DNA of 64,000 bases from Candidatus Binatia bacterium (lineage in GTDB: Bacteria > Desulfobacterota > Binatia > HRBIN30): assembly GCA_038245295.1 (NCBI GenBank), contig JBBRSP010000016.1, positions 54,327-118,326 on the forward strand, read 5' to 3'. The notes beneath the pieces are model-generated. The model saw only the letters and a program-made list of their open reading frames with translations, made no database searches and had not been told where the DNA came from. This document shows, one piece after another, positions 1 to 64,000 of the stretch. The position numbers and the translations under genes are program-made. Position 1 is the first letter of the stretch, and every line of letters starts with the position of its first letter.

Positions 1-2
1 GG

Positions 3-1616
3 CAAGGCGATCGGGTCATCCTGTCGCTGAGTAATCCGCACGACTTTCTCGTCGCGTTCTTTTCGACGCTCGCAGCCGGAGCCGCCGCGGTACCGCTCCC
101 AACGGTGGCGGAGTCGGGCACACCGCGGTCATTCGCCACACGTGTGCGCGAAGTCAGTCAGGATTGTGGGCCCACCGCCGGCATTGTGGAAAGCATCCAA
201 CGGTTCAAGGCCGTGGTCGGCGAGCTGCCGACGGACATGGCGCTGATCGAAGTGGCCAACCTTACCGATGCTACCGTCGGCGCTGGCCCGCCATTGCGGG
301 ACCAGCCCGCGGCGGCGTCGGCGTTCATCCAATACACCTCCGGCAGCACGGGCAAGCCGAAGGGCGTCGTCATCACCCACGGCAACATCCTGGCCAATTG
401 CAGCGCCATCCGCGATGCCACGGAGTATTCGCGCGCCGACCGCATGGTGTCGTGGCTGCCGTTGCACCACGACATGGGTTTGGTGGGTGGTCTGTTGACG
501 AGCATCTACTGCGCCGCCGAAACCTGGCTCATGTCGCCACTCGCGTTTCTCGGACGACCCGTCACCTGGCTCGAGGCCATCACGGCTTTCTCGGCAACGC
601 TGACCGTCGGACCGACGTTCGCGTACAGCCTCTGCGCCCGCAAAATTCCCGACAAGCAGCTTACCGGAATTGATCTATCGAGCCTGCGCCTCGCCTATAT
701 CGGTGCCGAGCCCATCGACCCGGCAACTCTCCGCGCCTTCAGCGATCGCTATGTCGACTACGGATTGTCGCGGCTGGCTCTCTACCCAGTCTACGGTCTT
801 GCCGAGGCAACCCTTGCTGTAAGCTTCCCGAAGGCCGGCACACCCCTGCGTTACGACACGGTCGACCGCCACCGCCTGGCAGCCGACCACACGGCAGTAC
901 CGGCAACAGCGGACGGGCCGAATGCCGTCACCTTCGTCTCCGTCGGACACCCCTTGCCGCGCCATCACGTGACGATTGTCGCTACACGCACGGGCCAAGC
1001 GGTAAGTGAACGTCAGGTCGGTGAGCTTATCGTCGGCGGCGCTTCCATCTCGCCGCGATACTTCTCGGACAAACCTGATGTGGAATGTACCGAACTGCAT
1101 ACGGGGGATCTCGCGTACTTCGCGAACGACCATCTGTACATCGTCGATCGCATCAAAGATCTGGTCATCATCGCCGGACAGAATTACGCGCCGTCCGATA
1201 TCGAAAATGCGGTGGCTCAGGTGGAAGGTATCCGCCGTGGACGCGTCGTGGCTTTTTCGCGTTCCGGCAGCATGGGCACCGAGGAGTTGCACATCGTCGC
1301 CGAGGTAACGCCGGATTCGTGGCGCGCACCGAGCGAACTGGAGAAGGACGTCGCGCGGAAGGTTCGTGAAGAGATCGGCTTGACACCGGCAACCGTAACG
1401 ATGGTCGTGGCCGGGAGTCTCGAGCGCACGTCGAGCGGGAAAATCAAGCGTTCCGCCTGCGCCGCCGCGCATCAAGCCGGGACACTGACGACGCTGGGCA
1501 GCCGTTCACAAATGGTGGGTTCCAAGCTGGCACGGCAACGCGCCCTGCTCTGGCATCGAACGACGCAGGTCGTCGACGGCCTGCGTCGGCGCCTCGGCCT
1601 CACTCGTACCGATTGA
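3..1616 (+). CDS. Fatty acyl-AMP ligase (FAAL), 5'-truncated by window edge
   Basis: Frame is open from base 3 (QGDRVILSL...FLVAFF). Motifs YTSGSTGKPKG, SWLPLHHDMGL, YGLAEATL, HTGDL, RIKDLVIIAGQNYAPSDIE, TSSGKIKR match FAAL-type adenylation enzymes. Confidence 0.88.
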   Translation, partial: QGDRVILSLSNPHDFLVAFFSTLAAGAAAVPLPTVAESGTPRSFATRVREVSQDCGPTAGIVESIQRFKAVVGELPTDMALIEVANLTDATVGAGPPLRDQPAAASAFIQYTSGSTGKPKGVVITHGNILANCSAIRDATEYSRADRMVSWLPLHHDMGLVGGLLTSIYCAAETWLMSPLAFLGRPVTWLEAITAFSATLTVGPTFAYSLCARKIPDKQLTGIDLSSLRLAYIGAEPIDPATLRAFSDRYVDYGLSRLALYPVYGLAEATLAVSFPKAGTPLRYDTVDRHRLAADHTAVPATADGPNAVTFVSVGHPLPRHHVTIVATRTGQAVSERQVGELIVGGASISPRYFSDKPDVECTELHTGDLAYFANDHLYIVDRIKDLVIIAGQNYAPSDIENAVAQVEGIRRGRVVAFSRSGSMGTEELHIVAEVTPDSWRAPSELEKDVARKVREEIGLTPATVTMVVAGSLERTSSGKIKRSACAAAHQAGTLTTLGSRSQMVGSKLARQRALLWHRTTQVVDGLRRRLGLTRTD

Positions 1617-1624
1617 CACCCGCG

Positions 1625-4399
1625 TCAACGGACTTCCAACGTCGCCAACCGCTGCGACGCGTAGGTCTGTATGTCGGCGCGCCCGGCGCGGCGCGCCAGT
1701 TCGAGGGCGCTGCCATACTCACGCATTGCCTCGGCAGTTTGCCCTTGCTGCACCAACACATCGGCAAGCCCAAGATGAGCTTCCGGCATGCCTGGATTGG
1801 CGCTGACGGCGTGGCGCAGGTGAATCAACGCTTCGATCAGCTCGCCACGTCCGGCCAGCACCGCCCCGAGGTTCAACAATCCACGCGGATCGTCGGGACT
1901 AATGTGCACCGCTTCGCGATAGTGTTCGAGCGCCTCATCCAGACGACCCTTGCCTTCCAAGGCGATCGCCAGATTGTTGTGCGCCGGCGCCAGCCGCGGG
2001 TCGAGTCGAATTGCCTCCTGGTACTCGGCAATCGCCGCATCGAGATCATGCTGGGCGGCAAGCATCTGACCAAGGCCGTTGTGCGCAACCGGCCGGGCAG
2101 GATCGAGCCGAACAGCTTCGGAATAGCTTGCCCGTGCCTCGGCAAGCTTACCCTCGTCGGCCAGCTTCTGGGCCATCGCTTCGTGCCCTGAGGCTCGCAG
2201 CGGCGCGCATGACGGGGCCGTCGTCAAGCGATCGCGGCATGACGATTCGGCCCACTGCGAAGGAGGTAAGGTTGGGCTCCACGGTTCGCCCTGCAGACGT
2301 GCGCCGAAGGCACGCGACAAGCCGGCGGCGTCGTGAAACAGATAGAGCGTCGCGTCGGGCCAGCAGCGGCAGATCTGAGTCTGCACCGACTCCTGTTCTT
2401 CCAGCGAAGGACTCCAGAAGAGCAACCGAGCGATCGGTACGTCGCCATCAAGCGCCGCCAGCAGCGAGCCGCCATTTTCGTAAGCCCGAGTCCGCAGAGG
2501 ATCGGCCGGGAGGAAGTGGCCGATCTCGGCGATATGAAGCCAATCATTAGGCGGGTTGCCGGGTTCGAGGAGCATGATGGACGAGCTCGGTGTTTCCGCC
2601 AAGGCGGGCAACGTCAGTCCCAACCAGGTCCGCGCCACGATGCGCGGGTTGACGATGTCGAAGAGGATGCTGCCGCTGAGCACGACGACCGCTGCCACCG
2701 AAACCGACACCCAATCCGACAACATCCGCCAACCCAGCAAGCGGGCAATACGACTGACACCAACAACCGAAAACAAAGGCAACAGGAGCGGCAACACCAT
2801 GGCCCGATTGAGGGAGGCACGGTCCGTAGCGGAGGCAATAGCGGCGGGGAAAACAGCAACGAGCCAGCAGAGCAGGAGCGCCTGGGTCGTTCGCTGCCGT
2901 CGCCCGTAGATGCAAGCAACCAACCCGACCGCGGCCAGTGCGGCTGAGATGGGCTCGAAGTAGACATCGCCGCACAAACGGACGGGGGTGCGCGGCACGG
3001 CGAACGGTTGCAACACGGCGGCAAGCGGAACGTCGGCGACGCCACGCTCGCCCGAGCGCCACAGCTCGCTCACCTCGCGGTGCGTGTAGTGCTTCTGCCC
3101 CATGACAAGCTGCAAAAGTGGCTCGCCGGCGCCGCGACGCTCCGCATACGTCTCGCTGATTGCCGGCAGGTTGAACAAGATGGGGACCACCGGAGTCACG
3201 GCAGCGATGCCGACGACGACGGCGATCACCCAGTCCAGCAGCGACGGCCGGCGACGCCACAGACGCGGCAAAATCGCCAAACCAGCAACCCCAGCCCACA
3301 ACGTCAGGTGAAGAAACGTCGACGACAGACCCGCCATGGCGCCGAAGGCGACGATATCACTCGAGCGCGCCTCGATCGGCGCGGCATAGATGCGGCATAC
3401 GACGATCAACAGGCCGGCGGCGAAAGCAACCAGCAGCGCGAAGGGCGTCGGACTGAGCGCCATCGACAACATGAACGGCGAGAATAGGAAAGCGGCGACG
3501 GCAATCGGCATGGCTTGTAAGCCAACGAGGCGACGAGTCAGGGCGGCGACTCCAAGTGCCGCCAACACAGCCCAAGCGCCATGTATGGTTTGCACAAAGG
3601 CAAAGCTGGCCTCGAGCCGGCCCGGTCCCACGAACGGCAGGCCGATGAGCAACAAATACGTGTTGGCGAAGCCGACTTCGTAGGCCTGGGCGAGATCGTC
3701 GTGCGGCCGATTGGCGGCATCGAGGAAGAAATCGAAATTCTTCCACATGTCCACCATGTCGGCGGCACGCGCATCGTGGTGTGCGGCGACGACGCGCCAA
3801 ACAAACCACACGCCAATCAGCAGCACCGCGATACCCCACCACACCAGTGTCGTAGCGGGAACCGCGGCGCGTGGCGTCGGGTCGGCGCGGGATTCCGAGA
3901 AACGCAGGATGGCTGCCGGTAAGGCGAGCATGAGGATCATGCTAAGTTGCGCGACATGTGGAAAGGCGGCGGACGTTGCCGTCAGAGGAATCAGCACGAG
4001 GGCAATCGCCAACGCTGCCCACTGGTAGGTACTCGACGGCCGAGGCAGTGCCGGGAGCGTCTCTGTCGCAGCCACGCCTGGCGCCTGCGAGGCAACCGAC
4101 TCGCCGTAGCCGAGGAGCGCCGCGGCCGCGGCCAGAGCCATCAGCCGCCAAGCCACCCACCAACCCGGCGCGTTCGGGAAAATCCGCGTCCAGGTTCCGG
4201 TCGCCGGTGTGATCACCGCGGTCACCGTCGCGGGTGGTGCAAAGAGCGGCACCACATAGAGGCCGAGAAGGAAAACTCCCGCGAACGCGAGCAGTTGCTG
4301 CCGCCGCGCATCGTCGGCCCGGGTACGCTGCATTGGGACAAAACTCGCATGGCATTCCGTGCAAGACAACAAGGCGCTCAGGGCGCGATCGATATTCAT
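1625..4399 (-). CDS. Multi-pass membrane protein (GT-C-like) with C-terminal TPR repeats
   Basis: Many hydrophobic segments, then TPR units (AHNGLGQMLAAQH, AHNNLAIALEGKGRLDEALEHYREA, LNLGAVLAGRGELIEAL). Start may be 4333. GT-C assignment is inferred from topology. Confidence 0.65.
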   Translation of the reverse strand: MNIDRALSALLSCTECHASFVPMQRTRADDARRQQLLAFAGVFLLGLYVVPLFAPPATVTAVITPATGTWTRIFPNAPGWWVAWRLMALAAAAALLGYGESVASQAPGVAATETLPALPRPSSTYQWAALAIALVLIPLTATSAAFPHVAQLSMILMLALPAAILRFSESRADPTPRAAVPATTLVWWGIAVLLIGVWFVWRVVAAHHDARAADMVDMWKNFDFFLDAANRPHDDLAQAYEVGFANTYLLLIGLPFVGPGRLEASFAFVQTIHGAWAVLAALGVAALTRRLVGLQAMPIAVAAFLFSPFMLSMALSPTPFALLVAFAAGLLIVVCRIYAAPIEARSSDIVAFGAMAGLSSTFLHLTLWAGVAGLAILPRLWRRRPSLLDWVIAVVVGIAAVTPVVPILFNLPAISETYAERRGAGEPLLQLVMGQKHYTHREVSELWRSGERGVADVPLAAVLQPFAVPRTPVRLCGDVYFEPISAALAAVGLVACIYGRRQRTTQALLLCWLVAVFPAAIASATDRASLNRAMVLPLLLPLFSVVGVSRIARLLGWRMLSDWVSVSVAAVVVLSGSILFDIVNPRIVARTWLGLTLPALAETPSSSIMLLEPGNPPNDWLHIAEIGHFLPADPLRTRAYENGGSLLAALDGDVPIARLLFWSPSLEEQESVQTQICRCWPDATLYLFHDAAGLSRAFGARLQGEPWSPTLPPSQWAESSCRDRLTTAPSCAPLRASGHEAMAQKLADEGKLAEARASYSEAVRLDPARPVAHNGLGQMLAAQHDLDAAIAEYQEAIRLDPRLAPAHNNLAIALEGKGRLDEALEHYREAVHISPDDPRGLLNLGAVLAGRGELIEALIHLRHAVSANPGMPEAHLGLADVLVQQGQTAEAMREYGSALELARRAGRADIQTYASQRLATLEVR

Positions 4400-4607
4400 T
4401 GCAACCCGCGAGGATGGCAGGTTACAACGCCAGCGACGGCAACGGACGCAGTCCCGCTCGGTTCAATGTCGCGTACGCGGCCAAGGCAGAGGGCCTGAGG
4501 AACAATTCCTTGCAATCCAAAACATCGCCAGTATACAACCAGCCGAATGTGGGCGACCGATGTGTGTACGTTGGAATTCCGCCCGAGGAAAGGTCGCGCA
4601 AGTCAAC

Positions 4608-5417
4608 ATGGTAGCCACGACAGTCAACGATCTTCCCAGCGATGAGAAGGCGGCGGTGCCGTCCCGCCCGCAGGGCGGTGCCGTGGAGCAACCCTACTAC
4701 CGCACGGATGGCCGTTACGAAGGTAGCGCCCCTTTCTTTTACGAAATTGGTCGCTTCCCCTGGGCTCGCCAGGTGGAGGAATCTTGGAAGACCATCCGCA
4801 CGGAATACGAGGCCAACCTGCGGCAAGGGAAGAGCCAGGTGGTCGACGTGTTCAATCCCGTCGGACCGACGATTCCTGGTTGGAAGTCTGTAAACCTGCA
4901 AACCTATCGATGGCGGTACCATCCGGCCTACAATTCGTTTCCCAAGACGGCGGCGCTTCTGAGCACCATTCCCGGGCTGACCTCCGCCTTCATCAACGTT
5001 CTGGAACCCAATTCCAAGATCCCGCCGCACCAGGGTGATTCGAACACCATCGTTCGATTCCATCTTGGGCTTGATGTGCCGAACGGCGACTGCGGTGTGC
5101 AGGTCGGTCCGGAGACCCGCCGGTGCCAGAACGGCACCATGATCGCGTTTTGCGACGCCCATTGGCACTCCTCCTGGAATGCCACGCCGGAGAGCCGTCT
5201 CGTGATGGTTTTCGACGTCATGCGTCCGGAGTATCTGGGGCAGCAACGGCGGATCTCGGCCAATGTCCTCGGGGCCACCGTGGTGCTCTGGCTCGAGACA
5301 AAGCTGCGCTTGCGATCCCCGCTACCGCGGCCCCTGCGATCCCTCCTGCGTTCCGCCATCGGCGTCGCGTTCTTGCTCGTCACACCAATACAAAGGCGAC
5401 TGCATCATGCGGCGTAG
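4608..5417 (+). CDS. Aspartyl/asparaginyl beta-hydroxylase (LpxO/AspH-like) Fe/2OG dioxygenase
   Basis: LEPNSKIPPHQGD, RFHLGLDVP, FCDAHWHSSWN, RLVMVFDV. Start placed at ATG 4608; the ORF-track extension to 4359 looks non-coding. Confidence 0.85.
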   Translation: MVATTVNDLPSDEKAAVPSRPQGGAVEQPYYRTDGRYEGSAPFFYEIGRFPWARQVEESWKTIRTEYEANLRQGKSQVVDVFNPVGPTIPGWKSVNLQTYRWRYHPAYNSFPKTAALLSTIPGLTSAFINVLEPNSKIPPHQGDSNTIVRFHLGLDVPNGDCGVQVGPETRRCQNGTMIAFCDAHWHSSWNATPESRLVMVFDVMRPEYLGQQRRISANVLGATVVLWLETKLRLRSPLPRPLRSLLRSAIGVAFLLVTPIQRRLHHAA

Positions 5418-5432
5418 CGATTGGTACGAGTC

Positions 5433-7253
5433 ATGACGCGTGTTTTGCGGACGGTGATGGTTGCGGCGTCGCGCTACAGCGGGCGTGATGTCGCGTTGTT
5501 TCGTCTCGGCATGGGGCCAAATGGTGCTTTGGGCGCACTTGCCGGCATGGCCGAGGATTACAACGACCGGCATAAGGGCCACGAGCGCATCGATTACGAG
5601 TTCTTTGACGAATACGTTCGCGAAGCCATTACTCCGGAAGTACTGAGATCGTGGCGAGACGCGGCCGCCGCGGATGGCCAGCCGTTTGTCCTGATGATTT
5701 GCGGCGTTCAGACCGCCATGTATCCGCGCGCCCGCGATATCGCGCTCATGGCGCGGCGCGAGGGAATTGAAGTGCTGGCCGGAGGGGTTCACCTGTCGGC
5801 GCACGCGCCCTCCGTGCAGTTTTTCCTCTCCTGCGGCGTACATGTCGCGATTGGCGAAGTCGAACCCATCTGGGACCGGATCATCGAGGACTGCATCGAA
5901 GGCAACCTGCAACCCTCCTATCGCATCACCACGGAGCAGGGAGTGCGCGTAAAAACCGTAACTTCCTACATCGCCGCGCCAGACGTGTCGCGAGTACCCT
6001 TCCCGCACATCCCGAAGGCGGCACGACAGCGCTACGTGCACCCGTCGCAGTTGTTCGTCGATAGCTCGCGTGGCTGTCCATTCCTGTGCACCTTCTGCGT
6101 CGTCAAGAACGTCTTCGGGCGCACGGTGCGTGGTCGCGACCCCGAACGGCTGGTTGCCTGGATCGTCGACCGCGTGCGCAACGACAAGGCCGCCAGTTTC
6201 TGGTTCACCGACGACAACTTCGTTCGCAATGCCGGCCACCGCGAGTTGCTCGAAAGACTCGCGGCAGCGCGAGCGGCCGGCAATAAGTTTTCACTGTCCT
6301 TGACCCTCGACGTCGAATCCACCTGCTACGCGCGCGACGATTCACCGCGTGGCGAGCAAACACGTGAATTCCTGCGACTCTGCCAAGCCGCAGGCGTGGC
6401 TCATGTCTTCATGGGTTTGGAGAGCACCAACGACGCGGCGTTGCAGGAAATGCGCAAGGGTGTGAACCGTGACCGTACCGATGTGCACGCCACCGGAAGC
6501 GGCGTCGACGGGGCGGCAGCGGCACGCGCGCGGTTAGTCGAGCGCTACAAGACGGCCGTGAGCGCGTGGCACGAGATCGGCGCGTCGGTCGAGTGCGGGT
6601 ATCTCATCGGGTTCGAAGCGGATGGGCCCGGCGTTGGCCTGCAAGCGGCTCGCGATATCGTTGCGATCGGGGTCGACATTGCGACGTTCTACCTGGTGTC
6701 GCCGCTCCCTGGGTCGGAAGACTACGCCACGGCGTTCGAGAAGGGCACCCTCCTCGAGCCGGACTTCAACGAGTACTTTCGCGACACGGCGATGATTGCT
6801 CATCCGACGATGTCAGCCAGCGACATGGAGGCCGAATTGCGAGCGGCGATTCGGGCCACATGGACGTGGCGCAACGTGGTTCGTCGCTTGGCGCGACGTG
6901 TCCTCGGGCTCAGTGGCAAACGTGTCGTTACACCGTGGCGCTACATCAAACGTCAAGTTGGCACCAAGCTGATCATCAGCACCGGCATGTTGACGTATGC
7001 GCAAGGCGGTTTGTTGCGCCGTCATGATGCGGGGCGCAATCTGCGCCTGGCGATCTCCGATGAAGAGGCTCGGCTTGTCTACCTTGGGGAGGCGAGCCCC
7101 AGCCCGAGCGCCAGGCAGACCGTCGAGCCCAGCATGCTTTCTTTGCCAGTATACCTCGACACGCCGGTGAGCGCCCCGGCCGGCCGTGACACCGACGTGC
7201 CAAAGCCGGCAGCTGTGCCACGCGAGGTGTGGACAACCGGGACCGTCGCATGA
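5433..7253 (+). CDS. Cobalamin-binding radical SAM protein
   Basis: RGCPFLCTFC (CxxxCxxC), N-terminal B12-binding-like AGGVH and IGEVE, FTDDNF, GLES, LPGS. Stop overlaps next start (ATGA). Confidence 0.85.
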   Translation: MTRVLRTVMVAASRYSGRDVALFRLGMGPNGALGALAGMAEDYNDRHKGHERIDYEFFDEYVREAITPEVLRSWRDAAAADGQPFVLMICGVQTAMYPRARDIALMARREGIEVLAGGVHLSAHAPSVQFFLSCGVHVAIGEVEPIWDRIIEDCIEGNLQPSYRITTEQGVRVKTVTSYIAAPDVSRVPFPHIPKAARQRYVHPSQLFVDSSRGCPFLCTFCVVKNVFGRTVRGRDPERLVAWIVDRVRNDKAASFWFTDDNFVRNAGHRELLERLAAARAAGNKFSLSLTLDVESTCYARDDSPRGEQTREFLRLCQAAGVAHVFMGLESTNDAALQEMRKGVNRDRTDVHATGSGVDGAAAARARLVERYKTAVSAWHEIGASVECGYLIGFEADGPGVGLQAARDIVAIGVDIATFYLVSPLPGSEDYATAFEKGTLLEPDFNEYFRDTAMIAHPTMSASDMEAELRAAIRATWTWRNVVRRLARRVLGLSGKRVVTPWRYIKRQVGTKLIISTGMLTYAQGGLLRRHDAGRNLRLAISDEEARLVYLGEASPSPSARQTVEPSMLSLPVYLDTPVSAPAGRDTDVPKPAAVPREVWTTGTVA

Positions 7254-8050
7254 CCAGCGGCGCGTTATTGGGCTCGCCCCTCTACGTTTACCTCACCTAT
7301 TGCCTGGAGTTCGGACTGCGCTACTTCGCACTGGCCGGTGGGGCGTACTGGCTGCTGCACGTGGCCTTTCGAGGCCGCTTTCTCACCTATCGCATCCAGG
7401 AGAAGTTCCCCGAGTCGACGGAGATTCGGCATGAGATTCGCTGGTCGATGTCGAACATGTGTTGCACCGGATTCTCAACCGTTCTCACCTACGAGCTGAC
7501 CCACAACGGGTACAGTAATCTGTACTACGGCGTGCTCGATCATGGTGTCCTCTGGCTCGCTCTGTCTGCCGTCTTGTGCGTGGTTGGTTACGATACCTGG
7601 CTCTACTGGGAGCATCGGCTCCTCCACACGGATTGGCTGTTCCAGCATGCGCATCGGGTGCATCACCGCGTCGGCAACCCGACACCGTTGGCAACCTTCG
7701 CCCATCATCCAATCGAAACACTGATGGGTAACGTCTACTTTGTCCTATTCGCCGTGCTGGTCCCCGTACACCCCTTGGCTCTGGCTGCGGCGGGTCTTTA
7801 CATGTTTCTCTTTGGCATCGTCGGTCACCTGGGCTACGAGTTCTACCCGCGATGGTTCTCACGAACCGTTCTCTTCAAGATCCTGAATACGGCCACCTAC
7901 CACAACATCCACCACCGGCAGGTCCGCTGTAACTACGGTGCCTATTTCATCTTCTGGGACCACTGGATGGGCACAGCCAACCCGTCGTACGAAGAGACAT
8001 TCGACGTCGTAACGGCGCGCCGTTCCGACGCTACGCTGACGGCTCTCTGA
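7250..8050 (+). CDS. Sterol desaturase / fatty acid hydroxylase superfamily protein
   Basis: His boxes YWEHRLLH, HRVHH, FAHHPIE, HLGYE, YHNIHH, NYGAYFIFWD; membrane segments. Confidence 0.9.
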   Translation: MTSGALLGSPLYVYLTYCLEFGLRYFALAGGAYWLLHVAFRGRFLTYRIQEKFPESTEIRHEIRWSMSNMCCTGFSTVLTYELTHNGYSNLYYGVLDHGVLWLALSAVLCVVGYDTWLYWEHRLLHTDWLFQHAHRVHHRVGNPTPLATFAHHPIETLMGNVYFVLFAVLVPVHPLALAAAGLYMFLFGIVGHLGYEFYPRWFSRTVLFKILNTATYHNIHHRQVRCNYGAYFIFWDHWMGTANPSYEETFDVVTARRSDATLTAL

Positions 8051-8122
8051 CGCAGCGTCAACCTTTCCGGGCAGAGACTGTCGAGCCTTCCGCAAACCTA
8101 GGCAGGCAGTACCGCGCGTAGT

Positions 8123-9043
8123 ATGGGGCCACTGGAGCGACTTACGTTGAATGCCATCGACTTGTCCGTCGTAACACCCGTTTACAACAACGCCGCGACG
8201 CTCGACGAGCTGCTCGACCGCATCATCAAGGTGGTTGAGCCGATTACCGCTGATTTCGAAATCATCCTGGTCGACGACGGCTCGCGCGATGAGAGCTTGT
8301 CGATTCTACGACGACGCGCTGCCGCCGACCCACGGATTCGACCACTGTCGCTGGTACGCAACTTCGGCAGCCAGGCCGCCGCCTGCGCCGGGTTGGACCA
8401 TGTGCGCGGACGGCGCATGGTTTCGATCGACGCCGACCTGGAGAATTGTCCGGAGGACATCCCGGCGTTACTCGAGCCGCTCGACCGCGGCTACGATCTA
8501 GTGTGTGGCTATCGTGAAACACGCGACGCCCCCTGGCTTCGACGCAAGCTCCCTTCCTTGATCATGAACGCCTACATCCGATACCAGCTTGGCACCCGCG
8601 TACGAGACCTGGGCTGCGGGATGCGGGCCATGCACTCGTGGGTCATCCGTGATCTCGAGTCCGAAGGTGAAAACCGCCGACTGCTGACACCGATCATTCT
8701 ACGCCGCGTTCGTAAGGTCGCGGAAGTTCCGATTCGCCCCGGCATCCAACGTACCTCGAGCGCCCACTCCTTCCTCACTCTGCTCGGCATGGCCATGGAT
8801 TACTACTTGCTCTCGGCGCGGCGCCCATTCCTGATCAGCGGCCTCACTTCTGTTCTCGTCGTGGGGGTGGGAAGCACGCTGCTGCTCTTTGGTCCGAGAT
8901 TGGCGGGGCTCGTATTGTTCGCGTCGGGGTGGCTTGGCGCCCTGATGTCTCTTCTCGGCGAATACCTGCAGCGCAGCTACCAACTGGCTCAACGCGTGCC
9001 CTTCTACAAACTCAGGCAGCCGGACGAACCAGGCAATCCCTGA
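8123..9043 (+). CDS. GT2 glycosyltransferase (ArnC/GtrB-like polyprenyl-phosphate glycosyltransferase)
   Basis: LSVVTPVYN, VDDGSRD, RNFGSQAA, IDADL, DLGCGMRA, two C-terminal TM helices ending GEY. Confidence 0.88.
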   Translation: MGPLERLTLNAIDLSVVTPVYNNAATLDELLDRIIKVVEPITADFEIILVDDGSRDESLSILRRRAAADPRIRPLSLVRNFGSQAAACAGLDHVRGRRMVSIDADLENCPEDIPALLEPLDRGYDLVCGYRETRDAPWLRRKLPSLIMNAYIRYQLGTRVRDLGCGMRAMHSWVIRDLESEGENRRLLTPIILRRVRKVAEVPIRPGIQRTSSAHSFLTLLGMAMDYYLLSARRPFLISGLTSVLVVGVGSTLLLFGPRLAGLVLFASGWLGALMSLLGEYLQRSYQLAQRVPFYKLRQPDEPGNP

Positions 9044-9104
9044 TCCTCCGCTACGGACTAGATTCGGCGACAGCGGCACCCGATGGCACGCGATGGTTCG
9101 CGCA

Positions 9105-10787
9105 TCATTTCCAGCCTTCAACGAGCAGCAACGGCAGATTCTCCCAGGCGTTGATCGGTCCAACATCCGGAAGGGGCACCTTCAGGCGGTCTCGGCCGTG
9201 GGCGGCGATCAGGCTACCGAACTGCAGTTCCCAGTTTTGGAGGTAGATGCCGGCGGACACGCGGCCAATCTCTCGCGGCAGCGGGTCCAGCGGCTGGCCC
9301 GCCACCGGTACTTCCGGGACTCCGACGATCCACACCTTCCCCCCACGCCGAAGAGTAGCCTCCACACGTGCCAGGTCGGGCTCGACAGCCGCCTCTCCCG
9401 CCTTCATCTTCTCCGCCACCAGATGATGTCGATGAAACTTGTGCTCTTCAAAATCCGGGATCGTGATCCACGCAGCTCGTCCACGATAGTAGCGCTGGAA
9501 GGTGATCCCACAGTACCAGGGGAAGACCACGATAAGATCATCGGGCCGCGCGCTCACGTTCAGCTCGGCGGCAATCACATCAAGGTTGGTAAGGCGCACG
9601 TTCAGCGTCTCCCAAACGGCCGGTATTGCCATCAGCAAACCTAGAACCACCAACCCGACGCGGCCGTGTTCCCCCCAAGGTATGCGTTGGACCAAGGAGC
9701 GAACGCCGATCTCGCAAGCCAGTGCACTCACGATGATCACCGATAGGTAGTGCCAATACTGCGTCGGTATACGCAGCTGCCCATAGATCGCGAACGTGAC
9801 GACGAAGCCAAGCGACCACGACAGCAGCGTGTACAGCAAGCGATCGAGCTCTTTTTCGGTCGCGGGAGAATAGAGACCAACAACAAATCCGGCGACGGCA
9901 ATGGTGGCCGCGATCGCCCAGGCGACGCTCAAACCCAGGGCGCCGGGGCCCAACGAATGCCCGAACACCTGCAACAGCCAACCATAGCTCCAGTAGTGCG
10001 CCTGCTCGATCGGAGCGGCCGACGCGAAGGCACGCAGCGTCGGCACATTTATGCCGAACAACAACACGGACGTGATCGTACCCAGGGCAATCAGCATCCG
10101 GAGAACCGGCCAGTCACGTCGACGTAGACAGACGACCGCCGCGGCAACCCCGATTGCCGCGAACAAGACGCAGTTCGCGAAGGAGACTTGCGTCGCCACC
10201 AGCGCCGCCAATTGGGCAACCAGGAAGCGGCGCCGATCAGGCCGCTCGAGCAACGCCCACGTCGCTCCGAACGACCAGGCGATGCCGAGCGCCGCGATTC
10301 CGTAACCGCGCACCTCGTCGCCATAGAGGACGATCGATGGGCTGAGACCACACAGCAGCAGCGAAACCAGAGGCGGCCCGATCCCCAGGCGCCAGCCGGT
10401 CCACCAGAGCACCCCAATCGTCATCAACCCAATGAGCAACCCGAATCGCCGCAGACCGGCGTCGGTGTCGCCGAGTCCGGCATCGGTCCAAAGACGAAGG
10501 AGCGCCGCCCAACCGAGCGGAAACGAGTCGAGGCCCAGATTGGCCACAACCTCCGTGAAGGTGGGCATCTGCACCAGGTTGACGCTGTTGACCTCATCGC
10601 GCCAAAGACCGCCGACATGCCGATGACTGTGGATGTGCAACGCGACCAGCGCCAGCGTCATCAGGATACCGGCGGCCAACGCAAGGCGGGCGTCGAGACT
10701 ACGCTGCACCGGGTTCTCGTCTGGCTGAGTTGGCAGCGCGGACCCGCCGATCCGAGAAAGTTGGCGGCGGCACCAAAGCCCCGTCAA
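9105..10787 (-). CDS. GT-C fold membrane glycosyltransferase-like protein (GT39/ArnT-like)
   Basis: LWRDE motif in first loop, EVRGY motif, about 11 hydrophobic segments and a soluble C-terminal domain. Confidence 0.65.
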   Translation of the reverse strand: MTGLWCRRQLSRIGGSALPTQPDENPVQRSLDARLALAAGILMTLALVALHIHSHRHVGGLWRDEVNSVNLVQMPTFTEVVANLGLDSFPLGWAALLRLWTDAGLGDTDAGLRRFGLLIGLMTIGVLWWTGWRLGIGPPLVSLLLCGLSPSIVLYGDEVRGYGIAALGIAWSFGATWALLERPDRRRFLVAQLAALVATQVSFANCVLFAAIGVAAAVVCLRRRDWPVLRMLIALGTITSVLLFGINVPTLRAFASAAPIEQAHYWSYGWLLQVFGHSLGPGALGLSVAWAIAATIAVAGFVVGLYSPATEKELDRLLYTLLSWSLGFVVTFAIYGQLRIPTQYWHYLSVIIVSALACEIGVRSLVQRIPWGEHGRVGLVVLGLLMAIPAVWETLNVRLTNLDVIAAELNVSARPDDLIVVFPWYCGITFQRYYRGRAAWITIPDFEEHKFHRHHLVAEKMKAGEAAVEPDLARVEATLRRGGKVWIVGVPEVPVAGQPLDPLPREIGRVSAGIYLQNWELQFGSLIAAHGRDRLKVPLPDVGPINAWENLPLLLVEGWK

Positions 10788-10897
10788 AATGATTCATGCC
10801 AGACGCCGTCGGGGCTCAGCTCCGAAAAACTGTCGGCACGGGATGAGAGACATAGCCGCCGGTTCTTGCACGAATCACCCTACCATCGCAATTTCTT

Positions 10898-10999
10898 GGT
10901 AGTGTCTCAATTTGGGATCCACACCCACCGATGGGTTCTAATCGGAGCGATGGGATCCACCACCCGCCAGCCGCCAACAGGTCAAACTGAGACACCACC
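10898..10999. mobile_element. 102-bp MITE with 17-bp terminal inverted repeats and 9-bp target duplication
   Basis: Left end GGTAGTGTCTCAATTTG (10898-10914), right end CAAACTGAGACACCACC (10983-10999), 15/17 complementary; CAATTTCTT at 10889-10897 and 11000-11008. Confidence 0.8.
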
Positions 11000-11094
11000 C
11001 AATTTCTTGGCGAGTTCCCTGCTCGGCGCCTAAAAACCTAGGCATATGCCTGGGCGCATAGTATTGGGAGGATCTAGTTCGCAGGAAAGGGCCC

Positions 11095-13131
11095 ATGAAT
11101 CGTCCGATCTCGATCTTCTTGGGGGACATGCTTCACCCCAGCAATCAGAACAAAACATTTCCCTATGCGGGCGGATGCGTCGGCGCCTACGTGGCCGAGG
11201 CGCTTGGTGATCGTGTCGTAGTTGAAGTGTTCCGTTCCCCGGAAGACATGGATGCCGCCTTCCAGCGTTGCCAACCCGACATCATCGGCTTCAGCAACTA
11301 CCTATGGACCCTCGAGCTTACCTACGAAGTCATCCGTCGCCTCAAGGCAAAGATGCCAAACGTCCCCGTCATCATGGGCGGCCCGAATTACCCAACCGAC
11401 GCGGCGGATCAGCGGGCGTTTCTGACGCGCTACTCTCTGGTCGATTTCTACGTGGTGAAGGAGGGTGAGGCGCCGTTCCTGGCGCTCATCGAGCAGCTTC
11501 TGGAGCTCAGGCTCGACGGCGCCGTATTCAAGGAGCAGCGCCGTACAATTCCCGCCGTCCACTATCTTATCAACGAGGATTTCGTCGCTCCGCCACCGGC
11601 GCCACGGCAGCGCGACCTCGACGCCTTTCCTTCGGCGTATTTGAGTGGTCTGCTCGACAAGTTTTTCACGCGCCACGACCTCACGCCATTGATCCAAACC
11701 AAACGTGGTTGTCCGTTTCAGTGCACGTTCTGCGTCGAGGGCGAGGACTACTACACCAAGGTCGGTTCGGTGACCACGACGCGTTTTCGCGCCGAGTTGG
11801 AATACATCGCCAGCCGAATGGCTAACGGCTCGCCGTTGCTGCAGATCGCCGATTCGAATTTCGGCATGTTCGAACACGACCTCGAAGTATGCGACGTCAT
11901 CGCCGAGGTGCGTGACACGTACGGCTGGCCACAAACCATCGAGGTATCAACCGGGAAAAATCGCAAGGAACGCGTCCTCGAGGCGGTACGCCGCACCAAA
12001 GGCGCCATGCGGTTTGGTCCGGCGCTGCAAACCACCGATCGCCAAACCCTGCAGAATATCAAACGCTCCAACATTTCCGAAACCGTCCTGATCGAGATGG
12101 CGAGCGCGGCAAAAGATTCCGACCAGCGATCCTATACGGAACTGATCCTCAATTTGCCGGGCGATACGATCGCCTCGCACCTGACTTCGATTCGCGCCGC
12201 GATGGAAGCCGGGATGCAACGGATCAAAATGTATCCCCTGATGCTGCTCCCCGGCACGGAGATGGCCTCCGAGGAGTCGCGCCGCGAATTCGGCATTGAG
12301 ACACGCTTCCGTGTCTTGCCGACGTGTTACGGCAACTACACGTTCCTTGGCGAGACGTTTCCAAGCGTCGAGATCGCCGAGTTGGTCGTCGCCACCAATT
12401 CCATGAACTTCGCCGACTATCTGCACTGCAAGCGCTTCGAGCTATCGGTGGAGATCTTCTACAACGACATCTACCTCGAAGAGATCCACGGCCTGGCACG
12501 CGCGCTCAATCTACCGATGTTCACCTTCGTCGAGCGCTGCCATGCCCAGTTCGACAGCTTCCCGGCGGAGCTCAAAGAGGTCTACAGCGCCCTCGAGCAC
12601 GGCGTCTGCGACAATCTCTTCGACTCGCGCGACGCTTGCCTCGAGCATTTCCGCGATCCGGACCATCTGCTTCGCTATGCGCGCGAGGAATACAAGAACA
12701 GCCTCGGCGCTTTGAAGGCGATCGCCCTGGTGGAGCATATCGAGCCGCTGTTGGTGATCGCCCGCCGGGCCTTCTGGGAGTGTATGGAAGCAGCAGGACT
12801 GGGGCAGCCGTCCCTCGCCGAGTACCTCGATGAGCTCATCGAATACAGCCGCCTGCGACGCCGCCAGATCCTCGACATCGAAGTCGAGCCGGAAGGAACG
12901 TTCCAGTTTGCCTTCGACCAGATCGGTGAACGCGCGTTCCGCGTCGATCCGCGCGACTTCCGCCTGCGGCAGCCGCAACGCATGCGCTTCTGGCACGACG
13001 AGGCGCAAGCCCGCGACTTGCGGCGACTGCGCAGCGACGTATCCAATCCGATCCTACGGGCCCGCTCATTCATCTACCCGGCCACCGATCCGGGCGTGAA
13101 CCCGTATCTGCGTCACGCACGTTTCTGCTGA
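11095..13131 (+). CDS. Cobalamin-binding radical SAM protein (678 aa)
   Basis: PDIIGFSNYLW, GGPN, EGE in B12-binding region; KRGCPFQCTFC; ADSNFG; LLPGTEM. Confidence 0.88.
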   Translation: MNRPISIFLGDMLHPSNQNKTFPYAGGCVGAYVAEALGDRVVVEVFRSPEDMDAAFQRCQPDIIGFSNYLWTLELTYEVIRRLKAKMPNVPVIMGGPNYPTDAADQRAFLTRYSLVDFYVVKEGEAPFLALIEQLLELRLDGAVFKEQRRTIPAVHYLINEDFVAPPPAPRQRDLDAFPSAYLSGLLDKFFTRHDLTPLIQTKRGCPFQCTFCVEGEDYYTKVGSVTTTRFRAELEYIASRMANGSPLLQIADSNFGMFEHDLEVCDVIAEVRDTYGWPQTIEVSTGKNRKERVLEAVRRTKGAMRFGPALQTTDRQTLQNIKRSNISETVLIEMASAAKDSDQRSYTELILNLPGDTIASHLTSIRAAMEAGMQRIKMYPLMLLPGTEMASEESRREFGIETRFRVLPTCYGNYTFLGETFPSVEIAELVVATNSMNFADYLHCKRFELSVEIFYNDIYLEEIHGLARALNLPMFTFVERCHAQFDSFPAELKEVYSALEHGVCDNLFDSRDACLEHFRDPDHLLRYAREEYKNSLGALKAIALVEHIEPLLVIARRAFWECMEAAGLGQPSLAEYLDELIEYSRLRRRQILDIEVEPEGTFQFAFDQIGERAFRVDPRDFRLRQPQRMRFWHDEAQARDLRRLRSDVSNPILRARSFIYPATDPGVNPYLRHARFC

Positions 13132-14132
13132 TCGAGACGCATGTGGAAGCTTGCCGCCGAACGCAAGCACTGGTGCCCGAGCTTGCCGAACACGTTGATG
13201 CTCTGAATGGTCGACGTCTGGGTTTCATTCTCCAGATAACTGGCGCCGAGCGGGCGCGTCGCCGCACACTCCTTCTGTAGGGCGGTGAACAAGCCGCGAT
13301 AGCCCGGCAACGTTCCGCCGATGCCGCGACCGACGATGCGAACGCCAGCCGCCTCCGACAAATCGGGCATGATCATCATCGTGTGGAAAGCAACGATCTC
13401 CGCGCCGTCGCGCACGACCAGAAGCACGTCGGCCCATTCACCGGTCAGCGCCTTCTGCGTCCACACTTGATAGATTCCTAGAGCCCGCTCATGCGGCACG
13501 CCGCGATCAAACACATATGGGCCGCGATCAAAGGCCGTGGCCGTCCAGGCGTATAGCCGTTGCCAGGACGAGGGATCGATATCGGCAATCGCAGGCTTCT
13601 CGATTAACTCGATGCGCAGCCCGCTCGGCAAATCATGCGGTGCACGTTGCCCCGTGAGGGCCTGCATCCAGGAGATCTTGGTCCCGACGTAAAACGCTCC
13701 GAGTTGCTGCAGCGCCCACCAGGCAGTGCGATCGTGCGTCGAAGTGACCGCCGAGAAATGTTGAAACCGGCGCTCACGAAGAATTTCGCAAGCCGCTCCG
13801 TAGAGAGCTTGCAAGGGTTCCAGCCTTGCTTCTTCGTCGGCACTCGCCAATGGCGGCTCGATCTTGGCCATCGACAGGCCGAAGTGTTGTGACTCGAAGT
13901 GCCGCCGACCGATTTGCAGGGCCGCCAACGCTTGCCCGCCGGCATCACGCGCCACCAGTACACTCTGCGCGCTGCCGGCATCACGCCAAGCCCGCCGATG
14001 CACTGTCAGGGCGCCCCCATCGCGGACCATGGGCGCAAAGTTCATGTAGGTTAGATAGGGCTCCCGCGGCAGCAATGCGTCCAGTGCTTCCTCCAGGAGA
14101 GCGCCTTGCTCCAGCGCCACGCGTATCGGCAT
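13113..14132 (-). CDS. GNAT-fold acyltransferase, WecD/RffC-like
   Basis: FESQHFG, IYQVWTQKALTG and PGYRGLF...ETQTSTIQS resemble TDP-fucosamine acetyltransferase; lies just downstream of a DegT aminotransferase. Confidence 0.6.
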   Translation of the reverse strand: MPIRVALEQGALLEEALDALLPREPYLTYMNFAPMVRDGGALTVHRRAWRDAGSAQSVLVARDAGGQALAALQIGRRHFESQHFGLSMAKIEPPLASADEEARLEPLQALYGAACEILRERRFQHFSAVTSTHDRTAWWALQQLGAFYVGTKISWMQALTGQRAPHDLPSGLRIELIEKPAIADIDPSSWQRLYAWTATAFDRGPYVFDRGVPHERALGIYQVWTQKALTGEWADVLLVVRDGAEIVAFHTMMIMPDLSEAAGVRIVGRGIGGTLPGYRGLFTALQKECAATRPLGASYLENETQTSTIQSINVFGKLGHQCLRSAASFHMRLDQQKRA

Positions 14133-14273
14133 CGCGGCGAGCTATACATTCGCGCCAGACACGGGGGAAGAGGCAGCGGACGATCGATTCGCTCGCCCGC
14201 TTTTCTCACCGAGTCGCTTAACGACAGCACCGAGTGTGCATCGGATCAGGGCTCGCGCAGCGATGACACAGGG

Positions 14274-15473
14274 CTAGCGCCGGTAATACAGAAGAATCCG
14301 CCGCAGCGCGGCGATGACGTCGTCGTGGTCGGCGTCCGACATCGCCGGATACAGTGGCAGGGATAGGATGCGCGACGACGCATCGTTCGCCACCGGCGTG
14401 TGGGCGCGCGTTTCTCCCTCGACATCCTGGAAGTAGCGTTGCGTCGTCAAGGAGCGGAAATGCACGCCCACCCCGATATTGTCGGCAAGCAGCGCTTCGA
14501 GAAGCTGATCGCGGGACAAACGCAGGGCGCCGAGATCGAGCAGCACAGGGAAGAGATGTGCCGCGGTCTGCGACTCGGCCGGACCGGACACGCAAGTCAG
14601 CTCCGGACGATCGGCAAACGCCGCGCGATACCGCGCATCGAGATCACGCCGGCGCGCCAGGAAGGCGGGGAGTTTCTTCAATTGCTCGATGCCGAGGGCG
14701 GCGCCGATGTCGCTCATGTTGTACTTCCACCCGGCAGACACCGCCTCCCAGTGACGATAGCTCTTGCCGATGCGCTGACTGGCATCGACGTCGATGCCCT
14801 GCAGCCGCTCGCGCCGCATGCGTTCGACGAACTCGGGGTGGCTTGTTGTGATCATGCCACCCTCCCCCGTCGTGATGTTCTTGGTGGCGTAGAAACTGAA
14901 GACTGCCGCGTCGCCGAGCGCACCGGCGGCAACGCCGTGGTAGGTCGCGCCCAGAGCGTGCGCCGCGTCTTCGATCAACCGCGCTCCCGCCTGAGCGGCG
15001 ATCTGTCGCAGGGCGTTCATCTCGGAAGGCCATCCGGCGAACTGTACCGGCAGGATGACTCGCGTACGCGGCGTGATCGCCTCTTGCACGCGTGCCGGGT
15101 CGAGCGTCAGTTGGTCGGGTAACACGTCGGCGAATACCGGGCGGGCGGCACAGTGCAAGATGGCGTTCGCCGTGGCGGGAAACGTAATCGGCGACGTGAT
15201 GACTTCGTCGCCAGGCCCCACCCCGGCGGCACGTAACGCCAGATGCAACCCGGCTGTGCAGGACGACACGGCGATGGCGTGCGGCACACCAACAAACGCC
15301 GCGAATTCGCGTTCGAACCTGTCACTGCGCGGGCCGGTCCCGAGCCAACCGGAGCGCAACACCTCGACGACCGCGCGCTCCTCTTCTTCGCCAAGCTGCG
15401 GTCGGGCGAAAGCCAGCAGCGACTCTCGCACCGGCGCGCCGCCTGCCATTGCCGGGATGTCGTTCCGACCCAT
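14274..15473 (-). CDS. DegT/DnrJ/EryC1/StrS PLP-dependent sugar aminotransferase
   Basis: AVSSCTAGLHLAL, GDEVIT, EDAAHALG, FSFYATKNITTGEGG, LSLPLYP. Confidence 0.95.
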   Translation of the reverse strand: MGRNDIPAMAGGAPVRESLLAFARPQLGEEEERAVVEVLRSGWLGTGPRSDRFEREFAAFVGVPHAIAVSSCTAGLHLALRAAGVGPGDEVITSPITFPATANAILHCAARPVFADVLPDQLTLDPARVQEAITPRTRVILPVQFAGWPSEMNALRQIAAQAGARLIEDAAHALGATYHGVAAGALGDAAVFSFYATKNITTGEGGMITTSHPEFVERMRRERLQGIDVDASQRIGKSYRHWEAVSAGWKYNMSDIGAALGIEQLKKLPAFLARRRDLDARYRAAFADRPELTCVSGPAESQTAAHLFPVLLDLGALRLSRDQLLEALLADNIGVGVHFRSLTTQRYFQDVEGETRAHTPVANDASSRILSLPLYPAMSDADHDDVIAALRRILLYYRR

Positions 15474-15503
15474 CGATTCGATCTCCTTGTTGCAGCCGTG
15501 CGG

Positions 15504-16313
15504 TCAGGCGCGCCAGAAGCGCATTTCGAGGGAAATGCGGGTGAGATTGTGGTTGAAGTTCCGCGCCCCGCCATGGATGAGATACGGCGAGAATACCAGG
15601 CAGTGATCGTCCGGCACGTCGGGCCGCTCGAGCGCCACCGGGCGGCGCGCGCCGGTTACGGCGGGAACCGTGTAGACACGTGCATCGGCGGTCGCCCCAC
15701 CCAGCGTGCGCTCGATGTCCGACTCCGGCCAGTGATGACTGGCAGCGACAAGTGGCAGAGACGACAGAGCATTCGAGCCAAACAAGGGAGCGTAGATGTT
15801 GATCGCGTCGCGCAAGCGATCGATCCAGACGTCACGGTGCGGCGGATTGTTGTCGGTCGAACCCGGTCGCACGATGCGAAAAGCACCGTACGCGGCCCCC
15901 AGGTGCGGTGAGAATGCCGTGACCCGCATGCCACACACATCGCTGACGGCATCTTCAATCTCTGCCACAGGGACCGGGCCGCCGGCTGCTTCAAAGCCGC
16001 GCCGCACCCCTTCGACAAACGCATGGTGCAGCGCCGGTTCGAGCGCGGCGATCTCGTGATAGCGGGTCCATTCGACCGGCGCGCCGACATACCCGAGTGC
16101 GCGCAATTGCTGTTCAAGAAACGCAGCGACGTCACGGCGCATCTTGGCGCGCGAATCTGCCGTCAGGAAAGGTTCGACGGTGTATCCGATCGCCGACCAG
16201 GGCTGCCCCGCCGTGAGATCATCGTCGTTGTCGAGGAGCACCACCTCGGCGCCGTATCCTCTTGGTCCGTCGCCGATATCCGGCAACTCTTCACCATTGA
16301 GGATCCAACGCAT
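15504..16313 (-). CDS. Putative Fe(II)/2OG dioxygenase (PhyH-like)
   Basis: HxD in PPHRDVW, SLPLVAASH, distal His in YLIHGGARN and RISLEMR. Confidence 0.65.
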   Translation of the reverse strand: MRWILNGEELPDIGDGPRGYGAEVVLLDNDDDLTAGQPWSAIGYTVEPFLTADSRAKMRRDVAAFLEQQLRALGYVGAPVEWTRYHEIAALEPALHHAFVEGVRRGFEAAGGPVPVAEIEDAVSDVCGMRVTAFSPHLGAAYGAFRIVRPGSTDNNPPHRDVWIDRLRDAINIYAPLFGSNALSSLPLVAASHHWPESDIERTLGGATADARVYTVPAVTGARRPVALERPDVPDDHCLVFSPYLIHGGARNFNHNLTRISLEMRFWRA

Positions 16314-16362
16314 GAGAACGCAGTACCACAGCGTTCAATTGCCCAGCAACGGGCGACGCCGC

Positions 16363-17370
16363 TCAACCATAGGAGCGCAGCCCCTCGATGGCCGCAGTCA
16401 GCGGGCGTTTGAAAAGCATATTGAACTCGAGCATCGGACCAACCGTGCAAACGGTGCACGGCGTCTCACGATTCCAGGTGCGGCGCCAATCGTCGGCCAA
16501 CAGGTCCACCGACACCGTCGTACCCTTGGTGTACGCGCAGGGGTATGCGTGGCCCAGCGGGTCGACATAGATGTAGCCGTGTCCGGCGGGACAACGCTCG
16601 TTCGGATCCTTGTACGCCGAAACCGAGAAGTCTTCCCAACGCGATAGATACTCGAGGTAAGGCGTTGAGCTGACAATCGGCCGCCCTTTGCGTTTCTCCT
16701 CGAGGAGATGTTGCCAAAAGGCACGGAACTGTTGGTTCGAAATCGTCGTGTCGATGGCGCCGCGAACGATTTCCGTATCCACGCATTGCGGCTGGAAGTG
16801 CATCCGGAAGCCGATGGTCTCGGCTTGTTGCAGCAGGTACTCGGCTTGCGCCAGACTGTGCTGGGTGACGACACAGATGGCGATGACGGGTTTGCCGCTG
16901 CGCAGCAACTGGGTGATGCTCTCCATGACCCCCTCGTACGCATGAGCGCCGCGCGCCGCGACATGGGCCGCCGCATCGCCATCCAGGCTGGTGTACACGA
17001 GGTCTGCCTGCGCCAGACGCTCGGGATGCCGAGCAAACAGAGTGAGATTCGAGTTGACGCTCACGTAGAACTTTTGGCGCTTGGCCAGATCGATGATTTC
17101 ACCCAGGTCGGCGCGCAGCAGAGGTTCGCCTCCCGCGATACCTAGGCGACGGATGCCCATTTCCCTCAATCGCTCGAAGAGAACGGCGATGCGATCAAGT
17201 CCGAGGTTCTTTGGATCGATGAAGGGACAGTTGCAGTACTCGCAGCGCAGATTGCAGCGGTTCGTAACGACGAAGGTGGCGGAAAACGGCCGTGGTGCGC
17301 CATCAACCATGTACGAAAGTAGACTCGTCGCGTACGAGTAGCCGACCGCGAGTTTCTCACCCAACAGCAC
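16363..17370 (-). CDS. Radical SAM protein with SPASM/twitch-type C-terminus
   Basis: TNRCNLRCEYC, GGEPLLR, SLDG, C-terminal CPAG...PC...CTVC. Confidence 0.9.
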   Translation of the reverse strand: MLLGEKLAVGYSYATSLLSYMVDGAPRPFSATFVVTNRCNLRCEYCNCPFIDPKNLGLDRIAVLFERLREMGIRRLGIAGGEPLLRADLGEIIDLAKRQKFYVSVNSNLTLFARHPERLAQADLVYTSLDGDAAAHVAARGAHAYEGVMESITQLLRSGKPVIAICVVTQHSLAQAEYLLQQAETIGFRMHFQPQCVDTEIVRGAIDTTISNQQFRAFWQHLLEEKRKGRPIVSSTPYLEYLSRWEDFSVSAYKDPNERCPAGHGYIYVDPLGHAYPCAYTKGTTVSVDLLADDWRRTWNRETPCTVCTVGPMLEFNMLFKRPLTAAIEGLRSYG

Positions 17371-18226
17371 TGGTAGTCCCCAGCAGGTAGAGCCACAGGA
17401 CGCCGAAGTACGCCTTCGTCAGCAGCCATCCCGTGCGCGCATTGCTGAACGAGAAGTAAATCACCAACGGGACAAATGCCGTGGTCGCCCACGCCGAACC
17501 GACGGGCTCGCGCAGGGCCATGTACAGAAAGAGCGTCAACGCCGCGAGTACAGTCGCGGACAGCCCAGCGGATCGTACGGCGGTGGTGGTAATCAAATTC
17601 GCAGCATCCGCGGCACGATCGCCAAGCGTCTGGTAGAGATGGCAAACCGCCGTCATCAATCCCACGAGAAGAAGCTCCGATGACGAGGAGCTCACAATCG
17701 CCGCATAGACAGCACCCCAGAGGCCGCACCAGACAACATCCATGACGGCGACACCCTTGAGCTTCGTCGAGTAGAGAATATTGACGAGCATGACCCCGGC
17801 AACCGCTGCCGCGGCACGAAGGTCGAGGGTGACGTAAGCGGCGACGACCGTCAGGAGCTTCAAGGTCAGGACTACCACTCCGGACAGCCAGCGATGCGCC
17901 AAATAGATCGAGACAACCTCTTGATCCTTCTTCGGATTGTTCGAATCCGTCGGGGCGTCGTACAGATCATTGAAGGCGTACATGAGAGCAATCGCCAACA
18001 GCGAAATGAGTATCTGTGTGATCTCTCGCGATGCGATCAATCCACCCTTCAGAATCAGCGAAACATTGATCGCGAATAAAGCCCCTTCGCCCCCACGCGC
18101 GCGATGCAACGTCGACGCAGCACCCGCCCACAACAACTCGCTCACGGCAGTCGCGCTCGTCGACAAACTCACCCGTCCAGGCACGGTCGTGCTGTCGTCG
18201 GCTGGAATCGTTTCCGAAGGGGGCAT
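17357..18226 (-). CDS. UbiA family prenyltransferase
   Basis: NDLYDAPTDSNNPKK, YSTKLK, second acidic motif GDRAAD; multiple TM helices; overlaps downstream radical SAM gene. Confidence 0.8.
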   Translation of the reverse strand: MPPSETIPADDSTTVPGRVSLSTSATAVSELLWAGAASTLHRARGGEGALFAINVSLILKGGLIASREITQILISLLAIALMYAFNDLYDAPTDSNNPKKDQEVVSIYLAHRWLSGVVVLTLKLLTVVAAYVTLDLRAAAAVAGVMLVNILYSTKLKGVAVMDVVWCGLWGAVYAAIVSSSSSELLLVGLMTAVCHLYQTLGDRAADAANLITTTAVRSAGLSATVLAALTLFLYMALREPVGSAWATTAFVPLVIYFSFSNARTGWLLTKAYFGVLWLYLLGTTSAVG

Positions 18227-18300
18227 TTGAGGGTCAGTAGCACGCGCTGTAAGCGTCAGGCAACGAAGATCGGGGCAGCGCTGCCGCGCCTGCCTGAGCC

Positions 18301-19182
18301 GTGATTGACAAACCCCAGACCTCGTTCCAATGCTCCGGACGAATGCTGCAATCGTCTGAAGCGCTGCCTTTGCCCGTCACGCCTGCCGATCTCCACGTAG
18401 AGGAGTTGGAACGTCTCCCCGCCCCCGACAAAGACGAGTTCGAGCGTGATTTCTTGCGCCGCCGTCGGCCGGCCGTTTTCACTGGCATGACCGATGGCTG
18501 GGCTCCGCCGGCGCAATGGACGTTGGACTCTATGGCAAGGAAGTTTGGGGCGGCGCGTGTTGTCGCCGCGGTCCTCAGTCAGGGGACGCTGTTCGATGAT
18601 CCGGCCACGGGAGTTGTCTTTCGCCACATCTCCCTGGGTGAATTCATTGCGTCCCTGGCCGATGCCAAGACGGCCAGCCACTACGTCATGGCCCCAACCT
18701 GGAACTTCCCGCCCAGTTTTCAAAATGATTTTCGGGTTCCGCCCTATTGCGTCGGCGCGCCGCACTACCGGGCCAAGGTCTGGGTCGGCAAAGCTGGGAC
18801 CGTCACGCCGGTGCACTATGACATCCCGCACAACCTGCACGTTCACCTGACCGGCCGTAAACGTTGGCTCTTGTTCCCACCGGGTCGCGGCAGGATGTAT
18901 CCGCGCGGGCTGCTTTCGGGCATGCCGAACTTCTCGGAAGTGAACCCGGAGAATCCCGACTACGATCGCCATCCGCGTCTGCGCGAAGTTACGGCGCTCG
19001 GAGCCACACTCGAGGCCGGTGAAACGTTGTTCATCCCGCACGGCTGGTGGCACCACGCGCGCTCGCTCGACGATATCGTGTCGATGAATTTCTGGTGGGG
19101 CGGCCAGGTGGTGCAGCTGGCGTCACTGGCGTCAACCACCTTCAAGCGTCTGCGACGCATTCGCCGCGACGAGTGGGGCTAA
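18301..19182 (+). CDS. JmjC / cupin_8 Fe/2OG oxygenase
   Basis: VWVG...TPVHYD, GRKRWLLFPP, LEAGETLFIPHGWWH, SMNFWW. Confidence 0.9.
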   Translation: MIDKPQTSFQCSGRMLQSSEALPLPVTPADLHVEELERLPAPDKDEFERDFLRRRRPAVFTGMTDGWAPPAQWTLDSMARKFGAARVVAAVLSQGTLFDDPATGVVFRHISLGEFIASLADAKTASHYVMAPTWNFPPSFQNDFRVPPYCVGAPHYRAKVWVGKAGTVTPVHYDIPHNLHVHLTGRKRWLLFPPGRGRMYPRGLLSGMPNFSEVNPENPDYDRHPRLREVTALGATLEAGETLFIPHGWWHHARSLDDIVSMNFWWGGQVVQLASLASTTFKRLRRIRRDEWG

Positions 19183-19188
19183 ACCCCC

Positions 19189-19243
19189 GTAGGGCATTTG
19201 CGTCGGCGGTCGGGGTGAACACGCCAGACGCACCACGCCCTAC
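19189..19243. repeat. GTAG-type inverted repeat between convergent genes (REP-like; possible bidirectional terminator)
   Basis: GTAGGGC...TGCGTC(G)GCG pairs with CGCCAGACGCA...GCCCTAC. Confidence 0.45.
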
Positions 19244-19257
19244 CCCTATCAGGGTTG

Positions 19258-20283
19258 TTACTCCCAGCTCACGACGACCTTGCCGATCGAAGCGCGGCCC
19301 TCGAGGAAGCTGTGTGCGGCAGCGATCTGGCTGACGGGATAGCGGCCACCGACGTGCGGCTTGATCTCACCATCGACGGCCAGCTTGACGCAGGCTTGCA
19401 GCACACGCTGCAACACGAGAGGCCGATCGTCGGAGATATGCAGCATGTTGACGCCAAGGATCGACTTCGAGTGGATCAGGAGCGGTATCGGATGTTGGAA
19501 CCCAAAGGATAACGCGAAACGAACGTCCTTGAGGATCTGCAGACTTCCCGCCTCACGCGACGCCGCACCAAAACAGACGATACGGCCGCCCGAGGCAAGG
19601 AGCTTGATGCCGTCACGCACCGCCGCTCCGCCGAGTGAATCGAAAACCACGTCTAGCCCGTCGCTGCCACGCAGCTTCTTGACGGCGTCGAAGAAGCTGG
19701 TGCGCCGGTAGTTGATTGGATGGTCGACACCGATCGACCGGAGATAGTCGAGCTTGTCATCGGAGCCGGCCGTACCGTAAACAACGGCGCCGCGCCGTTT
19801 GGCGAGCTGAACCAGCGCCGTCCCGACACCACCGGCGGCGGCCTGCACGAGGACGTGATCCCCAGGGTAGAGGCGCACCATCTCTTCGGCGCAGTAGTAT
19901 GCCGTGCCGTACTGCGTCGCCAAGGCCGTCGCCACACCAGCGTCCATCGAGTCGGGAATCGGCACGGCGGCGCGCGCATCGGTCAGCGCGTGCGTCGCGT
20001 ACCCACCAAAACGCGTCAGGGCTGTGACCCGCGTACCCAGCGCCGGCTCACTCACCCCGGCCCCAAGCTTCTCGACGCGCCCGACAACTTCGTAGCCGAT
20101 CACCGAGGGCAGTGGAGGCGCGTCCTGGTAGGTACCGTGCCGCGCCGAGACATCGGCATAGTTCAATCCGAAGGCCTCCACCGCGATGCGCACCTGGCCC
20201 GCCGCCGGCTCCGGAGTCGGCAGATCACGAATCGAGAACGCCTCTTCACTGGAACCATGCTTGATAAGGACAACGGCTTTCAT
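19258..20283 (-). CDS. Medium-chain dehydrogenase/reductase (zinc-independent, VAT-1/enoyl-reductase-like)
   Basis: MKAVVL start, GLNYAD, GYEVVG, AAAGGVGTA, GLDVVFDSLGG, GKVVV. Confidence 0.9.
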   Translation of the reverse strand: MKAVVLIKHGSSEEAFSIRDLPTPEPAAGQVRIAVEAFGLNYADVSARHGTYQDAPPLPSVIGYEVVGRVEKLGAGVSEPALGTRVTALTRFGGYATHALTDARAAVPIPDSMDAGVATALATQYGTAYYCAEEMVRLYPGDHVLVQAAAGGVGTALVQLAKRRGAVVYGTAGSDDKLDYLRSIGVDHPINYRRTSFFDAVKKLRGSDGLDVVFDSLGGAAVRDGIKLLASGGRIVCFGAASREAGSLQILKDVRFALSFGFQHPIPLLIHSKSILGVNMLHISDDRPLVLQRVLQACVKLAVDGEIKPHVGGRYPVSQIAAAHSFLEGRASIGKVVVSWE

Positions 20284-20322
20284 GCGCGCCCCATACAAGG
20301 GTGGGCGGGCAAGCCGCAAGGT

Positions 20323-20443
20323 CATTTGGCCATCTCGCCATTTGGCCAACTAGAGCCGTTCACCGTCCTGCCATTTGATCCTGGCATTTGCGGCAAGCCT
20401 TGGCCAAACGACAAATGGCCAAATGGCAAGAGGGCAAGATGGC
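20323..20443. repeat. Inverted array of degenerate 8-bp repeats (CATTTGGC / GCCAAATG)
   Basis: Left arm CATTTGGC CATCTCGC CATTTGGC, right arm AAATGGCC AAATGGCA AGAGGGCA AGATGGC; related element at 60204-60350. Confidence 0.65.
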
Positions 20444-20449
20444 TACGCC

Positions 20450-20480
20450 TTGACAGGTCGGCGGGAACAGCCCTTATATC
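20450..20480 (+). promoter_or_regulatory. Possible sigma70-type promoter for the ADO-like operon
   Basis: Perfect TTGACA at 20450-20455 and AT-rich TTATAT near 20474; -10 match imperfect. Confidence 0.35.
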
Positions 20481-20502
20481 CATGGTCCGAGAAGGAGTGC
20501 CA

Positions 20503-21243
20503 ATGACTGCTGCCGGAGAGACCTCGACTATACAAACAACCGAAGAACGGGAGTCCGCCGGAAAGCTGATGGGACTCGTCGTTTTTGGCGAGATGGTCGC
20601 CGCACGCACTTATAAACTGATGGCTGATCTGCGACCCGAGTTCGCAACGATTCTGCGCAAGTTCGCCTCGATGGAAGGCCAGCATGCCACCTGGTTCCGC
20701 GACACCAGCCAGCGCAACGGCATCGAGCTCGACAAGGATTTTGCCGATAAAGAGCTCGGTTACCTGATCGATCAAGTCGACAACTACTCGGCCCAGAAAG
20801 ACTTCGACGCCTTGATGATTGTGCAAGGCTTCATCGTCGAGAGTCTGGCCATCGCCACCTATGAGCCTTTCCTGGAGATCGCCCCGAAGTACGAGGGTGC
20901 CAGTGCCGCGTTCGCGCAGGCGTTGGCCGACGAGCGTTATCACGTCGACTGGGTGACTCGTTACCTGCGGCTGCGCTTCTTCGACAACCACGACGAGTTC
21001 ATGTCGCTGACCGACCGCGTCAATGTCCAAGGCATCGATTGCGTCGGCGGCACACTCATGAGCATCGCCAACGGCTTGAAAAGCGTTGGCCTTTCGGCGG
21101 CCGATTGCACGGGCGCGATGATGGACGAATACACGAGCCTCCTCGAGAATGTCGGCGTCGAGTCGCGACGCGCCACCAAGGCCGTAGTCAGCTTGTTCGT
21201 ACCGTTGGCGCAAAAGTATCGCCGCCGCCCAGAAGCGCACTGA
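20503..21243 (+). CDS. Aldehyde-deformylating oxygenase (long-chain fatty aldehyde decarbonylase) homolog, ferritin-like di-iron protein
   Basis: RBS GAAGGAG at 20491. 246 aa with E30, E58xxH61, E113, E144xxH147; blocks GEMVAARTY, MEGQH, DKDFA, IVQGFIVESLAIATY, DERYH, YTSLLENVG align with cyanobacterial ADO as recalled (GEQEA, MEQRH, IQSLIIECFAIAAY, DEYLH, YGEALENIG). Confidence 0.82.
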   Translation: MTAAGETSTIQTTEERESAGKLMGLVVFGEMVAARTYKLMADLRPEFATILRKFASMEGQHATWFRDTSQRNGIELDKDFADKELGYLIDQVDNYSAQKDFDALMIVQGFIVESLAIATYEPFLEIAPKYEGASAAFAQALADERYHVDWVTRYLRLRFFDNHDEFMSLTDRVNVQGIDCVGGTLMSIANGLKSVGLSAADCTGAMMDEYTSLLENVGVESRRATKAVVSLFVPLAQKYRRRPEAH

Positions 21244-21272
21244 GTAAACCGGAAGCGAAAGGCGCTTTCCCC

Positions 21273-21899
21273 ATGGAGGACTCACTCGAAGCACTCTTCT
21301 GGGCGATTCTGCGGCGCTTCGAGAGTGCCGCGATCCGCCAGTATGACCGTGTTGCGCCAGAGCTGGCCGAGGCCGCCAAGCGTGCCTATGTCGCCCGGCT
21401 CCAAGACTGTGGCGCCACCGATGCGGTGCTCGATGCCAGCGAGTTGGCCGCACCGGTGCGAGACCTTCTAGCCACCGCCGCCAATAATGATCTGGTGACG
21501 ACGTTGATCGTCCAGGGCTTATTTCTCGAGCATCTTGGTCGAGCCATCTATCGCGTCGCCGGCGAGCAAGATTCCATGAGCCCGGAAAGCCGCGCCCTCG
21601 CCGCCGATGGCATCGTCGCCAGTGATGCCGTGGTGGCGCGCTGCACGGAATTGCTGGCCCGCACGATTCCCAACGGAGAAGATTTGTTCCACCGCTTTGT
21701 CGACGCCTCGCGCGACCTGGTCGAGCGGCTCGACACACTGGGCGAGGCGGTCGACCATGTGTTCGGCGAACGCTTCCACCTGCACTTCCGCGACATCATG
21801 GGCGACTTCACCGCCGACCTGCTGCCGGCCTGCGTCGAGCTCGGCATGACACGCCGAAAAGTCGTGGCGCATTTGACCGGCGCACTCATGGGGATCTGA
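21273..21899 (+). CDS. Degenerate ADO-like ferritin-fold protein lacking both ExxH motifs
   Basis: FESAAIRQY matches GEMVAARTY and DLVTTLIVQGLFLEHLGRAIY matches DFDALMIVQGFIVESLAIATY of the upstream gene; 208 aa; no ExxH at equivalent positions. Confidence 0.65.
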   Translation: MEDSLEALFWAILRRFESAAIRQYDRVAPELAEAAKRAYVARLQDCGATDAVLDASELAAPVRDLLATAANNDLVTTLIVQGLFLEHLGRAIYRVAGEQDSMSPESRALAADGIVASDAVVARCTELLARTIPNGEDLFHRFVDASRDLVERLDTLGEAVDHVFGERFHLHFRDIMGDFTADLLPACVELGMTRRKVVAHLTGALMGI

Positions 21900-21907
21900 C
21901 CGACTCG

Positions 21908-23077
21908 ATGCGCGTCGCCAGCGGAGAAGCGGTTTGCATCACCGGCGCCAGCGGCTACGTCGGCCGTCTCGTCGCCGCGGCGTTGCTGGCATACGAGGAC
22001 GTCGATCTCGTCATCCCGGTGCGCGAGAAGTACAGCGCCGCCGATATTGCCACTGCGGTTGCCAAGGAGTGCGAGACCCTCGGCACACCGGCTTCGCCCG
22101 AGATGCTGCGTCGCCTGCACGTGGTGGCGCTACCCCCGACAAGCGAAATGGCATCACTCGGGCCGCTGCTGCGCCAGCATCGGGTTCGCCAGATCATCCA
22201 CTGTGCCGGCTCCCTCAGTTACTTCAGCGCCAGCAAGCTGAAGGAAGGCAACCTCGATCTGACGCGCGCCCTGCTCGATGTCGCCAAGGCCAACGGCGTC
22301 CATCGATTCCTCTACATGTCGACCGCCTTCAGCGCCGGCTTCGTTGCCGGACAGGTGCGGGAAGCCCTGCACCACGATCCGCCCGAGGACCCAACCGAAT
22401 ATACGCGTTCGAAGCGCCAGACCGAACACATGGTCGCCGACAGCGGGCTCGATTACGTCATCCTGCGGCCGTCGATCGTCATCGGCCACAGCCGCAGCGG
22501 CCTCTACTCGGGGCGACCGTATGGCCTCTACCAACTGTGGAACGCCGGCGAACGGTTCATGAGTGACCGCTACACCCCCGTCTTGCACGCCATCGCCCCG
22601 CGCGTTCCGCTGCAGGTCGTGCATCAAGACGCCGTGCAGGCGGCGGTATTGGCCGCCTACCGCGAGATTCCAAGCGGCGGTGTGTTGCACATTGTGTCGC
22701 GCGAAGCCTCGCTACCGACGGTGCGCGAGATGTGGGATTTGTGGTTCGGCGCCTGGGCGCGTCCACAAGAGATGCACTACTACGACACGCTCGAAGAAGT
22801 GCCCATGCAGGAGCTCGACCGCCAACAGCGCTGGCTCGTCGAGTTCGCCGCCGCCAATATCGAAATCTCGACCCATCCCTGGCATTTTGCGGCGCATCGC
22901 CTGGACGCCCTGCGCCGGGACGGCCTCGCCTTTACCGATGCCAGCATCGAAACCGTGGCCAACTCGCAGCGCGTCTTCATGCAGAACTCGCCGCGCATTC
23001 GCCGCTTCCTCGAAGCGCATGCCGATAAGATTCCGGCAGCGTCGGCCACCGCGCCGCATTCCGCCGGCTCGGAGTGA
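21908..23077 (+). CDS. Extended SDR, thioester reductase / fatty acyl reductase-like
   Basis: ITGASGYVG, IIHCAG, YMSTAF, YTRSK (YxxxK), LRPSIVIGHSRSG. Confidence 0.8.
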   Translation: MRVASGEAVCITGASGYVGRLVAAALLAYEDVDLVIPVREKYSAADIATAVAKECETLGTPASPEMLRRLHVVALPPTSEMASLGPLLRQHRVRQIIHCAGSLSYFSASKLKEGNLDLTRALLDVAKANGVHRFLYMSTAFSAGFVAGQVREALHHDPPEDPTEYTRSKRQTEHMVADSGLDYVILRPSIVIGHSRSGLYSGRPYGLYQLWNAGERFMSDRYTPVLHAIAPRVPLQVVHQDAVQAAVLAAYREIPSGGVLHIVSREASLPTVREMWDLWFGAWARPQEMHYYDTLEEVPMQELDRQQRWLVEFAAANIEISTHPWHFAAHRLDALRRDGLAFTDASIETVANSQRVFMQNSPRIRRFLEAHADKIPAASATAPHSAGSE

Positions 23078-23196
23078 ATCATCTTCCGCCGTCGCCGCGG
23101 CCCTCGCCCTGCGCCTACACAGACGTGGTGAATTCATCTTCCAGAGTTGACACGAAAGCGCGGCCGGCGGCACCTGAGTGGTGAAGGAGTCGATGT

Positions 23197-24252
23197 ATGG
23201 ATCGGTCCAACTACACCCATCTCGACGAAGCGTTCGACATGCTGACGGACTGCGGTCCCGACATGAAGAATGGCTTTACAAATCACGGCCCGATGGCAGC
23301 CGAAGCCCTTTGTGCGCTTGGCCGCGCCGATGCCGTGCTCGATTGGGTGGAGAATTACCGTCGCGGCGGCCTGCCCTGGGCGCCGTCGCGCCAAACCATC
23401 GATCAGAACAACTGGCGGGAGGCGTTGGCCCGGGAAGACCGCATCAGCGATTGGCGCGCCTTCTTTCACGCAGAGATGCAGGGAGCGACGTGGCAGGAGG
23501 TCCTGAACCGTTGGGCCGGCCAACTCGCACCGGGCATCTGCGCCGCCGCAGCCCATGGCGTCATCCGCGTCGGCCACGCGGCGCGTGCCCTCGGCGCCGA
23601 GGAAACAGCGCTGCGGCGCGCCGAGCTCGCCGACGCACTGGCCTCGTGGGCCTACGCGTATCAAGAGTTGCCGACGCAAACACCGATTTCGCCGGGCACG
23701 CTCACCCCGCATCAGGCCTTCGGCCGGGTACCGCTGATGCCACCGGAACAGCGGCGCTTCAGTGGCACGATTGTGTCCTCTCTCTATGCTTTGAATGACT
23801 TCCCCGCGTTTGCACCGGTGATTGGATTGATCGATGTCCGCGGCGAACCCCAGCGCCTGGTCGGCCAGATGACCGAGGTCTTTGCCCGGGTCTATCTAGA
23901 AAACGCCAAGGACGTTCTGACGTCGATCGTTTTCATCCATGGCGTCACCGGCATCGACGCACTCGGCAACATGCTTCCGTACCTCGACGACGCAACGGCG
24001 CGCACGGCGCTAGGGTATGCGTGGCAAGCGAGTTGCGGACTTTACGCGGCGTTCGGCACACACCCCCTGGGCGGAAGCGAAATCGAAGCGCCCCGCGAAA
24101 ACGACGAAACGCTCGTCGAGATGGCTGTCGGCCACGGCGACGAACACGTCATCAAGTTTACCGAAGCGTGTTTGCACCAGCATTCGCTCAACCCTTCACC
24201 CGCCTACCTTGCCGCCGCTCGCCACGTCATCGACGCACTACCGCGCTCATAA
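23197..24252 (+). CDS. Questin oxidase family protein (DUF4243)
   Basis: NHGPMAAEALCALG, AAAHGVIRVGHA, FIHGVTG, HGDEHVIKFTEAC; RBS AAGGAG upstream. Confidence 0.75.
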   Translation: MDRSNYTHLDEAFDMLTDCGPDMKNGFTNHGPMAAEALCALGRADAVLDWVENYRRGGLPWAPSRQTIDQNNWREALAREDRISDWRAFFHAEMQGATWQEVLNRWAGQLAPGICAAAAHGVIRVGHAARALGAEETALRRAELADALASWAYAYQELPTQTPISPGTLTPHQAFGRVPLMPPEQRRFSGTIVSSLYALNDFPAFAPVIGLIDVRGEPQRLVGQMTEVFARVYLENAKDVLTSIVFIHGVTGIDALGNMLPYLDDATARTALGYAWQASCGLYAAFGTHPLGGSEIEAPRENDETLVEMAVGHGDEHVIKFTEACLHQHSLNPSPAYLAAARHVIDALPRS

Positions 24253-24321
24253 GACGGTTCGAGAACCGCCGCTTGCGTTAGGCTAAACCCGTATGCGAGA
24301 AACCGCGACGGTGGGTGCAGA

Positions 24322-25068
24322 GTGAATAAAGAAGCTCAGCGTCGAGTCGAACAGGATCGTCTGTTCGCCGAAGAGCGTCGAACGATCCAGGATTTCAACT
24401 TCGGTGCCGATACCGCCGCCGTCTTCGACGATATGCTCGGCCGCTCGGTGCCGTTTTACGACGAAATCCAGCGCATGATTGCCGAGATGGTCGACGATCT
24501 CGGTGTCGACGGCACCAACGTCTACGACCTCGGCTGCTCGACGTGCGCCACGTTCCGTCAGCTGGCCGGCGTCAGCAAGGACGTCAACTTCATCGGCATC
24601 GACGACTCACGCGCCATGCTGGATCGCGCCGAAAAGGAACTGGCGGCCGCCGGCTTCAACCGACGCTACGAGTTGCGCGAACAGGACCTCCACAAAGGTC
24701 TGCAGATCGAGAACGCCTCGGTCGTCATCTTGAATCTCACCTTGCAGTTTGTGCGTCCGTTGTATCGCGAGCGTTTGCTGAAGACGATTTTCGACGGCCT
24801 GCAGCATCAAGGCGCTTTGATCATGGTCGAAAAGGTGCTGGCGAAGGGAACATTGGAGAGTCGCCTGTTCATCAAGTACTACCACGCGATGAAACGGCGC
24901 AACGGCTACTCGCTCACCGAGATCAACCAGAAGCGCGAGGCGCTCGAGAATGTCTTGATTCCCTACCGCCTCGAGGAAAACGAGCTGCTGCTGCGGGAGA
25001 CCGGCTTTACGGGCGTCGAGATCTTCTTCAAGTGGTACAACTTCTGCGGCCTGGTGGCGCTGAAATGA
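24322..25068 (+). CDS. cmoA: Carboxy-S-adenosyl-L-methionine synthase
   Basis: VFDDMLGRSVPFY, VYDLGCS, IENASVVILNLTLQF, KRRNGYSLTEINQKREALENVL, WYNF. Confidence 0.88.
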   Translation: MNKEAQRRVEQDRLFAEERRTIQDFNFGADTAAVFDDMLGRSVPFYDEIQRMIAEMVDDLGVDGTNVYDLGCSTCATFRQLAGVSKDVNFIGIDDSRAMLDRAEKELAAAGFNRRYELREQDLHKGLQIENASVVILNLTLQFVRPLYRERLLKTIFDGLQHQGALIMVEKVLAKGTLESRLFIKYYHAMKRRNGYSLTEINQKREALENVLIPYRLEENELLLRETGFTGVEIFFKWYNFCGLVALK

Positions 25069-25862
25069 CCGCCGTACCGCCACTCAGCGAGGCGGCGTCG
25101 AGTCCGGGCGCGAAGTTATTCTCGGCACTCGGCCGTTTTGTCTTCCGCTACCGCGATTACCTGGCGCCGGTCATCGCGATTCTCATACTGCTGCTGACCG
25201 AGCCGTGGCCATTTCTTGGCAGCCCCTATGCCGATCGCTGGCTCGGATTCTTCGGCTTCGTGGTGGCGTTGCTCGGGCAGGCGATCCGCATGACGGTCAT
25301 CGGCTACGCCTACATCGTGCGTGGCGGCGTCAACAAGGAGATTGCGGCGCCGCGCCTGGTCGCGGAAGGCTTCTACGCCCACAGCCGCAATCCGATGTAT
25401 CTCGGAAACTTCCTGCTCATCATCGGTTTGGCGCTGGTCTATAACTCGCCGGCCGTCTACCTGGTCGGCCTGCCTCTGTGTATCATCGGCCTGGTTTCGA
25501 TCGTGCGGGCCGAAGAGGAATTTCTGCTCGGCCGCTTCGGTGCCGAGTACGCCGAGTATTGCAGACGGGTACCGCGTTTCATTCCCAACATGCGGGGCTT
25601 GTATGCGACCTTGTCGGGCATGCAGTTCGACTGGCGTCGCGTGCTGCGCAAGGAGTACGGTACGACGCTGGCATGGACCAGCGCGATGACGATCTTCCTC
25701 GCCGTCGAGCAAGTCCATTGGGACGGCTTGTCGGAAAGCGACGACGAGCTGACCGCTCTGGGCGTCTCCTGGGCCGTCGTCTTCGCCGCCTACCTGATCG
25801 TGCGCTGGCTCAAAAAAAGTCGCCGCCTGGAAAGTGCGCCGGCCGCATCCGCCGTCCGGTAG
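25065..25862 (+). CDS. Isoprenylcysteine carboxyl methyltransferase (ICMT/PEMT) family membrane protein
   Basis: GFYAHSRNPMYLG, EEEFLLGRFGAEYAEYCRRVPRF; ATGA overlap with cmoA stop. Confidence 0.85.
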   Translation: MTAVPPLSEAASSPGAKLFSALGRFVFRYRDYLAPVIAILILLLTEPWPFLGSPYADRWLGFFGFVVALLGQAIRMTVIGYAYIVRGGVNKEIAAPRLVAEGFYAHSRNPMYLGNFLLIIGLALVYNSPAVYLVGLPLCIIGLVSIVRAEEEFLLGRFGAEYAEYCRRVPRFIPNMRGLYATLSGMQFDWRRVLRKEYGTTLAWTSAMTIFLAVEQVHWDGLSESDDELTALGVSWAVVFAAYLIVRWLKKSRRLESAPAASAVR

Positions 25863-25914
25863 AAGAGCGTTCGGAGCCGGGCCTCAGCGCCCTCGGCTTC
25901 TGCGGTGCAGTTTC

Positions 25915-26637
25915 TCAGGCGAGGTTGTGGAAGACCCTCTGTACGTCGTCATCCTGCTCCAGGCCATCGACGAGCTTGAGCACCGCGGTTGATTGCTCCG
26001 TGGCCAACTCCGTTGGCGTCATCGGGATGTACTCCGACTCGGCCAACAACGGCTTGATGCCGCGATCTTCGAGAGCCTTCTGCAAACGGCCGAAGTCGGC
26101 AAAGGCACAGCGCAGCAGCAGCTGAGCTTCGCCTTTCTCACCGGTGGTGTCGCCCATCTCTTCGAGTCCGTGATCGATCATCTCGAGCTCGAACTCTTCC
26201 TGATCGAGTCCGGCCGGGTCTAGACGGAACACACCCATCCGTTTGAACAGGAACCCGACGCTGCCGTTGGTTCCTAGATTGCCGCCGCCTTTGTTGAACA
26301 GGTTGCGCAGATTGGAGACGGTGCGGGTTGGGTTGTCGGTGGCGGTTTCGACCAGAATGGCAATGCCGTGCGGTGCGTAGCCTTCGTAGAGAATTTCCTC
26401 ATAGGCCGCCGCATCCTGGCCCGAAGCACGCTTGATCGCCGCTTCGACCTTCTCCTTCGGCATGTTGACGGCACGGGCATTTTGGATCACTCGGCGCAGC
26501 TGCGGGTTCGCTGCCGGGTCGGTCCCGCCCGCTTTCACCGCGATGACAATTTCTTTGCCGCAGCGGGTGAACGCCTTGGCCATGCGGTCCCAACGCGCGA
26601 ACATGGTGTGTTTACGAGTCTCGAAAATACGTCCCAT
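25915..26637 (-). CDS. yebC: YebC/PmpR family protein
   Basis: [42 protein letters not shown]. Confidence 0.95.
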
Positions 26638-26740
26638 AGGTCGTCAACTCCGCCGTGAGGTTCTGATTCAAACGCCGATATCTAGCGTTGCCGTTGCGGC
26701 GGAGTAAAGGCTCCTGTTCGGGCTGGCGACTTCGCCGCTC

Positions 26741-27478
26741 TTACTTCAGGATAGCCTTGAGTGCAGCGGCGGCGGCCGAGATTGCCAGATCGAAGCCATC
26801 ATAGGTGGTTGCGGCCGGTGGATAGTCCGCGGCGGCGCCGCCGGTGAGCCTTTCGGTTCGCAAACGCGCCCGCTCTTGTTCGAGCTCCTCGATCTCGCGG
26901 GTGCGAGACTTCGCCATTCCACCGGACCGAAGGAACTCCACCAGACGCCGTAGCTCATCGCGATCGAACCACGTGCCGTGCTGCCGGCATACGTCGATAA
27001 TGACGCGCGAGCAACGTGCGAAGTTGACGCGATTCATGAGGCCGTTGCAGCGCGGACAAGGAACGTAGCGCACACTCTCCATGCCAACCGCATCGTCGGG
27101 TGTCTTTGGCGCCGGCATGCCGAGCACGGCCGCCTGCTTTTCGCGATCGGCACAGACTTCGGTGAGCGCGTCGGCGTCCAGCCACAAGCCCTGGCATTTG
27201 GCACATTCGCGCAAACTGATCTCGCCGACGGCAGCGGCGTTCATCGCCACGCGGCAGCGTGGGCAAAGCTGCGGCTTCGCGTCGGCAAGGTCGACGCGAT
27301 TTGCTTTGGCACCGCAATGCGCGCAAAACTTGGTGCCGACGAAGACCATGCCAAAGCAAGACGGACAGGCGACAGTGGCCAGCCGCGCCCCGCAATGCCC
27401 GCATGCCGTCGCCTCCGTCGAAGCCGGGGCGCCACACATCGGGCAGTTGAGTGTTTCAGCGACCATCGTGGTTCCCAC
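26741..27478 (-). CDS. Multi-zinc-ribbon protein (double zinc ribbon plus two zf-TFIIB-like units)
   Basis: CPMCG, CGHCG, CPSC, CAHCG, CPRC...CAKCQGLWLD, CPRC...CRQHGTWFDRDEL. Confidence 0.8.
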   Translation of the reverse strand: MGTTMVAETLNCPMCGAPASTEATACGHCGARLATVACPSCFGMVFVGTKFCAHCGAKANRVDLADAKPQLCPRCRVAMNAAAVGEISLRECAKCQGLWLDADALTEVCADREKQAAVLGMPAPKTPDDAVGMESVRYVPCPRCNGLMNRVNFARCSRVIIDVCRQHGTWFDRDELRRLVEFLRSGGMAKSRTREIEELEQERARLRTERLTGGAAADYPPAATTYDGFDLAISAAAAALKAILK

Positions 27479-27579
27479 TTTCCATCAACTGTTTCTTTCG
27501 CCGTGGTACATGTAGATTGATGCACTTTCCAGAGGTACGTAGTTCGCGCCTGGGGTAGAACCAATCGAAAGGAGCGCTC

Positions 27580-28623
27580 ATGGGCTTGACCGACTATCTA
27601 AAGGGACAGTTCCTCGAGATCATCGAATGGCAGGACAACTCACGCGACACCCTTTCGTATCGCTACCCGGACGCAGATCGAGAGATCAAACGCGGCGCCC
27701 AGCTCATCGTGCGCGAATCGCAGGTCGCACAGTTCATCTACCTCGGTCAGTTCGGCGATACGTTCAAACCGGGGAAGTGGACGCTCACAACCGACAACAT
27801 CCCCATCCTGTCGACACTCAAGGGTTGGAAGTACGGGTTTGAGTCACCATTCAAAGCCGACGTCTATTACATCACGACGCGCCTCTTCACCGGCAACAAG
27901 TGGGGCACCACCAACCCGGTGATGACGCGCGATCCGGAGTTGGGCGTCGTGCGCGTGCGCGCCTATGGGACGTTCGATTTCCGTGTCATCGATGCGAAGC
28001 TCTTCCTGCGGGAGGTTGCCGGGACCGACGATGACTTCCGGCTTGATGAATTCACCGACACGATGCGTTCGCGGATCGTCAGTGTCTTCAGCGACGCCCT
28101 CGCATCGGCGAAACTTCCGGTGTTCGACCTTGCCTCACGGTACCAGGCGCTTGGCGAAGCGCTGCTCCCCGTGATCAACCCGATCGTCAGCCGCAAGTAC
28201 GGCCTCGAGATCCCGAGCTTCATCGTCGAAAACATCTCGGTCCCACCCGAAGTCGCCGAGTCAATCGATAAGCGCTCGAGTATGGCGGCGGTGGGTGACC
28301 TCAACGAGTACGTAAAGTTCCAGATCGCGGAAAGCATGACGAAAGGTTCGGGCGGCAACCTGGCCAGCGCCGCGGCGCAGCTCGGCGGTGGTGTCGCGAT
28401 GGGCCAACAATTGATGAGCGCCCTCAGCACTGGGCAGCCGGCCGGCGCGGCGGTCGGCGCCGGCGCCACACCGGAGCTGCTCAGTGTGGCAGAGGTGGCA
28501 AAGGCATTGGGCGTGCCCGAGGCCGATGCGCTGACGACCCTCGAGAAGGGTGAACTGAAGGGCAAGAAGATTGGCGAGACGTGGCGGGTACCCCGCGCCG
28601 CCCTCGACGAATTCTTGCGCTGA
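27580..28623 (+). CDS. SPFH domain protein (YdjI-like) with C-terminal excisionase-type HTH
   Basis: QLIVRESQ, SPFKADVY, KWGT, IVENISVPPEV; C-terminal LLSVAEVAKALGV...GELKGKKIGETWRV; RBS AAAGGAG. Confidence 0.85.
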   Translation: MGLTDYLKGQFLEIIEWQDNSRDTLSYRYPDADREIKRGAQLIVRESQVAQFIYLGQFGDTFKPGKWTLTTDNIPILSTLKGWKYGFESPFKADVYYITTRLFTGNKWGTTNPVMTRDPELGVVRVRAYGTFDFRVIDAKLFLREVAGTDDDFRLDEFTDTMRSRIVSVFSDALASAKLPVFDLASRYQALGEALLPVINPIVSRKYGLEIPSFIVENISVPPEVAESIDKRSSMAAVGDLNEYVKFQIAESMTKGSGGNLASAAAQLGGGVAMGQQLMSALSTGQPAGAAVGAGATPELLSVAEVAKALGVPEADALTTLEKGELKGKKIGETWRVPRAALDEFLR

Positions 28624-28773
28624 GGCGCCCACCACCACCAGAGGTGGCGCCGCCGTGCGAATCGCGGCTCGCGAATACCCAAGTTTCGGAAGGGTCTACG
28701 AGACAACTTGTCTCGGCCTTTCCGGCATACAAAGGTCATCGCTGTGGCGCGCTACTTGCGGTAGAAGGCGGGT

Positions 28774-29145
28774 ATGGCACTCCCAATCCAGATCACCTTT
28801 CGTAACATGCCGGCATCGCCGGCGATCGAAGCAGCGATCAACGAAAAAGCGGCACGGCTTGAGCGCTTCGCTTCGCACATCACCTCCTTCCGTGTCGTCG
28901 TCGAAGAGCCGCATCGACACCACCATCAAGGTCGCCTCTACAATGCGCGCATCGATGTGGGCGTGGCGGGCGGTGAGCTTGTGGTGAACCGCGCTCCGGC
29001 CGAGCATCACGAGTTCGAAGACGTCTATGTCGCGATCCGGGATGCGTTCGACGCCATTACGCGCCAGCTCGAGGATTTCGTCCGCCGGCAACGCGGCGAG
29101 ACCAAACACCACGAGCCGCGGGCCGAGCGTTCGATTCCAGAATAG
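28774..29145 (+). CDS. HPF/RaiA family ribosome-associated protein
   Basis: IQITFRNM, ITSFRVVVEEPHRHHHQG, EDVYVAIRDAFDA. Confidence 0.85.
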   Translation: MALPIQITFRNMPASPAIEAAINEKAARLERFASHITSFRVVVEEPHRHHHQGRLYNARIDVGVAGGELVVNRAPAEHHEFEDVYVAIRDAFDAITRQLEDFVRRQRGETKHHEPRAERSIPE

Positions 29146-29482
29146 ACCGCCGCCCTCTCATTTGCCTAAAATCCCGGCACCGAATCCGCGCCTCAGACGC
29201 AATAGGAAGCCCTAGGAGACGCGATCACGGGCCGGGATGGCTTACCCTACGTACACAAACTCAACGTTTTTTGGCTTTCGCCCGTCTTCCGACCGTTCCG
29301 CCCCTTGAATTGATTGAGGAATTGTCGCGGCCCGTGGGCCTCGACTCGTCGAATTGTCGGTGATCCCGGCCCGATTCGACGCGAACGCTACTTTCCCCAA
29401 CAATTTCGCCCCCCTCGATTCTCGTTCTGAGTTCTCGACCCTGATTGGACGCCCGACCCCCAACCCCCTACCGCCTTCCATC

Positions 29483-29631
29483 TCTAATCGGAGCGCGCCA
29501 CTCCGTGGCGCCCGGGGTGGAACCTTACCCGCTACGGGTTTGGATTCCAGCGATGGGCGCCACGGAGTGTCGCGCTCCGCGACGGGATCCACCACCCGCC
29601 AGCCGCCAACAGGCCAAACCGAGACACTACC
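29483..29631. mobile_element. Partial relative of the 10898-10999 MITE containing a 25-bp hairpin
   Basis: Shares TCTAATCGGAG and GGGATCCACCACCCGCCAGCCGCCAACAGG plus right end CAAACCGAGACACTACC (29615-29631); no left end found. Confidence 0.6.
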
Positions 29632-29677
29632 CGCAGAACCACACATTCGATCGGCACACCAGAATGGTGTAACGACC

Positions 29678-29704
29678 TGTCGAATCAATACACTTTCATT
29701 CGTC
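29678..29704 (+). promoter_or_regulatory. ECF42-type promoter
   Basis: TGTCGA (29678-29683), 17 nt, CGTC (29701-29704); identical architecture at 32311-32285. Confidence 0.65.
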
Positions 29705-29774
29705 ATAGGGCAGAGCAGAGATACCGCGTCGGCTCCGGCCGCCGGATCCTGCACCCAGAAAGGAATGTGTCCCG

Positions 29775-29864
29775 ATGCAACTGAATCCGCATCTGACGTT
29801 TGACGGCCAATGCGAGGCAGCGTTCAAGCTCGACGAACGCATCCTTGGCGGCAACGCCGCCTAG
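29775..29864 (+). pseudogene. N-terminal remnant of a VOC/PhnB family gene (29 aa)
   Basis: Translates MQLNPHLTFDGQCEAAFKLDERILGGNAA*, the typical PhnB-family N-terminus, then stops; AAAGGA upstream. Confidence 0.7.
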
Positions 29865-29892
29865 TCACATCAAACCAATCTCGGAGCCATCC

Positions 29893-30420
29893 ATGATCAA
29901 GATCATCGCCATCGTCATCGTCGTCTTCATCGCCGGTATTCTCGGGTATGCCGCCACCAGGCCCGACACGTTGCGCGTGCAACGCGCGACCACCATCCAC
30001 GCCGCTCCGGACAAGATCTTCGCGTTCATCAACGACTTCCGCAGCTGGCCGTCGTGGTCCCCCTACGAGAAGAAGGACCCGCTGATGAAACGAACCCTCA
30101 GCGGCGCCGCCAGCGGCAAGGGCGCCATCTATGAGTGGGACGGCGACAAGAACATCGGCAAGGGGCGGATGGAAATCCTCGACACGACCCCAGGCTCGAA
30201 GATCGTCATCAAGCTCGATTTCTTCAGCCCGTTCGAAGGCCACAATACCGCCGAGTTCGCGCTCAGCCCGAAAGGCAACGCGACCGATCTGACGTGGCTC
30301 ATGTACGGACCCAACACGTTCATGGGCAAGGTGATGGGCACCTTCATCAATATGGACAAGATGATTGGTGATGACTTCGAGGTTGGCCTGGCGAATCTGA
30401 AGGTGATGGCCGAGCAGTGA
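29893..30420 (+). CDS. SRPBCC (polyketide cyclase/START-like) family protein with N-terminal anchor
   Basis: WPSWSPYEKKDP, GAIYEWDG, GKGRMEI, DKMIGDDFEVGLANLK. Confidence 0.9.
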   Translation: MIKIIAIVIVVFIAGILGYAATRPDTLRVQRATTIHAAPDKIFAFINDFRSWPSWSPYEKKDPLMKRTLSGAASGKGAIYEWDGDKNIGKGRMEILDTTPGSKIVIKLDFFSPFEGHNTAEFALSPKGNATDLTWLMYGPNTFMGKVMGTFINMDKMIGDDFEVGLANLKVMAEQ

Positions 30421-30454
30421 CTCGGCTTGCCCGATCAGGATTCCCGCTTGGGGA

Positions 30455-30560
30455 CCCTCACCCCTACCCTCTCCCACCAGCGACGATTCCGGTCGAGGTG
30501 GGAGAGGGGGTAACTCTCCCTCTCCCGCCATATCGGGATCATGGATTGCGGGAGAGGGTG
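30455..30560. repeat. CCCTCTCCC...GGGAGAGGG palindromic repeat cluster
   Basis: CCCTCACCCCTACCCTCTCCCACC...GGTGGGAGAGGG followed by a second hairpin; same family at 39933 and 45778. Confidence 0.7.
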
Positions 30561-30628
30561 ACCGGTCGATCGAGAACCAACCCTATCGAAGGCGCGGTGA
30601 GGATCTGGCATTGAACCCGAGGCAAACC

Positions 30629-31873
30629 CTACAACGCGGCGCGGCGTCGCTGCAGGAAGCGACGCACCGCCGGATCGGTATTCAAGCCGATGGCGCGCTC
30701 GTAGGCGGCGTCGGCAGCGGCGACATCACCGGTCCGCGCCAGCAAGCCGGCGCGCGCCGCCCAATAGGGTTGATAGTTGCGCAAGCGCGCATCCTCGGCG
30801 AGTGCGTCGAGCGCTGCCAGGCCGTCCGCAGCGCCGCGGTTCTCGGCTACGGCAATGGCACGATTGATGGCGACCACGGGCGAGCCGGTGATGTTCAGGA
30901 GGACGTCGTAGATTCCTTCGATCGCTGCCCAGTCAGCACGCCCGGTGACACGACGGACGACGTGCGCCGACTGTACCGCTGCTTCGAGCTGGTAACGTCC
31001 GCTGGTCGGCAAACGGCTAGCCCGTCGCAACAGTTCCTCGGCCTCTTCGATGAGCGCCGCATCCCACTGAGCCGCTTGCTGTTCGTCGAGCGGCACATAT
31101 TCCCCGTCGCCATCACGCCGCGCCGCGTAGCGCGCCTGCGCGAAGAGCATGAGGGCCAACAGCCCCAACGCTTCCGGTTCCTCCGGCAGAAGTGTCGCCA
31201 CCAGACGTGCCAACCAGATGCCTTCGGTGGCAAGGTTGCGCGGCTGCGATTCGCTGCCGGCGTGATCCGACCAGCCCTCGGCGAAGGCAGCGTAGAGAGC
31301 TTCGAGCACACCATCCAACCGCGACACGAGCTCGTCGCGCTCCGGAATGTGGAACGGAATGCCGGCTTGGCGGATCTTGTTCTTGGCCCGCACCAGGCGC
31401 TGCGCCATCGTCGCCGGCGCCACGAGAAATGCCGAGCCGATGGCGGCGGCATCGAAACCCAGAATCGTCTGCAGGATGAGCGGGGCGTGAATACCGGCAT
31501 CAAGCGCCGGGTGGGCGCAAGCAAACATGAGCGACAGGCGTTCGTCCGGCACCTTGGCCGCTTCGGCTGCCGCCGCCTCGAGCTCTTCCATCACCAGGCC
31601 GAGGTGGCTCACCGCCTCCTTGCGCGTCTTCTGCCGTCGCGACGCATCAATCATCCGGCGCCGTGCCACCGTCAGCAACCACGCCTCGGGCGCATCGGGC
31701 ACGCCGTTCGTCGGCCAATCAACGAGCGCTGTAGCGAACGCGTCGGCCAGGGCATCCTCGGCTCCGGCAACATCACTCGTGCGCGCCGCCAGGAAGGCGA
31801 CGAGTTTGCCGTAGCTGCGCCGAGCTACGGCTTCGGCGGCGTCGCGGGCAATCTCGTCGTCTGTCGGCGGCAT
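30629..31873 (-). CDS. ECF sigma factor with long C-terminal extension (ECF42-like)
   Basis: AEDALADAF, WLLTVARRRMID, DERLSLMFACAHPAL, MAQRLVRAK, YQLEAA, SPVVAINRA; downstream of YciI/DGPF gene. Confidence 0.9.
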   Translation of the reverse strand: MPPTDDEIARDAAEAVARRSYGKLVAFLAARTSDVAGAEDALADAFATALVDWPTNGVPDAPEAWLLTVARRRMIDASRRQKTRKEAVSHLGLVMEELEAAAAEAAKVPDERLSLMFACAHPALDAGIHAPLILQTILGFDAAAIGSAFLVAPATMAQRLVRAKNKIRQAGIPFHIPERDELVSRLDGVLEALYAAFAEGWSDHAGSESQPRNLATEGIWLARLVATLLPEEPEALGLLALMLFAQARYAARRDGDGEYVPLDEQQAAQWDAALIEEAEELLRRASRLPTSGRYQLEAAVQSAHVVRRVTGRADWAAIEGIYDVLLNITGSPVVAINRAIAVAENRGAADGLAALDALAEDARLRNYQPYWAARAGLLARTGDVAAADAAYERAIGLNTDPAVRRFLQRRRAAL

Positions 31874-31882
31874 CGTGGAGTC

Positions 31883-32218
31883 CTACAGAGGCCAGACCGG
31901 CCGCACCTCGACCCGACCGCGCGTCGCGCTGGGGCAGCGCGCCGCCCAGGCAAGCGCCGTGTCGAGATCGGCAACATCGATCACGTGATACCCGCCGAGT
32001 TGCTCCTTCGCTTCGGCATACGGTCCGTCGACGACGTGCGTCTTGCCGCCGCTGACATGCACCGTGGTCGCCGTCGTCACGCCCCGCAGGCGTTCGCCGC
32101 CGATATAGATGCCCGCCTTCTTCATCGCCTCGGCATAGGCGGCACACGTCGGCATGCGATCGTCCATGTTTGCCACCCGATCGGTGTCGTCCTCGTAGAT
32201 CAACAACATGTACTTCAT
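31883..32218 (-). CDS. YciI/DGPF family protein
   Basis: MKYMLLIY, VVDGPYAEAKEQLGGY, VEVRPV; RBS AAGGAG. Confidence 0.9.
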   Translation of the reverse strand: MKYMLLIYEDDTDRVANMDDRMPTCAAYAEAMKKAGIYIGGERLRGVTTATTVHVSGGKTHVVDGPYAEAKEQLGGYHVIDVADLDTALAWAARCPSATRGRVEVRPVWPL

Positions 32219-32284
32219 ACCGGTCTCCTTTATTCGTCCCTCGCGACAACGCAAAGTACGTTTTTGAAATCATCTCGCCCCTCA

Positions 32285-32311
32285 GACGTTCGGCACAAGC
32301 TGGAATCGACA
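32285..32311 (-). promoter_or_regulatory. ECF42-type promoter of the YciI-ECF operon
   Basis: Minus strand TGTCGA (32311-32306), 17 nt, CGTC (32288-32285). Confidence 0.7.
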
Positions 32312-32320
32312 GACCCGCCG

Positions 32321-32399
32321 CCGCAGGCTGAAGCCTGCGCCTACCTCACCGACTCCGCAGATGAGAGGCAAACAGGTAGGCGCAAGCTTCAGCTTGCGG
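32321..32399. repeat. REP doublet (REPIN-like), GTAG type
   Basis: CCGCAGGCTGAAGCCTGCGCCTACC and inverted GGTAGGCGCAAGCTTCAGCTTGCGG; other copies near 33893, 34645, 41621, 63860. Confidence 0.75.
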
Positions 32400-32462
32400 C
32401 GCAAGGCGTCCAGCCGCCAAACGCCAGGGCACCAGAATTCACAACCATAGGAGAAATTGAAG

Positions 32463-33602
32463 ATGGCCCAGACGCAACCGACAGTCGTGTTGATCGCCAC
32501 CCGCAAAGGCGCCTTCTTCCTGCACGAGAAGGAGCAGCGGACGAGCTGGCAGTTGTCCGAGCCGCTGTTTCTCGGCCATATGGTGCACCACATGGTCCAG
32601 GACCCGCGCGATCCATCGCGGTTGCTGCTCGCCGCGCGCACCGGCCATCTTGGCCCGACCGTGTTTCGCTCCAAAGATTTCGGCCGACAATGGTTCGAGG
32701 CGCGCAAGCCGCCGGCGTTTCCCAAAGCGGCGGACGGTGAGAGCGGTCGCGTCGTCGACCACGTCTTCTGGCTGACGCCCGGTCACGCCGACGAGCCCGG
32801 GGTGTGGTACGCCGGCACGTCGCCGCAGGGCTTGTTCCGCAGCGAAGATCACGGCGAAAGCTGGGAGTCGGTGGCCGGGTTCGACACCCATCCACTCAAG
32901 GCCGCGTGGGTTGGCAACACGCAGGACGGCACACCCGACGGGCCGAAGCTGCACTCTGTCCTCGTCGATCCACGCGATGCGCGACATCTCTACCTCGGCA
33001 TGTCGAGCGGCGGCGTGCACGAGTCGCTCGATCGCGGCGCTACCTGGCGGCCGCTGATCGGCGGCCTGCAGGTGGTTGAGCCAATGGACGCAACCAACAT
33101 CGCCTTCCACGACCCACACTGCGTGCGGCTGTGCCCGACACATCCCGATCGCCTCTACCAACAGAATCACTGCGGCATCTACCGCCTCGATCGCCCAGGC
33201 GAGACGTGGGTGCGCATCGGCAACAACATGCCGCGCGAAGAAGGTGACGCCGGGTTTCCAATGGTCGTGCATCCACGGGATGCGGATACGTGTTTCGTCT
33301 TTCCGATGGACGGCACCGATGTTTGGCCACGCACCAGCCCCGGCGGAAAGCCGGCGGTGTATCGCACGCGTGACGCGGGCGCGTCGTGGACACGTCTCGA
33401 TCGAGGTCTGCCGCAGGCACAAGCCTGGATGACAGTGAAGCGGCAAGCGATGGCCGCCGACAGCCGCGATCCGCTCGGCCTGTATTTCGGCACCACGAAT
33501 GGCGAGCTGTGGAATAGCCGCGACGAGGGCGACACTTGGCAGTGCGCCTGGCGCAACCTGCAGCACGTCTATGCGGTCGAGACGGCGGTGACACCGAGTT
33601 AG
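32463..33602 (+). CDS. BNR/Asp-box beta-propeller protein (sialidase-like/WD40-YVTN family)
   Basis: Repeated Asp boxes SKDFGRQW, SEDHGESW, SLDRGATW, TRDAGASW, SRDEGDTW; LYQQNHCG; RBS AGGAGA. Confidence 0.85.
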   Translation: MAQTQPTVVLIATRKGAFFLHEKEQRTSWQLSEPLFLGHMVHHMVQDPRDPSRLLLAARTGHLGPTVFRSKDFGRQWFEARKPPAFPKAADGESGRVVDHVFWLTPGHADEPGVWYAGTSPQGLFRSEDHGESWESVAGFDTHPLKAAWVGNTQDGTPDGPKLHSVLVDPRDARHLYLGMSSGGVHESLDRGATWRPLIGGLQVVEPMDATNIAFHDPHCVRLCPTHPDRLYQQNHCGIYRLDRPGETWVRIGNNMPREEGDAGFPMVVHPRDADTCFVFPMDGTDVWPRTSPGGKPAVYRTRDAGASWTRLDRGLPQAQAWMTVKRQAMAADSRDPLGLYFGTTNGELWNSRDEGDTWQCAWRNLQHVYAVETAVTPS

Positions 33603-33607
33603 CGCCG

Positions 33608-33880
33608 ATGCGCGTGCACATCCCCACGGCGCTGCGCTCCTACACCGGGCGTCAGTCGGAGGTTGAAGCGAACGGCACAACCCTCGGTGCCGTGCTCGAC
33701 GATCTCGATCGCCAGTTCCCCGGCCTGCGTTTCCGCATCATCGATGAGCAAGACAACGTGCGCACCCACATCAAACTTTTCGTGAACGGCGAACAGGTGC
33801 GCGACCTCGGCATCGGCATCGCCGCCGGCGAGGTTGCCATCGTCATGGCTCTGAGTGGTGGTGTCGCGACGTCGCGGTGA
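33608..33880 (+). CDS. MoaD/ThiS family ubiquitin-like protein
   Basis: MRVHIPTALRSYT, FPGLRFRIIDE, FVNGE, ALSGG followed by VATSR. Confidence 0.85.
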   Translation: MRVHIPTALRSYTGRQSEVEANGTTLGAVLDDLDRQFPGLRFRIIDEQDNVRTHIKLFVNGEQVRDLGIGIAAGEVAIVMALSGGVATSR

Positions 33881-33955
33881 GGGCGGAAGGTCGTCCGCAG
33901 GCTAAAGCCTGCGGACAGCTGAGCGCAGTCTGCAAAGCCGGGAAAGGGCAGCCCC

Positions 33956-34225
33956 CTATCCCCGACGCGCCGCCACCACCCACAACGGATCCGCGTCAGC
34001 CGGCGAACGATCAACGAACTCCGCGGCGCCAAACCCCGCCGCTTCAAAATAGACCTGCAGCAGACGAACACGCTCCTCCGGTGTCGTGCTGTGCCACGCG
34101 AGGATTGCCTTGGTGGGGAAGCAGCGATGCGAGGTTGCAATCAGCGCCAGGCCGCCCGGCTTCAGGATCCGATGCACCGACGCATACACCTCAATCGGGC
34201 GCGTCAGATACTGCACCGACACTGC
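33956..34225 (-). pseudogene. 3' fragment of a class I SAM-dependent methyltransferase
   Basis: AVSVQYLTRPIEVYASVHRILKPGG...SHRCFPTKAILAW...DPLWVVAARR; N-terminal SAM-binding half missing. Confidence 0.7.
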
Positions 34226-34566
34226 CCTTGAGCATCGTCGGCCCCAGCCGCTTTCAAACGGTCGAGTACTGCCAGGTGGTAGTCTTGCGGATTGAGCCCG
34301 TCGTCCTCGCTGTGGCGAATGGCCTCCAACAACGCCTCGACCATCGCGGCGTTGCCCCACAGCGATTGGAACGCGCGCTGGTCGTACATCTCGGGCAACA
34401 ACATTGGCGAGGCAATGGTGTCGCCGGACAACTGCGCCGGGGGGTTGGCGCGAATCGACTCGATGCTCTGCTCGATCAAGGGTTCGGTCCCGGTCGCTGC
34501 CGCGGCCGGAGCCACGGCAAACCAGAGGAACGCCACCACACCCAGAATCATTCTCTCACGCCTCAC
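34204..34566 (-). pseudogene. 5' fragment of a YcbB/LdtD-type L,D-transpeptidase
   Basis: Signal peptide then MYDQRAFQSLW...HSEDDGLNPQDYH scaffold motif; ends after about 112 aa where methyltransferase sequence begins; RBS GGAGAG upstream. Confidence 0.6.
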
Positions 34567-34716
34567 GTCGTTCTCCTCCCCGCTCCGCTGACCTAGCGGC
34601 GGTTCGACCTGTTAGCCGTAGCGCTAGGAGAACCGCCCTACGGCGTAGGCGCAGCAGCCAGGCTTCAGCCTGCGGCGCGCTCCGATGAGAACCGATGTGC
34701 AAATCCGCGCCGACAT

Positions 34717-35907
34717 TCACCGACGAACCGAAGCACTTGAACCGCTTCCACCTGTCGCCCTTCCCCAGTCGGATTCGACGCAATAACGCATGATGTTGCG
34801 GAAGTAGTCTTCGACCGGCGGTGGGGAGATTCCAGCCGCTTGCAGATGCGCCTGCGCCGCGCGCGTATCGAACGAGGCGCGATAGGCGAAGTAGGGGAAG
34901 TAGACCTCGCCGGTGCGCAGCAACTCGCGGCGTTTGCCCCAGAACACGGTGTAGAGAAGGGGACGGACGAGGTTGTAGGAGAGCGAAGTCGGAATCATGA
35001 CCGGCCGGCGGACGCGGAAGAACTCACACGCCATCTCGAGGAGCTCTCCACACGAGCTCTGGCGCGACGGCCCGGCGGTCAGATGGAAACAGCCGCCGAC
35101 GGACTCTGGTCGGGCCCGCAGCGCCTGGAAGGCGGCGACGACGTAGTCGATCGGTACGACGTCGACCAGCCCATCACGATCGGCTGGGACAACGATGACA
35201 TAGCCGCTCGCCAACACCTTGAGCGGCCAATACAACACACGGAAGTTCGAGGTGTAACCACTGCGCGAATCACCGACGATGATGCTCGGCCGCAGGATGG
35301 CGATCGGCAGCTCGGTCTGATGTTGGCGCACCAGCTGTTCAGCCTCCCACTTGGTACGGTCGTAAGTGTTGTGAAAGCCGACGGGGCGCAGCTCATCTTC
35401 TCCGAAGCGGCCGCTCGCGTCGCCAGCTACGTAGGCCGTACTGAAATAGTCGATGCGGCGCAGACGTCCGCGTCGCTGGATAGCCGCGCCGAGATCGAGG
35501 ATCTTCTGTGTCCCGCGCACGTTGACGTTACGCGCCTCGTCGAGCGGCAGGTTGAAGCGCACCGTGGCGGCGCAGTGGACGATGTCACTAATCTCTGCCG
35601 TCAATCCGTCGTACTGATCGGACGACAACCCGAGCTTGTCGTCGGCAAGATCGCCGACGATCAACGTGCAGCGGCGCTTGGCCTCGTCGCTGAGTGCCGC
35701 CTCGGGGGCATCGAGCAAACGCCGCAATCGCTCCACCGCGACACCTTCACGCCGATCATCACGCAGCAGACATAAGACACGCTGCCCCGGCTGGCTCAGC
35801 AGCTCCCACAGGACGTGACGGCCCAGGAAACCACTCGCGCCCGTGAGCAGAGTTGTCCCGTCCGTCGTCGCACCAGCACCGTTCGTCGAAATCATCTGCT
35901 TCCCCAT
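34717..35907 (-). CDS. Extended SDR, thioester/fatty acyl reductase-like (male-sterility type)
   Basis: LTGASGFLG, IVHCAATVRF, FSTAYVAG, YDRTK, LRPSIIVGDSRSG, VVPIDYV. Confidence 0.88.
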   Translation of the reverse strand: MGKQMISTNGAGATTDGTTLLTGASGFLGRHVLWELLSQPGQRVLCLLRDDRREGVAVERLRRLLDAPEAALSDEAKRRCTLIVGDLADDKLGLSSDQYDGLTAEISDIVHCAATVRFNLPLDEARNVNVRGTQKILDLGAAIQRRGRLRRIDYFSTAYVAGDASGRFGEDELRPVGFHNTYDRTKWEAEQLVRQHQTELPIAILRPSIIVGDSRSGYTSNFRVLYWPLKVLASGYVIVVPADRDGLVDVVPIDYVVAAFQALRARPESVGGCFHLTAGPSRQSSCGELLEMACEFFRVRRPVMIPTSLSYNLVRPLLYTVFWGKRRELLRTGEVYFPYFAYRASFDTRAAQAHLQAAGISPPPVEDYFRNIMRYCVESDWGRATGGSGSSASVRR

Positions 35908-36037
35908 TGCCAGGGTCGGGCGATGTTCGGCAAGGGCTCGTGGTGTTTACATTCACAGGGCGCCGCCCCGCCGCGGAGGCACCATCCCTCGGATCGAGGT
36001 TTGACACGCGTTCCGATGGTCCACTAAAGGCGGGGGC

Positions 36038-36940
36038 ATGAAATCAAATCTCTGGTGGATCGTCGGAATTGCTCTCGGCGGTCTGCTTGGCTGCGGCGAG
36101 GATGCGGCGGGGCCGGACGCCGCCGTGCCCGCCAATGTCACGGTACGTCAACGCATCGCGCAGTTGGCGCCGGCCGTCACCTTTGCCCACCGCGGCCAGG
36201 GGCCGACGCGTAGCGGCAACCCGGTACCGGAGAATTCACTGGCGGCGTTTCGTGTCGCCATCGCCCAGGGGACCGACGGGCTCGAGATGGACAGTGAGCT
36301 GACCGCCGACGGCCATCTCATCCTGATGCACGACGACATCGTCGACCGCACCACCGAATGCCACGGCTGCGTCAGCATGCTGAGCTTCGACACCATCCGT
36401 CATTGCCGACTGCTCGACGGCGACGGCAACCCGACGCAAGAGGTGCCGCCGACTCTCGATGAAGTGTTCGCGCTGCAGCCGACGAATGTTCTGGTCAACG
36501 TCGAGCTCAAGATCTTCAGCGGCAACTGCCTGACGCCCGGCCACGGCCCCGTTGATATCGCCACGGAAATGGTCGCCACGCTGCGCCGGTTGGGCGTTGA
36601 ACGACGCACCGTTGTGCAGTCGTTCGATCCCGATGCGTTGGCAAGCCTCAAGATGCAGGCGCCCGACCTCTACAGCGCCTTCCTCGTATCCGGCCTGCGG
36701 CCGCGCGATGTTACCACCGCGCTGGCGTTGCACGCCGACGCCATCCAACCGGGAGGACCGTTTCCATTTCTATCCCTGAGCGCCACCGACATCCGCGCCG
36801 CTCTCGATGGCGGCCTCCAGGTGATTCCCTGGACCGTCGATGATGCCGCCTCCATCAACACCCTGCTCGATAAAGGCATCAACGGATTGATCACCGACGA
36901 TCCGGTGCTGGCCAAACAAGTGATCCAGGCCCGACGGTGA
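36038..36940 (+). CDS. Glycerophosphodiester phosphodiesterase, probable lipoprotein
   Basis: LLGC lipobox, AHRG, PENSLAAF, EMD, LMHD, NVELK, QSFD, WTVD, ITDDP. Confidence 0.92.
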   Translation: MKSNLWWIVGIALGGLLGCGEDAAGPDAAVPANVTVRQRIAQLAPAVTFAHRGQGPTRSGNPVPENSLAAFRVAIAQGTDGLEMDSELTADGHLILMHDDIVDRTTECHGCVSMLSFDTIRHCRLLDGDGNPTQEVPPTLDEVFALQPTNVLVNVELKIFSGNCLTPGHGPVDIATEMVATLRRLGVERRTVVQSFDPDALASLKMQAPDLYSAFLVSGLRPRDVTTALALHADAIQPGGPFPFLSLSATDIRAALDGGLQVIPWTVDDAASINTLLDKGINGLITDDPVLAKQVIQARR

Positions 36941-37031
36941 TGCCCCTCCGTTCAGCCGTTGCACCAAGTAGGGGGGCGCTCTGAGCACGGACTGAGGCAC
37001 GCCCAGAGATCGCACCCCCACCTTGGCGTTC

Positions 37032-37814
37032 CTACCGCTCGAGATAGGACTTGGTGAACGTCTCGGGCGGGTTCTGCACGTGTTGCTTGATATCGAGAAT
37101 CTCCAGACGTGAGGTCGACTGGGTCTGGACGTTCTCCATCGTCTGATCCAGCGGCGTCCACACACCGTCGACGTCTTCGAGACGCTGCGCCTGCCAGACT
37201 TTCAGAAGTGCACCCGCCGTGTCGAAGTATTCGGTTCGCAAACTGACGTTGATGTCGGGCGCAACGCAGTAATCGATCTTGCCATAGGGATAGCCCGCCT
37301 TGGTCGGCACGGCTTCGACCTTCTCGCAGGCACGGCCGTGGATCGTCGCACTGCCTTTGCGGTCGTAGCGGAACTCATTCAGGTCCGGGATGTTGATATC
37401 GATCATGTAGAACGTCGAGCCGAGGAACGAGTGCTCGAGGGTCCACTGCGGCACACGCACGCTGCGTCGCACCACCGGTACGAACGTGTAGTGTTCATCC
37501 TCGCCCTGGTCGCGATCAAACGACAAGAAGCGCGTTCCTTTGACGATGTAGGGCGCGGTGATTTCCATATACGTGGAGCTGCCGTTGTCATTCTGGGTGT
37601 GGCGAACTTCGAGGACATGGGTCAGCCCCCCCTGCGCCGACAGCCGCAGGTGCGCTGAAAAGGAAACCTTGGTCTGATCGAACATCGCTTTCACCAGACG
37701 ACGCGCTTCGCCATCGTCGGCTCGACTCACCCCGGCCAAGAGCAGCGCACCGAACGTCAGCAGCACAGCCGTGACAGCGCACCGAAGTTGGCGGTTTTGG
37801 TTGGTCGTGTTCAT
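37032..37814 (-). CDS. LolA-like outer-membrane lipoprotein-sorting protein
   Basis: Signal peptide; VKGTRFLSFD, VRRSVRV, SFLGSTFYMID, EYFDTAGALLK, TMENVQTQSTS. Confidence 0.75.
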   Translation of the reverse strand: MNTTNQNRQLRCAVTAVLLTFGALLLAGVSRADDGEARRLVKAMFDQTKVSFSAHLRLSAQGGLTHVLEVRHTQNDNGSSTYMEITAPYIVKGTRFLSFDRDQGEDEHYTFVPVVRRSVRVPQWTLEHSFLGSTFYMIDINIPDLNEFRYDRKGSATIHGRACEKVEAVPTKAGYPYGKIDYCVAPDINVSLRTEYFDTAGALLKVWQAQRLEDVDGVWTPLDQTMENVQTQSTSRLEILDIKQHVQNPPETFTKSYLER

Positions 37815-38010
37815 ACCAGATGCCACTGCAAGCAGTGCACCGGACACGCCTTGGCAATGCTTGCGACAACGCGGCCCGCGCGCGCACCCGATCGCGGGAA
37901 TCGGCCCTGACTGTTTCCCAATTCTGAATCACCACGCCGGCATCCGGCCGCGCCCCATCCGCGTCGAGCGTCTGGCACACGCCTCGCTTCGTCACTCACC
38001 AGGAGGCATT

Positions 38011-39855
38011 GTGCGCAGACGACGAGCATGGCCGCTGATCCTCTTCGGGGCAGGGTTCCTCTTCTGCTCGGAGTCCAACCCGGCGGCAGCGTTCCAGCTT
38101 CCGGAGTCGTTACAGCTCAGCGGCAACGTCGAAAGTCAGACGCTGATACGACATAGCAACCCAACCCACTTCCAATTGGTGCAGAACCGCAATGTCTTGC
38201 GCCTGCACACCGAGTGGGACTGGCAGAAGGAGGGCCAACCCACGCCGGCCTTCTCGCTGCCCTTCGCCTCGAATGTGCACCTGAGCCTCCTGTATCGCGG
38301 CGTGTACGACAGCTTCTACGATATCAACCCTGGGGATCGGCAGCGCGGGCAGGAACGGACCGACGATCTGGTCGGCGGACGCGTCGGCAACCTCTCACAC
38401 TCACAACGCACGGATCTAAAGTTCGACAACGATCTGCGCGAGGGATTCGTCGACATGACGCTGCGAGCCCTGCCCCTGAGCTTTCGCTTCGGGCGCCAGC
38501 AGGTCGTTTGGGGGGAATCCGACCACTTCCGCTTGATGGATCTTTGGAATCCACTCGATGTCCGCTGGCACATGCATCAAGAGGCGATGTGGGACGAGAT
38601 CCGCATGCCGCTGTGGCTGCTCAAGGGCGTCTACAACATCGGCACGATCGGTCCACTGAGCGATGCCTACGCCGAGCTGGTCTACAATCCCGGCGACTAC
38701 CAACCAGGAATCCGCGCCGACTACCTGCCACGGCCCTGGGCGCTGCCGTTCCCCGACCCGACACGGCAGGGACAGATCCAATACGACCCGGTCACCAAAG
38801 CCAACTTCAGCCCACGCATCGATTTACAGGGCACCAGTGATCACCAGGGCGACTTCCATCGCAACCCAGCCGAAGCCAGCGAGGTCGGCACACGCGTGTA
38901 CGCCAAGACACCGCACGGAATCGAATTTACCCTGAACTACTTCTACGGCCGTGGGCGCAACATCGGGGCCTCGTTGCCGGTGGCGCTGCGGGTCGAATCG
39001 GTCAACCTGCCGGGATTGCCGGGCCTCGGTGGCGTACCGATCGGCAAGTACCAGGTCGACAGCAACAACCCATCCGACGTGCGCGACGTCTATCCGGTCG
39101 ACTTGAAGGCCAAGATCGTCCATCCGTACCTGAACGTCGCCGGGTTCACCGCGAAGTACTACGACGCGGCGTTCACCAACACCTCGTATCGCATGGAGAC
39201 AGCCTACGTCTTCGGCTCCCCCTTCCACACCGTCGAAAGCGACAAGCTGGTGCGCACCACCTTGCGCGGCCGTGACATTCCGGGGCTCAATCTGCCGACC
39301 GCACCGCTGGGATTCACCAAACGCGATGTCTGGTCCGGCATGCTCGGCTTCGACCGCGCCGCGATGTTGGAGAGTGTCAACCAGGAGGCGCCGTGGATCT
39401 TCAGCGGCCAATTCTTCTGGACTTACACCACCGGCAAGTTCGTCGACCAGTTGCGCGGCAATGCCGGCACGTCCGAAGCACCCTACTTCGGCAACGTCGG
39501 CGTATGGAAACAAGGACAATACGCCGGTCGTGTGGAACGCCAGCAGGATGCGCGTCAGGTCGGCAACGGCGACGACATCCACCGCTGGGAGCATTTGATC
39601 ACCCTGAGCGCCACCAGCTTCTATCGCAACAGCACCATCGTGCCGATCCTCGCCAACGTGTTCGACCCGGTGAATCTGAATGACTCGGTGTTGTGGTCGA
39701 TCGACTACTTCATGACCAGCAACTTCATCGTCACCGTCAAGCAGTCGTTCTACACCGACTTCGGCGCCAACGTTCCCAGCAATGACCCGTGGTACGTCGG
39801 CGGCCGCCTACACCGCCGCGACGAGACCGGCGTCAAGGTTACCTACCAGTTCTAA
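38011..39855 (+). CDS. DUF1302-like outer-membrane beta-barrel protein
   Basis: RBS AGGAGG before GTG 38011, signal peptide, LREGFVD, RFGRQQVVWGESD, C-terminal VKVTYQF. Confidence 0.7.
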   Translation: MRRRRAWPLILFGAGFLFCSESNPAAAFQLPESLQLSGNVESQTLIRHSNPTHFQLVQNRNVLRLHTEWDWQKEGQPTPAFSLPFASNVHLSLLYRGVYDSFYDINPGDRQRGQERTDDLVGGRVGNLSHSQRTDLKFDNDLREGFVDMTLRALPLSFRFGRQQVVWGESDHFRLMDLWNPLDVRWHMHQEAMWDEIRMPLWLLKGVYNIGTIGPLSDAYAELVYNPGDYQPGIRADYLPRPWALPFPDPTRQGQIQYDPVTKANFSPRIDLQGTSDHQGDFHRNPAEASEVGTRVYAKTPHGIEFTLNYFYGRGRNIGASLPVALRVESVNLPGLPGLGGVPIGKYQVDSNNPSDVRDVYPVDLKAKIVHPYLNVAGFTAKYYDAAFTNTSYRMETAYVFGSPFHTVESDKLVRTTLRGRDIPGLNLPTAPLGFTKRDVWSGMLGFDRAAMLESVNQEAPWIFSGQFFWTYTTGKFVDQLRGNAGTSEAPYFGNVGVWKQGQYAGRVERQQDARQVGNGDDIHRWEHLITLSATSFYRNSTIVPILANVFDPVNLNDSVLWSIDYFMTSNFIVTVKQSFYTDFGANVPSNDPWYVGGRLHRRDETGVKVTYQF

Positions 39856-39932
39856 GATCGCCCAACCGCCATCTCAGTGGTGGGGTCATTTCAACCGAGT
39901 GCCCATGAGCCCCCGCGTTGTTGGAGACCAAG

Positions 39933-40082
39933 CTCCCCCTCTCCCACTTAGAATGGATTTGTTGATCGGTGGGAGAGGGCCGGGGTGAGGGCTCGCGCCT
40001 GTGCTGGCTGGATCCCGCGGGCCGACGCTCACCCTAACCCTCTCCCACGGTCTGTGATCTAATTCACGGTGCGAGAGGGGAG
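39933..40082. repeat. CCCTCTCCC...GGGAGAGGG palindromic repeat cluster
   Basis: CCCCTCTCCCAC...GTGGGAGAGGGCCGGGGTGAGGG and CTCACCCTAACCCTCTCCC...GAGAGGGGAG. Confidence 0.7.
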
Positions 40083-40205
40083 TTCGCGATTCCACAACTT
40101 CTTCTGAGGAAATGACACCACTACCTCCATATGCGCCGCTCTGGCGCCTGTCGCCGACTTGCGATATCCGACGACACCGCACGTCGCACCAGGAGCCAAA
40201 CGAAC

Positions 40206-41099
40206 ATGCCGAAACTCTCGTCGATCACCGACATCGGACCCAAAACCAAGCTGTGTGCCTTGATCGGTAACCCGGTCGAGCACTCCATGTCGCCGGCCAT
40301 CCACAACCGCGCCTTTGCCGAGCTCGGCCTCGACTATGTCTACGTCGCCTTCCGCGTCGAAGACGTCGGCGCTGCCATTGCCGGCATGCGCGCCTTGGAG
40401 AATTTTCGCGGCATGAGTGTGACCATTCCTCACAAGGTTGCGGTCATCCCGCACCTCGATGAGGTCAACGCCGTCGATCGCGGCATCGGCTCGGTAAACA
40501 CGGTGTTGAACGACGGCGGCAAGCTGCACGGTTTCGGCACCGATGGACCAGGCGCGCTCAAGGCGCTTACGGATGCCGGGGTCCGGGTCAGCGGCCGCAA
40601 CGTCACCGTCCTCGGCACCGGCGGCGCGGCACGCGCCATTGCCTTCACGCTAGCGACCAAGGCGAAGCCAAAGTCGCTGCACCTGCTGGGTGTCGTCGCC
40701 CCCGAATTGAAAGCGCTGACACGCGATCTACAGCGCAAGACCAAGGCCGCTGTCAGCGGAGCAATGCTCGATCCGCAAAGCCTCGAGGCGCGGCTCGCCG
40801 ATACCCACGTGCTCGTCCACTGCACCCCGATCGGCATGCATCCGAACGTCAAGAACAGCGTCGTACCGAAGTCGCTGCTGCATCGCGATCTGGCGGTGAT
40901 GGACATCGTCTACAACCCGATCAAGACGCAGCTGCTCGCCGACGCGCAGTCGCGCGGGCTGACCACCGTCTCCGGCGTCGACATGTTCGTCAACCAGGCC
41001 GTCCTGCAATTCGAATTGTGGACCGGCAAGAAGGCGCCGCGCGACATCATGCGCAAAGTTGTCCTGGCGCATCTCGGTGGCAAGGCGCACAAGAAATGA
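40206..41099 (+). CDS. aroE: Shikimate dehydrogenase
   Basis: GNPVEHSMSPAIHN, SVTIPHK, GSVNT, GTGGAARA, TPIGM, DIVYNP, QAVLQFELWTG. Confidence 0.95.
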   Translation: MPKLSSITDIGPKTKLCALIGNPVEHSMSPAIHNRAFAELGLDYVYVAFRVEDVGAAIAGMRALENFRGMSVTIPHKVAVIPHLDEVNAVDRGIGSVNTVLNDGGKLHGFGTDGPGALKALTDAGVRVSGRNVTVLGTGGAARAIAFTLATKAKPKSLHLLGVVAPELKALTRDLQRKTKAAVSGAMLDPQSLEARLADTHVLVHCTPIGMHPNVKNSVVPKSLLHRDLAVMDIVYNPIKTQLLADAQSRGLTTVSGVDMFVNQAVLQFELWTGKKAPRDIMRKVVLAHLGGKAHKK

Positions 41100-41602
41100 A
41101 TCTGGTACTGATCGGTTATCGCGGCACCGGCAAGTCGACCATCGGCCGGCGCCTCGCCGGCAAACTAAATCGGCAAGTGGTCAGCCTCGACCAGGAGATC
41201 GTCCGTCACGCCGGCCGACCGATTCCCGAAATCGTCAAGGAACACGGCTGGCCGCACTTCCGCGACATGGAAGCGGAGATCACCAAGAAGTTTGCGGCGC
41301 AGGACAATCTGGTCATCGATTGTGGTGGCGGCGTCATCTTGCGCCCCGACAATGTCGAGAACTTGCGGAGCAACGGCATGTTGTTCTGGCTGCGCGCCGC
41401 GGTACCGACGATCGTGGCGCGCATCGAAGGCGGCACGCAGCGACCGGCGCTCACCGAGGGCAAGAGCTTCACCGAAGAGGTCGAAGAGGTTCTGCGCGAA
41501 CGCACGCCGCTGTATGCCGCCGCGGCGCACCACACGGTCGACACCGACGGCCGACGGCCCGATCAGCTCGTCGCCGATATCGCGCGGCTGTTCGGCGCCT
41601 GA
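41096..41602 (+). CDS. aroK: Shikimate kinase
   Basis: GYRGTGKST P-loop, GWPHFRDME, CGGG, RPAL, RTPLY; ATGA overlap with aroE. Confidence 0.93.
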   Translation: MNLVLIGYRGTGKSTIGRRLAGKLNRQVVSLDQEIVRHAGRPIPEIVKEHGWPHFRDMEAEITKKFAAQDNLVIDCGGGVILRPDNVENLRSNGMLFWLRAAVPTIVARIEGGTQRPALTEGKSFTEEVEEVLRERTPLYAAAAHHTVDTDGRRPDQLVADIARLFGA

Positions 41603-41632
41603 GGATACACCGGTTCTGCACCGCAGGCTGAA

Positions 41633-41803
41633 GAGGTTGTCTCAACACCTAGGCTCACCCTTCGTCCTTCGACAAGCTCAGGATGAGCCGGGCTCAGGGT
41701 GAGCGGACAAATATCTTTGAAATCAACCGAGCAACCGCTCATGGTGAGCTCGTCGAACCAGGAGCCTGTCGAAGCCGGCTCAGTAAGTTTTCGAGACAGC
41801 CTC
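41633..41803. mobile_element. 171-bp MITE inserted in a REP loop, 4-bp target duplication TGAA
   Basis: Ends GAGGTTGTCTC and GAGACAGCCTC; flanks CCGCAGGC-TGAA and TGAA-GCCTGCGCCTACC reconstruct the REP seen intact at 32321-32345. Confidence 0.8.
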
Positions 41804-41836
41804 TGAAGCCTGCGCCTACCGATCTGCCTGAGTTGG

Positions 41837-43486
41837 CTAATGCGGTTGCAGCGATCGCATATACTCAGCCACGATGTGATCCGGCATCCACTGGCGCGGC
41901 TCGCAGCGGCCGCGATCCGGCACATACGCGCGTAGTGGCGCGTCGTAGAGGCCCAGGTTCAACGCGACGATGCGACGCAAGCGATCACCCGTGAACAAGG
42001 GGCCGACGTAGATCGGCCGGACGTGGTCGTAGTAGTCGCGCAGGATCGGGTCCTGCAGCTTGTTGATGCCGGAGCGCCGCGTTTCTTCGTAACCAGTCGG
42101 CAGGCAGCGATAGAAGTGCCCGGCCCGCCACACACCGGAGACCGGCAGCCGTGCCAGGAACGGATCAGCCAACGCCAACGGATCGAGGATGATCTTGTTT
42201 GTACCGGCGTAGTAGCCGAAGACACCAATGGCGGGTTCAATCGCAAATCTTTCCGCTTGTGAGCGGAATGTCAGGCCCTTGGCCGCGTCCATGGTATCCG
42301 GGAACGGTGGCTCGCCGCGTAGCGCCAGATAGCGGGTGAAGCTCAGAGGACCGTCGCGCGGTTCCTTGCCCTTGACGACGCCCGCGTAGGCGATCGCGTC
42401 GTCCATTGGATTACGTTCGGCATCCCTGAAGGTGCTGTAGGGAAACGACCACTGGTAAACGAGCAGCAACACAAGGACGGCGAGCGGCGCACGCCAGGTC
42501 CAGCGACACAACGCAGCCACCCGCGTCACCGACAAGAGCACGATCGGCCCGTAGAAACGCCCGCCCATGTAGTCGGCGCCGATCCACGTGATGTAGACGC
42601 ACGTGGAGACAATTGCAGCAGATGTCGCCAGAGACAGCCGCGATCTCTGCGCCACCACCGCCAACGCCGCGAGGAGAATCGCGATCATCGACAGCGGGTC
42701 GTGGACCACAGCGTAGCGCCAGTAGTGCTGACTCTGGCGGATCAATTCGTAGCGCCCGATGCCATGCGGAAGTTTGGCGAAGGCCGTATTGGGGATTGGG
42801 CTACCGTAATAGAGTACGCTGAAGGTGCTCCACAGCAGCAGCGGCACAGCAATGTACAAAGCTCGCCTCAGCCGCCGCCGCGATGTCACCTCGCCGTCGA
42901 GCAGCAGCAAGAGAAGGAACGGCCAGAGCAACATCAACGTGTCGTGCCGTGTGACGAGCAGCAGTCCCGCAGATACAGCAGCATAGTCGCGCGTCGTTTT
43001 GGCGCGCTCGCCCACGATCATACCGACCAGGACGACGGTCAGAAGAAAATAGAGCAGCGCATTTTCAAGGCCGCCGGCGGTGAAGTCCATCCACCCGGCA
43101 CACGACACCAGGCAACCGACGGCGGTAGCCCACACCAAGGTGTTCGAGGCGACCCGGCGAAGGTTGCAGATCGCGGCGAGCGACAAGACATAGCCGGCCG
43201 CAATCGATGCCAAATAGAGATCCGTCGTGACGCCCCGTAGGATGAGCTGACACAACATCCACAGGGGACTGGTGTAGACCTGCACACGCTCATCGGGATT
43301 CCACACCAGGCCGTTGCCGGCGAAGAATTGCTCGGCGACGCGAAAGTAGATGTGGGCGTCCTCCGAGACCCAGGCATTGAGAAAGTAGAGAACCGAAAAC
43401 CCAACGACGACGAGTGCCACCAACCATCCACGCAGCCACGAGGGAACAACAGTGGGTTCGGGATGCAGGGACGATTCAGGTTCCAC
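41837..43486 (-). CDS. GT-C membrane glycosyltransferase, AftB-like N-terminal motif
   Basis: WVSEDAHIYFRV...GNGLVWNPDERVQVYTSPLW, GLEN, TRHD, YYGSPIPNTAFAK, GADYM. Confidence 0.7.
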   Translation of the reverse strand: MEPESSLHPEPTVVPSWLRGWLVALVVVGFSVLYFLNAWVSEDAHIYFRVAEQFFAGNGLVWNPDERVQVYTSPLWMLCQLILRGVTTDLYLASIAAGYVLSLAAICNLRRVASNTLVWATAVGCLVSCAGWMDFTAGGLENALLYFLLTVVLVGMIVGERAKTTRDYAAVSAGLLLVTRHDTLMLLWPFLLLLLLDGEVTSRRRLRRALYIAVPLLLWSTFSVLYYGSPIPNTAFAKLPHGIGRYELIRQSQHYWRYAVVHDPLSMIAILLAALAVVAQRSRLSLATSAAIVSTCVYITWIGADYMGGRFYGPIVLLSVTRVAALCRWTWRAPLAVLVLLLVYQWSFPYSTFRDAERNPMDDAIAYAGVVKGKEPRDGPLSFTRYLALRGEPPFPDTMDAAKGLTFRSQAERFAIEPAIGVFGYYAGTNKIILDPLALADPFLARLPVSGVWRAGHFYRCLPTGYEETRRSGINKLQDPILRDYYDHVRPIYVGPLFTGDRLRRIVALNLGLYDAPLRAYVPDRGRCEPRQWMPDHIVAEYMRSLQPH

Positions 43487-43711
43487 GAATGGGTCCGCCG
43501 GGTGGTCGCGTTCCTAGCATACCTCGTCGAAAATTCTCGCCCTCCCAGCGCTGAGAAGCGGACTCGGCGGACATCCCTGTTGTGAGAAACCGATCCGCAA
43601 GCCACCGCGCCGGAAGTAGAAAAGCAGCGAGTCGCGTTGAGGCACAGAGGTTGATACTCATTGGAACGGGAGGGCGTGAGTGAACACTCGATGCATCGTT
43701 GAGGGGATCCT

Positions 43712-44962
43712 GTGTCGACGGGCACGGGCGCGGCGGCTTGGATTCCTGCTCGCGGGAGGATCTCACTAGTGTCAGCTCCTTCTGTCATCGCCGAGCCGGT
43801 ACCGGCTCCAATCGCACTGGCTGCGTCGCGTTGGCGGCGCGAGCCGTTCCGGCTGTTCTTCCCTTTGGGCGTCTTGCTCGCGTGGGTCGGCGTCGGTCAC
43901 TGGGTGCTCTACGCGAGTGGAGTCACTCTCACCTACCCCGGTCGCTTCCACGGGCTGGTGCAGATGCAGGGTTTTGCGATGGCGTTTGCGGTCGGCTTCC
44001 TGCTGACGGCGCTGCCGCGGCGCACCCAGACGCAGCCGGCGACCTATCTCGAGTTGGCGGCGCTCGCCGTCGGCCTCGTCGTCGTCACCATTGCCGGCAT
44101 GACGGAACGCTGGGTCATCGCCGAGGCGGCGTATGCCGGACTGTTGCTGCTGTTGATTCAATTCGCGGTGCGACGCTTTCTCGGCCGTGCGGCCGGTCGG
44201 CGACCACCGGCGGCGTTTGTGCTCCTACCGATTGCCTTCCTACAGGGATTGGTCGGCGCCTTCCTGATCGCCACCGCCGACATCGAAAGCATGCCGCTCG
44301 GCAGCGGGCTGCTCGGGCGGCTGTTGGTACATCAAGGTGTCTTCCTCTGCCTCGCCATGGGTGTGGGCAGTCTGGTGTTGCCGTTGATGGCTGGTGCGCC
44401 GCCACCGCCGGACCTCGGCTCGACACCACGCGAAACATGGAAAGCAGTGGCATACGCGTTTGCCGGCTTGCTCATCATTGTCAGCCTCGGGCTCGAACAC
44501 ATCGGCTTCCTGCACAGCGGCCCACTCCTGCGCGGCGTCGTGGTAGCGATCGGGCTTGGCGTCGGCGGCGGCGCCTGGCGGCGGCCGGCCAGGCCGGGGT
44601 TACATCGGCAGTTGGTCTGGGTGTCCGCCTGGCTCATGCCGATTGGCTTAATCGCGGCGGGCTTGTGGCCCGACTACCGGCTGCCGGCATTGCACATCCT
44701 GTTTATTGGCGGCTTCAGTTTAATGGTGTTTGGTGTCGCCACGCATGTCGTCGTCAGTCATCTCGACATGAATGATCTCGCCGAAGGGCGACCACCGGTG
44801 GTGATCGCCCTGGCCGTCTTGTTTACGCTGGCGCTGTTGGCGCGTGTGGTCGCCGATTTCAGCGCCACGTATATGATTCACCTCGGCTGGGCCGCCGGCG
44901 TGTGGTTGCTGGGCTCGCTGCTTTGGTTGCTCTTCTTCGGCCCGAAGCTTCTTCGACGCTAG
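43712..44962 (+). CDS. nnrS: NnrS family membrane protein
   Basis: EPFRLFFPLG, FHGLVQMQGF, GFLLTALP, ALHILFIGG; exact start uncertain. Confidence 0.8.
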   Translation: MSTGTGAAAWIPARGRISLVSAPSVIAEPVPAPIALAASRWRREPFRLFFPLGVLLAWVGVGHWVLYASGVTLTYPGRFHGLVQMQGFAMAFAVGFLLTALPRRTQTQPATYLELAALAVGLVVVTIAGMTERWVIAEAAYAGLLLLLIQFAVRRFLGRAAGRRPPAAFVLLPIAFLQGLVGAFLIATADIESMPLGSGLLGRLLVHQGVFLCLAMGVGSLVLPLMAGAPPPPDLGSTPRETWKAVAYAFAGLLIIVSLGLEHIGFLHSGPLLRGVVVAIGLGVGGGAWRRPARPGLHRQLVWVSAWLMPIGLIAAGLWPDYRLPALHILFIGGFSLMVFGVATHVVVSHLDMNDLAEGRPPVVIALAVLFTLALLARVVADFSATYMIHLGWAAGVWLLGSLLWLLFFGPKLLRR

Positions 44963-45459
44963 CCGCGCTTCGTCGCTTTACGCGCCGGCTTTTTGAGACG
45001 GCTGCCGCCCTTCGAGGCGCGCACCGTCAACACCGGACAGGAGGCCATGCGGACGACCTTTTCGGCGACGCTGCCAAGCAACATATGCGACAAGCCGCTG
45101 CGGCCGTGTGTCGACATGACGATTAGATCGGCCTTGAGCTTCTTGGCAGCGGCGACGATCTGTTCCGACGGCACGCCGTCCAGCAAGACCGTGCGACAGT
45201 CGATCCGCCGCTTCTTCAATTCCTTCGCGACCTTGGCGAGTTGATCGTCACACAGCTGGCGCTGCTCGCCGAGGAGCGTCGCCAGATCTGGAGTCCCCGC
45301 CCCAACGCCAAACGGCGAGCTGAACGGGATCACGTCGAGCGCCGAGACGACGATCAGTTTGGCCCGCGTCGAACGCCCCAGCTCAACGGCATAGTCGAGG
45401 GCATGCATCGACGCGGCTGAGAAATCGATAGGGACAAGAATCGTTGTGATCATGTTCAT
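44959..45459 (-). CDS. Universal stress protein (UspA family)
   Basis: ILVPIDFS, ADLIVMSTHGRSG, LLGSVAEKVVRMASCPVLTV; RBS GGAGGA. Confidence 0.93.
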   Translation of the reverse strand: MNMITTILVPIDFSAASMHALDYAVELGRSTRAKLIVVSALDVIPFSSPFGVGAGTPDLATLLGEQRQLCDDQLAKVAKELKKRRIDCRTVLLDGVPSEQIVAAAKKLKADLIVMSTHGRSGLSHMLLGSVAEKVVRMASCPVLTVRASKGGSRLKKPARKATKRG

Positions 45460-45630
45460 CGGACCATTCCTCCATAAACTGGTAGAGCAACTACGCTGCC
45501 ACGCGAAAAACGCCTCGGCCTGGCAGCTGCACTCTCGCCACCGTTCCTGCTCAGCTTGAGCGCTAAGGTTCATATTCGCAAGCCTGAGAAATGCACTGCA
45601 TCCCCGCACCCGGGGCACACCGCAGGTTTA

Positions 45631-46015
45631 AGGATTGCATCCCAAACTTAGTTAGTACTGTTCGGCACAAATGCGGTGACGTATCCGCAACAGCTCACCC
45701 TTCGACAGGCCCATGAACATGATCTGCCCCGGGCTCATCCTGGTTCGGCTTGGCCGAGCTGCCTACGGAAGCACTAGTTCCCTCTCCCAGCTCGAACGGT
45801 TCGGCAACATCTGGGAGAGGGTTAGGGTGAGGGTTTGTCCCTGCGGACTCGGAAGCCGATGCGGACCCTCACCCCGACCCTCTCCCACCTTCTGAGGTTC
45901 CGCCGGAAGTGGGAGAGGGAGCGCTTGCCTTTCGTCCCGCTTGGGCGACTGCCGGAGATGAACCCGCTCCGGCTGAGCCCGTCGAAGCCGGCCCCGCAGG
46001 TTTTGAGACAGCCTC
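45631..46015. mobile_element. Degenerate composite MITE of the GAGGCTGTCTC family with nested CCCTCTCCC repeat
   Basis: Right end TTTTGAGACAGCCTC; internal GCTCACCCTTCGAC and GTCGAAGCCGG shared with 41633 and 63872 copies; TTTA on both flanks; CACCGCAGG and CCTGCGGTG outside; left end eroded. Confidence 0.55.
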
Positions 46016-46050
46016 TTTAGGTCCTGCGGTGAACCGAGCCTCAGGTTGAG

Positions 46051-47049
46051 CTACCCGCGCAGCCCGGCAAGACACCCGGCGCGCTCGAGGACGGAATCGA
46101 GGCTCCCTTTGTCGGCAACCGCGGCGTACTTCTGCCGCAGGCTGTTCAACGACTTGGCGTGATACTTCTGCGGCTTCTGCGTCCACGTCTTGCCATCCAG
46201 CACAACACTGAACTCCTCTTGCGCCGCCGCCATCGCCGCGGCGTTGGCCAACGTCCACGGCAGGAACAGCCCACCAACCTGGCGCTGCAGGAACGGCATC
46301 AAGGTTGACTCGAGGCTCGACCAAGCTTCGAAGTCGCCTTCGGCGCGCGGCCACAACATGCGTTGGATCCAGGCAAGAACATTGTGGGCCAGGCCTTCGA
46401 TGAGTGCGCCGGCGGTGGGATCGGTCCACGCTTCGTACAACTGCCCCCACAAACCGAAATCGCCGAAGCTCGGTCGCCCGCCGAACAGATACGGTCGCTC
46501 AGCCAGATGGGCGTCGAGTCGGACGATGGCTTCTCGGAAGGATGCTTCGATCTGCGACGCCGTCTGCGTATTCGAACCGACGAACCAAACGCGGTCGACC
46601 ATACGCGCCTGAATCATGGCAATCATCGCCGCATGACGTTCCTCATCGACCGCCGGCATCATGGCGCGCGCCAGACGTCCCGCCGAACTGAGTTGATCGA
46701 CCTCACGCGCCCAGCGGTAGTGGAACATCCACTTGTTGCCCCATTCGTCGCCGAACTCCTCGAGCAACGCCGAAACAAACGCGGCGACGGCGTCGCTTGG
46801 ATGAATCGACGGCTGCGGGTGCTGCGCCTCAACCTGTTCGATGATCGGCGTCGAGTCCTGGATGCCCTTGCCGTCCGGCGTCACCACCAGCGGCACAATC
46901 TGGATCTTAGCGAATTTCTGGTACTCCGCCTCGCTATCGGCGTTGCGCGCGACCCAGCGGTGCGGGATTCCCTTATAGCGGAAGTACGAACGCACCTTCA
47001 CCGAATACGGTGACATCTCGGCGCCAAAGACACGGTAAACATCAGCCAT
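46051..47049 (-). CDS. Glutathione S-transferase family protein
   Basis: SPYSVKVR, DSTPII, EEFGDEWGNKWMFHYRW, YLFGGRPSFGDFGLWGQL. Confidence 0.88.
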   Translation of the reverse strand: MADVYRVFGAEMSPYSVKVRSYFRYKGIPHRWVARNADSEAEYQKFAKIQIVPLVVTPDGKGIQDSTPIIEQVEAQHPQPSIHPSDAVAAFVSALLEEFGDEWGNKWMFHYRWAREVDQLSSAGRLARAMMPAVDEERHAAMIAMIQARMVDRVWFVGSNTQTASQIEASFREAIVRLDAHLAERPYLFGGRPSFGDFGLWGQLYEAWTDPTAGALIEGLAHNVLAWIQRMLWPRAEGDFEAWSSLESTLMPFLQRQVGGLFLPWTLANAAAMAAAQEEFSVVLDGKTWTQKPQKYHAKSLNSLRQKYAAVADKGSLDSVLERAGCLAGLRG

Positions 47050-47077
47050 TGCCGTTTCCTCCTCGAACCTGATGGCT

Positions 47078-47104
47078 TTGACATAGCGGCAGTTGTTATG
47101 TCAA
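47078..47104. promoter_or_regulatory. Palindromic operator TTGACATA-N11-TATGTCAA upstream of GST gene
   Basis: TTGACATA GCGGCAGTTGT TATGTCAA; near-identical site at 56823-56849. Confidence 0.7.
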
Positions 47105-47182
47105 TTCATGAACCCGAGCCGCCCCCAACCGAGGTTCACGGCGGCAGCAAACACTAGTGGTGCAGACGTCTCGAAAGCCGTC

Positions 47183-48793
47183 TCAGCCCGCGGCCATCAC
47201 CAACTCGCGGGCCCGCTTATAGTCCGCCTTGCCGTTCGGCGCGCGCGGCACCTGGGCAACAAGGACGATCTGCTTGGGCGCTTTGAAGGCTGCCAGTTGG
47301 CCCTTCGCGTGCGCGATCAACTGCACCTCGTCGGCTGAGCCGTGCAGCGCTACGACCGCAGCGACACGTTGGCCGAAGCGCTCGTCGGCCACACCAACGA
47401 CCAGACAATCCTCGACCGCCGGATGGCGTTTGAGAACCTCCTCGACTTCCTCCGCAAAGACCTTCTCACCACCGGTGTTGATGACCTGCGAGCCACGGCC
47501 GAGCAGTGTGATCGTACCGTCGGCTTCGACGGTGGCAAAGTCGCCCGGGAATGACCAGCGCACTCCATCGATCTCGCGGAAGGTGCGCGCCGACTTCTCC
47601 GGGTCCTTGTAGTATCCGAGAGGCACAGTGCCCGAGAGCGCCACCATACCGATCTCCCCCGAGCCAGGAGCGACCGGATGTCCGTCCTCATTCATCACGC
47701 GCGTGCCCGGATTGACGCGGAACGATGCCGTCGCCGCCGGACGCTTGCGCGAGTGTACCGACATTCCCATGCCGCCTTCGGTCGCGGCGATGAGGTCGAC
47801 GATCGTCAACTGCGGAAGGTGCTCGACCAGAGCGTCCTTCACTTCACGCGAGAACATCGCTCCGGCCGACGCCATGATCTGCAACGACGACAGATCGCGC
47901 CGGCGATCGTTGCGGCGATCCTCATCGAGGGTACGCGCCAGCGGGCGGGCGAAGGCGTCGCCCACCACGGTGATACCCGTCACCCGCTCGCGTTCGGCCA
48001 CGTCCCAGATCTCCCGCGGGTCGAAGCGTCGTCCGTCGACCAGTACCGTACAGCCGCCGAGCAACATCGTCGGATGCGAGCCGATGCCAAGCCCGGTGCC
48101 GTGCATCAAGGGACAGGGAACCAACGAGCGCGACCGTCGCCCATCGGCGGCCAGCTGCGCCGCCACGGTCGCAACCTCCTCGGGTGCCGGGGCTGCGATA
48201 CCGAGCATCGGCGCCAGACCGGCCAATCCCGCCAGCACGCCGCCGCCGATGCGCGTCATCACACCCTTGGGCATGCCGGTCGTGCCGCCCGTGTAAACCA
48301 TGGCGATATCGTCGGCGCTGCGCGCCATATGCGCCGCCGGCACCGCGGCGGCCACGACCTCCTCGTAACGTTCGGCCCCGTCGAGATGCTGCGCGTCGTC
48401 GGCCACTTCGATCCAGCGTCGCAGCAAGGGTAGGCGTTGGCGCACATGGGCGATGCGTTCGCCGAGGCTGGAATGAAAGACAACAACCTCGCTGTCGGAA
48501 TTCTCGAGCAGATAGTGGAGCTCGTCATCGAGGTAGCGATAGTTCACATTGACCGGCACGGCGCGCAGTTTGAGCGCCGCGAAATAGCCCTCGAGATACT
48601 CGGGAGCGTTATAGAGGAAGAGAGCCACCTTGCTGTTGAAGCCGACACCGGCGGCGGCGAAGGCAGCGGCGAGTCGCGCCGCGCGCCGCTCATAGTCCGC
48701 CCAAGTGACACGTCGCGTGCCCTGGACGATGGCGTCGCTGTCGCCGACGCGATCGGCGATCGATTCCCAGATCGTGGCGTAGTGAGCTTCCAT
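47183..48793 (-). CDS. Acyl-CoA synthetase (FadD19-like)
   Basis: YTGGTTGMPKGV, PLMHG, GYYKDPEKSARTF, LLGRGSQVINTGGEKV, PRAPNGK. Confidence 0.92.
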   Translation of the reverse strand: MEAHYATIWESIADRVGDSDAIVQGTRRVTWADYERRAARLAAAFAAAGVGFNSKVALFLYNAPEYLEGYFAALKLRAVPVNVNYRYLDDELHYLLENSDSEVVVFHSSLGERIAHVRQRLPLLRRWIEVADDAQHLDGAERYEEVVAAAVPAAHMARSADDIAMVYTGGTTGMPKGVMTRIGGGVLAGLAGLAPMLGIAAPAPEEVATVAAQLAADGRRSRSLVPCPLMHGTGLGIGSHPTMLLGGCTVLVDGRRFDPREIWDVAERERVTGITVVGDAFARPLARTLDEDRRNDRRRDLSSLQIMASAGAMFSREVKDALVEHLPQLTIVDLIAATEGGMGMSVHSRKRPAATASFRVNPGTRVMNEDGHPVAPGSGEIGMVALSGTVPLGYYKDPEKSARTFREIDGVRWSFPGDFATVEADGTITLLGRGSQVINTGGEKVFAEEVEEVLKRHPAVEDCLVVGVADERFGQRVAAVVALHGSADEVQLIAHAKGQLAAFKAPKQIVLVAQVPRAPNGKADYKRARELVMAAG

Positions 48794-48908
48794 ACATGGG
48801 TCTCCGCGCGCTGGCCTGCTCTCTTACGCCAGGAAGCCGCCGACGGGAAGCCGATTCATCTCGCCGGCAGGTTGAGGCGGGCCCATGAGACCGACTAGAC
48901 GTGGGACA

Positions 48909-50912
48909 ATGCAACACGACCCTCGCCACGCCCAGTCCGACTCGAGCCGATGGCCGCTGCGCTGCGCCCTCGGCGGTTCGCTGCTGGTCATGCTGCTGCT
49001 GGGTTTTACGCCGGGAGTCGCCCCGCACGAGGATCTCGGGCGCCATCTGCTTCTTGGCGAGATCATCTCGCGCGAACATCAGGTACCCAAGGTAAACCTC
49101 CTGACATACACCCATCCTGACTTCCCGTTCGTGAACCATCACTGGCTTTCCGAAGTCATCCTCTACCAACTGCATCGCCTTGGCGGTCTGAATGGATTGA
49201 TCGTATGGCAGATGGTCGCGCTCACCTTCGCTGTCGGTCTATCACTGCTCACGGTTCCGCCGCGCCGGCACACCGGACTCTATTGGCTGGCCGGGATCAT
49301 CGCCGCCGTGACGATCGGCTACCGGGCCGATCTGCGCCCCGAGCTGTTCACCTTCGTCTGCGTCGCTCTCTACGGCTGGCTGTTTGAACGCCTACGCCAG
49401 CGCGACCGGGCCTGGATGCGCGGTAGCATTCTCGGCGTCGGTGCCGCTTGGGCAAACCTCCACATCTACTTCATCTTCGGCATCGGCATGGCCGGAGCGT
49501 TCATGGTCGAGCGTTGCTGGCTGACGCGCCGGCCCAACCGGTGGGTGCGCGAGGCCGGCTGGTTCGCGGCGCTGCTCGGCGTCAGCAGTCTCGGGCCAAA
49601 TGGTTTGGCTGGACTGCTTTATCCCCTTCGCATCTTCTCGAGCTACGGAGTCGACATTGTCGAGAACTCGTCGCCCCTCGAGCTCTGGCAAACGGCACTC
49701 AATCCCATGCTCATCGTCTTGCCGTTGTTGTCCGTCGCGGTCGTCGCGGCCGCCGCATTCCTGGCTCGACCGAAGTCCGCCGCACCACCGCGCCTCGCGA
49801 CTACACTGATCGCGCTTACCGCGCTGCTGGCGGGCTGGAAGATGGCACGCAGCGTACCCCTTCTAGCGCTGACCGGCCTGCCACTGATCGGGGCCGCCCT
49901 TTCCGACGCAACGTCCGCAAACCGTCCAGTCTCAAACGCAGTCGTGCCGTGGCTTACGCGTGCCGCCAGCCGTCTCAGCTTTGTCGTGGCGGCACTGTTT
50001 ACGGTGGGTGTGGCAATCGCGACGATCAACGGCAGCTACTCGCGTCTATTCCCGGCGCCAATTTACCCGACGCCGTTCGGGTTCGATGACGAGTCGCGTT
50101 ACGGCAAGATTCGCGAACTGGTCGATCGCGACGGCCTCCAGGGCCCCGTGTTGAGCGATTTCAACATAGGCAGCCTGGTGGAGTATCAGATCTATCCGCA
50201 ACCAGGTTACGCCGACAACCGCCCCGAAGCGTTCCCGGCATCGTTCTGGAGCGGCGAGTATCGATCGGCGCTGCAGCCGGGTGAGGAGTGGGAAACGCTG
50301 CGCCAAGCACGGCACTGGAACACAGTCATCGTCTCCCTCTGGGCGGCACCACCCTTTATAAAGGCACTGGCGCAACAACCGGAATGGGCGCTGGTCCACG
50401 TCGATGATCTCTGTGTCATCTTCGTGCGCAACGAAGCGGTCAACGCCGACATCATCCGCGAGCTGGGCGGCAACACACACCGCCTCGAGGAGCACGAACG
50501 GCAGGTCGCGACACGCATCGACAGCCTGGCGAATCTGCCTTGGTGGCGCCGCAATGTCGAAGCCGAACGCGCCGTGTACGAGATCTACGCACTCATGTTG
50601 GTCGGCGGCGACGGAGAACGCATCTGGCAACACCTCGTCAGATTGAATGCCCTATATCCCGACTACGAGCTGGTCTACGAGCTCATGGAGAAGGCCGCTC
50701 CGCAGCACTCCGTCGAGCTGCGCCCCTTCTTGCAAGCTCAGGCTCGTTGGCCAACCACTGTCCGGCAGGTCCTCGCGTGGGCCGACGCGCTCGTACTGGA
50801 GGGGCAACTCGCCCACGCCCAAAGCGTCCTTGAACGTGGACAGTGGTTCTTCCCGTTGTCCCCCGAGCTACGTGAGGCGCTCCAATTTGTGTCCGCCCGA
50901 GCGCCGCGCTAG
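48909..50912 (+). CDS. Multi-pass membrane protein, probable GT-C-like
   Basis: DLGRHLLLGE, VNHHWLSE, RPELF, WANLH; about 11 TM segments then soluble helical domain. Confidence 0.6.
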   Translation: MQHDPRHAQSDSSRWPLRCALGGSLLVMLLLGFTPGVAPHEDLGRHLLLGEIISREHQVPKVNLLTYTHPDFPFVNHHWLSEVILYQLHRLGGLNGLIVWQMVALTFAVGLSLLTVPPRRHTGLYWLAGIIAAVTIGYRADLRPELFTFVCVALYGWLFERLRQRDRAWMRGSILGVGAAWANLHIYFIFGIGMAGAFMVERCWLTRRPNRWVREAGWFAALLGVSSLGPNGLAGLLYPLRIFSSYGVDIVENSSPLELWQTALNPMLIVLPLLSVAVVAAAAFLARPKSAAPPRLATTLIALTALLAGWKMARSVPLLALTGLPLIGAALSDATSANRPVSNAVVPWLTRAASRLSFVVAALFTVGVAIATINGSYSRLFPAPIYPTPFGFDDESRYGKIRELVDRDGLQGPVLSDFNIGSLVEYQIYPQPGYADNRPEAFPASFWSGEYRSALQPGEEWETLRQARHWNTVIVSLWAAPPFIKALAQQPEWALVHVDDLCVIFVRNEAVNADIIRELGGNTHRLEEHERQVATRIDSLANLPWWRRNVEAERAVYEIYALMLVGGDGERIWQHLVRLNALYPDYELVYELMEKAAPQHSVELRPFLQAQARWPTTVRQVLAWADALVLEGQLAHAQSVLERGQWFFPLSPELREALQFVSARAPR

Positions 50913-50920
50913 CAATCGGG

Positions 50921-51340
50921 TTACCAGATGCGAAAACCCAACGGCGGCTGCTTGTCGCGCCGCGTGTGTGGGACGCTGGTCGGCGCGTAATAGCTGCGCT
51001 CCCCGTAGAGCTTGCGCTCGATCGTGTGCTCGGCGTGCACGACGAGCGGCGACAAGACCCAGTGCCACATGAAAATCAGGATGACGGCGGCGGTGACCAA
51101 CAGGCCCCAGAAGCCGGCAGGCGCCTTGGCTGGCTTGGGAAACCACGCCGGGATGATGCTTGGCTTGCGAACTTTGGTGCGGACACCGACGCCGGAGCCG
51201 GTCTGCACGTCCGGTGTCGCCGTTGGTGCATCGACGACGACGATCTCGATCGTCTTCGGCTCGGCGAACGGACGCTCGTCCTTCGTTGTACTACGCCACT
51301 GCCAGACGCGGCGTGGGGGTTTTGATGGATCGTCTGCCAT
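50921..51340 (-). CDS. Hypothetical single-pass membrane protein
   Basis: GGGAG before ATG 51340; one hydrophobic segment; fills the gap between genes; no family recognised. Confidence 0.5.
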   Translation of the reverse strand: MADDPSKPPRRVWQWRSTTKDERPFAEPKTIEIVVVDAPTATPDVQTGSGVGVRTKVRKPSIIPAWFPKPAKAPAGFWGLLVTAAVILIFMWHWVLSPLVVHAEHTIERKLYGERSYYAPTSVPHTRRDKQPPLGFRIW

Positions 51341-51447
51341 GACCGCTCCCGAATTGTGCGGCTTCAATTCGATTAGGTCAACACACTGCCTTAAGTAGAG
51401 CCGGCAGGCACTGACGCCACCCGCGGTGGATCAGCGCGTCGATTGGC

Positions 51448-52452
51448 TCACGAGTTCGAGTACAGAACTGAGCGAAAGCCGGGGTGTGCCCCCTTCAGCT
51501 CGGCGATTCGAGCCGTGCCACGCAGCACCAGCGGGTGCTGCAGATCGAGCATGGCGGTGCGGTAGCTAGGACGCCCCTGCAGACGTGCCCAGTACTCGCA
51601 CACTTGCGGCCAACGCGCGTGTTGAAGCGCGTCGATGCGATCCGCCTCACGCAAGCGCTCGAAGATTACGGTCCAGCTGACATCGGCGAGAGTGAACTGC
51701 CCACCGGTGATCCACGGGCCGCCGGTGCTGGCCAGGTGGCGTTCGAGATCGTCCAGATGGAGCCCCATCCGGCGCCAGCTGGCGTTGATCAGCCGAACGG
51801 CGGGCGCCAACTTGGGGAGGCGCCGCAGCCCGGCGGCTTTCAAGATCAGAAAGAACAGCGGCCGCGACTTGATGCGATGGAAGAGCAGACCCTCGATGAT
51901 GTGACGCGTCGGAATGTCGGCAATCATCGCCGCAAACATCGGCACGGTGAGGCCCGGGATGCAGTTGCCGGCAGTGCTGTCCAAATCTTTGACCGGATCA
52001 TCGCCGGTGAGTGACGACTGGTCGATCCAGCGCTGCATCACCGCGCGAACCTGCGGATCTTGGGGCACCAACAGGTCGGGGGTCGGACTGTGCTCCGCCG
52101 CGTAGGTGATGATGTCGTGCGATTCGTAGATCGGGTGACCGTTGTGGATGAGCACCGGCACGAGCGCAGCCGGGCTGACCGCGAGATAACGACGCCCGAT
52201 GTTTTCGTAACTGCCGGTCTCGACGAGATCAACGTGATGACTGACGTACGGCAAGCCGAGCTCAGCCATACACATGCGCACCTTCTTCGAACATAGCGAG
52301 AAGGCGTTGTGATAGAGTTCGAACTCAGCCGTGTACGGCACCGTGCGATCGAGATGGATCCCACCCATCATCGCATGAGTGCGGCGCCGGCTGCGCTCGC
52401 GCATGTACCAGGCGACGATCGCCACGCAACAGGCTGCGGCAATCCACCCCAT
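51448..52452 (-). CDS. Glutathione S-transferase family protein with N-terminal membrane anchor
   Basis: SLCSKKVRMCMAE, LVPVLIHNG, YESHDI, WITGGQFTLADV, RLQGRPSY. Confidence 0.85.
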   Translation of the reverse strand: MGWIAAACCVAIVAWYMRERSRRRTHAMMGGIHLDRTVPYTAEFELYHNAFSLCSKKVRMCMAELGLPYVSHHVDLVETGSYENIGRRYLAVSPAALVPVLIHNGHPIYESHDIITYAAEHSPTPDLLVPQDPQVRAVMQRWIDQSSLTGDDPVKDLDSTAGNCIPGLTVPMFAAMIADIPTRHIIEGLLFHRIKSRPLFFLILKAAGLRRLPKLAPAVRLINASWRRMGLHLDDLERHLASTGGPWITGGQFTLADVSWTVIFERLREADRIDALQHARWPQVCEYWARLQGRPSYRTAMLDLQHPLVLRGTARIAELKGAHPGFRSVLYSNS

Positions 52453-52532
52453 CAGGCTCGCGGATTCTCCATTCGTCGGCCCTTGGATTCCACGCATGCC
52501 GCGCCAGTGCAACTACCTACTCTCGCTGCAAC

Positions 52533-52582
52533 GACGGTTCGGGAGCCGCCCGGTTTGCCGAGCGGTTGCCGAACCGCCCTAC
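52533..52582. repeat. REP-like GGCGGTTC...GAACCGCCCTAC repeat
   Basis: GACGGTTCGGGAGCCGCCC and GCGGTTGCCGAACCGCCCTAC; related hairpins near 24254-24271 and 34597-34640. Confidence 0.5.
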
Positions 52583-52645
52583 CCAGTTCGTCTATTGTAT
52601 CGCCGGTAGACTCCGCTAGCGTCGCCTCTCGGGCAGGAGAACTAC

Positions 52646-53176
52646 ATGAAAGTAGCGCAGCGACTCACGGTAAGCCTTGGCCTTGTCCTCGTCGTGGGTG
52701 CAATGTCGCCGTTGGCGGCACAACCGGCCGAGCCGGAACAGCAGGCTGGTGGCCTGGAACAAACGCAACGCATGGTCGCCGGCTTCAGGGCGCGCTTCAG
52801 CCGCGTCGGCCCCGAGCTGGCGGAAAATCTCGATCAACTTTACTCGGCCGATGTGCGCTTCCGCGATCCGATCTCGACGGTGAGCGGACTCGACGACCTG
52901 CGGCGCTACTTCGCGCACTTCGCCGAAGTCTCCCACGGCGCGCGCTTCGAGATCACCGACACGGTGATCCAGCCAGGCGAAGCAGCGCTGTTCTGGACCA
53001 TGACGATGCTCGACAAGCACGGTAAACCGGAACGTCAGTTCGGCGGCGTCAGCCACCTCAAGGTGGGAGAGCGTATCTACGAAGAGCGCGATTACTTCGA
53101 TCTCGGAGAAGCGGTCTACGATCACGTGCCCGTGGTGAGTTGGTTCACCAGCCTCGTGCGCTCGCGTCTGCAGTAA
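52646..53176 (+). CDS. SnoaL/NTF2-like protein with signal peptide
   Basis: LYSADVRFRDP, GVSHL, ERDYFDLGEAVYDHVP; RBS AGGAGA. Confidence 0.85.
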   Translation: MKVAQRLTVSLGLVLVVGAMSPLAAQPAEPEQQAGGLEQTQRMVAGFRARFSRVGPELAENLDQLYSADVRFRDPISTVSGLDDLRRYFAHFAEVSHGARFEITDTVIQPGEAALFWTMTMLDKHGKPERQFGGVSHLKVGERIYEERDYFDLGEAVYDHVPVVSWFTSLVRSRLQ

Positions 53177-53181
53177 CCGGG

Positions 53182-53736
53182 ATGTCGCCAAGGTTACTGA
53201 ATTATGTCCTCTACCAAGGAGGATGGTTTGCCTGTGTGCTCGGCGCCGCGTGGGGACACGCCGGCGCCGGAACACTCATCGGCCTGCTCTTCCTCGCGTT
53301 ACATCTCGCGTTAGCGCGCCAGCGCCGAAACGAGATTGAGCTAGTCCTCGGAACCGCTTTAGTCGGCCTGGTGGTCGATACAATTCAAATCGCTCTCGGC
53401 ACGCTAAGGTTCGACGCCGGTACCATCGTGCCATGGCTACCGCCGCCGTGGATGATCGTCATCTGGATGCAGTTCGCCACAACGTTCCACTACAGCCTGA
53501 GCTGGCTCAAACATCGGCCGTGGCGTGCGGCCTTGTTTGGCGCCGTCGGCGGGCCGCTGGCATTTTACGCCGGCAGACGACTCGGCGTCGTCGAGCTGCA
53601 TCCCGACCTGTGGCCGAGCCTCCTGTCGCTCACCATCTTGTGGAGCATCGCCATGCCGTTGTCGCTGCGGCTGGCCGAGCGCCAGCAGCAAGGCGACGGC
53701 AAATACCGCTGGCCGCCGGCGAAACCGCAAGAGTAA
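53182..53736 (+). CDS. DUF2878 family membrane protein
   Basis: YQGGWFACV, PPWMIVIWMQFATT, SLSWL, GAVGGPLAFYAG. Confidence 0.85.
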   Translation: MSPRLLNYVLYQGGWFACVLGAAWGHAGAGTLIGLLFLALHLALARQRRNEIELVLGTALVGLVVDTIQIALGTLRFDAGTIVPWLPPPWMIVIWMQFATTFHYSLSWLKHRPWRAALFGAVGGPLAFYAGRRLGVVELHPDLWPSLLSLTILWSIAMPLSLRLAERQQQGDGKYRWPPAKPQE

Positions 53737-53812
53737 CCCGGCATCCCTCCCAGCCTTCCCATTCCTCCCATTTGTTCCAGATCGTAAAGGTGATTCGCCC
53801 GCAAAAGAATGC

Positions 53813-54859
53813 TCAGCCCGAAGCCGGACGCCCCGCCGTCGGCGGACGCTGCGGCGCCGGACAACACACCGACGGACAGACATCCGGCCGCGCCGCCAGC
53901 TTGCCGACGGTGGCGCGCTCGGGCGTTCCGGACAGTCTCTCTTCGGCCAACTCGCGAATCATCCGAATGAAGCGCGGATGTGTACCGGGCGTTCCGGCGC
54001 GCACCAGCGCCAGGCCGATCTCGTCACACACCGCCGCCGCTTCGGTGTCGAGATCGTAGAGAACTTCCATGTGATCGGAGATGAACCCAAGCGGCATGAC
54101 AACCACATCGGCTACATCCTGTGAGCGCAAGTCGCGCAACGCCGTCAGGATATCCGGCTCCAACCACGGCTGCGTCGGCGGACCACTGCGGCTCTGCCAC
54201 ACCAACGCATCGCCGCTGCGTCCCAGGTTTTCCGAAACCAGACGCGCCGCCTCCTGCAATTCGGCGACATACGTGCTTCCGGCAGCCATCGACATCGGCA
54301 CGCTGTGCGCCGTGTAGAGCAGGTGCGCCGTCGAGCGGCGCGGCGCCGGAATCTTTTCGAATGCGTCGCGCACACGTTGCGTGACTGTCTCGATGAACCC
54401 AGAGTGATTGAAGAAGACCCGTAGCTTGTCGACCACAGGGGCCTCACCTTTGCCGTCCGCCGCAACGTTGGCCCGGGCACGCGCGATGTCTTCCAAATAT
54501 TGCCGACAACCGGAATACGAGCTGAAGGCCGATGTTACAAAGGCAAGGGCGTGCCGAATCCCGTCGTCGCGCATCTGGCGCAGCGTGTCGGTCAGCAACG
54601 GATGCCAGTTGCGATTACCCCAGTAGATCGGCAGGTCGATGCCGGCCGCCCGCATCTCGGGCTCCAGGGCCGCAAGCAACTCGCGGTTCTGATCGTTGAT
54701 CGGGCTGCGGCCGTCGAAGTGATAGTAGTGCTCCGCCACTTCGAGCAGGCGCGCCTGCGGAACGTTCTTGCCGCGCAGCACGTTCTCTAGAAACGGGATG
54801 ACGTCTTCGTGACGCTCCGGGCCACCAAACGATGTAATCAGAAGCGCGTCGTATTCCAT
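53813..54859 (-). CDS. hemH: Ferrochelatase
   Basis: SFGGPE, GRSPIN, GNRNWHP, TAHSVP, WQSRSGPPTQPWLEPD, GFISDHMEVLYDLD. Confidence 0.95.
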   Translation of the reverse strand: MEYDALLITSFGGPERHEDVIPFLENVLRGKNVPQARLLEVAEHYYHFDGRSPINDQNRELLAALEPEMRAAGIDLPIYWGNRNWHPLLTDTLRQMRDDGIRHALAFVTSAFSSYSGCRQYLEDIARARANVAADGKGEAPVVDKLRVFFNHSGFIETVTQRVRDAFEKIPAPRRSTAHLLYTAHSVPMSMAAGSTYVAELQEAARLVSENLGRSGDALVWQSRSGPPTQPWLEPDILTALRDLRSQDVADVVVMPLGFISDHMEVLYDLDTEAAAVCDEIGLALVRAGTPGTHPRFIRMIRELAEERLSGTPERATVGKLAARPDVCPSVCCPAPQRPPTAGRPASG

Positions 54860-54869
54860 TCTCTGCCTT

Positions 54870-56534
54870 TCAATTCGACCAGTAGATGACCTCGTCGTCT
54901 GGTTTCATCGGCGTGTCCTGCGGGTGATCGATCGCGATCGTCCCCTCGAGGAGTGACGGCCACAGCGGCTTGCTCTGCTCCGCATCGACCTTGGCAAGCT
55001 TGGCCTGCATGTCGCTCAGCGCCGCCGCCTCACTCGCCGCGAGGTTCGTCTTCTCCGTCGGATCGTTCGTCACGTTGAACAGCCACGCCTTCTTCTGGGT
55101 ACCATCCACCTGCAGTTTCCAGTCCCCGGCCAATAGAGTCTTATACGGCCCGGAGCGCCAGAACAGGGACTCGTGCGGCCGCCCTGTCGATTTCCCAGAG
55201 ATGAACGACAGTAGGTCGACACCGTCATAGGTGCGATCCTGCGGTAGCGGCACGCCCGCCGCGGCCGCCGCTGTCGTAAAGATGTCGACGTGCCCGACCG
55301 GCGATTCGAGAGTCGTGCCGGCGGGAATCGCCGCCGGCCATCTGATGAAGAACGGCACCCGGATACCGCCTTCGAAGAAGGTGGCCTTCCAGCCGCGGAA
55401 CGGGCGATTGATTTCCGGCAACCCGATGTAGTGCGCGCCGCCGTTGTCGCTGGTGAAAATCACCATCGTATTCTCGTCGAGCCCATTCTCCTGCAGCGAT
55501 GCGAGAACCTTGCCGACGCCGCGATCGAGCCCGCGGATCATCGCGGCATAGACGCGCAGCCGATGATCGCTGATGTTGGAGAGCGCATCGTAGTCCGACT
55601 TCAGCGCCTGCAGCGGTGTGTGCGGTGCGTTGAAGGCCAGGTACATGAAGAAGGGACGGTTGCGGTTGGCGGCGATCGACTTGACCGCTTCGTCGGCCAG
55701 GTAGTCGGTCATGTACTCACTCGGCGCGAAGCGCTTGCCGCCGTTGTTGGTCACGGCGAACGGCAAGTTCGCCCACAGGAACTTGTCGATCGAGTCGAAG
55801 TCCTGAAACGAGTTGACGACCTGAGGATCGTTCTTCGGCAGATACATCGAGCCGCCGGAGTAGAAGCCCAGCGTCTCATCAAAGCCGCGGGCTTCGGGTC
55901 GTGAGGCTTCCGTCTCGCCCAGATGCCACTTCCCGAACCACAGGGTGTGGTAGCCGTTGCGTTTGAGCAGCTCGGCGATCGTCGTTTCCTTGGCCGGCAC
56001 GGCCATGCTCGCCATCGGCGGAACCTCGGCCTCGCGCTCGTCGTGGTAGATCGCCTTGCCGCCGCCGACGCCGCCGTTGTGGGCGAGCAGCTTGGCAAAC
56101 TGCACCGGCACCGGGGTGAACTCGAAACCAAAACGCGTCGCGTAACGCCCGGTGAGAATGGCGGCGCGCGACGGCGCGCAGGTCGCATTGCCGGCATAGC
56201 CCTGGCGGAAGGTCACGCCACCCTCGGCGATGGAGTCGATGCTACGTGTCCGCACCGCCCCGTTGGCGACACCACCGCCGCCAAAGGTCAGGTCGTTGAA
56301 TCCCAGATCATCGGCCAGAATGAGAATGATGTTGGGCTTACGTTTGTCGGCAGGAACAGCCGGAGTGTCGGGACCCTTCTCCCAGACCACCGGGCGCGGC
56401 GGCGCGACCGGATCGCGCAGCTGGGAGACGATCCCGGGAATGTAATACCAGTAGCGTTGGAACAGGGCTGCGCCGCCGCCGATGATCAGCACCGCTATTC
56501 CAATCAAGATCCGTGCTCGCCTGCTCAATGTCAT
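54870..56534 (-). CDS. Sulfatase (arylsulfatase A-like) with N-terminal anchor
   Basis: PNIILILADDLG, CAPSRAAILTG (CxPxR), GKWHLG, SDNG, EGGIRVP. Confidence 0.93.
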   Translation of the reverse strand: MTLSRRARILIGIAVLIIGGGAALFQRYWYYIPGIVSQLRDPVAPPRPVVWEKGPDTPAVPADKRKPNIILILADDLGFNDLTFGGGGVANGAVRTRSIDSIAEGGVTFRQGYAGNATCAPSRAAILTGRYATRFGFEFTPVPVQFAKLLAHNGGVGGGKAIYHDEREAEVPPMASMAVPAKETTIAELLKRNGYHTLWFGKWHLGETEASRPEARGFDETLGFYSGGSMYLPKNDPQVVNSFQDFDSIDKFLWANLPFAVTNNGGKRFAPSEYMTDYLADEAVKSIAANRNRPFFMYLAFNAPHTPLQALKSDYDALSNISDHRLRVYAAMIRGLDRGVGKVLASLQENGLDENTMVIFTSDNGGAHYIGLPEINRPFRGWKATFFEGGIRVPFFIRWPAAIPAGTTLESPVGHVDIFTTAAAAAGVPLPQDRTYDGVDLLSFISGKSTGRPHESLFWRSGPYKTLLAGDWKLQVDGTQKKAWLFNVTNDPTEKTNLAASEAAALSDMQAKLAKVDAEQSKPLWPSLLEGTIAIDHPQDTPMKPDDEVIYWSN

Positions 56535-56573
56535 CGCGTTCTCCCGCCTCCGTTGAACGTCATCCCGGCGAAA

Positions 56574-56695
56574 GAGACTGTCGACTTTCTCTGATCGCAC
56601 GTTTGAAAGCACACAAACATCTCCGTCATTCCGGCCGAGGAGATCCCGGCTTTCGCCGGGATGACGGGGTGGCATCCGAGTTTATCGACAGTCTC
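56574..56695. mobile_element. 122-bp MITE (GAGACTGTCGA ends) inserted in the loop of a GTCATCCCGGCGAAGGCC-type REP
   Basis: Perfect 11-bp terminal inverted repeat; flanks GTCATCCCGGC-GAAA and GAAG-GCCTGGACCC; interior carries another copy of the same REP family. Confidence 0.65.
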
Positions 56696-56822
56696 GAAGG
56701 CCTGGACCCGGTGTTGGAATCGAAGCCGCACTCTTACAAGCCTGGGTTCCGGCCTGCACCGGAACGACGCATCTACTGAAGGACACTCAAAGCTAACCCG
56801 GTAGGGGTTGAATAGCGATTTC

Positions 56823-56849
56823 TTGACATACTGGCAGTGATTATGTCAA
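56823..56849. promoter_or_regulatory. Palindromic operator TTGACATA-N11-TATGTCAA upstream of tetR
   Basis: TTGACATA CTGGCAGTGAT TATGTCAA, 10 nt before ATG 56860; includes a perfect -35 hexamer. Confidence 0.7.
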
Positions 56850-56859
56850 TAGATCGCTC

Positions 56860-57567
56860 ATGACGACGGATGGCGGCAAGCGCGTACGGATCGGCAAACT
56901 CTCCGCAAACCGTCGCAACGCCCTGCCAAAAACGCCACACCAAACCGCCAAACGCAACAACGCTCGTTCTCTCGGTGCACCGGTCGACCCGGACTCCGCC
57001 GACGGCCGCGTCCGCCGCTCGCAACGCAGCGGTCAAGTAATCGTCGGCGCCCTGTTCGATCTCGTCGGTGAAGGTGTCGTTGCACCGACAGCCCAGCAAG
57101 TGGCGGCGCGTGCCGGGGTTGGTATTCGTACCGTCTTCCGGCGCTTCAACGACATGGAGAGCCTGGCCGCCGAGATGGATCAGCGGTTGCGCATCGAAGC
57201 GGTGCCGCTATTCCGCGGCGGCGAGCGGAAAGGCAGCCTCGACGATCGTGGTCGCGCGCTGGTGCGGCAACGGGTGGAACTGTTCGAACGAATCGCACCG
57301 TACAAACGTTCGGGGAACGCTCGGCGTTGGCACTCGCCGTTTCTGCAAGACAGTCACAACGCCCTGGTGCGCGAGCTGCGCAAAGACATCGTGACCTGGC
57401 TCCCGGAGCTCGAACGCGCCGGTGCCGATATGGTCGATGCGATGGATCTGGTAGTGTCGTTTGAAGTGTGGGACCGGCTGCGTACCGATCGCGGCATAAG
57501 CCGCGCCCGCGCCCAGATCATCGTCGAACGCTTGGTGCAAGCACTCATCGCCAGCATCGGCCGCTGA
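56860..57567 (+). CDS. TetR/AcrR family transcriptional regulator
   Basis: DGRVRRSQRS, PTAQQVAARAGVGIRTVFRRFNDMESL HTH; start uncertain. Confidence 0.9.
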   Translation: MTTDGGKRVRIGKLSANRRNALPKTPHQTAKRNNARSLGAPVDPDSADGRVRRSQRSGQVIVGALFDLVGEGVVAPTAQQVAARAGVGIRTVFRRFNDMESLAAEMDQRLRIEAVPLFRGGERKGSLDDRGRALVRQRVELFERIAPYKRSGNARRWHSPFLQDSHNALVRELRKDIVTWLPELERAGADMVDAMDLVVSFEVWDRLRTDRGISRARAQIIVERLVQALIASIGR

Positions 57568-57583
57568 CAACAGGAGACCGTTC

Positions 57584-58615
57584 ATGTCGGATCAACTACC
57601 GCTACGTATCGTCGGTGCGCCGGGCTCCCCCTACAGCCGCAAGCTGCGCGCCGTACTGCGCTACCGTCGCATCCCCTATGCCTGGATGAACTCCGGCTCG
57701 CCGGAGAGTCGCGGCCTGCCGCAACCGCGTGTCTCGCTGCTGCCACAACTGATCTTGCCCGCGGCAAACGGTGAGCTCGAAGCGGCGGTCGATTCGACTC
57801 CCATCATTCGTCGCCTCGAACGCGCCTTCCCAGGTCGCTCGGTGATTCCGCCTGATCCGGCGATCGCCTTCCTCGATGCTCTGCTCGAAGACTACGCCGA
57901 CGAATGGCTCACCAAGGCGATGTTCCATTATCGCTGGCACTTCGAAGCCGACATCGCCAAGGCCGCCGCAATCCTGCCGCGCTGGTTCCGCAGCAACATG
58001 CCGGAGTCGCAAGCCCAATCGATGGGACAGGAATTCGCCAAGCGGCAAGTCGGACGTCTCGGTGTCGTCGGTTCCAACGAAACAACCGCGCCGGTCATCG
58101 AAGCAAGCTACAAGCGACTCCTGCACCTCCTCGACGCGCATCTCACCGAGTCGCGCTTCGTGCTCGGCGACCGTCCGGGCACGGCTGATTTCGGGCTCTA
58201 TGGTCAACTGACTCAGCTCGCCGGCTTCGATCCGACTTCGGCAGCGGTTGCCCTCGCCATCGCACCGCGTGTCGTCGCCTGGATCGACAATGTGGAGGAC
58301 CTCTCCGGAGTCGAGCCGCAGGACGGCGATTGGACCTCGCGCGACAGCTTGCCGCAGACCTTCCGCGACCTGTTCAACGAAGTGGGCCGTGTCTACGCGC
58401 CGTTCCTCATCGCCAATGCCGCGGCACTCGCGGCCGGCGCCGATCGTGTCGAGTGCACCATCGACGGCTTGCCATGGGTTCAGCAGCCGTTCCCGTATCA
58501 GGGCAAATGCCTGCAGTGGTTGCGCGAAGGCCACGCGGCGCTAGCCGCCGACGATCGCGCCGAGGTTGATAAGGTCCTGGCTGGTACCGGCTGCGACGTT
58601 CTGTTCAAGGCATAG
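57584..58615 (+). CDS. Glutathione S-transferase family protein (paralog of 46051-47049)
   Basis: SPYSRKLR, DSTPII, EDYADEWLTKAMFHYRW, DFGLYGQL; RBS AGGAGA. Confidence 0.88.
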   Translation: MSDQLPLRIVGAPGSPYSRKLRAVLRYRRIPYAWMNSGSPESRGLPQPRVSLLPQLILPAANGELEAAVDSTPIIRRLERAFPGRSVIPPDPAIAFLDALLEDYADEWLTKAMFHYRWHFEADIAKAAAILPRWFRSNMPESQAQSMGQEFAKRQVGRLGVVGSNETTAPVIEASYKRLLHLLDAHLTESRFVLGDRPGTADFGLYGQLTQLAGFDPTSAAVALAIAPRVVAWIDNVEDLSGVEPQDGDWTSRDSLPQTFRDLFNEVGRVYAPFLIANAAALAAGADRVECTIDGLPWVQQPFPYQGKCLQWLREGHAALAADDRAEVDKVLAGTGCDVLFKA

Positions 58616-60208
58616 TCAACCGGCGGCGACGAGGCTGTCGCGCAACTGATTGCGCAGGACCTTGCCGCTTTCGGTGCGCGGGAATTCGTCGACCACGTGT
58701 AGCGCTTCGGGCCACTTCTGTTTCGCAAGACGTTGCGTCGCCAGAAACGTCCGCAGGCTCGCGAGATCCAGGCTGCGGCCGGCCTTCAGCCGCACGGCGG
58801 CACAGGCGCGCTCGCCCGTATCAGGATCCGGCAGCGCCACGACGACAGCCTCAGCAACCGCCGGGTGCGCCGCGACAGCCTCCTCGACCTCGCGAACGCT
58901 GATCTTCTCACCTTTGCGGATGACGATCTCCTTGAGGCGGCCAGTGATGCGCAGGTAACCGGCGGAGTCGAGAACACCGAGGTCGCCGCTGCGGTACCAT
59001 CCGTCGGCCGAGAAACTGTCGTCGTTCAGCGTCGCATCGGCGTAGCCGACGAAACACTCCGGACCGCGCCCTTGCACCTCGCCCTCTTCGCCGGCGTCGA
59101 GCACGAGGCCGTTGGCATCGACGATCCGCACCTCGGCAGGAGCGATCGCCCGGCCCTCGCTATCCAGACCGCGCGTCTGCGCATCGGCGGCTGCCGTCGT
59201 GGTCAGGGTCGGGAACTCGGTCGAGCCGTAGACGCGTTTGGCGACACAGTTCACAAACGTAGCGCGCGCGTCCTCCACCAATGCTCGACTGACCGCGGCT
59301 CCGCCACAGGAGAACAGCCGCAACGACTCGACATCACGCGGCGCGCGGCGCTGCTCGGCAACCAGATCGTGCAGGAAGGTTGGAGCGCCGACCATGTAGG
59401 TGGCGCGTTCGGCTTCGATGAGCCTGACGGCTTCGGCGGGATTCCAGCGCTCCATCAGGACGGCGCTGGTACCGAGCAGAGCCGGAGCAAGGATGGCGTG
59501 GATCACTCCGGAGATATGTGTCAGCGGCGAGGGCATCAGCGTGCGATCGGCAGGGGTCAACGCGTGCACGCGCTCCAGACTCATCACCTCGGCGGCCAGG
59601 GAGGTGTGCGTGTGCAATACGCCTTTCGGCGCCGCCGTCGTACCCGATGTGTAGATGAGCATGGCGACAGAACTTGGATCGGCAAACGCCGGCAACGGGG
59701 CCGCGCTGTCGCTCGCCAGTAAATCATCGAACCGGCACTGGCCCTCCTCACGCACGACCACAACCTCGCGCAGCATCGGTAGATCAGCGCGAATCGACTC
59801 GATCAACACCCGATGATCGGTGCCACGATAGGTCCCGGGAACAAACAACACGCCGGCACCTGACTGCTTCAGGGTGAAGCCTAACTCGGACTCGCGAAAG
59901 ATCGGCAGAAGAGGATTGACCGTGGCGCCAAGGCGCAGGCCGGCAAGGAATACGACCGCTGCCTCCCACCAGTTTGGCAGCTGATAGGCGATGACGTCGC
60001 CGCGGCCGAAGCCCAGCCGGGCCAGCTGGCGCGCCAGCCGTTCGCTACGCGCCAGCCACTCTTCGAACGTGAGACGTAGACTGCCATCGATCAACGCCGT
60101 CGAAGCGGCGAGGCGCTTTGCGGTGCGATCGAACAGCGCCCACAGATCCGACTGCGGCCAATGCTGCGAGTAGAGAGTCGCGAACGGATTGGGATGAGAG
60201 GCTCTCAT
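58616..60208 (-). CDS. Acyl-CoA ligase (cyclohexanecarboxylate-CoA ligase-like)
   Basis: QLPNW, YTSGTTAAPKG, YGSTE, WYRSGDLG, GRLKEIVIRKGE, PRTESGK. Confidence 0.9.
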   Translation of the reverse strand: MRASHPNPFATLYSQHWPQSDLWALFDRTAKRLAASTALIDGSLRLTFEEWLARSERLARQLARLGFGRGDVIAYQLPNWWEAAVVFLAGLRLGATVNPLLPIFRESELGFTLKQSGAGVLFVPGTYRGTDHRVLIESIRADLPMLREVVVVREEGQCRFDDLLASDSAAPLPAFADPSSVAMLIYTSGTTAAPKGVLHTHTSLAAEVMSLERVHALTPADRTLMPSPLTHISGVIHAILAPALLGTSAVLMERWNPAEAVRLIEAERATYMVGAPTFLHDLVAEQRRAPRDVESLRLFSCGGAAVSRALVEDARATFVNCVAKRVYGSTEFPTLTTTAAADAQTRGLDSEGRAIAPAEVRIVDANGLVLDAGEEGEVQGRGPECFVGYADATLNDDSFSADGWYRSGDLGVLDSAGYLRITGRLKEIVIRKGEKISVREVEEAVAAHPAVAEAVVVALPDPDTGERACAAVRLKAGRSLDLASLRTFLATQRLAKQKWPEALHVVDEFPRTESGKVLRNQLRDSLVAAG

Positions 60209-60350
60209 TTGGCCATTTGGTCATTTGGCAGTTCAGGGATTCGATGGCGTTGGCCGTTGGGTCATTTGGTCATTCAACAGCTCAGGGATTCGGTGGCATG
60301 GCCCAAATGGTCAAACGGCAAGATGGCCAAACGGCAGATGGCCAAATGAG
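60204..60350. repeat. Inverted array of degenerate 8-bp repeats (CATTTGGY / RCCAAATG)
   Basis: Terminal 13-bp perfect inverted repeat CTCATTTGGCCAT / ATGGCCAAATGAG with multiple internal octamers. Confidence 0.7.
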
Positions 60351-60806
60351 CTACTCCTTCTTCACCGGCGCCGCGGTCTCGACCAAGGTCGAGCGCGAGA
60401 CCAGCACCTTCTCACCACGCTGGTTGGTATAGACGGTCTCGAGAACACCGAACGTCATCGTCCCGCCGCGCGAGCCTTCTTTCTCGTACACATCGGAGAC
60501 ATGCGCCCGTGCGGTGAGCACATCACCGGCGTACACCGGCGCCAGGTACTCGAACTCCTGCTCGCCATGCAGCAAGCGCCGCACGTCGTAGGTCAGCAAC
60601 GGCTTACGCGGGCCCTCGTCCCAGAAGCCCTGCGTCATGCTGAACGTCGGCGGCGGCATGATGCCTCCGGCCACCTTCTTGGCATGCTCCTCATTGAAAT
60701 AGATCGGATTGTCGTCCTTGATCGCTTTGGCGAACTCGCGGATCTTGCCGCGTTCGATGTGCATGACAGTCGGGCTGCCGGTGTTGCCGATTTCGCTCTT
60801 GTTCAT
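60351..60806 (-). CDS. MaoC-like dehydratase N-terminal domain protein (hotdog fold)
   Basis: IERGKIREFAKAI, PPTF, LLHGEQEFEY, YTNQRGE. Confidence 0.88.
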   Translation of the reverse strand: MNKSEIGNTGSPTVMHIERGKIREFAKAIKDDNPIYFNEEHAKKVAGGIMPPPTFSMTQGFWDEGPRKPLLTYDVRRLLHGEQEFEYLAPVYAGDVLTARAHVSDVYEKEGSRGGTMTFGVLETVYTNQRGEKVLVSRSTLVETAAPVKKE

Positions 60807-61017
60807 GGTCGCTCCTCGTCTCGAAGTGTTCGTCGAATACCCGTAAGGTTGCGGTCAGGTCAATGTCTCCCGGTGGCTGTGTTTCGCCCGCCGGAGCGCG
60901 TCACTCCGCAACGCCTGGTGATGGACTCCACGCAAGTCCGATGGTTTCGCCGAGGGCGCCACGGAGTAGCGCCCTCCGACGGCGGCACGACGACGTGCAC
61001 ATGCTAGTCTCCCGCCG

Positions 61018-62034
61018 ATGCCGCGCCAACCGACAGACCAACTTTCCCTGTTCGCCCCGTCGCAAGTCGCGCCGCCGGCGCGCAAGGCGCAACTCGGAGC
61101 AGCGCCGCCTACCGATGATCTGCGCGCCGTCGCGAGCGTCATGCCGCCATCACTCCGCCTCGGCACGTCGTCGTGGTCCTTCCCCGGTTGGAACGGTATC
61201 GTCTACGATCGCGAAGCCTCGACGCAGCGCCTGGCGCGCGACGGGCTTGCGGCCTACGCGCAGCACCCGCTGCTACGCACGGTTGGCATCGATCGTACGT
61301 TCTACGCACCGGTCAACGCCGGCGTGTTCGCCGACTATGCCGCTCAAGTGCCGACCGATTTCCGCTTTCTGATCAAAGCCCACGAGGCCTGTACCCTGGC
61401 CCGTTATCCGCAACACCCGCGCTACGGCGCGCAGCGTGGCCTGCGCAATGAGTTGTTCTTGCATGCCGGTTACGCCGCCGTCGAGGTCGTTGGTCCGGTC
61501 ATCGACGGGCTCGGCGACAAGGCCGGCCCTATCCTATTTCAGTTTCCGCCGCAGGATATCGTCGCCATGGGCGGCCCGACATTCCCGGATCGTCTGCACA
61601 CGTTTCTCGCGGCTCTACCACGCGGCCCGCTGTATGCCGTCGAGATCCGCAGCGCCGCCCTGCTCACACCCGAATACTTCGGCGCCTTGCGCGATGTCGG
61701 AGCCTGCCACTGCCTCAACTGGCACCCGACGATGCCGGCCATCCACGAACAGGAGCGGTGGCTGACGGACGAGGCGGCGCCGGCTCTGGTCATCCGCTGG
61801 ATGCTCGGACACGGCCACGCCTATGACGAAGCGCGCGCCGCCTATGCGCCGTTTGCGCGGCTGGCTGAGCCGGACCCTACCGCCCGCCAACAGATCGCCC
61901 AAACCTGCCTGCGCTCCGCGACACGTGGCAAGCCGACGTTCGTAATCATCAACAACAAGGCGGAAGGATCAGCGCCGTTGTCGGCATTCGAACTGGCACG
62001 CGCCATCGCCGCGATCCTCGGGGAGACACCATGA
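61018..62034 (+). CDS. DUF72 (YecE-like) protein
   Basis: LGTSSWSFPGW, IDRTFY, FRFLIKA, GPILFQFPP, AVEIR, NNKAEGSAP. Confidence 0.88.
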   Translation: MPRQPTDQLSLFAPSQVAPPARKAQLGAAPPTDDLRAVASVMPPSLRLGTSSWSFPGWNGIVYDREASTQRLARDGLAAYAQHPLLRTVGIDRTFYAPVNAGVFADYAAQVPTDFRFLIKAHEACTLARYPQHPRYGAQRGLRNELFLHAGYAAVEVVGPVIDGLGDKAGPILFQFPPQDIVAMGGPTFPDRLHTFLAALPRGPLYAVEIRSAALLTPEYFGALRDVGACHCLNWHPTMPAIHEQERWLTDEAAPALVIRWMLGHGHAYDEARAAYAPFARLAEPDPTARQQIAQTCLRSATRGKPTFVIINNKAEGSAPLSAFELARAIAAILGETP

Positions 62035-62882
62035 GCAACGCCACCGGCCCCCTCGCCAGTCTGCTCAGGCGCTTCGAGTTGGAAACCCAGGGGGAAGATT
62101 GCTTCGTCGGTGCATCGGGAAGCGGCGAGGGTACGTTGTTCGGTGGCTTCGTCGCTTCGCAGGCGACGGTCGCCGCCGGACGCACGGTGTCGGCCGAGCG
62201 CCGTCTCCATTCCTTGCACGGCTACTTCCTGCGGCCCGGACGTCACAACGTGCCGATCACCTATCGCGTCGAGAGAGTTCGCGAAGGTCGGACCTTCTCG
62301 ACACGTCTGGTCGTGGCGCGTCAAATCGATGAGCCGATCTTCACCCTGACCGCCGACTTCACACGCACCGAGAGCGGCCTGGAGCATCAAGTATCGACGC
62401 TTCCCGAAGTGCCGCCGCCGGGCGGCCTGCCCGATTGGGAAGACGTGCGGGCGCAGCTTCTGGGCCAGGGGACGCCGCGCCGCAAGGACGGGCCAATCGA
62501 AGTGCGCATGTGTGACACCGAAAGTCCCGAGCCAGGAGTGCGCCTGTCACCGTACCGACGTGTCTGGATGAGACCACGCGGCGCTGTTCCCGATGATCCG
62601 CTTTTGCACGCCGCCCTGTTCGTTTATGCCAGTGATCGCACGCTGCTGCGCACCGCCGCACGCGTGCATGGGCTCGGCTGGAAGCTCGGTGTCGGTGCCA
62701 GCCTCGATCACGCCGTCTGGCTGCACCGCCCGGCACGTTTCGACGACTGGATCCTGTTTGCCAGCGAAAGTCCGGTTGCCCACGCGGGGCGCCCGTTGCT
62801 GCTCGGCGCCATGTACCAACAGGATGGCACACGTATCGTCTCGGTGGTCCAAGAGGGCTTGATCCGCGCGCCAACCCGTTGA
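62031..62882 (+). CDS. tesB: Acyl-CoA thioesterase II
   Basis: LFGGFVASQA, HSLHGYFLRPG, REGRTFSTR, YASD, ASLDHAVW, QEGLIR. Confidence 0.9.
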   Translation: MSNATGPLASLLRRFELETQGEDCFVGASGSGEGTLFGGFVASQATVAAGRTVSAERRLHSLHGYFLRPGRHNVPITYRVERVREGRTFSTRLVVARQIDEPIFTLTADFTRTESGLEHQVSTLPEVPPPGGLPDWEDVRAQLLGQGTPRRKDGPIEVRMCDTESPEPGVRLSPYRRVWMRPRGAVPDDPLLHAALFVYASDRTLLRTAARVHGLGWKLGVGASLDHAVWLHRPARFDDWILFASESPVAHAGRPLLLGAMYQQDGTRIVSVVQEGLIRAPTR

Positions 62883-62940
62883 CGACCGGCACGCGGAACG
62901 GGCGTTCCCTTCTCAACACCGGCCGTCTAGATTCGCGCCA

Positions 62941-63870
62941 ATGCCGCTGCCGCGTCTCTTCGCCATCGTCGGACCCACCGCCTCCGGCAAGACCGATCTC
63001 GCCATCGAGATCGCCGAGCGCTTCGATGCGGAGATCATCAATGCCGATTCGCGGCAGGTTTATCGCGGGCTGGACATCGGCAGCGCCAAGCCGACGGCGG
63101 CGCAACAGCAGCGCGTCCGCCATCATCTCCTCGACATCTGCGACCCGCACGAGCAGTTCAACTGTGCGCAGTTCCGCGACCAGGCCTTGGCCGCCGCCCA
63201 TGAGATCAGTGCACGCGGCAAACGCATCGTCCTCGCCGGCGGCACCGGACTTTACGTACGCGTGTTGCGCGGCGGCTTGTTCGATGGCCCACCACGCGAC
63301 CAGGCTCTGCGACAATCGCTGGAAGCCCTGGAAGCAGCGCAGCCAGGCGCCCTGCTATCGCGTCTGAGCCGCGTCGACCCCACCAGCGCGGCGCGACTTC
63401 ACCCAAACGATCGTGTGCGCCTGATTCGTGCCATCGAGGTATTCGAAACCAGCGGCCGTACCATCAGCGACTGGCAACGCGAGCACGCCTTTGCGGAGCG
63501 CGATGTAGAGACGCGCACCATCGTGCTCGATCTGCCGCGCGAAGAGTTGTACCGGCGTATCGACGCGCGCTGCCAGACGATGCTGGATCAAGGGTTCATC
63601 GAAGAAGTGAAACGGCTCCTCGACGCCGGCCTCGATCCGCAGCTGCCGTCGTTGCAGAGTCTCGGCTACCGCGAGATCGGCGAGTTCGTGCGCGGTCGTC
63701 GCACTCTCGACGTCGCGTTGCATCTCATGCGCCAGGAGACACGGCGCTTCGCCAAACGCCAGCTCACCTGGTTCCGCGGCGATCGTGAAGTGGAATGGAT
63801 GGCGCCGCAGGTCGAGCTAGTGCATGACGCGGCCGCAGTGTTTTTCAACCCGCCGCGCGCCGCAGGCTGA
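62941..63870 (+). CDS. miaA: tRNA dimethylallyltransferase
   Basis: GPTASGKT, ADSRQVYRGLDIGSAKP, GGTGLY, SLGYRE, TRRFAKRQLTWFR. Confidence 0.96.
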   Translation: MPLPRLFAIVGPTASGKTDLAIEIAERFDAEIINADSRQVYRGLDIGSAKPTAAQQQRVRHHLLDICDPHEQFNCAQFRDQALAAAHEISARGKRIVLAGGTGLYVRVLRGGLFDGPPRDQALRQSLEALEAAQPGALLSRLSRVDPTSAARLHPNDRVRLIRAIEVFETSGRTISDWQREHAFAERDVETRTIVLDLPREELYRRIDARCQTMLDQGFIEEVKRLLDAGLDPQLPSLQSLGYREIGEFVRGRRTLDVALHLMRQETRRFAKRQLTWFRGDREVEWMAPQVELVHDAAAVFFNPPRAAG

Positions 63871-63871
63871 A

Positions 63872-64000
63872 GAGGCTGTCTCAAAACATAGGCTCACCCT
63901 TCGACGGGCTCAGGGCGAGCGGACAAAATGTCTTTGAAAATCAACCAAGCACCCGCTCAGGCTGAGCCTGTCGAAGCCGGCTCCGCAAGGTTTTGAGACA
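63872..64000. mobile_element. MITE of the GAGGCTGTCTC family in a REP loop, truncated by window edge
   Basis: CGCAGGC-TGAA then GAGGCTGTCTCAAAAC; interior similar to 41633-41803; window ends inside right end TTTTGAGACA. Confidence 0.75.

Follow-up and report, generated by a model that had tools for sequence, protein, structure and literature searches.

A stretch of DNA from a Candidatus Binatia bacterium encodes, in three consecutive genes that we call A, B and C, a genuine distant relative of the cyanobacterial aldehyde-deformylating oxygenase (cADO) that forms its own clade, together with two downstream genes that appear to be nearly obligatory partners of A, more than optional context. The window referred to below is the whole of this stretch, 64,000 nucleotides in length (assembly GCA_038245295.1, contig JBBRSP010000016.1, positions 54,327 to 118,326 of the forward strand). 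Sequence comparisons and structural models of the trio, which totals 2.6 kb, suggest a second route to hydrocarbons. We lean towards a joint reading in which A, B and C are a mobile three-gene module, with C probably converting an acyl-carrier thioester to an aldehyde and A-B then converting the aldehyde to a C(n-1) hydrocarbon and formate.

Gene A occupies positions 20503-21243 of the forward strand, in a frame that is open throughout, and encodes a 246-aa diiron-carboxylate protein with the ADO fold, the predicted catalytic subunit. It lies at the 3' end of a 507-aa open reading frame (19720-21243) whose 5' part an earlier, sequence-only reading had called spurious. We agree that this 5' half is an artefact, since it runs antisense to a divergent zinc/quinone-oxidoreductase gene outside the cassette (19258-20283, reverse strand; Pfam ADH_N and ADH_zinc_N), for which the related loci have no homolog, and since most of the best 120 homologs are 240-260 aa long. 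The ribosome-binding site that the same reading had assigned to the gene is also there, a Shine-Dalgarno-like AGAAGGAG read from the sequence at 20490-20497 (forward strand), 5 nt before the ATG. Further upstream, the intergenic region holds an imperfect inverted repeat (20323-20443, with 26-nt arms, 85%), which is probably REP-like because short matches to it are scattered over 17 or more of the genome's contigs. A perfect TTGACA stands at 20450-20455, notwithstanding which the promoter scan returned 0 sites.

The Pfam model PF11266 (Ald_deCOase) scored 66.6 bits on the A protein against a gathering threshold of 28, and the equivalog model TIGR04059 scored 67.7 bits, under its cut-off of 222.65. 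When PDB sequences were searched, cADO took each of the top 20 places (E 1e-17 to 4e-9); the first match from a different family came in at 0.053. Residues E30, E58, H61, E113, E144 and H147 of A align unambiguously to S. elongatus ADO (4quw), where their partners are, in order, E32, E60, H63, E115, E144 and H147. These are the cADO iron ligands as given by Jia et al. in one part of their paper (PMC4286721), which confirms both the ligand pattern proposed earlier and its cADO numbering. In the family alignment, the six ligands are kept in 119 or 120 of 120 A sequences, as are Y37, Q108 and Y120, the counterparts of cADO Y39, Q110 and Y122.

The predicted structure of A points the same way. Its AlphaFold model (pLDDT 89.7) matched cADO in Foldseek with a target TM of 0.88-0.94 and an rmsd of 1.4-2.4 Å. 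When the model was compared exhaustively against 48,161 chains, cADO reached Z 31.8 and 28.8, the best superposition (VIA; Z 31.8) having an rmsd of 1.5 Å over 218 residues, whereas other ferritin-like chains stayed at or below 20.0 (R2lox 20.0, BMM hydroxylases at most 17.4, acyl-ACP desaturase 1oq4 13.7). The Pfam families of R2lox, acyl-ACP desaturase, MiaE and AurF gave no match to A, with MiaE and AurF outside the fold-comparison rows listed, and the PaaA_PaaC model found nothing at E 0.01 in either A or B. The sequence-only reading had taken A for a divergent branch of ADO outside the cyanobacteria, similar to ADO over its full length. The profile scores, the PDB sequence matches, the fold and the separate clade described below all bear this out, and none of PaaA, R2lox, the acyl-ACP desaturases or the BMM hydroxylases matches A equally well.

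Identity between A and 15 cyanobacterial ADOs (every second of 30 cyanobacterial loci) is 20-23%. Relatives of A were far closer to it: a word-indexed search returned 324 among 1135 candidates, the best 119 of which are 58-86% identical to A, and an exhaustive search of 50%-identity representatives returned 38. In a quick tree of 71 rows, 24 A, 21 B and 15 cADO proteins each fell on one side of a supported branch (SH-aLRT 97, 100 and 95, respectively), and the A clade, made up of these 24 rows and three divergent ones, is separate from the 15 cADOs. Because the tree was midpoint-rooted and its long-branch joins were flagged, no order of events is drawn from it. Two proteins within the A clade, P0133 and P0134, are degenerate copies that have lost most iron ligands, and possibly represent further duplications to non-catalytic forms. 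The same genome also carries a second tandem ferritin-like pair with a weak PF11266 match (L106:473-2458, on G000:C75), in which both members have ExxH-type motifs and which branches far from A, B and cADO, as well as a 377-aa ferritin-like diiron protein of a different family, again with a weak PF11266 match, that adjoins an SCO-like gene (L107:1123-2256, on G000:C8).

Twelve channel positions of cADO were mutated by Bao et al., as laid out in a portion of their article (PMC5007808), and in A these positions read A19, L22, L25, V26, G29, T68, L85, A116, T119, I188, L197 and C202. The residues lining the channel are thus small or hydrophobic, the cavity being read off the alignment to those positions. 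In cADO, G31 and A118 adjoin the aldehyde carbon; their equivalents here, G29 and A116, are conserved in 119 and 120 of 120 sequences, respectively. Other parts of the channel are altered: the Y21-Y125 seal of cADO is absent (A19/F123 in A), the A121 position is T, the V28 position is mostly A in the family, and a conserved W64 stands at the position of cADO G66. With these changes, A may act on something other than a plain fatty aldehyde. cADO takes C4-C18 aldehydes, according to a section of PMC5007808, and the part of Jia et al. that deals with the seal proposes that it may exclude C24 aldehydes (PMC4286721), so its loss hints at longer or bulkier chains. The surface on which cADO meets the acyl-ACP reductase (AAR) is altered as well. 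Gao et al. placed the AAR-binding acids of cADO at E196/E200/D201 and the gate at W178 (PMC7089970), and A has A200/G204/A205 and G182 at these places; W178, E200 and D201 are present in 15 of 15 cADOs and in 0 of 24 A proteins. To judge by the alignment, the AAR dock is gone from A.

Gene B (21273-21899, forward strand) encodes a 208-aa paralog with the ADO fold and without either ExxH motif, the predicted non-catalytic partner of A. Neither Pfam nor NCBIfam matches it, a B profile found no significant match among PDB sequences, and pairwise BLASTP of A against B returned nothing, so that the homology of the two becomes apparent through profile and fold comparison. The B profile aligns to the A-family profile with an hhalign probability of 92.6, the Atlas positions B near decarbonylase clusters, and the best Foldseek matches of its model (pLDDT 95.6) are all cADO (TMq 0.71-0.78). 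The terminal glutamates E17 and E86 and the lysine K36 are kept in 30 of 30 B sequences; K36 lies near the place expected for the first ExxH, and the second ExxH reads S...V. From these replacements we infer that B binds no diiron centre. An F or L at the cADO G31 position in 29 of the 30 sequences indicates that B's own tunnel is probably blocked, which makes a role as a conduit doubtful.

A and B are predicted to form a complex. The modelled pair scored ipSAE 0.69, against 0.00 for the best of three controls; 116 of 157 solved complexes attain the mark for this score, as do 2 of 215 mismatched pairs, rates that are only rough for the alignments used here, and close cousins of true partners also pass, so that paralog likeness could contribute to the A-B score. 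The runs agreed in at least 97% of contacts, with a partner pLDDT of at least 90. In the model, residues 189-240 of A meet residues 154-208 of B, that is, helices 7-8 of each protein. Conserved complementary charges face each other there, and we would pair A D201/D208 with B R194/R195 and B D174/D178 with A K226/R240. Since the AAR dock is lost from A and B is modelled on those very helices, B would sit where AAR would.

Gene C (21908-23077, forward strand) encodes a 389-aa stand-alone extended SDR that resembles the terminal thioester-reductase (R) domains of NRPS and PKS systems. Pfam finds NAD_binding_4 and Epimerase in it, and a PDB search places MxaA first (E 5e-16), then two other NRPS/PKS entries, with epimerases lower. 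At 63.9 bits, TIGR01746 is under its cut-off of 213.35 and is nonetheless the best-scoring NCBIfam model; the SDR model PRK07201 scores weakly. The GxxGxxG motif and residues T139, Y165 and K169 are intact, with G13/G16/G19, Y165 and K169 present in 40 of 40 C sequences and T139 in 39 of 40. We propose that C reduces carrier-bound thioesters, an activity with which the gene contexts of loci L001, L002 and L062 (see below) are consistent. SDRs of the R-domain type reduce by two or four electrons, and which product C releases is not readable from its sequence; MxaA, its best match, is presumably a four-electron, alcohol-releasing domain.

The canonical partner, AAR, can be ruled out for A. Its model TIGR04058 found no match in this genome, which is 96.6% complete, with S. 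elongatus as a positive control, and none of the 17 other carriers exceeded the cut-off, two genomes having sub-threshold matches. One AAR-like match, of 80.6 bits and under the cut-off, lies in genome G074 on a contig other than that of the trio. Given that an aldehyde user needs an aldehyde source, that AAR is absent and that C is found in 51 of 53 loci, C would take the place of AAR.

The association of the three genes was assessed by running A, B and C profiles over 97 related loci, 17 from genomes and 80 from metagenomes, a few of which are the same contig twice. Where 400 bp or more are available beyond A (76 loci), B directly follows A in 75 (73 counted by script, plus L002 and L033, where B abuts the end of A). 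Where the downstream sequence extends to 1500 bp or more (53 loci), C lies downstream of A in 44 and upstream in seven; it was not found in L040 or in L056, whose sequence ends 1.5 kb upstream of A. L040 (308-991) is the sole informative locus in which neither B nor C follows A; a Ser/Thr kinase gene follows instead, and 300 bp of DNA are available upstream. Across 40 distinct complete trios, which are not independent loci, pairwise identities correlate (A-B 0.37, A-C 0.42, B-C 0.72; 0 of 999 permutations), as expected under joint inheritance. One A gene, L016:8046-8729 in G076, contains a single in-frame TAG beside B and C genes that look intact, and may be a pseudogene or an assembly error. 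A larger conserved cluster was rejected, as A, B and C are the only genes that recur outside groups of related genomes. Among the loci compared, no gene for a reductase, ferredoxin or regulatory subunit is conserved alongside the trio, which rules out a dedicated ferredoxin in the cassette; elsewhere in this genome there are four Fer2 matches, and PP-binding matches number seven in the genome.

The distribution of the cassette is wide and patchy. It spans about seven phyla with no photosynthetic hosts, and the carriers named in 17 GTDB genomes are Melainabacteria, Myxococcota, Planctomycetota, Binatia, Alphaproteobacteria, Chloroflexota and Ca. Velthaea; all 17 are metagenome-assembled genomes, so that some taxon labels may be wrong. 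Two Melainabacteria genomes (L003, L011) carry the A-B-C cassette rather than cADO, and L010, labelled Chloroflexota, shares neighbours with these two and may be mislabelled. RecA of the host shares 82-83% identity with that of two Binatia genomes and one Deltaproteobacteria genome, all metagenome-assembled, and no more than 70% with that of two Myxococcota, which makes the host a probable member of the Binatia. Within the host lineage, gene A was found in 0 of 25 same-family genomes, the order yielding three weak matches in a different family, none better than E 8.5e-7, and in none of 300 other genomes of the phylum at E 1e-15. These absences argue against vertical inheritance in the host lineage and mark gene A as accessory and patchy.

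At most loci the trio stands alone, with unrelated neighbours and no fatty-acid genes nearby. Some loci are more informative. L001 and L002 have the trio at the end of an operon, FabL-FabG-FabZ-FabF-ACP-like-PPTase-FabD-C-A-B, whose Fab genes are assigned by likeness. The ACP-like member (L001:4449-5345, L002:4352-5263) is a conserved protein of about 300 aa (298 aa) that has no Pfam or NCBIfam match; we read it as ACP-like from a GIES motif in its N-terminal part, while the C-terminal part is long and helical. L062 arranges its genes as C, a FAAL-ACP fusion, A, B and a membrane desaturase, and L056 is the same from the FAAL-ACP gene onward. FAS-II and FAAL-ACP thus appear to be two unrelated contexts that would supply carrier-bound acyl chains. 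The cassette has membrane desaturase genes beside it in L010, L013, L016, L056 and L062, and MMPL, LolA-like or DUF1302 genes in L006, L012, L013, L064, L083 and L090.

In the window itself, the 3' part of a FAAL-like gene (3-1616, forward strand) is the best FAAL-type match in the genome (E 3e-69, the next at 7e-24). It closes an MBL-P450-ACP-crotonase-like-FAAL operon whose beginning lies upstream of the window (G000:C16:49160-55940, or L139:11162-17943; from the ORF layout, with ACP and P450 by Pfam) and ends at window position 1616, 19 kb upstream of gene A. The operon's ACP (G000:C16:52000-52290), encoded together with a crotonase-like protein of 601 aa, is a possible acyl-ACP donor for C in this genome. 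Downstream of the operon lie genes for an Asp/Arg-type hydroxylase (4359-5417), a radical SAM protein (5421-7253), a fatty-acid hydroxylase (7229-8050), a GT2 (8123-9043) and a B12 radical SAM protein (11095-13131), and the window further contains DegT aminotransferase, radical SAM, UbiA-like and JmjC genes. Together with the operon, these genes look like a large lipid or glycolipid tailoring island. The earlier placement of A inside a lipid-tailoring cluster is therefore apt locally, given the FAAL operon 19 kb upstream, and does not extend to the family, as a search at E 1e-5 with the eight genes next to the trio in the window found no homolog at the other loci. After C and on the same strand, questin-oxidase-like, SAM methyltransferase and PEMT-like genes (23197-25862) follow that are not conserved with the trio.

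Under the reading we prefer, C would convert an acyl thioester on its carrier to the aldehyde at the expense of NAD(P)H, with the acyl chain coming as acyl-ACP from the host FAS, from a dedicated FAS-II or from a FAAL-loaded ACP, or possibly as acyl-CoA. A, with its predicted diiron centre, O2 and electrons from a host ferredoxin, would then cleave the C1-C2 bond to yield a C(n-1) alkane or alkene and formate; cADO receives its electrons from ferredoxin, as indicated in a passage of PMC9743570. In the complex model, B docks on helices 7-8 of A, the surface that serves AAR docking and aldehyde entry in cADO, and could act as a lid, a stabiliser or an adaptor for C. The oxygenase would accordingly be a heterodimer of a catalytic and a non-catalytic subunit. 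Against this reading stand the low identity of A to cADOs, its score far under the TIGR04059 cut-off, its altered channel, the chance that C releases an alcohol, and the scarcity of fatty-acid genes around most of the loci. Moreover, since ADO activity has been claimed for unrelated ferritin-like proteins, weak deformylation in vitro would by itself be no proof of a physiological role.

The main rival, which we judge unlikely while giving it real weight, is that the trio makes an oxygenated or chain-shortened lipid instead of a hydrocarbon. C might reduce the thioester to the alcohol, with A/B hydroxylating or desaturating the chain before or after release; alternatively, A might cleave off C1 and the resulting radical be oxygenated to a C(n-1) alcohol or aldehyde, which C would re-reduce to give odd-chain fatty alcohols. 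Some R domains release alcohols, and the best relatives of C are R domains; its weak PRK07201 score, the remodelled channel of A and the membrane desaturases beside the cassette in the five loci named above would also fit. Oxygenated and chain-shortened side-products are known from cADO itself. The fold of A and the surroundings of its metal site are nevertheless cADO-like and far from those of a desaturase (Z 31.8 versus 13.7 for 1oq4), and no alcohol-using enzyme downstream is conserved with the trio.

We regard it as improbable that the trio is catabolic, with A/B as a small two-subunit hydrocarbon hydroxylase and C oxidising the resulting alcohol. A design of one active and one inactive paralog is typical of sMMO and of PaaA/PaaC-type oxygenases, the host probably belongs to the Binatia, a group rich in alkane-degradation genes, and the MMPL, LolA-like and DUF1302 neighbours could serve import as well as export. 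Such a role sits poorly with the biosynthetic character of the FAS-II and FAAL-ACP operons, with the lack of a co-conserved reductase, ferredoxin or regulatory subunit, and with a fold far nearer to cADO than to BMM hydroxylases. Least probable of all is housekeeping detoxification, in which A would deformylate and C reduce free aldehydes with no dedicated product: the trio's isolation in unrelated surroundings at most loci and the C4-C18 aldehyde range of cADO (PMC5007808, in part) would suit it, but it leaves the FAS-II and FAAL-ACP embedding, the R-domain affinity of C and the strict retention of B unexplained.

Beyond the hydrocarbon reading itself, we entertain, with somewhat more doubt than belief, a wider proposal. 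A heterodimeric deformylating oxygenase with an NRPS-type stand-alone reductase might be a second, independently assembled ADO-type hydrocarbon pathway outside photosynthetic cyanobacteria, encoded by a cassette that is mobile across at least seven phyla, including Melainabacteria, and that plugs into FAS-II or FAAL-ACP. B would cap the substrate port, and the products, possibly longer or unsaturated hydrocarbons, might be exported by MMPL/LolA-type systems. Sections of two earlier papers describe ADO as unique to cyanobacteria (Coates et al., PMC3903477) and as having no orthologs in other prokaryotes (Klahn et al., PMC4094844). Some A-family members already carry the database label "long-chain fatty aldehyde decarbonylase". 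A lake metagenome study names, in an excerpt, a Flavobacteriaceae decarbonylase gene by annotation (PMC10176705), and a further metagenome screen uses the KEGG term only, as far as part of its text goes (PMC13170169). Our literature search, whose coverage left out most subscription journals, found no description of the A-B-C trio.

Should the proposal hold, a conserved ADO-type cassette in heterotrophs of soil, peat, lake and marine habitats would mean that the short hydrocarbon cycle has a source so far overlooked. The true chemistry of the family also matters for estimates of alkane genes, because metagenome screens count such matches by annotation alone, as in the part of PMC10176705 concerned. 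With cADO described as the rate-limiting enzyme of its pathway (PMC7089970), a two-subunit ADO type whose channel is open at one end and whose reductase is not AAR would offer a new scaffold for biofuel enzymology. Gene B, for its part, would be a compact case of a pseudo-enzyme subunit born of duplication.

Several known systems share features with the trio. ADO activity in vitro has been claimed, according to their PDB titles, for the non-cyanobacterial ferritin-like proteins 6d9f, 5uxg and 8fhc, and they resemble A in this respect; their folds are more distant (Z 13.7-20.0) and they fall outside the A clade. Proteins of this kind are reportedly the subject of Mak et al. 2020, who, according to PMC9314684, saw no activity in two R2lox proteins. 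Comparison of C with the R domains (MxaA 4u7w, 4dqv, AusA 4f6c; TIGR01746) reveals a common extended-SDR fold, GxxGxxG motif and T-Y-K triad, and, as a further likeness, ACP/FAAL or FAS genes accompany C in L001, L002 and L062. It differs from them in standing alone, in its score of 63.9 against the cut-off of 213.35 and in a C-terminal half that is not alignable to MxaA. PaaA/PaaC, sMMO and ToMO encode a catalytic diiron subunit alongside a ligand-poor homolog, as A-B does. Their folds, however, reach Z 14-17 against A, compared with 31.8 for cADO, and the trio has no PaaB/D/E, regulatory or reductase subunits and derives B from an ADO-type fold.

The closest parallel is the cADO-AAR system (PF11266, TIGR04059; 4quw, 4rc5, 5ux2, 6jzu; AAR TIGR04058). 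The two have in common the eight-helix fold, the six ligands, the equivalents of Y39/Q110/Y122, small or hydrophobic residues at the aligned channel positions, an adjacent reductase gene and the lack of a dedicated ferredoxin in the locus. They differ in that A shares only 20-23% identity with cADOs, forms a separate clade and has lost the docking acids, the W178 gate and the Y21-Y125 seal, and in that the trio lacks AAR and has instead a near-obligate paralog B without ExxH, an SDR reductase of the R-domain family and non-photosynthetic hosts. On present evidence, the trio would work like AAR-ADO and yet stand outside the cADO equivalog, because A scores under the TIGR04059 cut-off, has C in place of an AAR partner and branches in a clade of its own.

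Follow-up and report, generated by a model that had tools for sequence, protein, structure and literature searches.

In a 64,000-nucleotide stretch of DNA from a Candidatus Binatia bacterium (the window), cmoA, a gene of the carboxy-SAM synthase family, overlaps the gene of an integral membrane protein with an ICMT/PEMT fold, and the two genes recur side by side across phyla. From the sequences we predict, with high confidence, that the membrane protein is a carboxymethyltransferase fed by the carboxy-SAM of CmoA, both steps taken together. The whole reading, in which the carboxymethyl group would pass to a lipid A phosphate, is one towards which we lean. An earlier note on this DNA had proposed that carboxy-SAM is used here by a membrane transferase, or by another enzyme of the cluster, to modify a lipid or glycan. 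The proposal of a membrane transferase is strengthened by the lack of cmoB, the conserved junction of the two genes, a clade-specific arginine (Arg86) in the membrane protein, and chorismate mutase adjacent or fused to the pair, the chemistry itself being predicted.

The cmoA product scored 222 bits against the NCBIfam CmoA model TIGR00740, above the cut-off of 193.3, and 161.8 bits against the stricter model PRK15451, below the cut-off of 285. It aligned over its full length to the E. coli and H. influenzae CmoA structures 4GEK and 1IM8 (E ~1e-43). The earlier note had read a clear CmoA with a QKR motif, and the score on TIGR00740 and the alignment of R205 to the Arg of the E. coli motif (presumably R199, by our own count after tag removal) bear this out. 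We take this Arg to be the carboxylate-binding residue for carboxy-SAM. R205 was kept in all 80 of the closest homologues (the best 80 of 331), a count in which R205 formed part of no search pattern. In a genome-wide profile search of the source genome (6.63 Mb, 96.6% complete, not closed) this was the sole CmoA above the TIGR00740 cut-off, and the second cmoA that the earlier note had considered was thus not found. The closest named homologues were from Candidatus Binatia, which would suggest that class for the host. Carboxy-SAM synthesis by this CmoA is predicted from its family and its context. Both open reading frames and their overlap were confirmed at the positions listed below. An ATGA stop/start overlap is a usual sign of translational coupling. 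A 439-aa open reading frame at 24543-25862 was rejected as a gene: the frame of the membrane gene is open upstream inside cmoA, and homology begins at about position 25065.

Table 1. Positions of the gene pair and of its diagnostic residues in the window.
Feature	Position	Strand	Basis
cmoA, carboxy-SAM synthase family	24322-25068	+	GTG start, 248 aa; TIGR00740, PDB 4GEK/1IM8 alignments
Q203-K204-R205 of CmoA	24928-24936	+	R205 aligned to Arg of E. coli QKR
ATGA stop/start overlap	25065-25068	+	sequence
ICMT/PEMT-fold integral membrane transferase, candidate carboxymethyltransferase	25065-25862	+	ATG start, 265 aa; Pfam, hhalign, model
Clade loop G80-x-x-Y83-I84-x-R86-G87-G88	25302-25328	+	joint alignment
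Arg86, candidate carboxylate-binding residue	25320-25322	+	R86 in 99/99 cmoA-linked sequences

The arrangement resembles that of the CmoA/CmoB pathway to tRNA cmo5U in E. coli (4GEK, 4QNV) in that a CmoA above cut-off, with the QKR Arg, is encoded directly before a transferase-fold protein. It differs in that the genomes searched lack CmoB, the partner is an integral membrane protein of the ICMT fold, and the pair is patchy and mobile. The earlier note had seen no cmoB in the window, and this absence extends to the whole source genome, where the best match to the CmoB profile reached 39.6 bits against a cut-off of 275; weak PF08003 matches there span the generic SAM-binding part only. CmoB was likewise found in none of 50 carriers (50 of the 75 paired genomes; the E. 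coli control was positive) and in none of 61 related genomes, and no cmoB was found on five plasmids that carry the pair, in a search of the plasmids only, with the chromosomes outside it. Because no cmoB was present in the genomes searched, we do not place the pair in the tRNA cmo5U system. That CmoA might nonetheless serve tRNA through a missed or divergent CmoB, its adjacency to the membrane gene being incidental, would suit the annotation of TIGR00740 as an equivalog for tRNA modification and the unclosed state of the genome. Such a role seems extremely improbable given the uniform lack of CmoB in carriers and relatives and a coupling that spans phyla, plasmids and an IS6-flanked pair.

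Conservation of the junction was assessed from a search of species genomes that confirmed 331 relatives of cmoA; the best 80 were kept, so that the counts describe one CmoA subfamily. A homologue of the membrane gene lies within about 1.7 kb downstream of cmoA, nearly always directly adjacent, in 75 of these best 80 loci, and the 75 paired loci span at least 13 phylum labels with doubtful labels set aside. The 4-base (-4) overlap is identical in 36 of the 73 junctions scored between cmoA and the membrane gene. Among the five unpaired loci of the best 80, one (L104) is cut off by the edge of its contig, with a fragment of the membrane gene found elsewhere in the genome; in the genomes of the other four no membrane gene of the cmoA-linked type was found. 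A reverse search of metagenomes with the membrane protein gave 27 close homologues, of which 23 had cmoA directly upstream and 4 had no neighbouring cmoA; no cmoA occurred in the fetched flanks of 53 distant ICMT homologues. The 61 related genomes comprised 19 with both genes, 3 with cmoA alone (in one it lies at the end of a contig, in two beside soluble methyltransferases) and 1 with only the membrane gene (G052, 82% complete), which has no neighbouring cmoA. In 301 evenly sampled genomes of the phylum Bacteroidota, all 6 membrane proteins that bear the signature described below were encoded beside cmoA, as opposed to none of 24 other relatives examined (of 66 further matches). Related carriers are not independent, yet the pattern of pairing holds across phyla, and the adjacency of cmoA and the membrane gene is far greater than expected by chance. 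No fusion of CmoA to the membrane protein was seen among the best 150 representatives at 50% identity, and a search of viral contigs returned no relative with the two patterns of the alignment.

The pair also travels. In plasmid records that carry the membrane gene (Ensifer, Rhizobium, Sinorhizobium and Gemmatirosa), cmoA lies within 40 bases of it in 18 of 18. An interval of 2,125 bases in Rhizobium sp. T136, bounded on either side by identical 780-nt copies of IS6, holds cmoA, the membrane gene and a PAP2 remnant, with nothing else annotated in it. Cultured Ensifer adhaerens, Rhizobium, Gemmatirosa and Hufsiella contain the pair. One carrier is an archaeal bin, in which the pair sits on a 3.4-kb contig and which is the only one of 53 genomes in its family to have it; this occurrence is probably a binning error or a lone transfer. 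The cmoA-ICMT junction pointed out in the earlier note is therefore kept across phyla and on plasmids. The note's alternative, that another enzyme of the cluster uses carboxy-SAM, found no support: when 14 other genes of the window were tested against 102 loci, only scattered matches to DegT (4), MDR (2) and radical SAM (1) genes recurred. Of 255 neighbours of the pair that were picked, 112 were scanned, and most had no relation to the envelope; besides chorismate mutase no third gene was conserved in the best 80 of the 331 loci.

CmoA requires prephenate (PMC12783734, PMC10491745). A chorismate mutase gene stands directly before, between or after the pair in 16 of the best 80 of the 331 loci, alone in 5 and joined to DAHP synthase in 11; 8 of the 16 are from Eisenbacteria and the rest from at least 4 other lineages. 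The same profile gave 0.3 matches per Mb in the source genome and none in 53 control loci. Moreover, the membrane domain is fused to chorismate mutase in five 50%-identity clusters (P0182, P0205, P0206, P0215 and P0222) among the best 150 representatives, one of these fusions being from a Phycisphaerales bin. The four fusions that were put in a tree formed one clade inside the family, so the fusion may be a single event. Chorismate mutase makes the co-substrate of CmoA, and prephenate is of no apparent use to an ordinary SAM methyltransferase.

These data bear on the idea of a membrane protein that works as a plain SAM methylase, either esterifying the carboxylate left by an unrecognized carboxy-SAM user or methylating lipid A, with CmoA serving otherwise. 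CmoM acts in the first way after CmoB, ICMT and RhlM methylate carboxylates (PMC11069360, PMC8358657), some family members lack an adjacent cmoA, and the cmoA homologues of L034, L052 and L113 lie beside soluble methyltransferases instead. Against this, chorismate mutase is the only third gene conserved in the best 80 loci, and in its fusions the partner is the membrane protein itself; the IS6-flanked unit contains only two intact genes, and the carriers searched have no CmoB. A better candidate for an esterifying enzyme would be the separate second ICMT-fold gene or domain, lacking Arg86, that occurs beside some pairs (L048, L063, L075 and P0122). We consider an ordinary methyltransferase improbable and return to the membrane protein as a candidate carboxymethyltransferase.

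The membrane protein passed the Pfam models PEMT (46.1 bits, cut-off 25) and ICMT (26.3 bits, cut-off 24), and it combines the R-H/N-P-x-Y and EE motifs with this PEMT/ICMT domain in a helical membrane protein, as members of the family do. Its AlphaFold2 model, built from 115 sequences, had a pLDDT of 92.6. With VIA-align the best structural matches of the model were three ICMT entries (Z 12.1, 11.2 and 10.7; rmsd 2.9-3.3; about 140 residues), the closest being 5VG9 (Z 12.1, rmsd 3.0, 140 aligned); the top rows of Foldseek were ICMT structures as well, with none of its matches reaching E 0.001. The core fold and the cofactor-site motifs are shared with beetle ICMT (5V7P/5VG9), Methanosarcina ICMT (4A2N) and RhlM. 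The modelled protein is all-helical, which would set it apart from the soluble folds of transferases of the CmoB, TglF, MccB and CmoX type, and it differs from ICMT and RhlM in having two extra C-terminal helices. It reached 45.8 bits against NF040696, the model of true ICMT, below the cut-off of 160. Beetle ICMT binds its acceptor through two arginines, Arg173 and Arg246 (PMC8358657). The first corresponds to Arg75 of the membrane protein and is kept; the second is replaced by Ile146, and we do not class the protein as a true ICMT.

The best NCBIfam model of the membrane protein was instead that of the Leptospira enzyme LmtA, a lipid A Kdo2 1-phosphate O-methyltransferase (TIGR04571), at 105.5 bits, far below the cut-off of 325. 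A weak match of 20.7 bits to MddA could be read as a sign that the pair carboxymethylates a small thiol, another metabolite or a membrane protein; membrane enzymes of the MddA type methylate thiols, and TglF carboxymethylates a thiol (PMC10491745). The MddA score, however, amounts to one fifth of that for LmtA, reflecting only the shared core, and both the LmtA-type extension and the lipid A-linked relatives favour a lipid, which makes a thiol or protein acceptor very unlikely.

A joint alignment of 99 cmoA-linked, 11 LmtA-like and 51 other ICMT-fold proteins revealed a loop that separates the first set from the second. The cmoA-linked proteins have G-x-x-Y-I-x-R-G-G, with Y83 in 99% and R86 in 100% of the 99 sequences, whereas the LmtA-like proteins have G-x-x-P-x-x-T-S-G, with Thr at the Arg86 position in 11 of 11. 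In the independent sample from Bacteroidota the Arg86 signature was present in 6 of 6 cmoA-linked proteins versus 0 of 24 others. The Y-I-x-R-G-G motif occurred in all 120 homologues listed by a word search, and it was exact in 121 of 148 further representatives; the other 27 depart by pattern, some being merely truncated or window-shifted, and two of the 148 lack Arg86. Arg86 falls on the F184-N185-H186 loop of beetle ICMT, which we take to line the methyl site, aligning with N185 in one alignment and with H186 in another. The basic residue that the earlier note had proposed to seek in the ICMT cofactor pocket thus has a clade-specific candidate, with its register against beetle ICMT ambiguous by one residue. 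Carboxy-SAM enzymes offer a parallel: CmoX holds the carboxylate of carboxy-SAM with Arg350, a gained residue that replaces an Asn (PMC12783734), and CmoB binds the carboxylate through Lys91, Tyr200 and Arg315 (PMC12783734, PMC10491745). Arg86 could instead be a relocated acceptor-binding arginine, since an Arg at position 145 is present in LmtA-like proteins and missing from the cmoA-linked clade. Both arginines are absent from a clade linked to lpxB and from a further relative (L238), so neither is obligatory.

The acceptor is suggested by the kinship of the membrane protein. Against the LmtA-like set, hhalign gave a probability of 100 (E 3.4e-42, 233 columns). The two groups share full-length homology, including an N-terminal G-x-x-x-F-x-x-R (G23/F27/R30), R75, G80, N115, R-N/H-P-x-Y, E150-E151 and a C-terminal extension missing from most generic ICMT proteins. 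They differ in the loop described above, in an alignment that leaves Leptospira LmtA itself outside, and in that the cmoA-linked proteins have small residues and no E-R (of the E-R-I motif) before the EE motif; none of the LmtA-like loci examined is coupled to cmoA. The LmtA-like comparison set itself scores below the LmtA cut-off (175-277 of 325 bits), and its lipid A substrate is presumed. In two quick trees the cmoA-linked clade had SH-aLRT values of 95 and 99 and the LmtA-like clade 100 and 99; the two together with L238 had 92 and 81 and were starred in neither tree. In an AU test (p 0.70), the hypothesis that cmoA-linked, LmtA-like and lpxB-linked proteins form a single clade was neither rejected nor demonstrated. 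The related lpxB-linked clade directly adjoins lpxB in 8 of 8 loci, and in a fourth clade a lipid A acyltransferase or heptosyltransferase gene was adjacent in 2 of 5 members checked.

Lipid A genes accompany the pair. lpxC was found in 49 of 51 carriers, the archaeal bin being one of the two without it; lpxC is expected anyway in most of the carrier lineages. The source genome has lpxK and waaA. ArnT-like genes occurred in 9 of the best 80 of the 331 loci and in none of the other 71, against a background of 0.6 per Mb in the source genome, the one genome used for it, and none in 53 control loci; the 80 loci had themselves supplied the sequences for the ArnT profile. In L091 the pair follows directly after an arn operon, with the ArnT-like gene immediately upstream (480 bits on ArnT), and in L039 and L089 arn genes lie near the pair. 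A run of genes in Ensifer canadensis comprises cmoA, the membrane gene, a PmrA-like regulator (best model PmrA, below cut-off), a sensor kinase and a PAP2 phosphatase.

Given carboxy-SAM synthesis and its use in the membrane, a lipid A phosphate is the likely acceptor. The earlier note's "lipid or glycan" is narrowed towards lipid A by these data. The same carboxymethyl transfer to another acceptor, such as a phospholipid head group, phosphatidic acid, an undecaprenyl phosphate-linked intermediate, a Kdo or sugar hydroxyl or a glycolipid, would fit all the evidence for coupling to cmoA equally well. ICMT-fold enzymes accept varied amphiphiles, for example rhamnolipids in the case of RhlM (PMC11069360), the clade lacks the Arg at position 145 of LmtA-like proteins, and one carrier is an archaeal bin. 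The nearest relatives, however, are LmtA-like, lpxB-linked or LPS-linked, the lpxB-linked clade is likewise without the E-R motif, and the archaeal case is a single genome of 53 in its family. We regard a different lipid or glycolipid as rather unlikely and take lipid A phosphate as the working acceptor.

On this basis we propose a scheme for the pair. Chorismate mutase would supply prephenate, and CmoA would combine it with SAM to make carboxy-SAM, which the coupled membrane enzyme would take up at the cytoplasmic face. Arg86, perhaps with Tyr83, would hold the carboxylate of the cofactor, in the manner of Arg350 in CmoX and of Lys91, Tyr200 and Arg315 in CmoB. The carboxymethyl group (+58.005 Da) would then be passed to an inner-membrane lipid, most likely at the 1-phosphate of lipid A or of a precursor; the conserved Arg75 and Arg30 would hold this phosphate, and the product would be a phosphate diester of glycolic acid. 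As for purpose, our guess is that the phosphate would be capped with its negative charge kept, as part of regulated lipid A remodelling beside ArnT and PAP2 phosphatases.

Each part of this scheme has known relatives. MccB belongs by fold to the soluble CmoB-like or DNA-methylase-like class. Unlike TglF, MccB and CmoX, which are soluble, CmoB-like or DNA-methylase-like, and act on nucleic acids or peptides, the protein described here has an ICMT fold and a predicted lipid acceptor. Its candidate Arg86 may play the part of the basic residues that hold the carboxylate in CmoX and CmoB. As for other carboxy-SAM-dependent transferases, a dedicated synthase is encoded alongside it; TglE/TglF (3-thiaglutamate), MccS/MccB (carboxymethyl microcin C) and phage CmoA/CmoX (5-carboxymethylcytosine) likewise pair such a synthase with a methyltransferase-fold protein (PMC10491745, PMC12783734). 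The carboxy-SAM users named in these papers, CmoB for tRNA, TglF and the MccS-linked microcin C pathway for two peptide pathways and CmoX for phage DNA, are soluble enzymes (PMC10491745, PMC12783734). Bacterial ICMT-fold enzymes with known substrates include RhlM (PMC11069360) and LmtA (TIGR04571), and methylation of a lipid A phosphate is reported to have been described in Leptospira alone (PMC10248169). Full-text searches, with subscription journals mostly outside them, found no literature on a cmoA-ICMT pair or on lipid A that is carboxymethylated in nature. Within the scope of these searches, neither the pairing of the ICMT fold with carboxy-SAM nor the predicted product has been described; the family of each part and the synthase-transferase logic are known. 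Whether the pair amounts to the first membrane-embedded carboxy-SAM transferase, making a lipid A 1-phosphate glycolic ester, as a mobile, regulated module within a broad family of lipid A phosphate-alkylating enzymes, we judge to be evenly balanced.

The genes are at present labelled "tRNA modification" and "isoprenylcysteine methyltransferase", an annotation that these data correct. The prediction is exact in mass (+58.005 Da) and the pair occurs in cultured organisms, so it is directly testable. If a membrane protein of the ICMT fold does use carboxy-SAM, lipids would join the targets of this cofactor, and the fold would acquire a new chemistry. Were lipid A the target, the most intensively studied of bacterial lipids would gain a new covalent modification. 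Under a carboxymethyl cap the phosphate would keep its charge but be closed to further change, with likely effects on cation binding and on recognition by phage and host.

Several cluster representatives (50% identity) among relatives of the ICMT-fold membrane transferase encoded next to cmoA carried additional domains. A type II chorismate mutase was fused C-terminally to the membrane transferase in P0182, P0205, P0206, P0215, and P0222. An extra ICMT-fold domain or gene lacking Arg86, the residue invariant in the cmoA-linked clade, was fused to the pair or adjoined it in P0122, P0207, and three Omnitrophota loci. By analogy with CmoM in tRNA, this second ICMT-fold protein could methyl-esterify the carboxymethyl group. 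Heavy-metal two-component regulators and Mg/Co transporters (MgtE and CNNM) were found repeatedly near the pair, as raw occurrences; TIGR01387 exceeded its cut-off for such regulators in three anammox-family loci.

On the conjugative Rhizobium plasmid NZ_CP088011.1, two identical inverted IS6 copies bounded a segment holding the pair together with the remnant of a PAP2 phosphatase, and on related plasmids the pair was located amid group II introns and IS elements. Two carriers, entered as L117/L102, were a 6.8-Mb genome labeled Bifidobacteriaceae, which has the pair and lpxC, and a Methanoperedens bin in which a contig of 3.4 kb carries the pair; the labels of both seem questionable.

Within the window, one run of genes resembles a fatty aldehyde/alkane module. 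Its ferritin gene, similar to aldehyde-deformylating oxygenase, scored 66.7 of 222 bits, and a search for a family match to the second gene of the run, of similar size, found none. A further, lipid/glycan-tailoring region includes an LpxO-like Asp/Asn beta-hydroxylase; the genes of this region were not conserved alongside the pair.

Locations of the features discussed (L, loci in other genomes or plasmids)
Feature	Location	Details
Regulators and Mg/Co transporters near pair	L087, L092, L101 and L057, L059, L060, L093	
Second ICMT-fold domain/gene	L048:4749-5465; L063:6739-7611; L075:3029-3751	
IS6-bounded segment	L241:6167-9851	
Tailoring region genes	window 105-18226	fatty acyl-AMP ligase-like, Asp/Asn beta-hydroxylase, two B12/radical SAM-type genes, fatty acid hydroxylase
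Tailoring region genes, continued	window 105-18226	GT2, membrane glycosyltransferase-like genes, ArnB-like aminotransferase, UbiA prenyltransferase
Aldehyde/alkane-like run	window 20482-23077 (+)	ferritin gene, second gene, acyl-reductase-like SDR
Questin-oxidase-like gene	window 23197-24252	after the preceding run
LmtA-like proteins	L198-L208, L217, L239, L260-L273, L275, L279, L283	
lpxB-linked clade	L274, L276-L278, L280-L282	Bacteroidota-phylum genomes
lpxB-linked clade	L145:1372-3032	
cmoA homologue with soluble neighbor	L113:2090-2893; L052:6761-7402; L034:696-3468; L036	

LmtA-like proteins with a T-S-G loop, relatives of the Leptospira lipid A 1-phosphate methyltransferase, were frequent outside Leptospira: among 151 genomes from the window's own phylum, 11 had one (175 to 277 bits), and they also occurred in Bacteroidota. 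PMC10248169 gives Leptospira as the sole reported source of methylated lipid A phosphate. A distinct ICMT-fold clade of approximately 194 aa directly adjoined lpxB in all eight loci, and most of its members have a G-S-E-T-R-T loop. These proteins are candidates for a housekeeping methyltransferase for lipid A or lipid X.

Where cmoA homologues occurred without the membrane gene, soluble methyltransferase-like genes adjoined them in four loci, divergently oriented in two Tepidisphaeraceae and flanking the cmoA homologue in L034. These neighbors are candidates for further users of carboxy-SAM.
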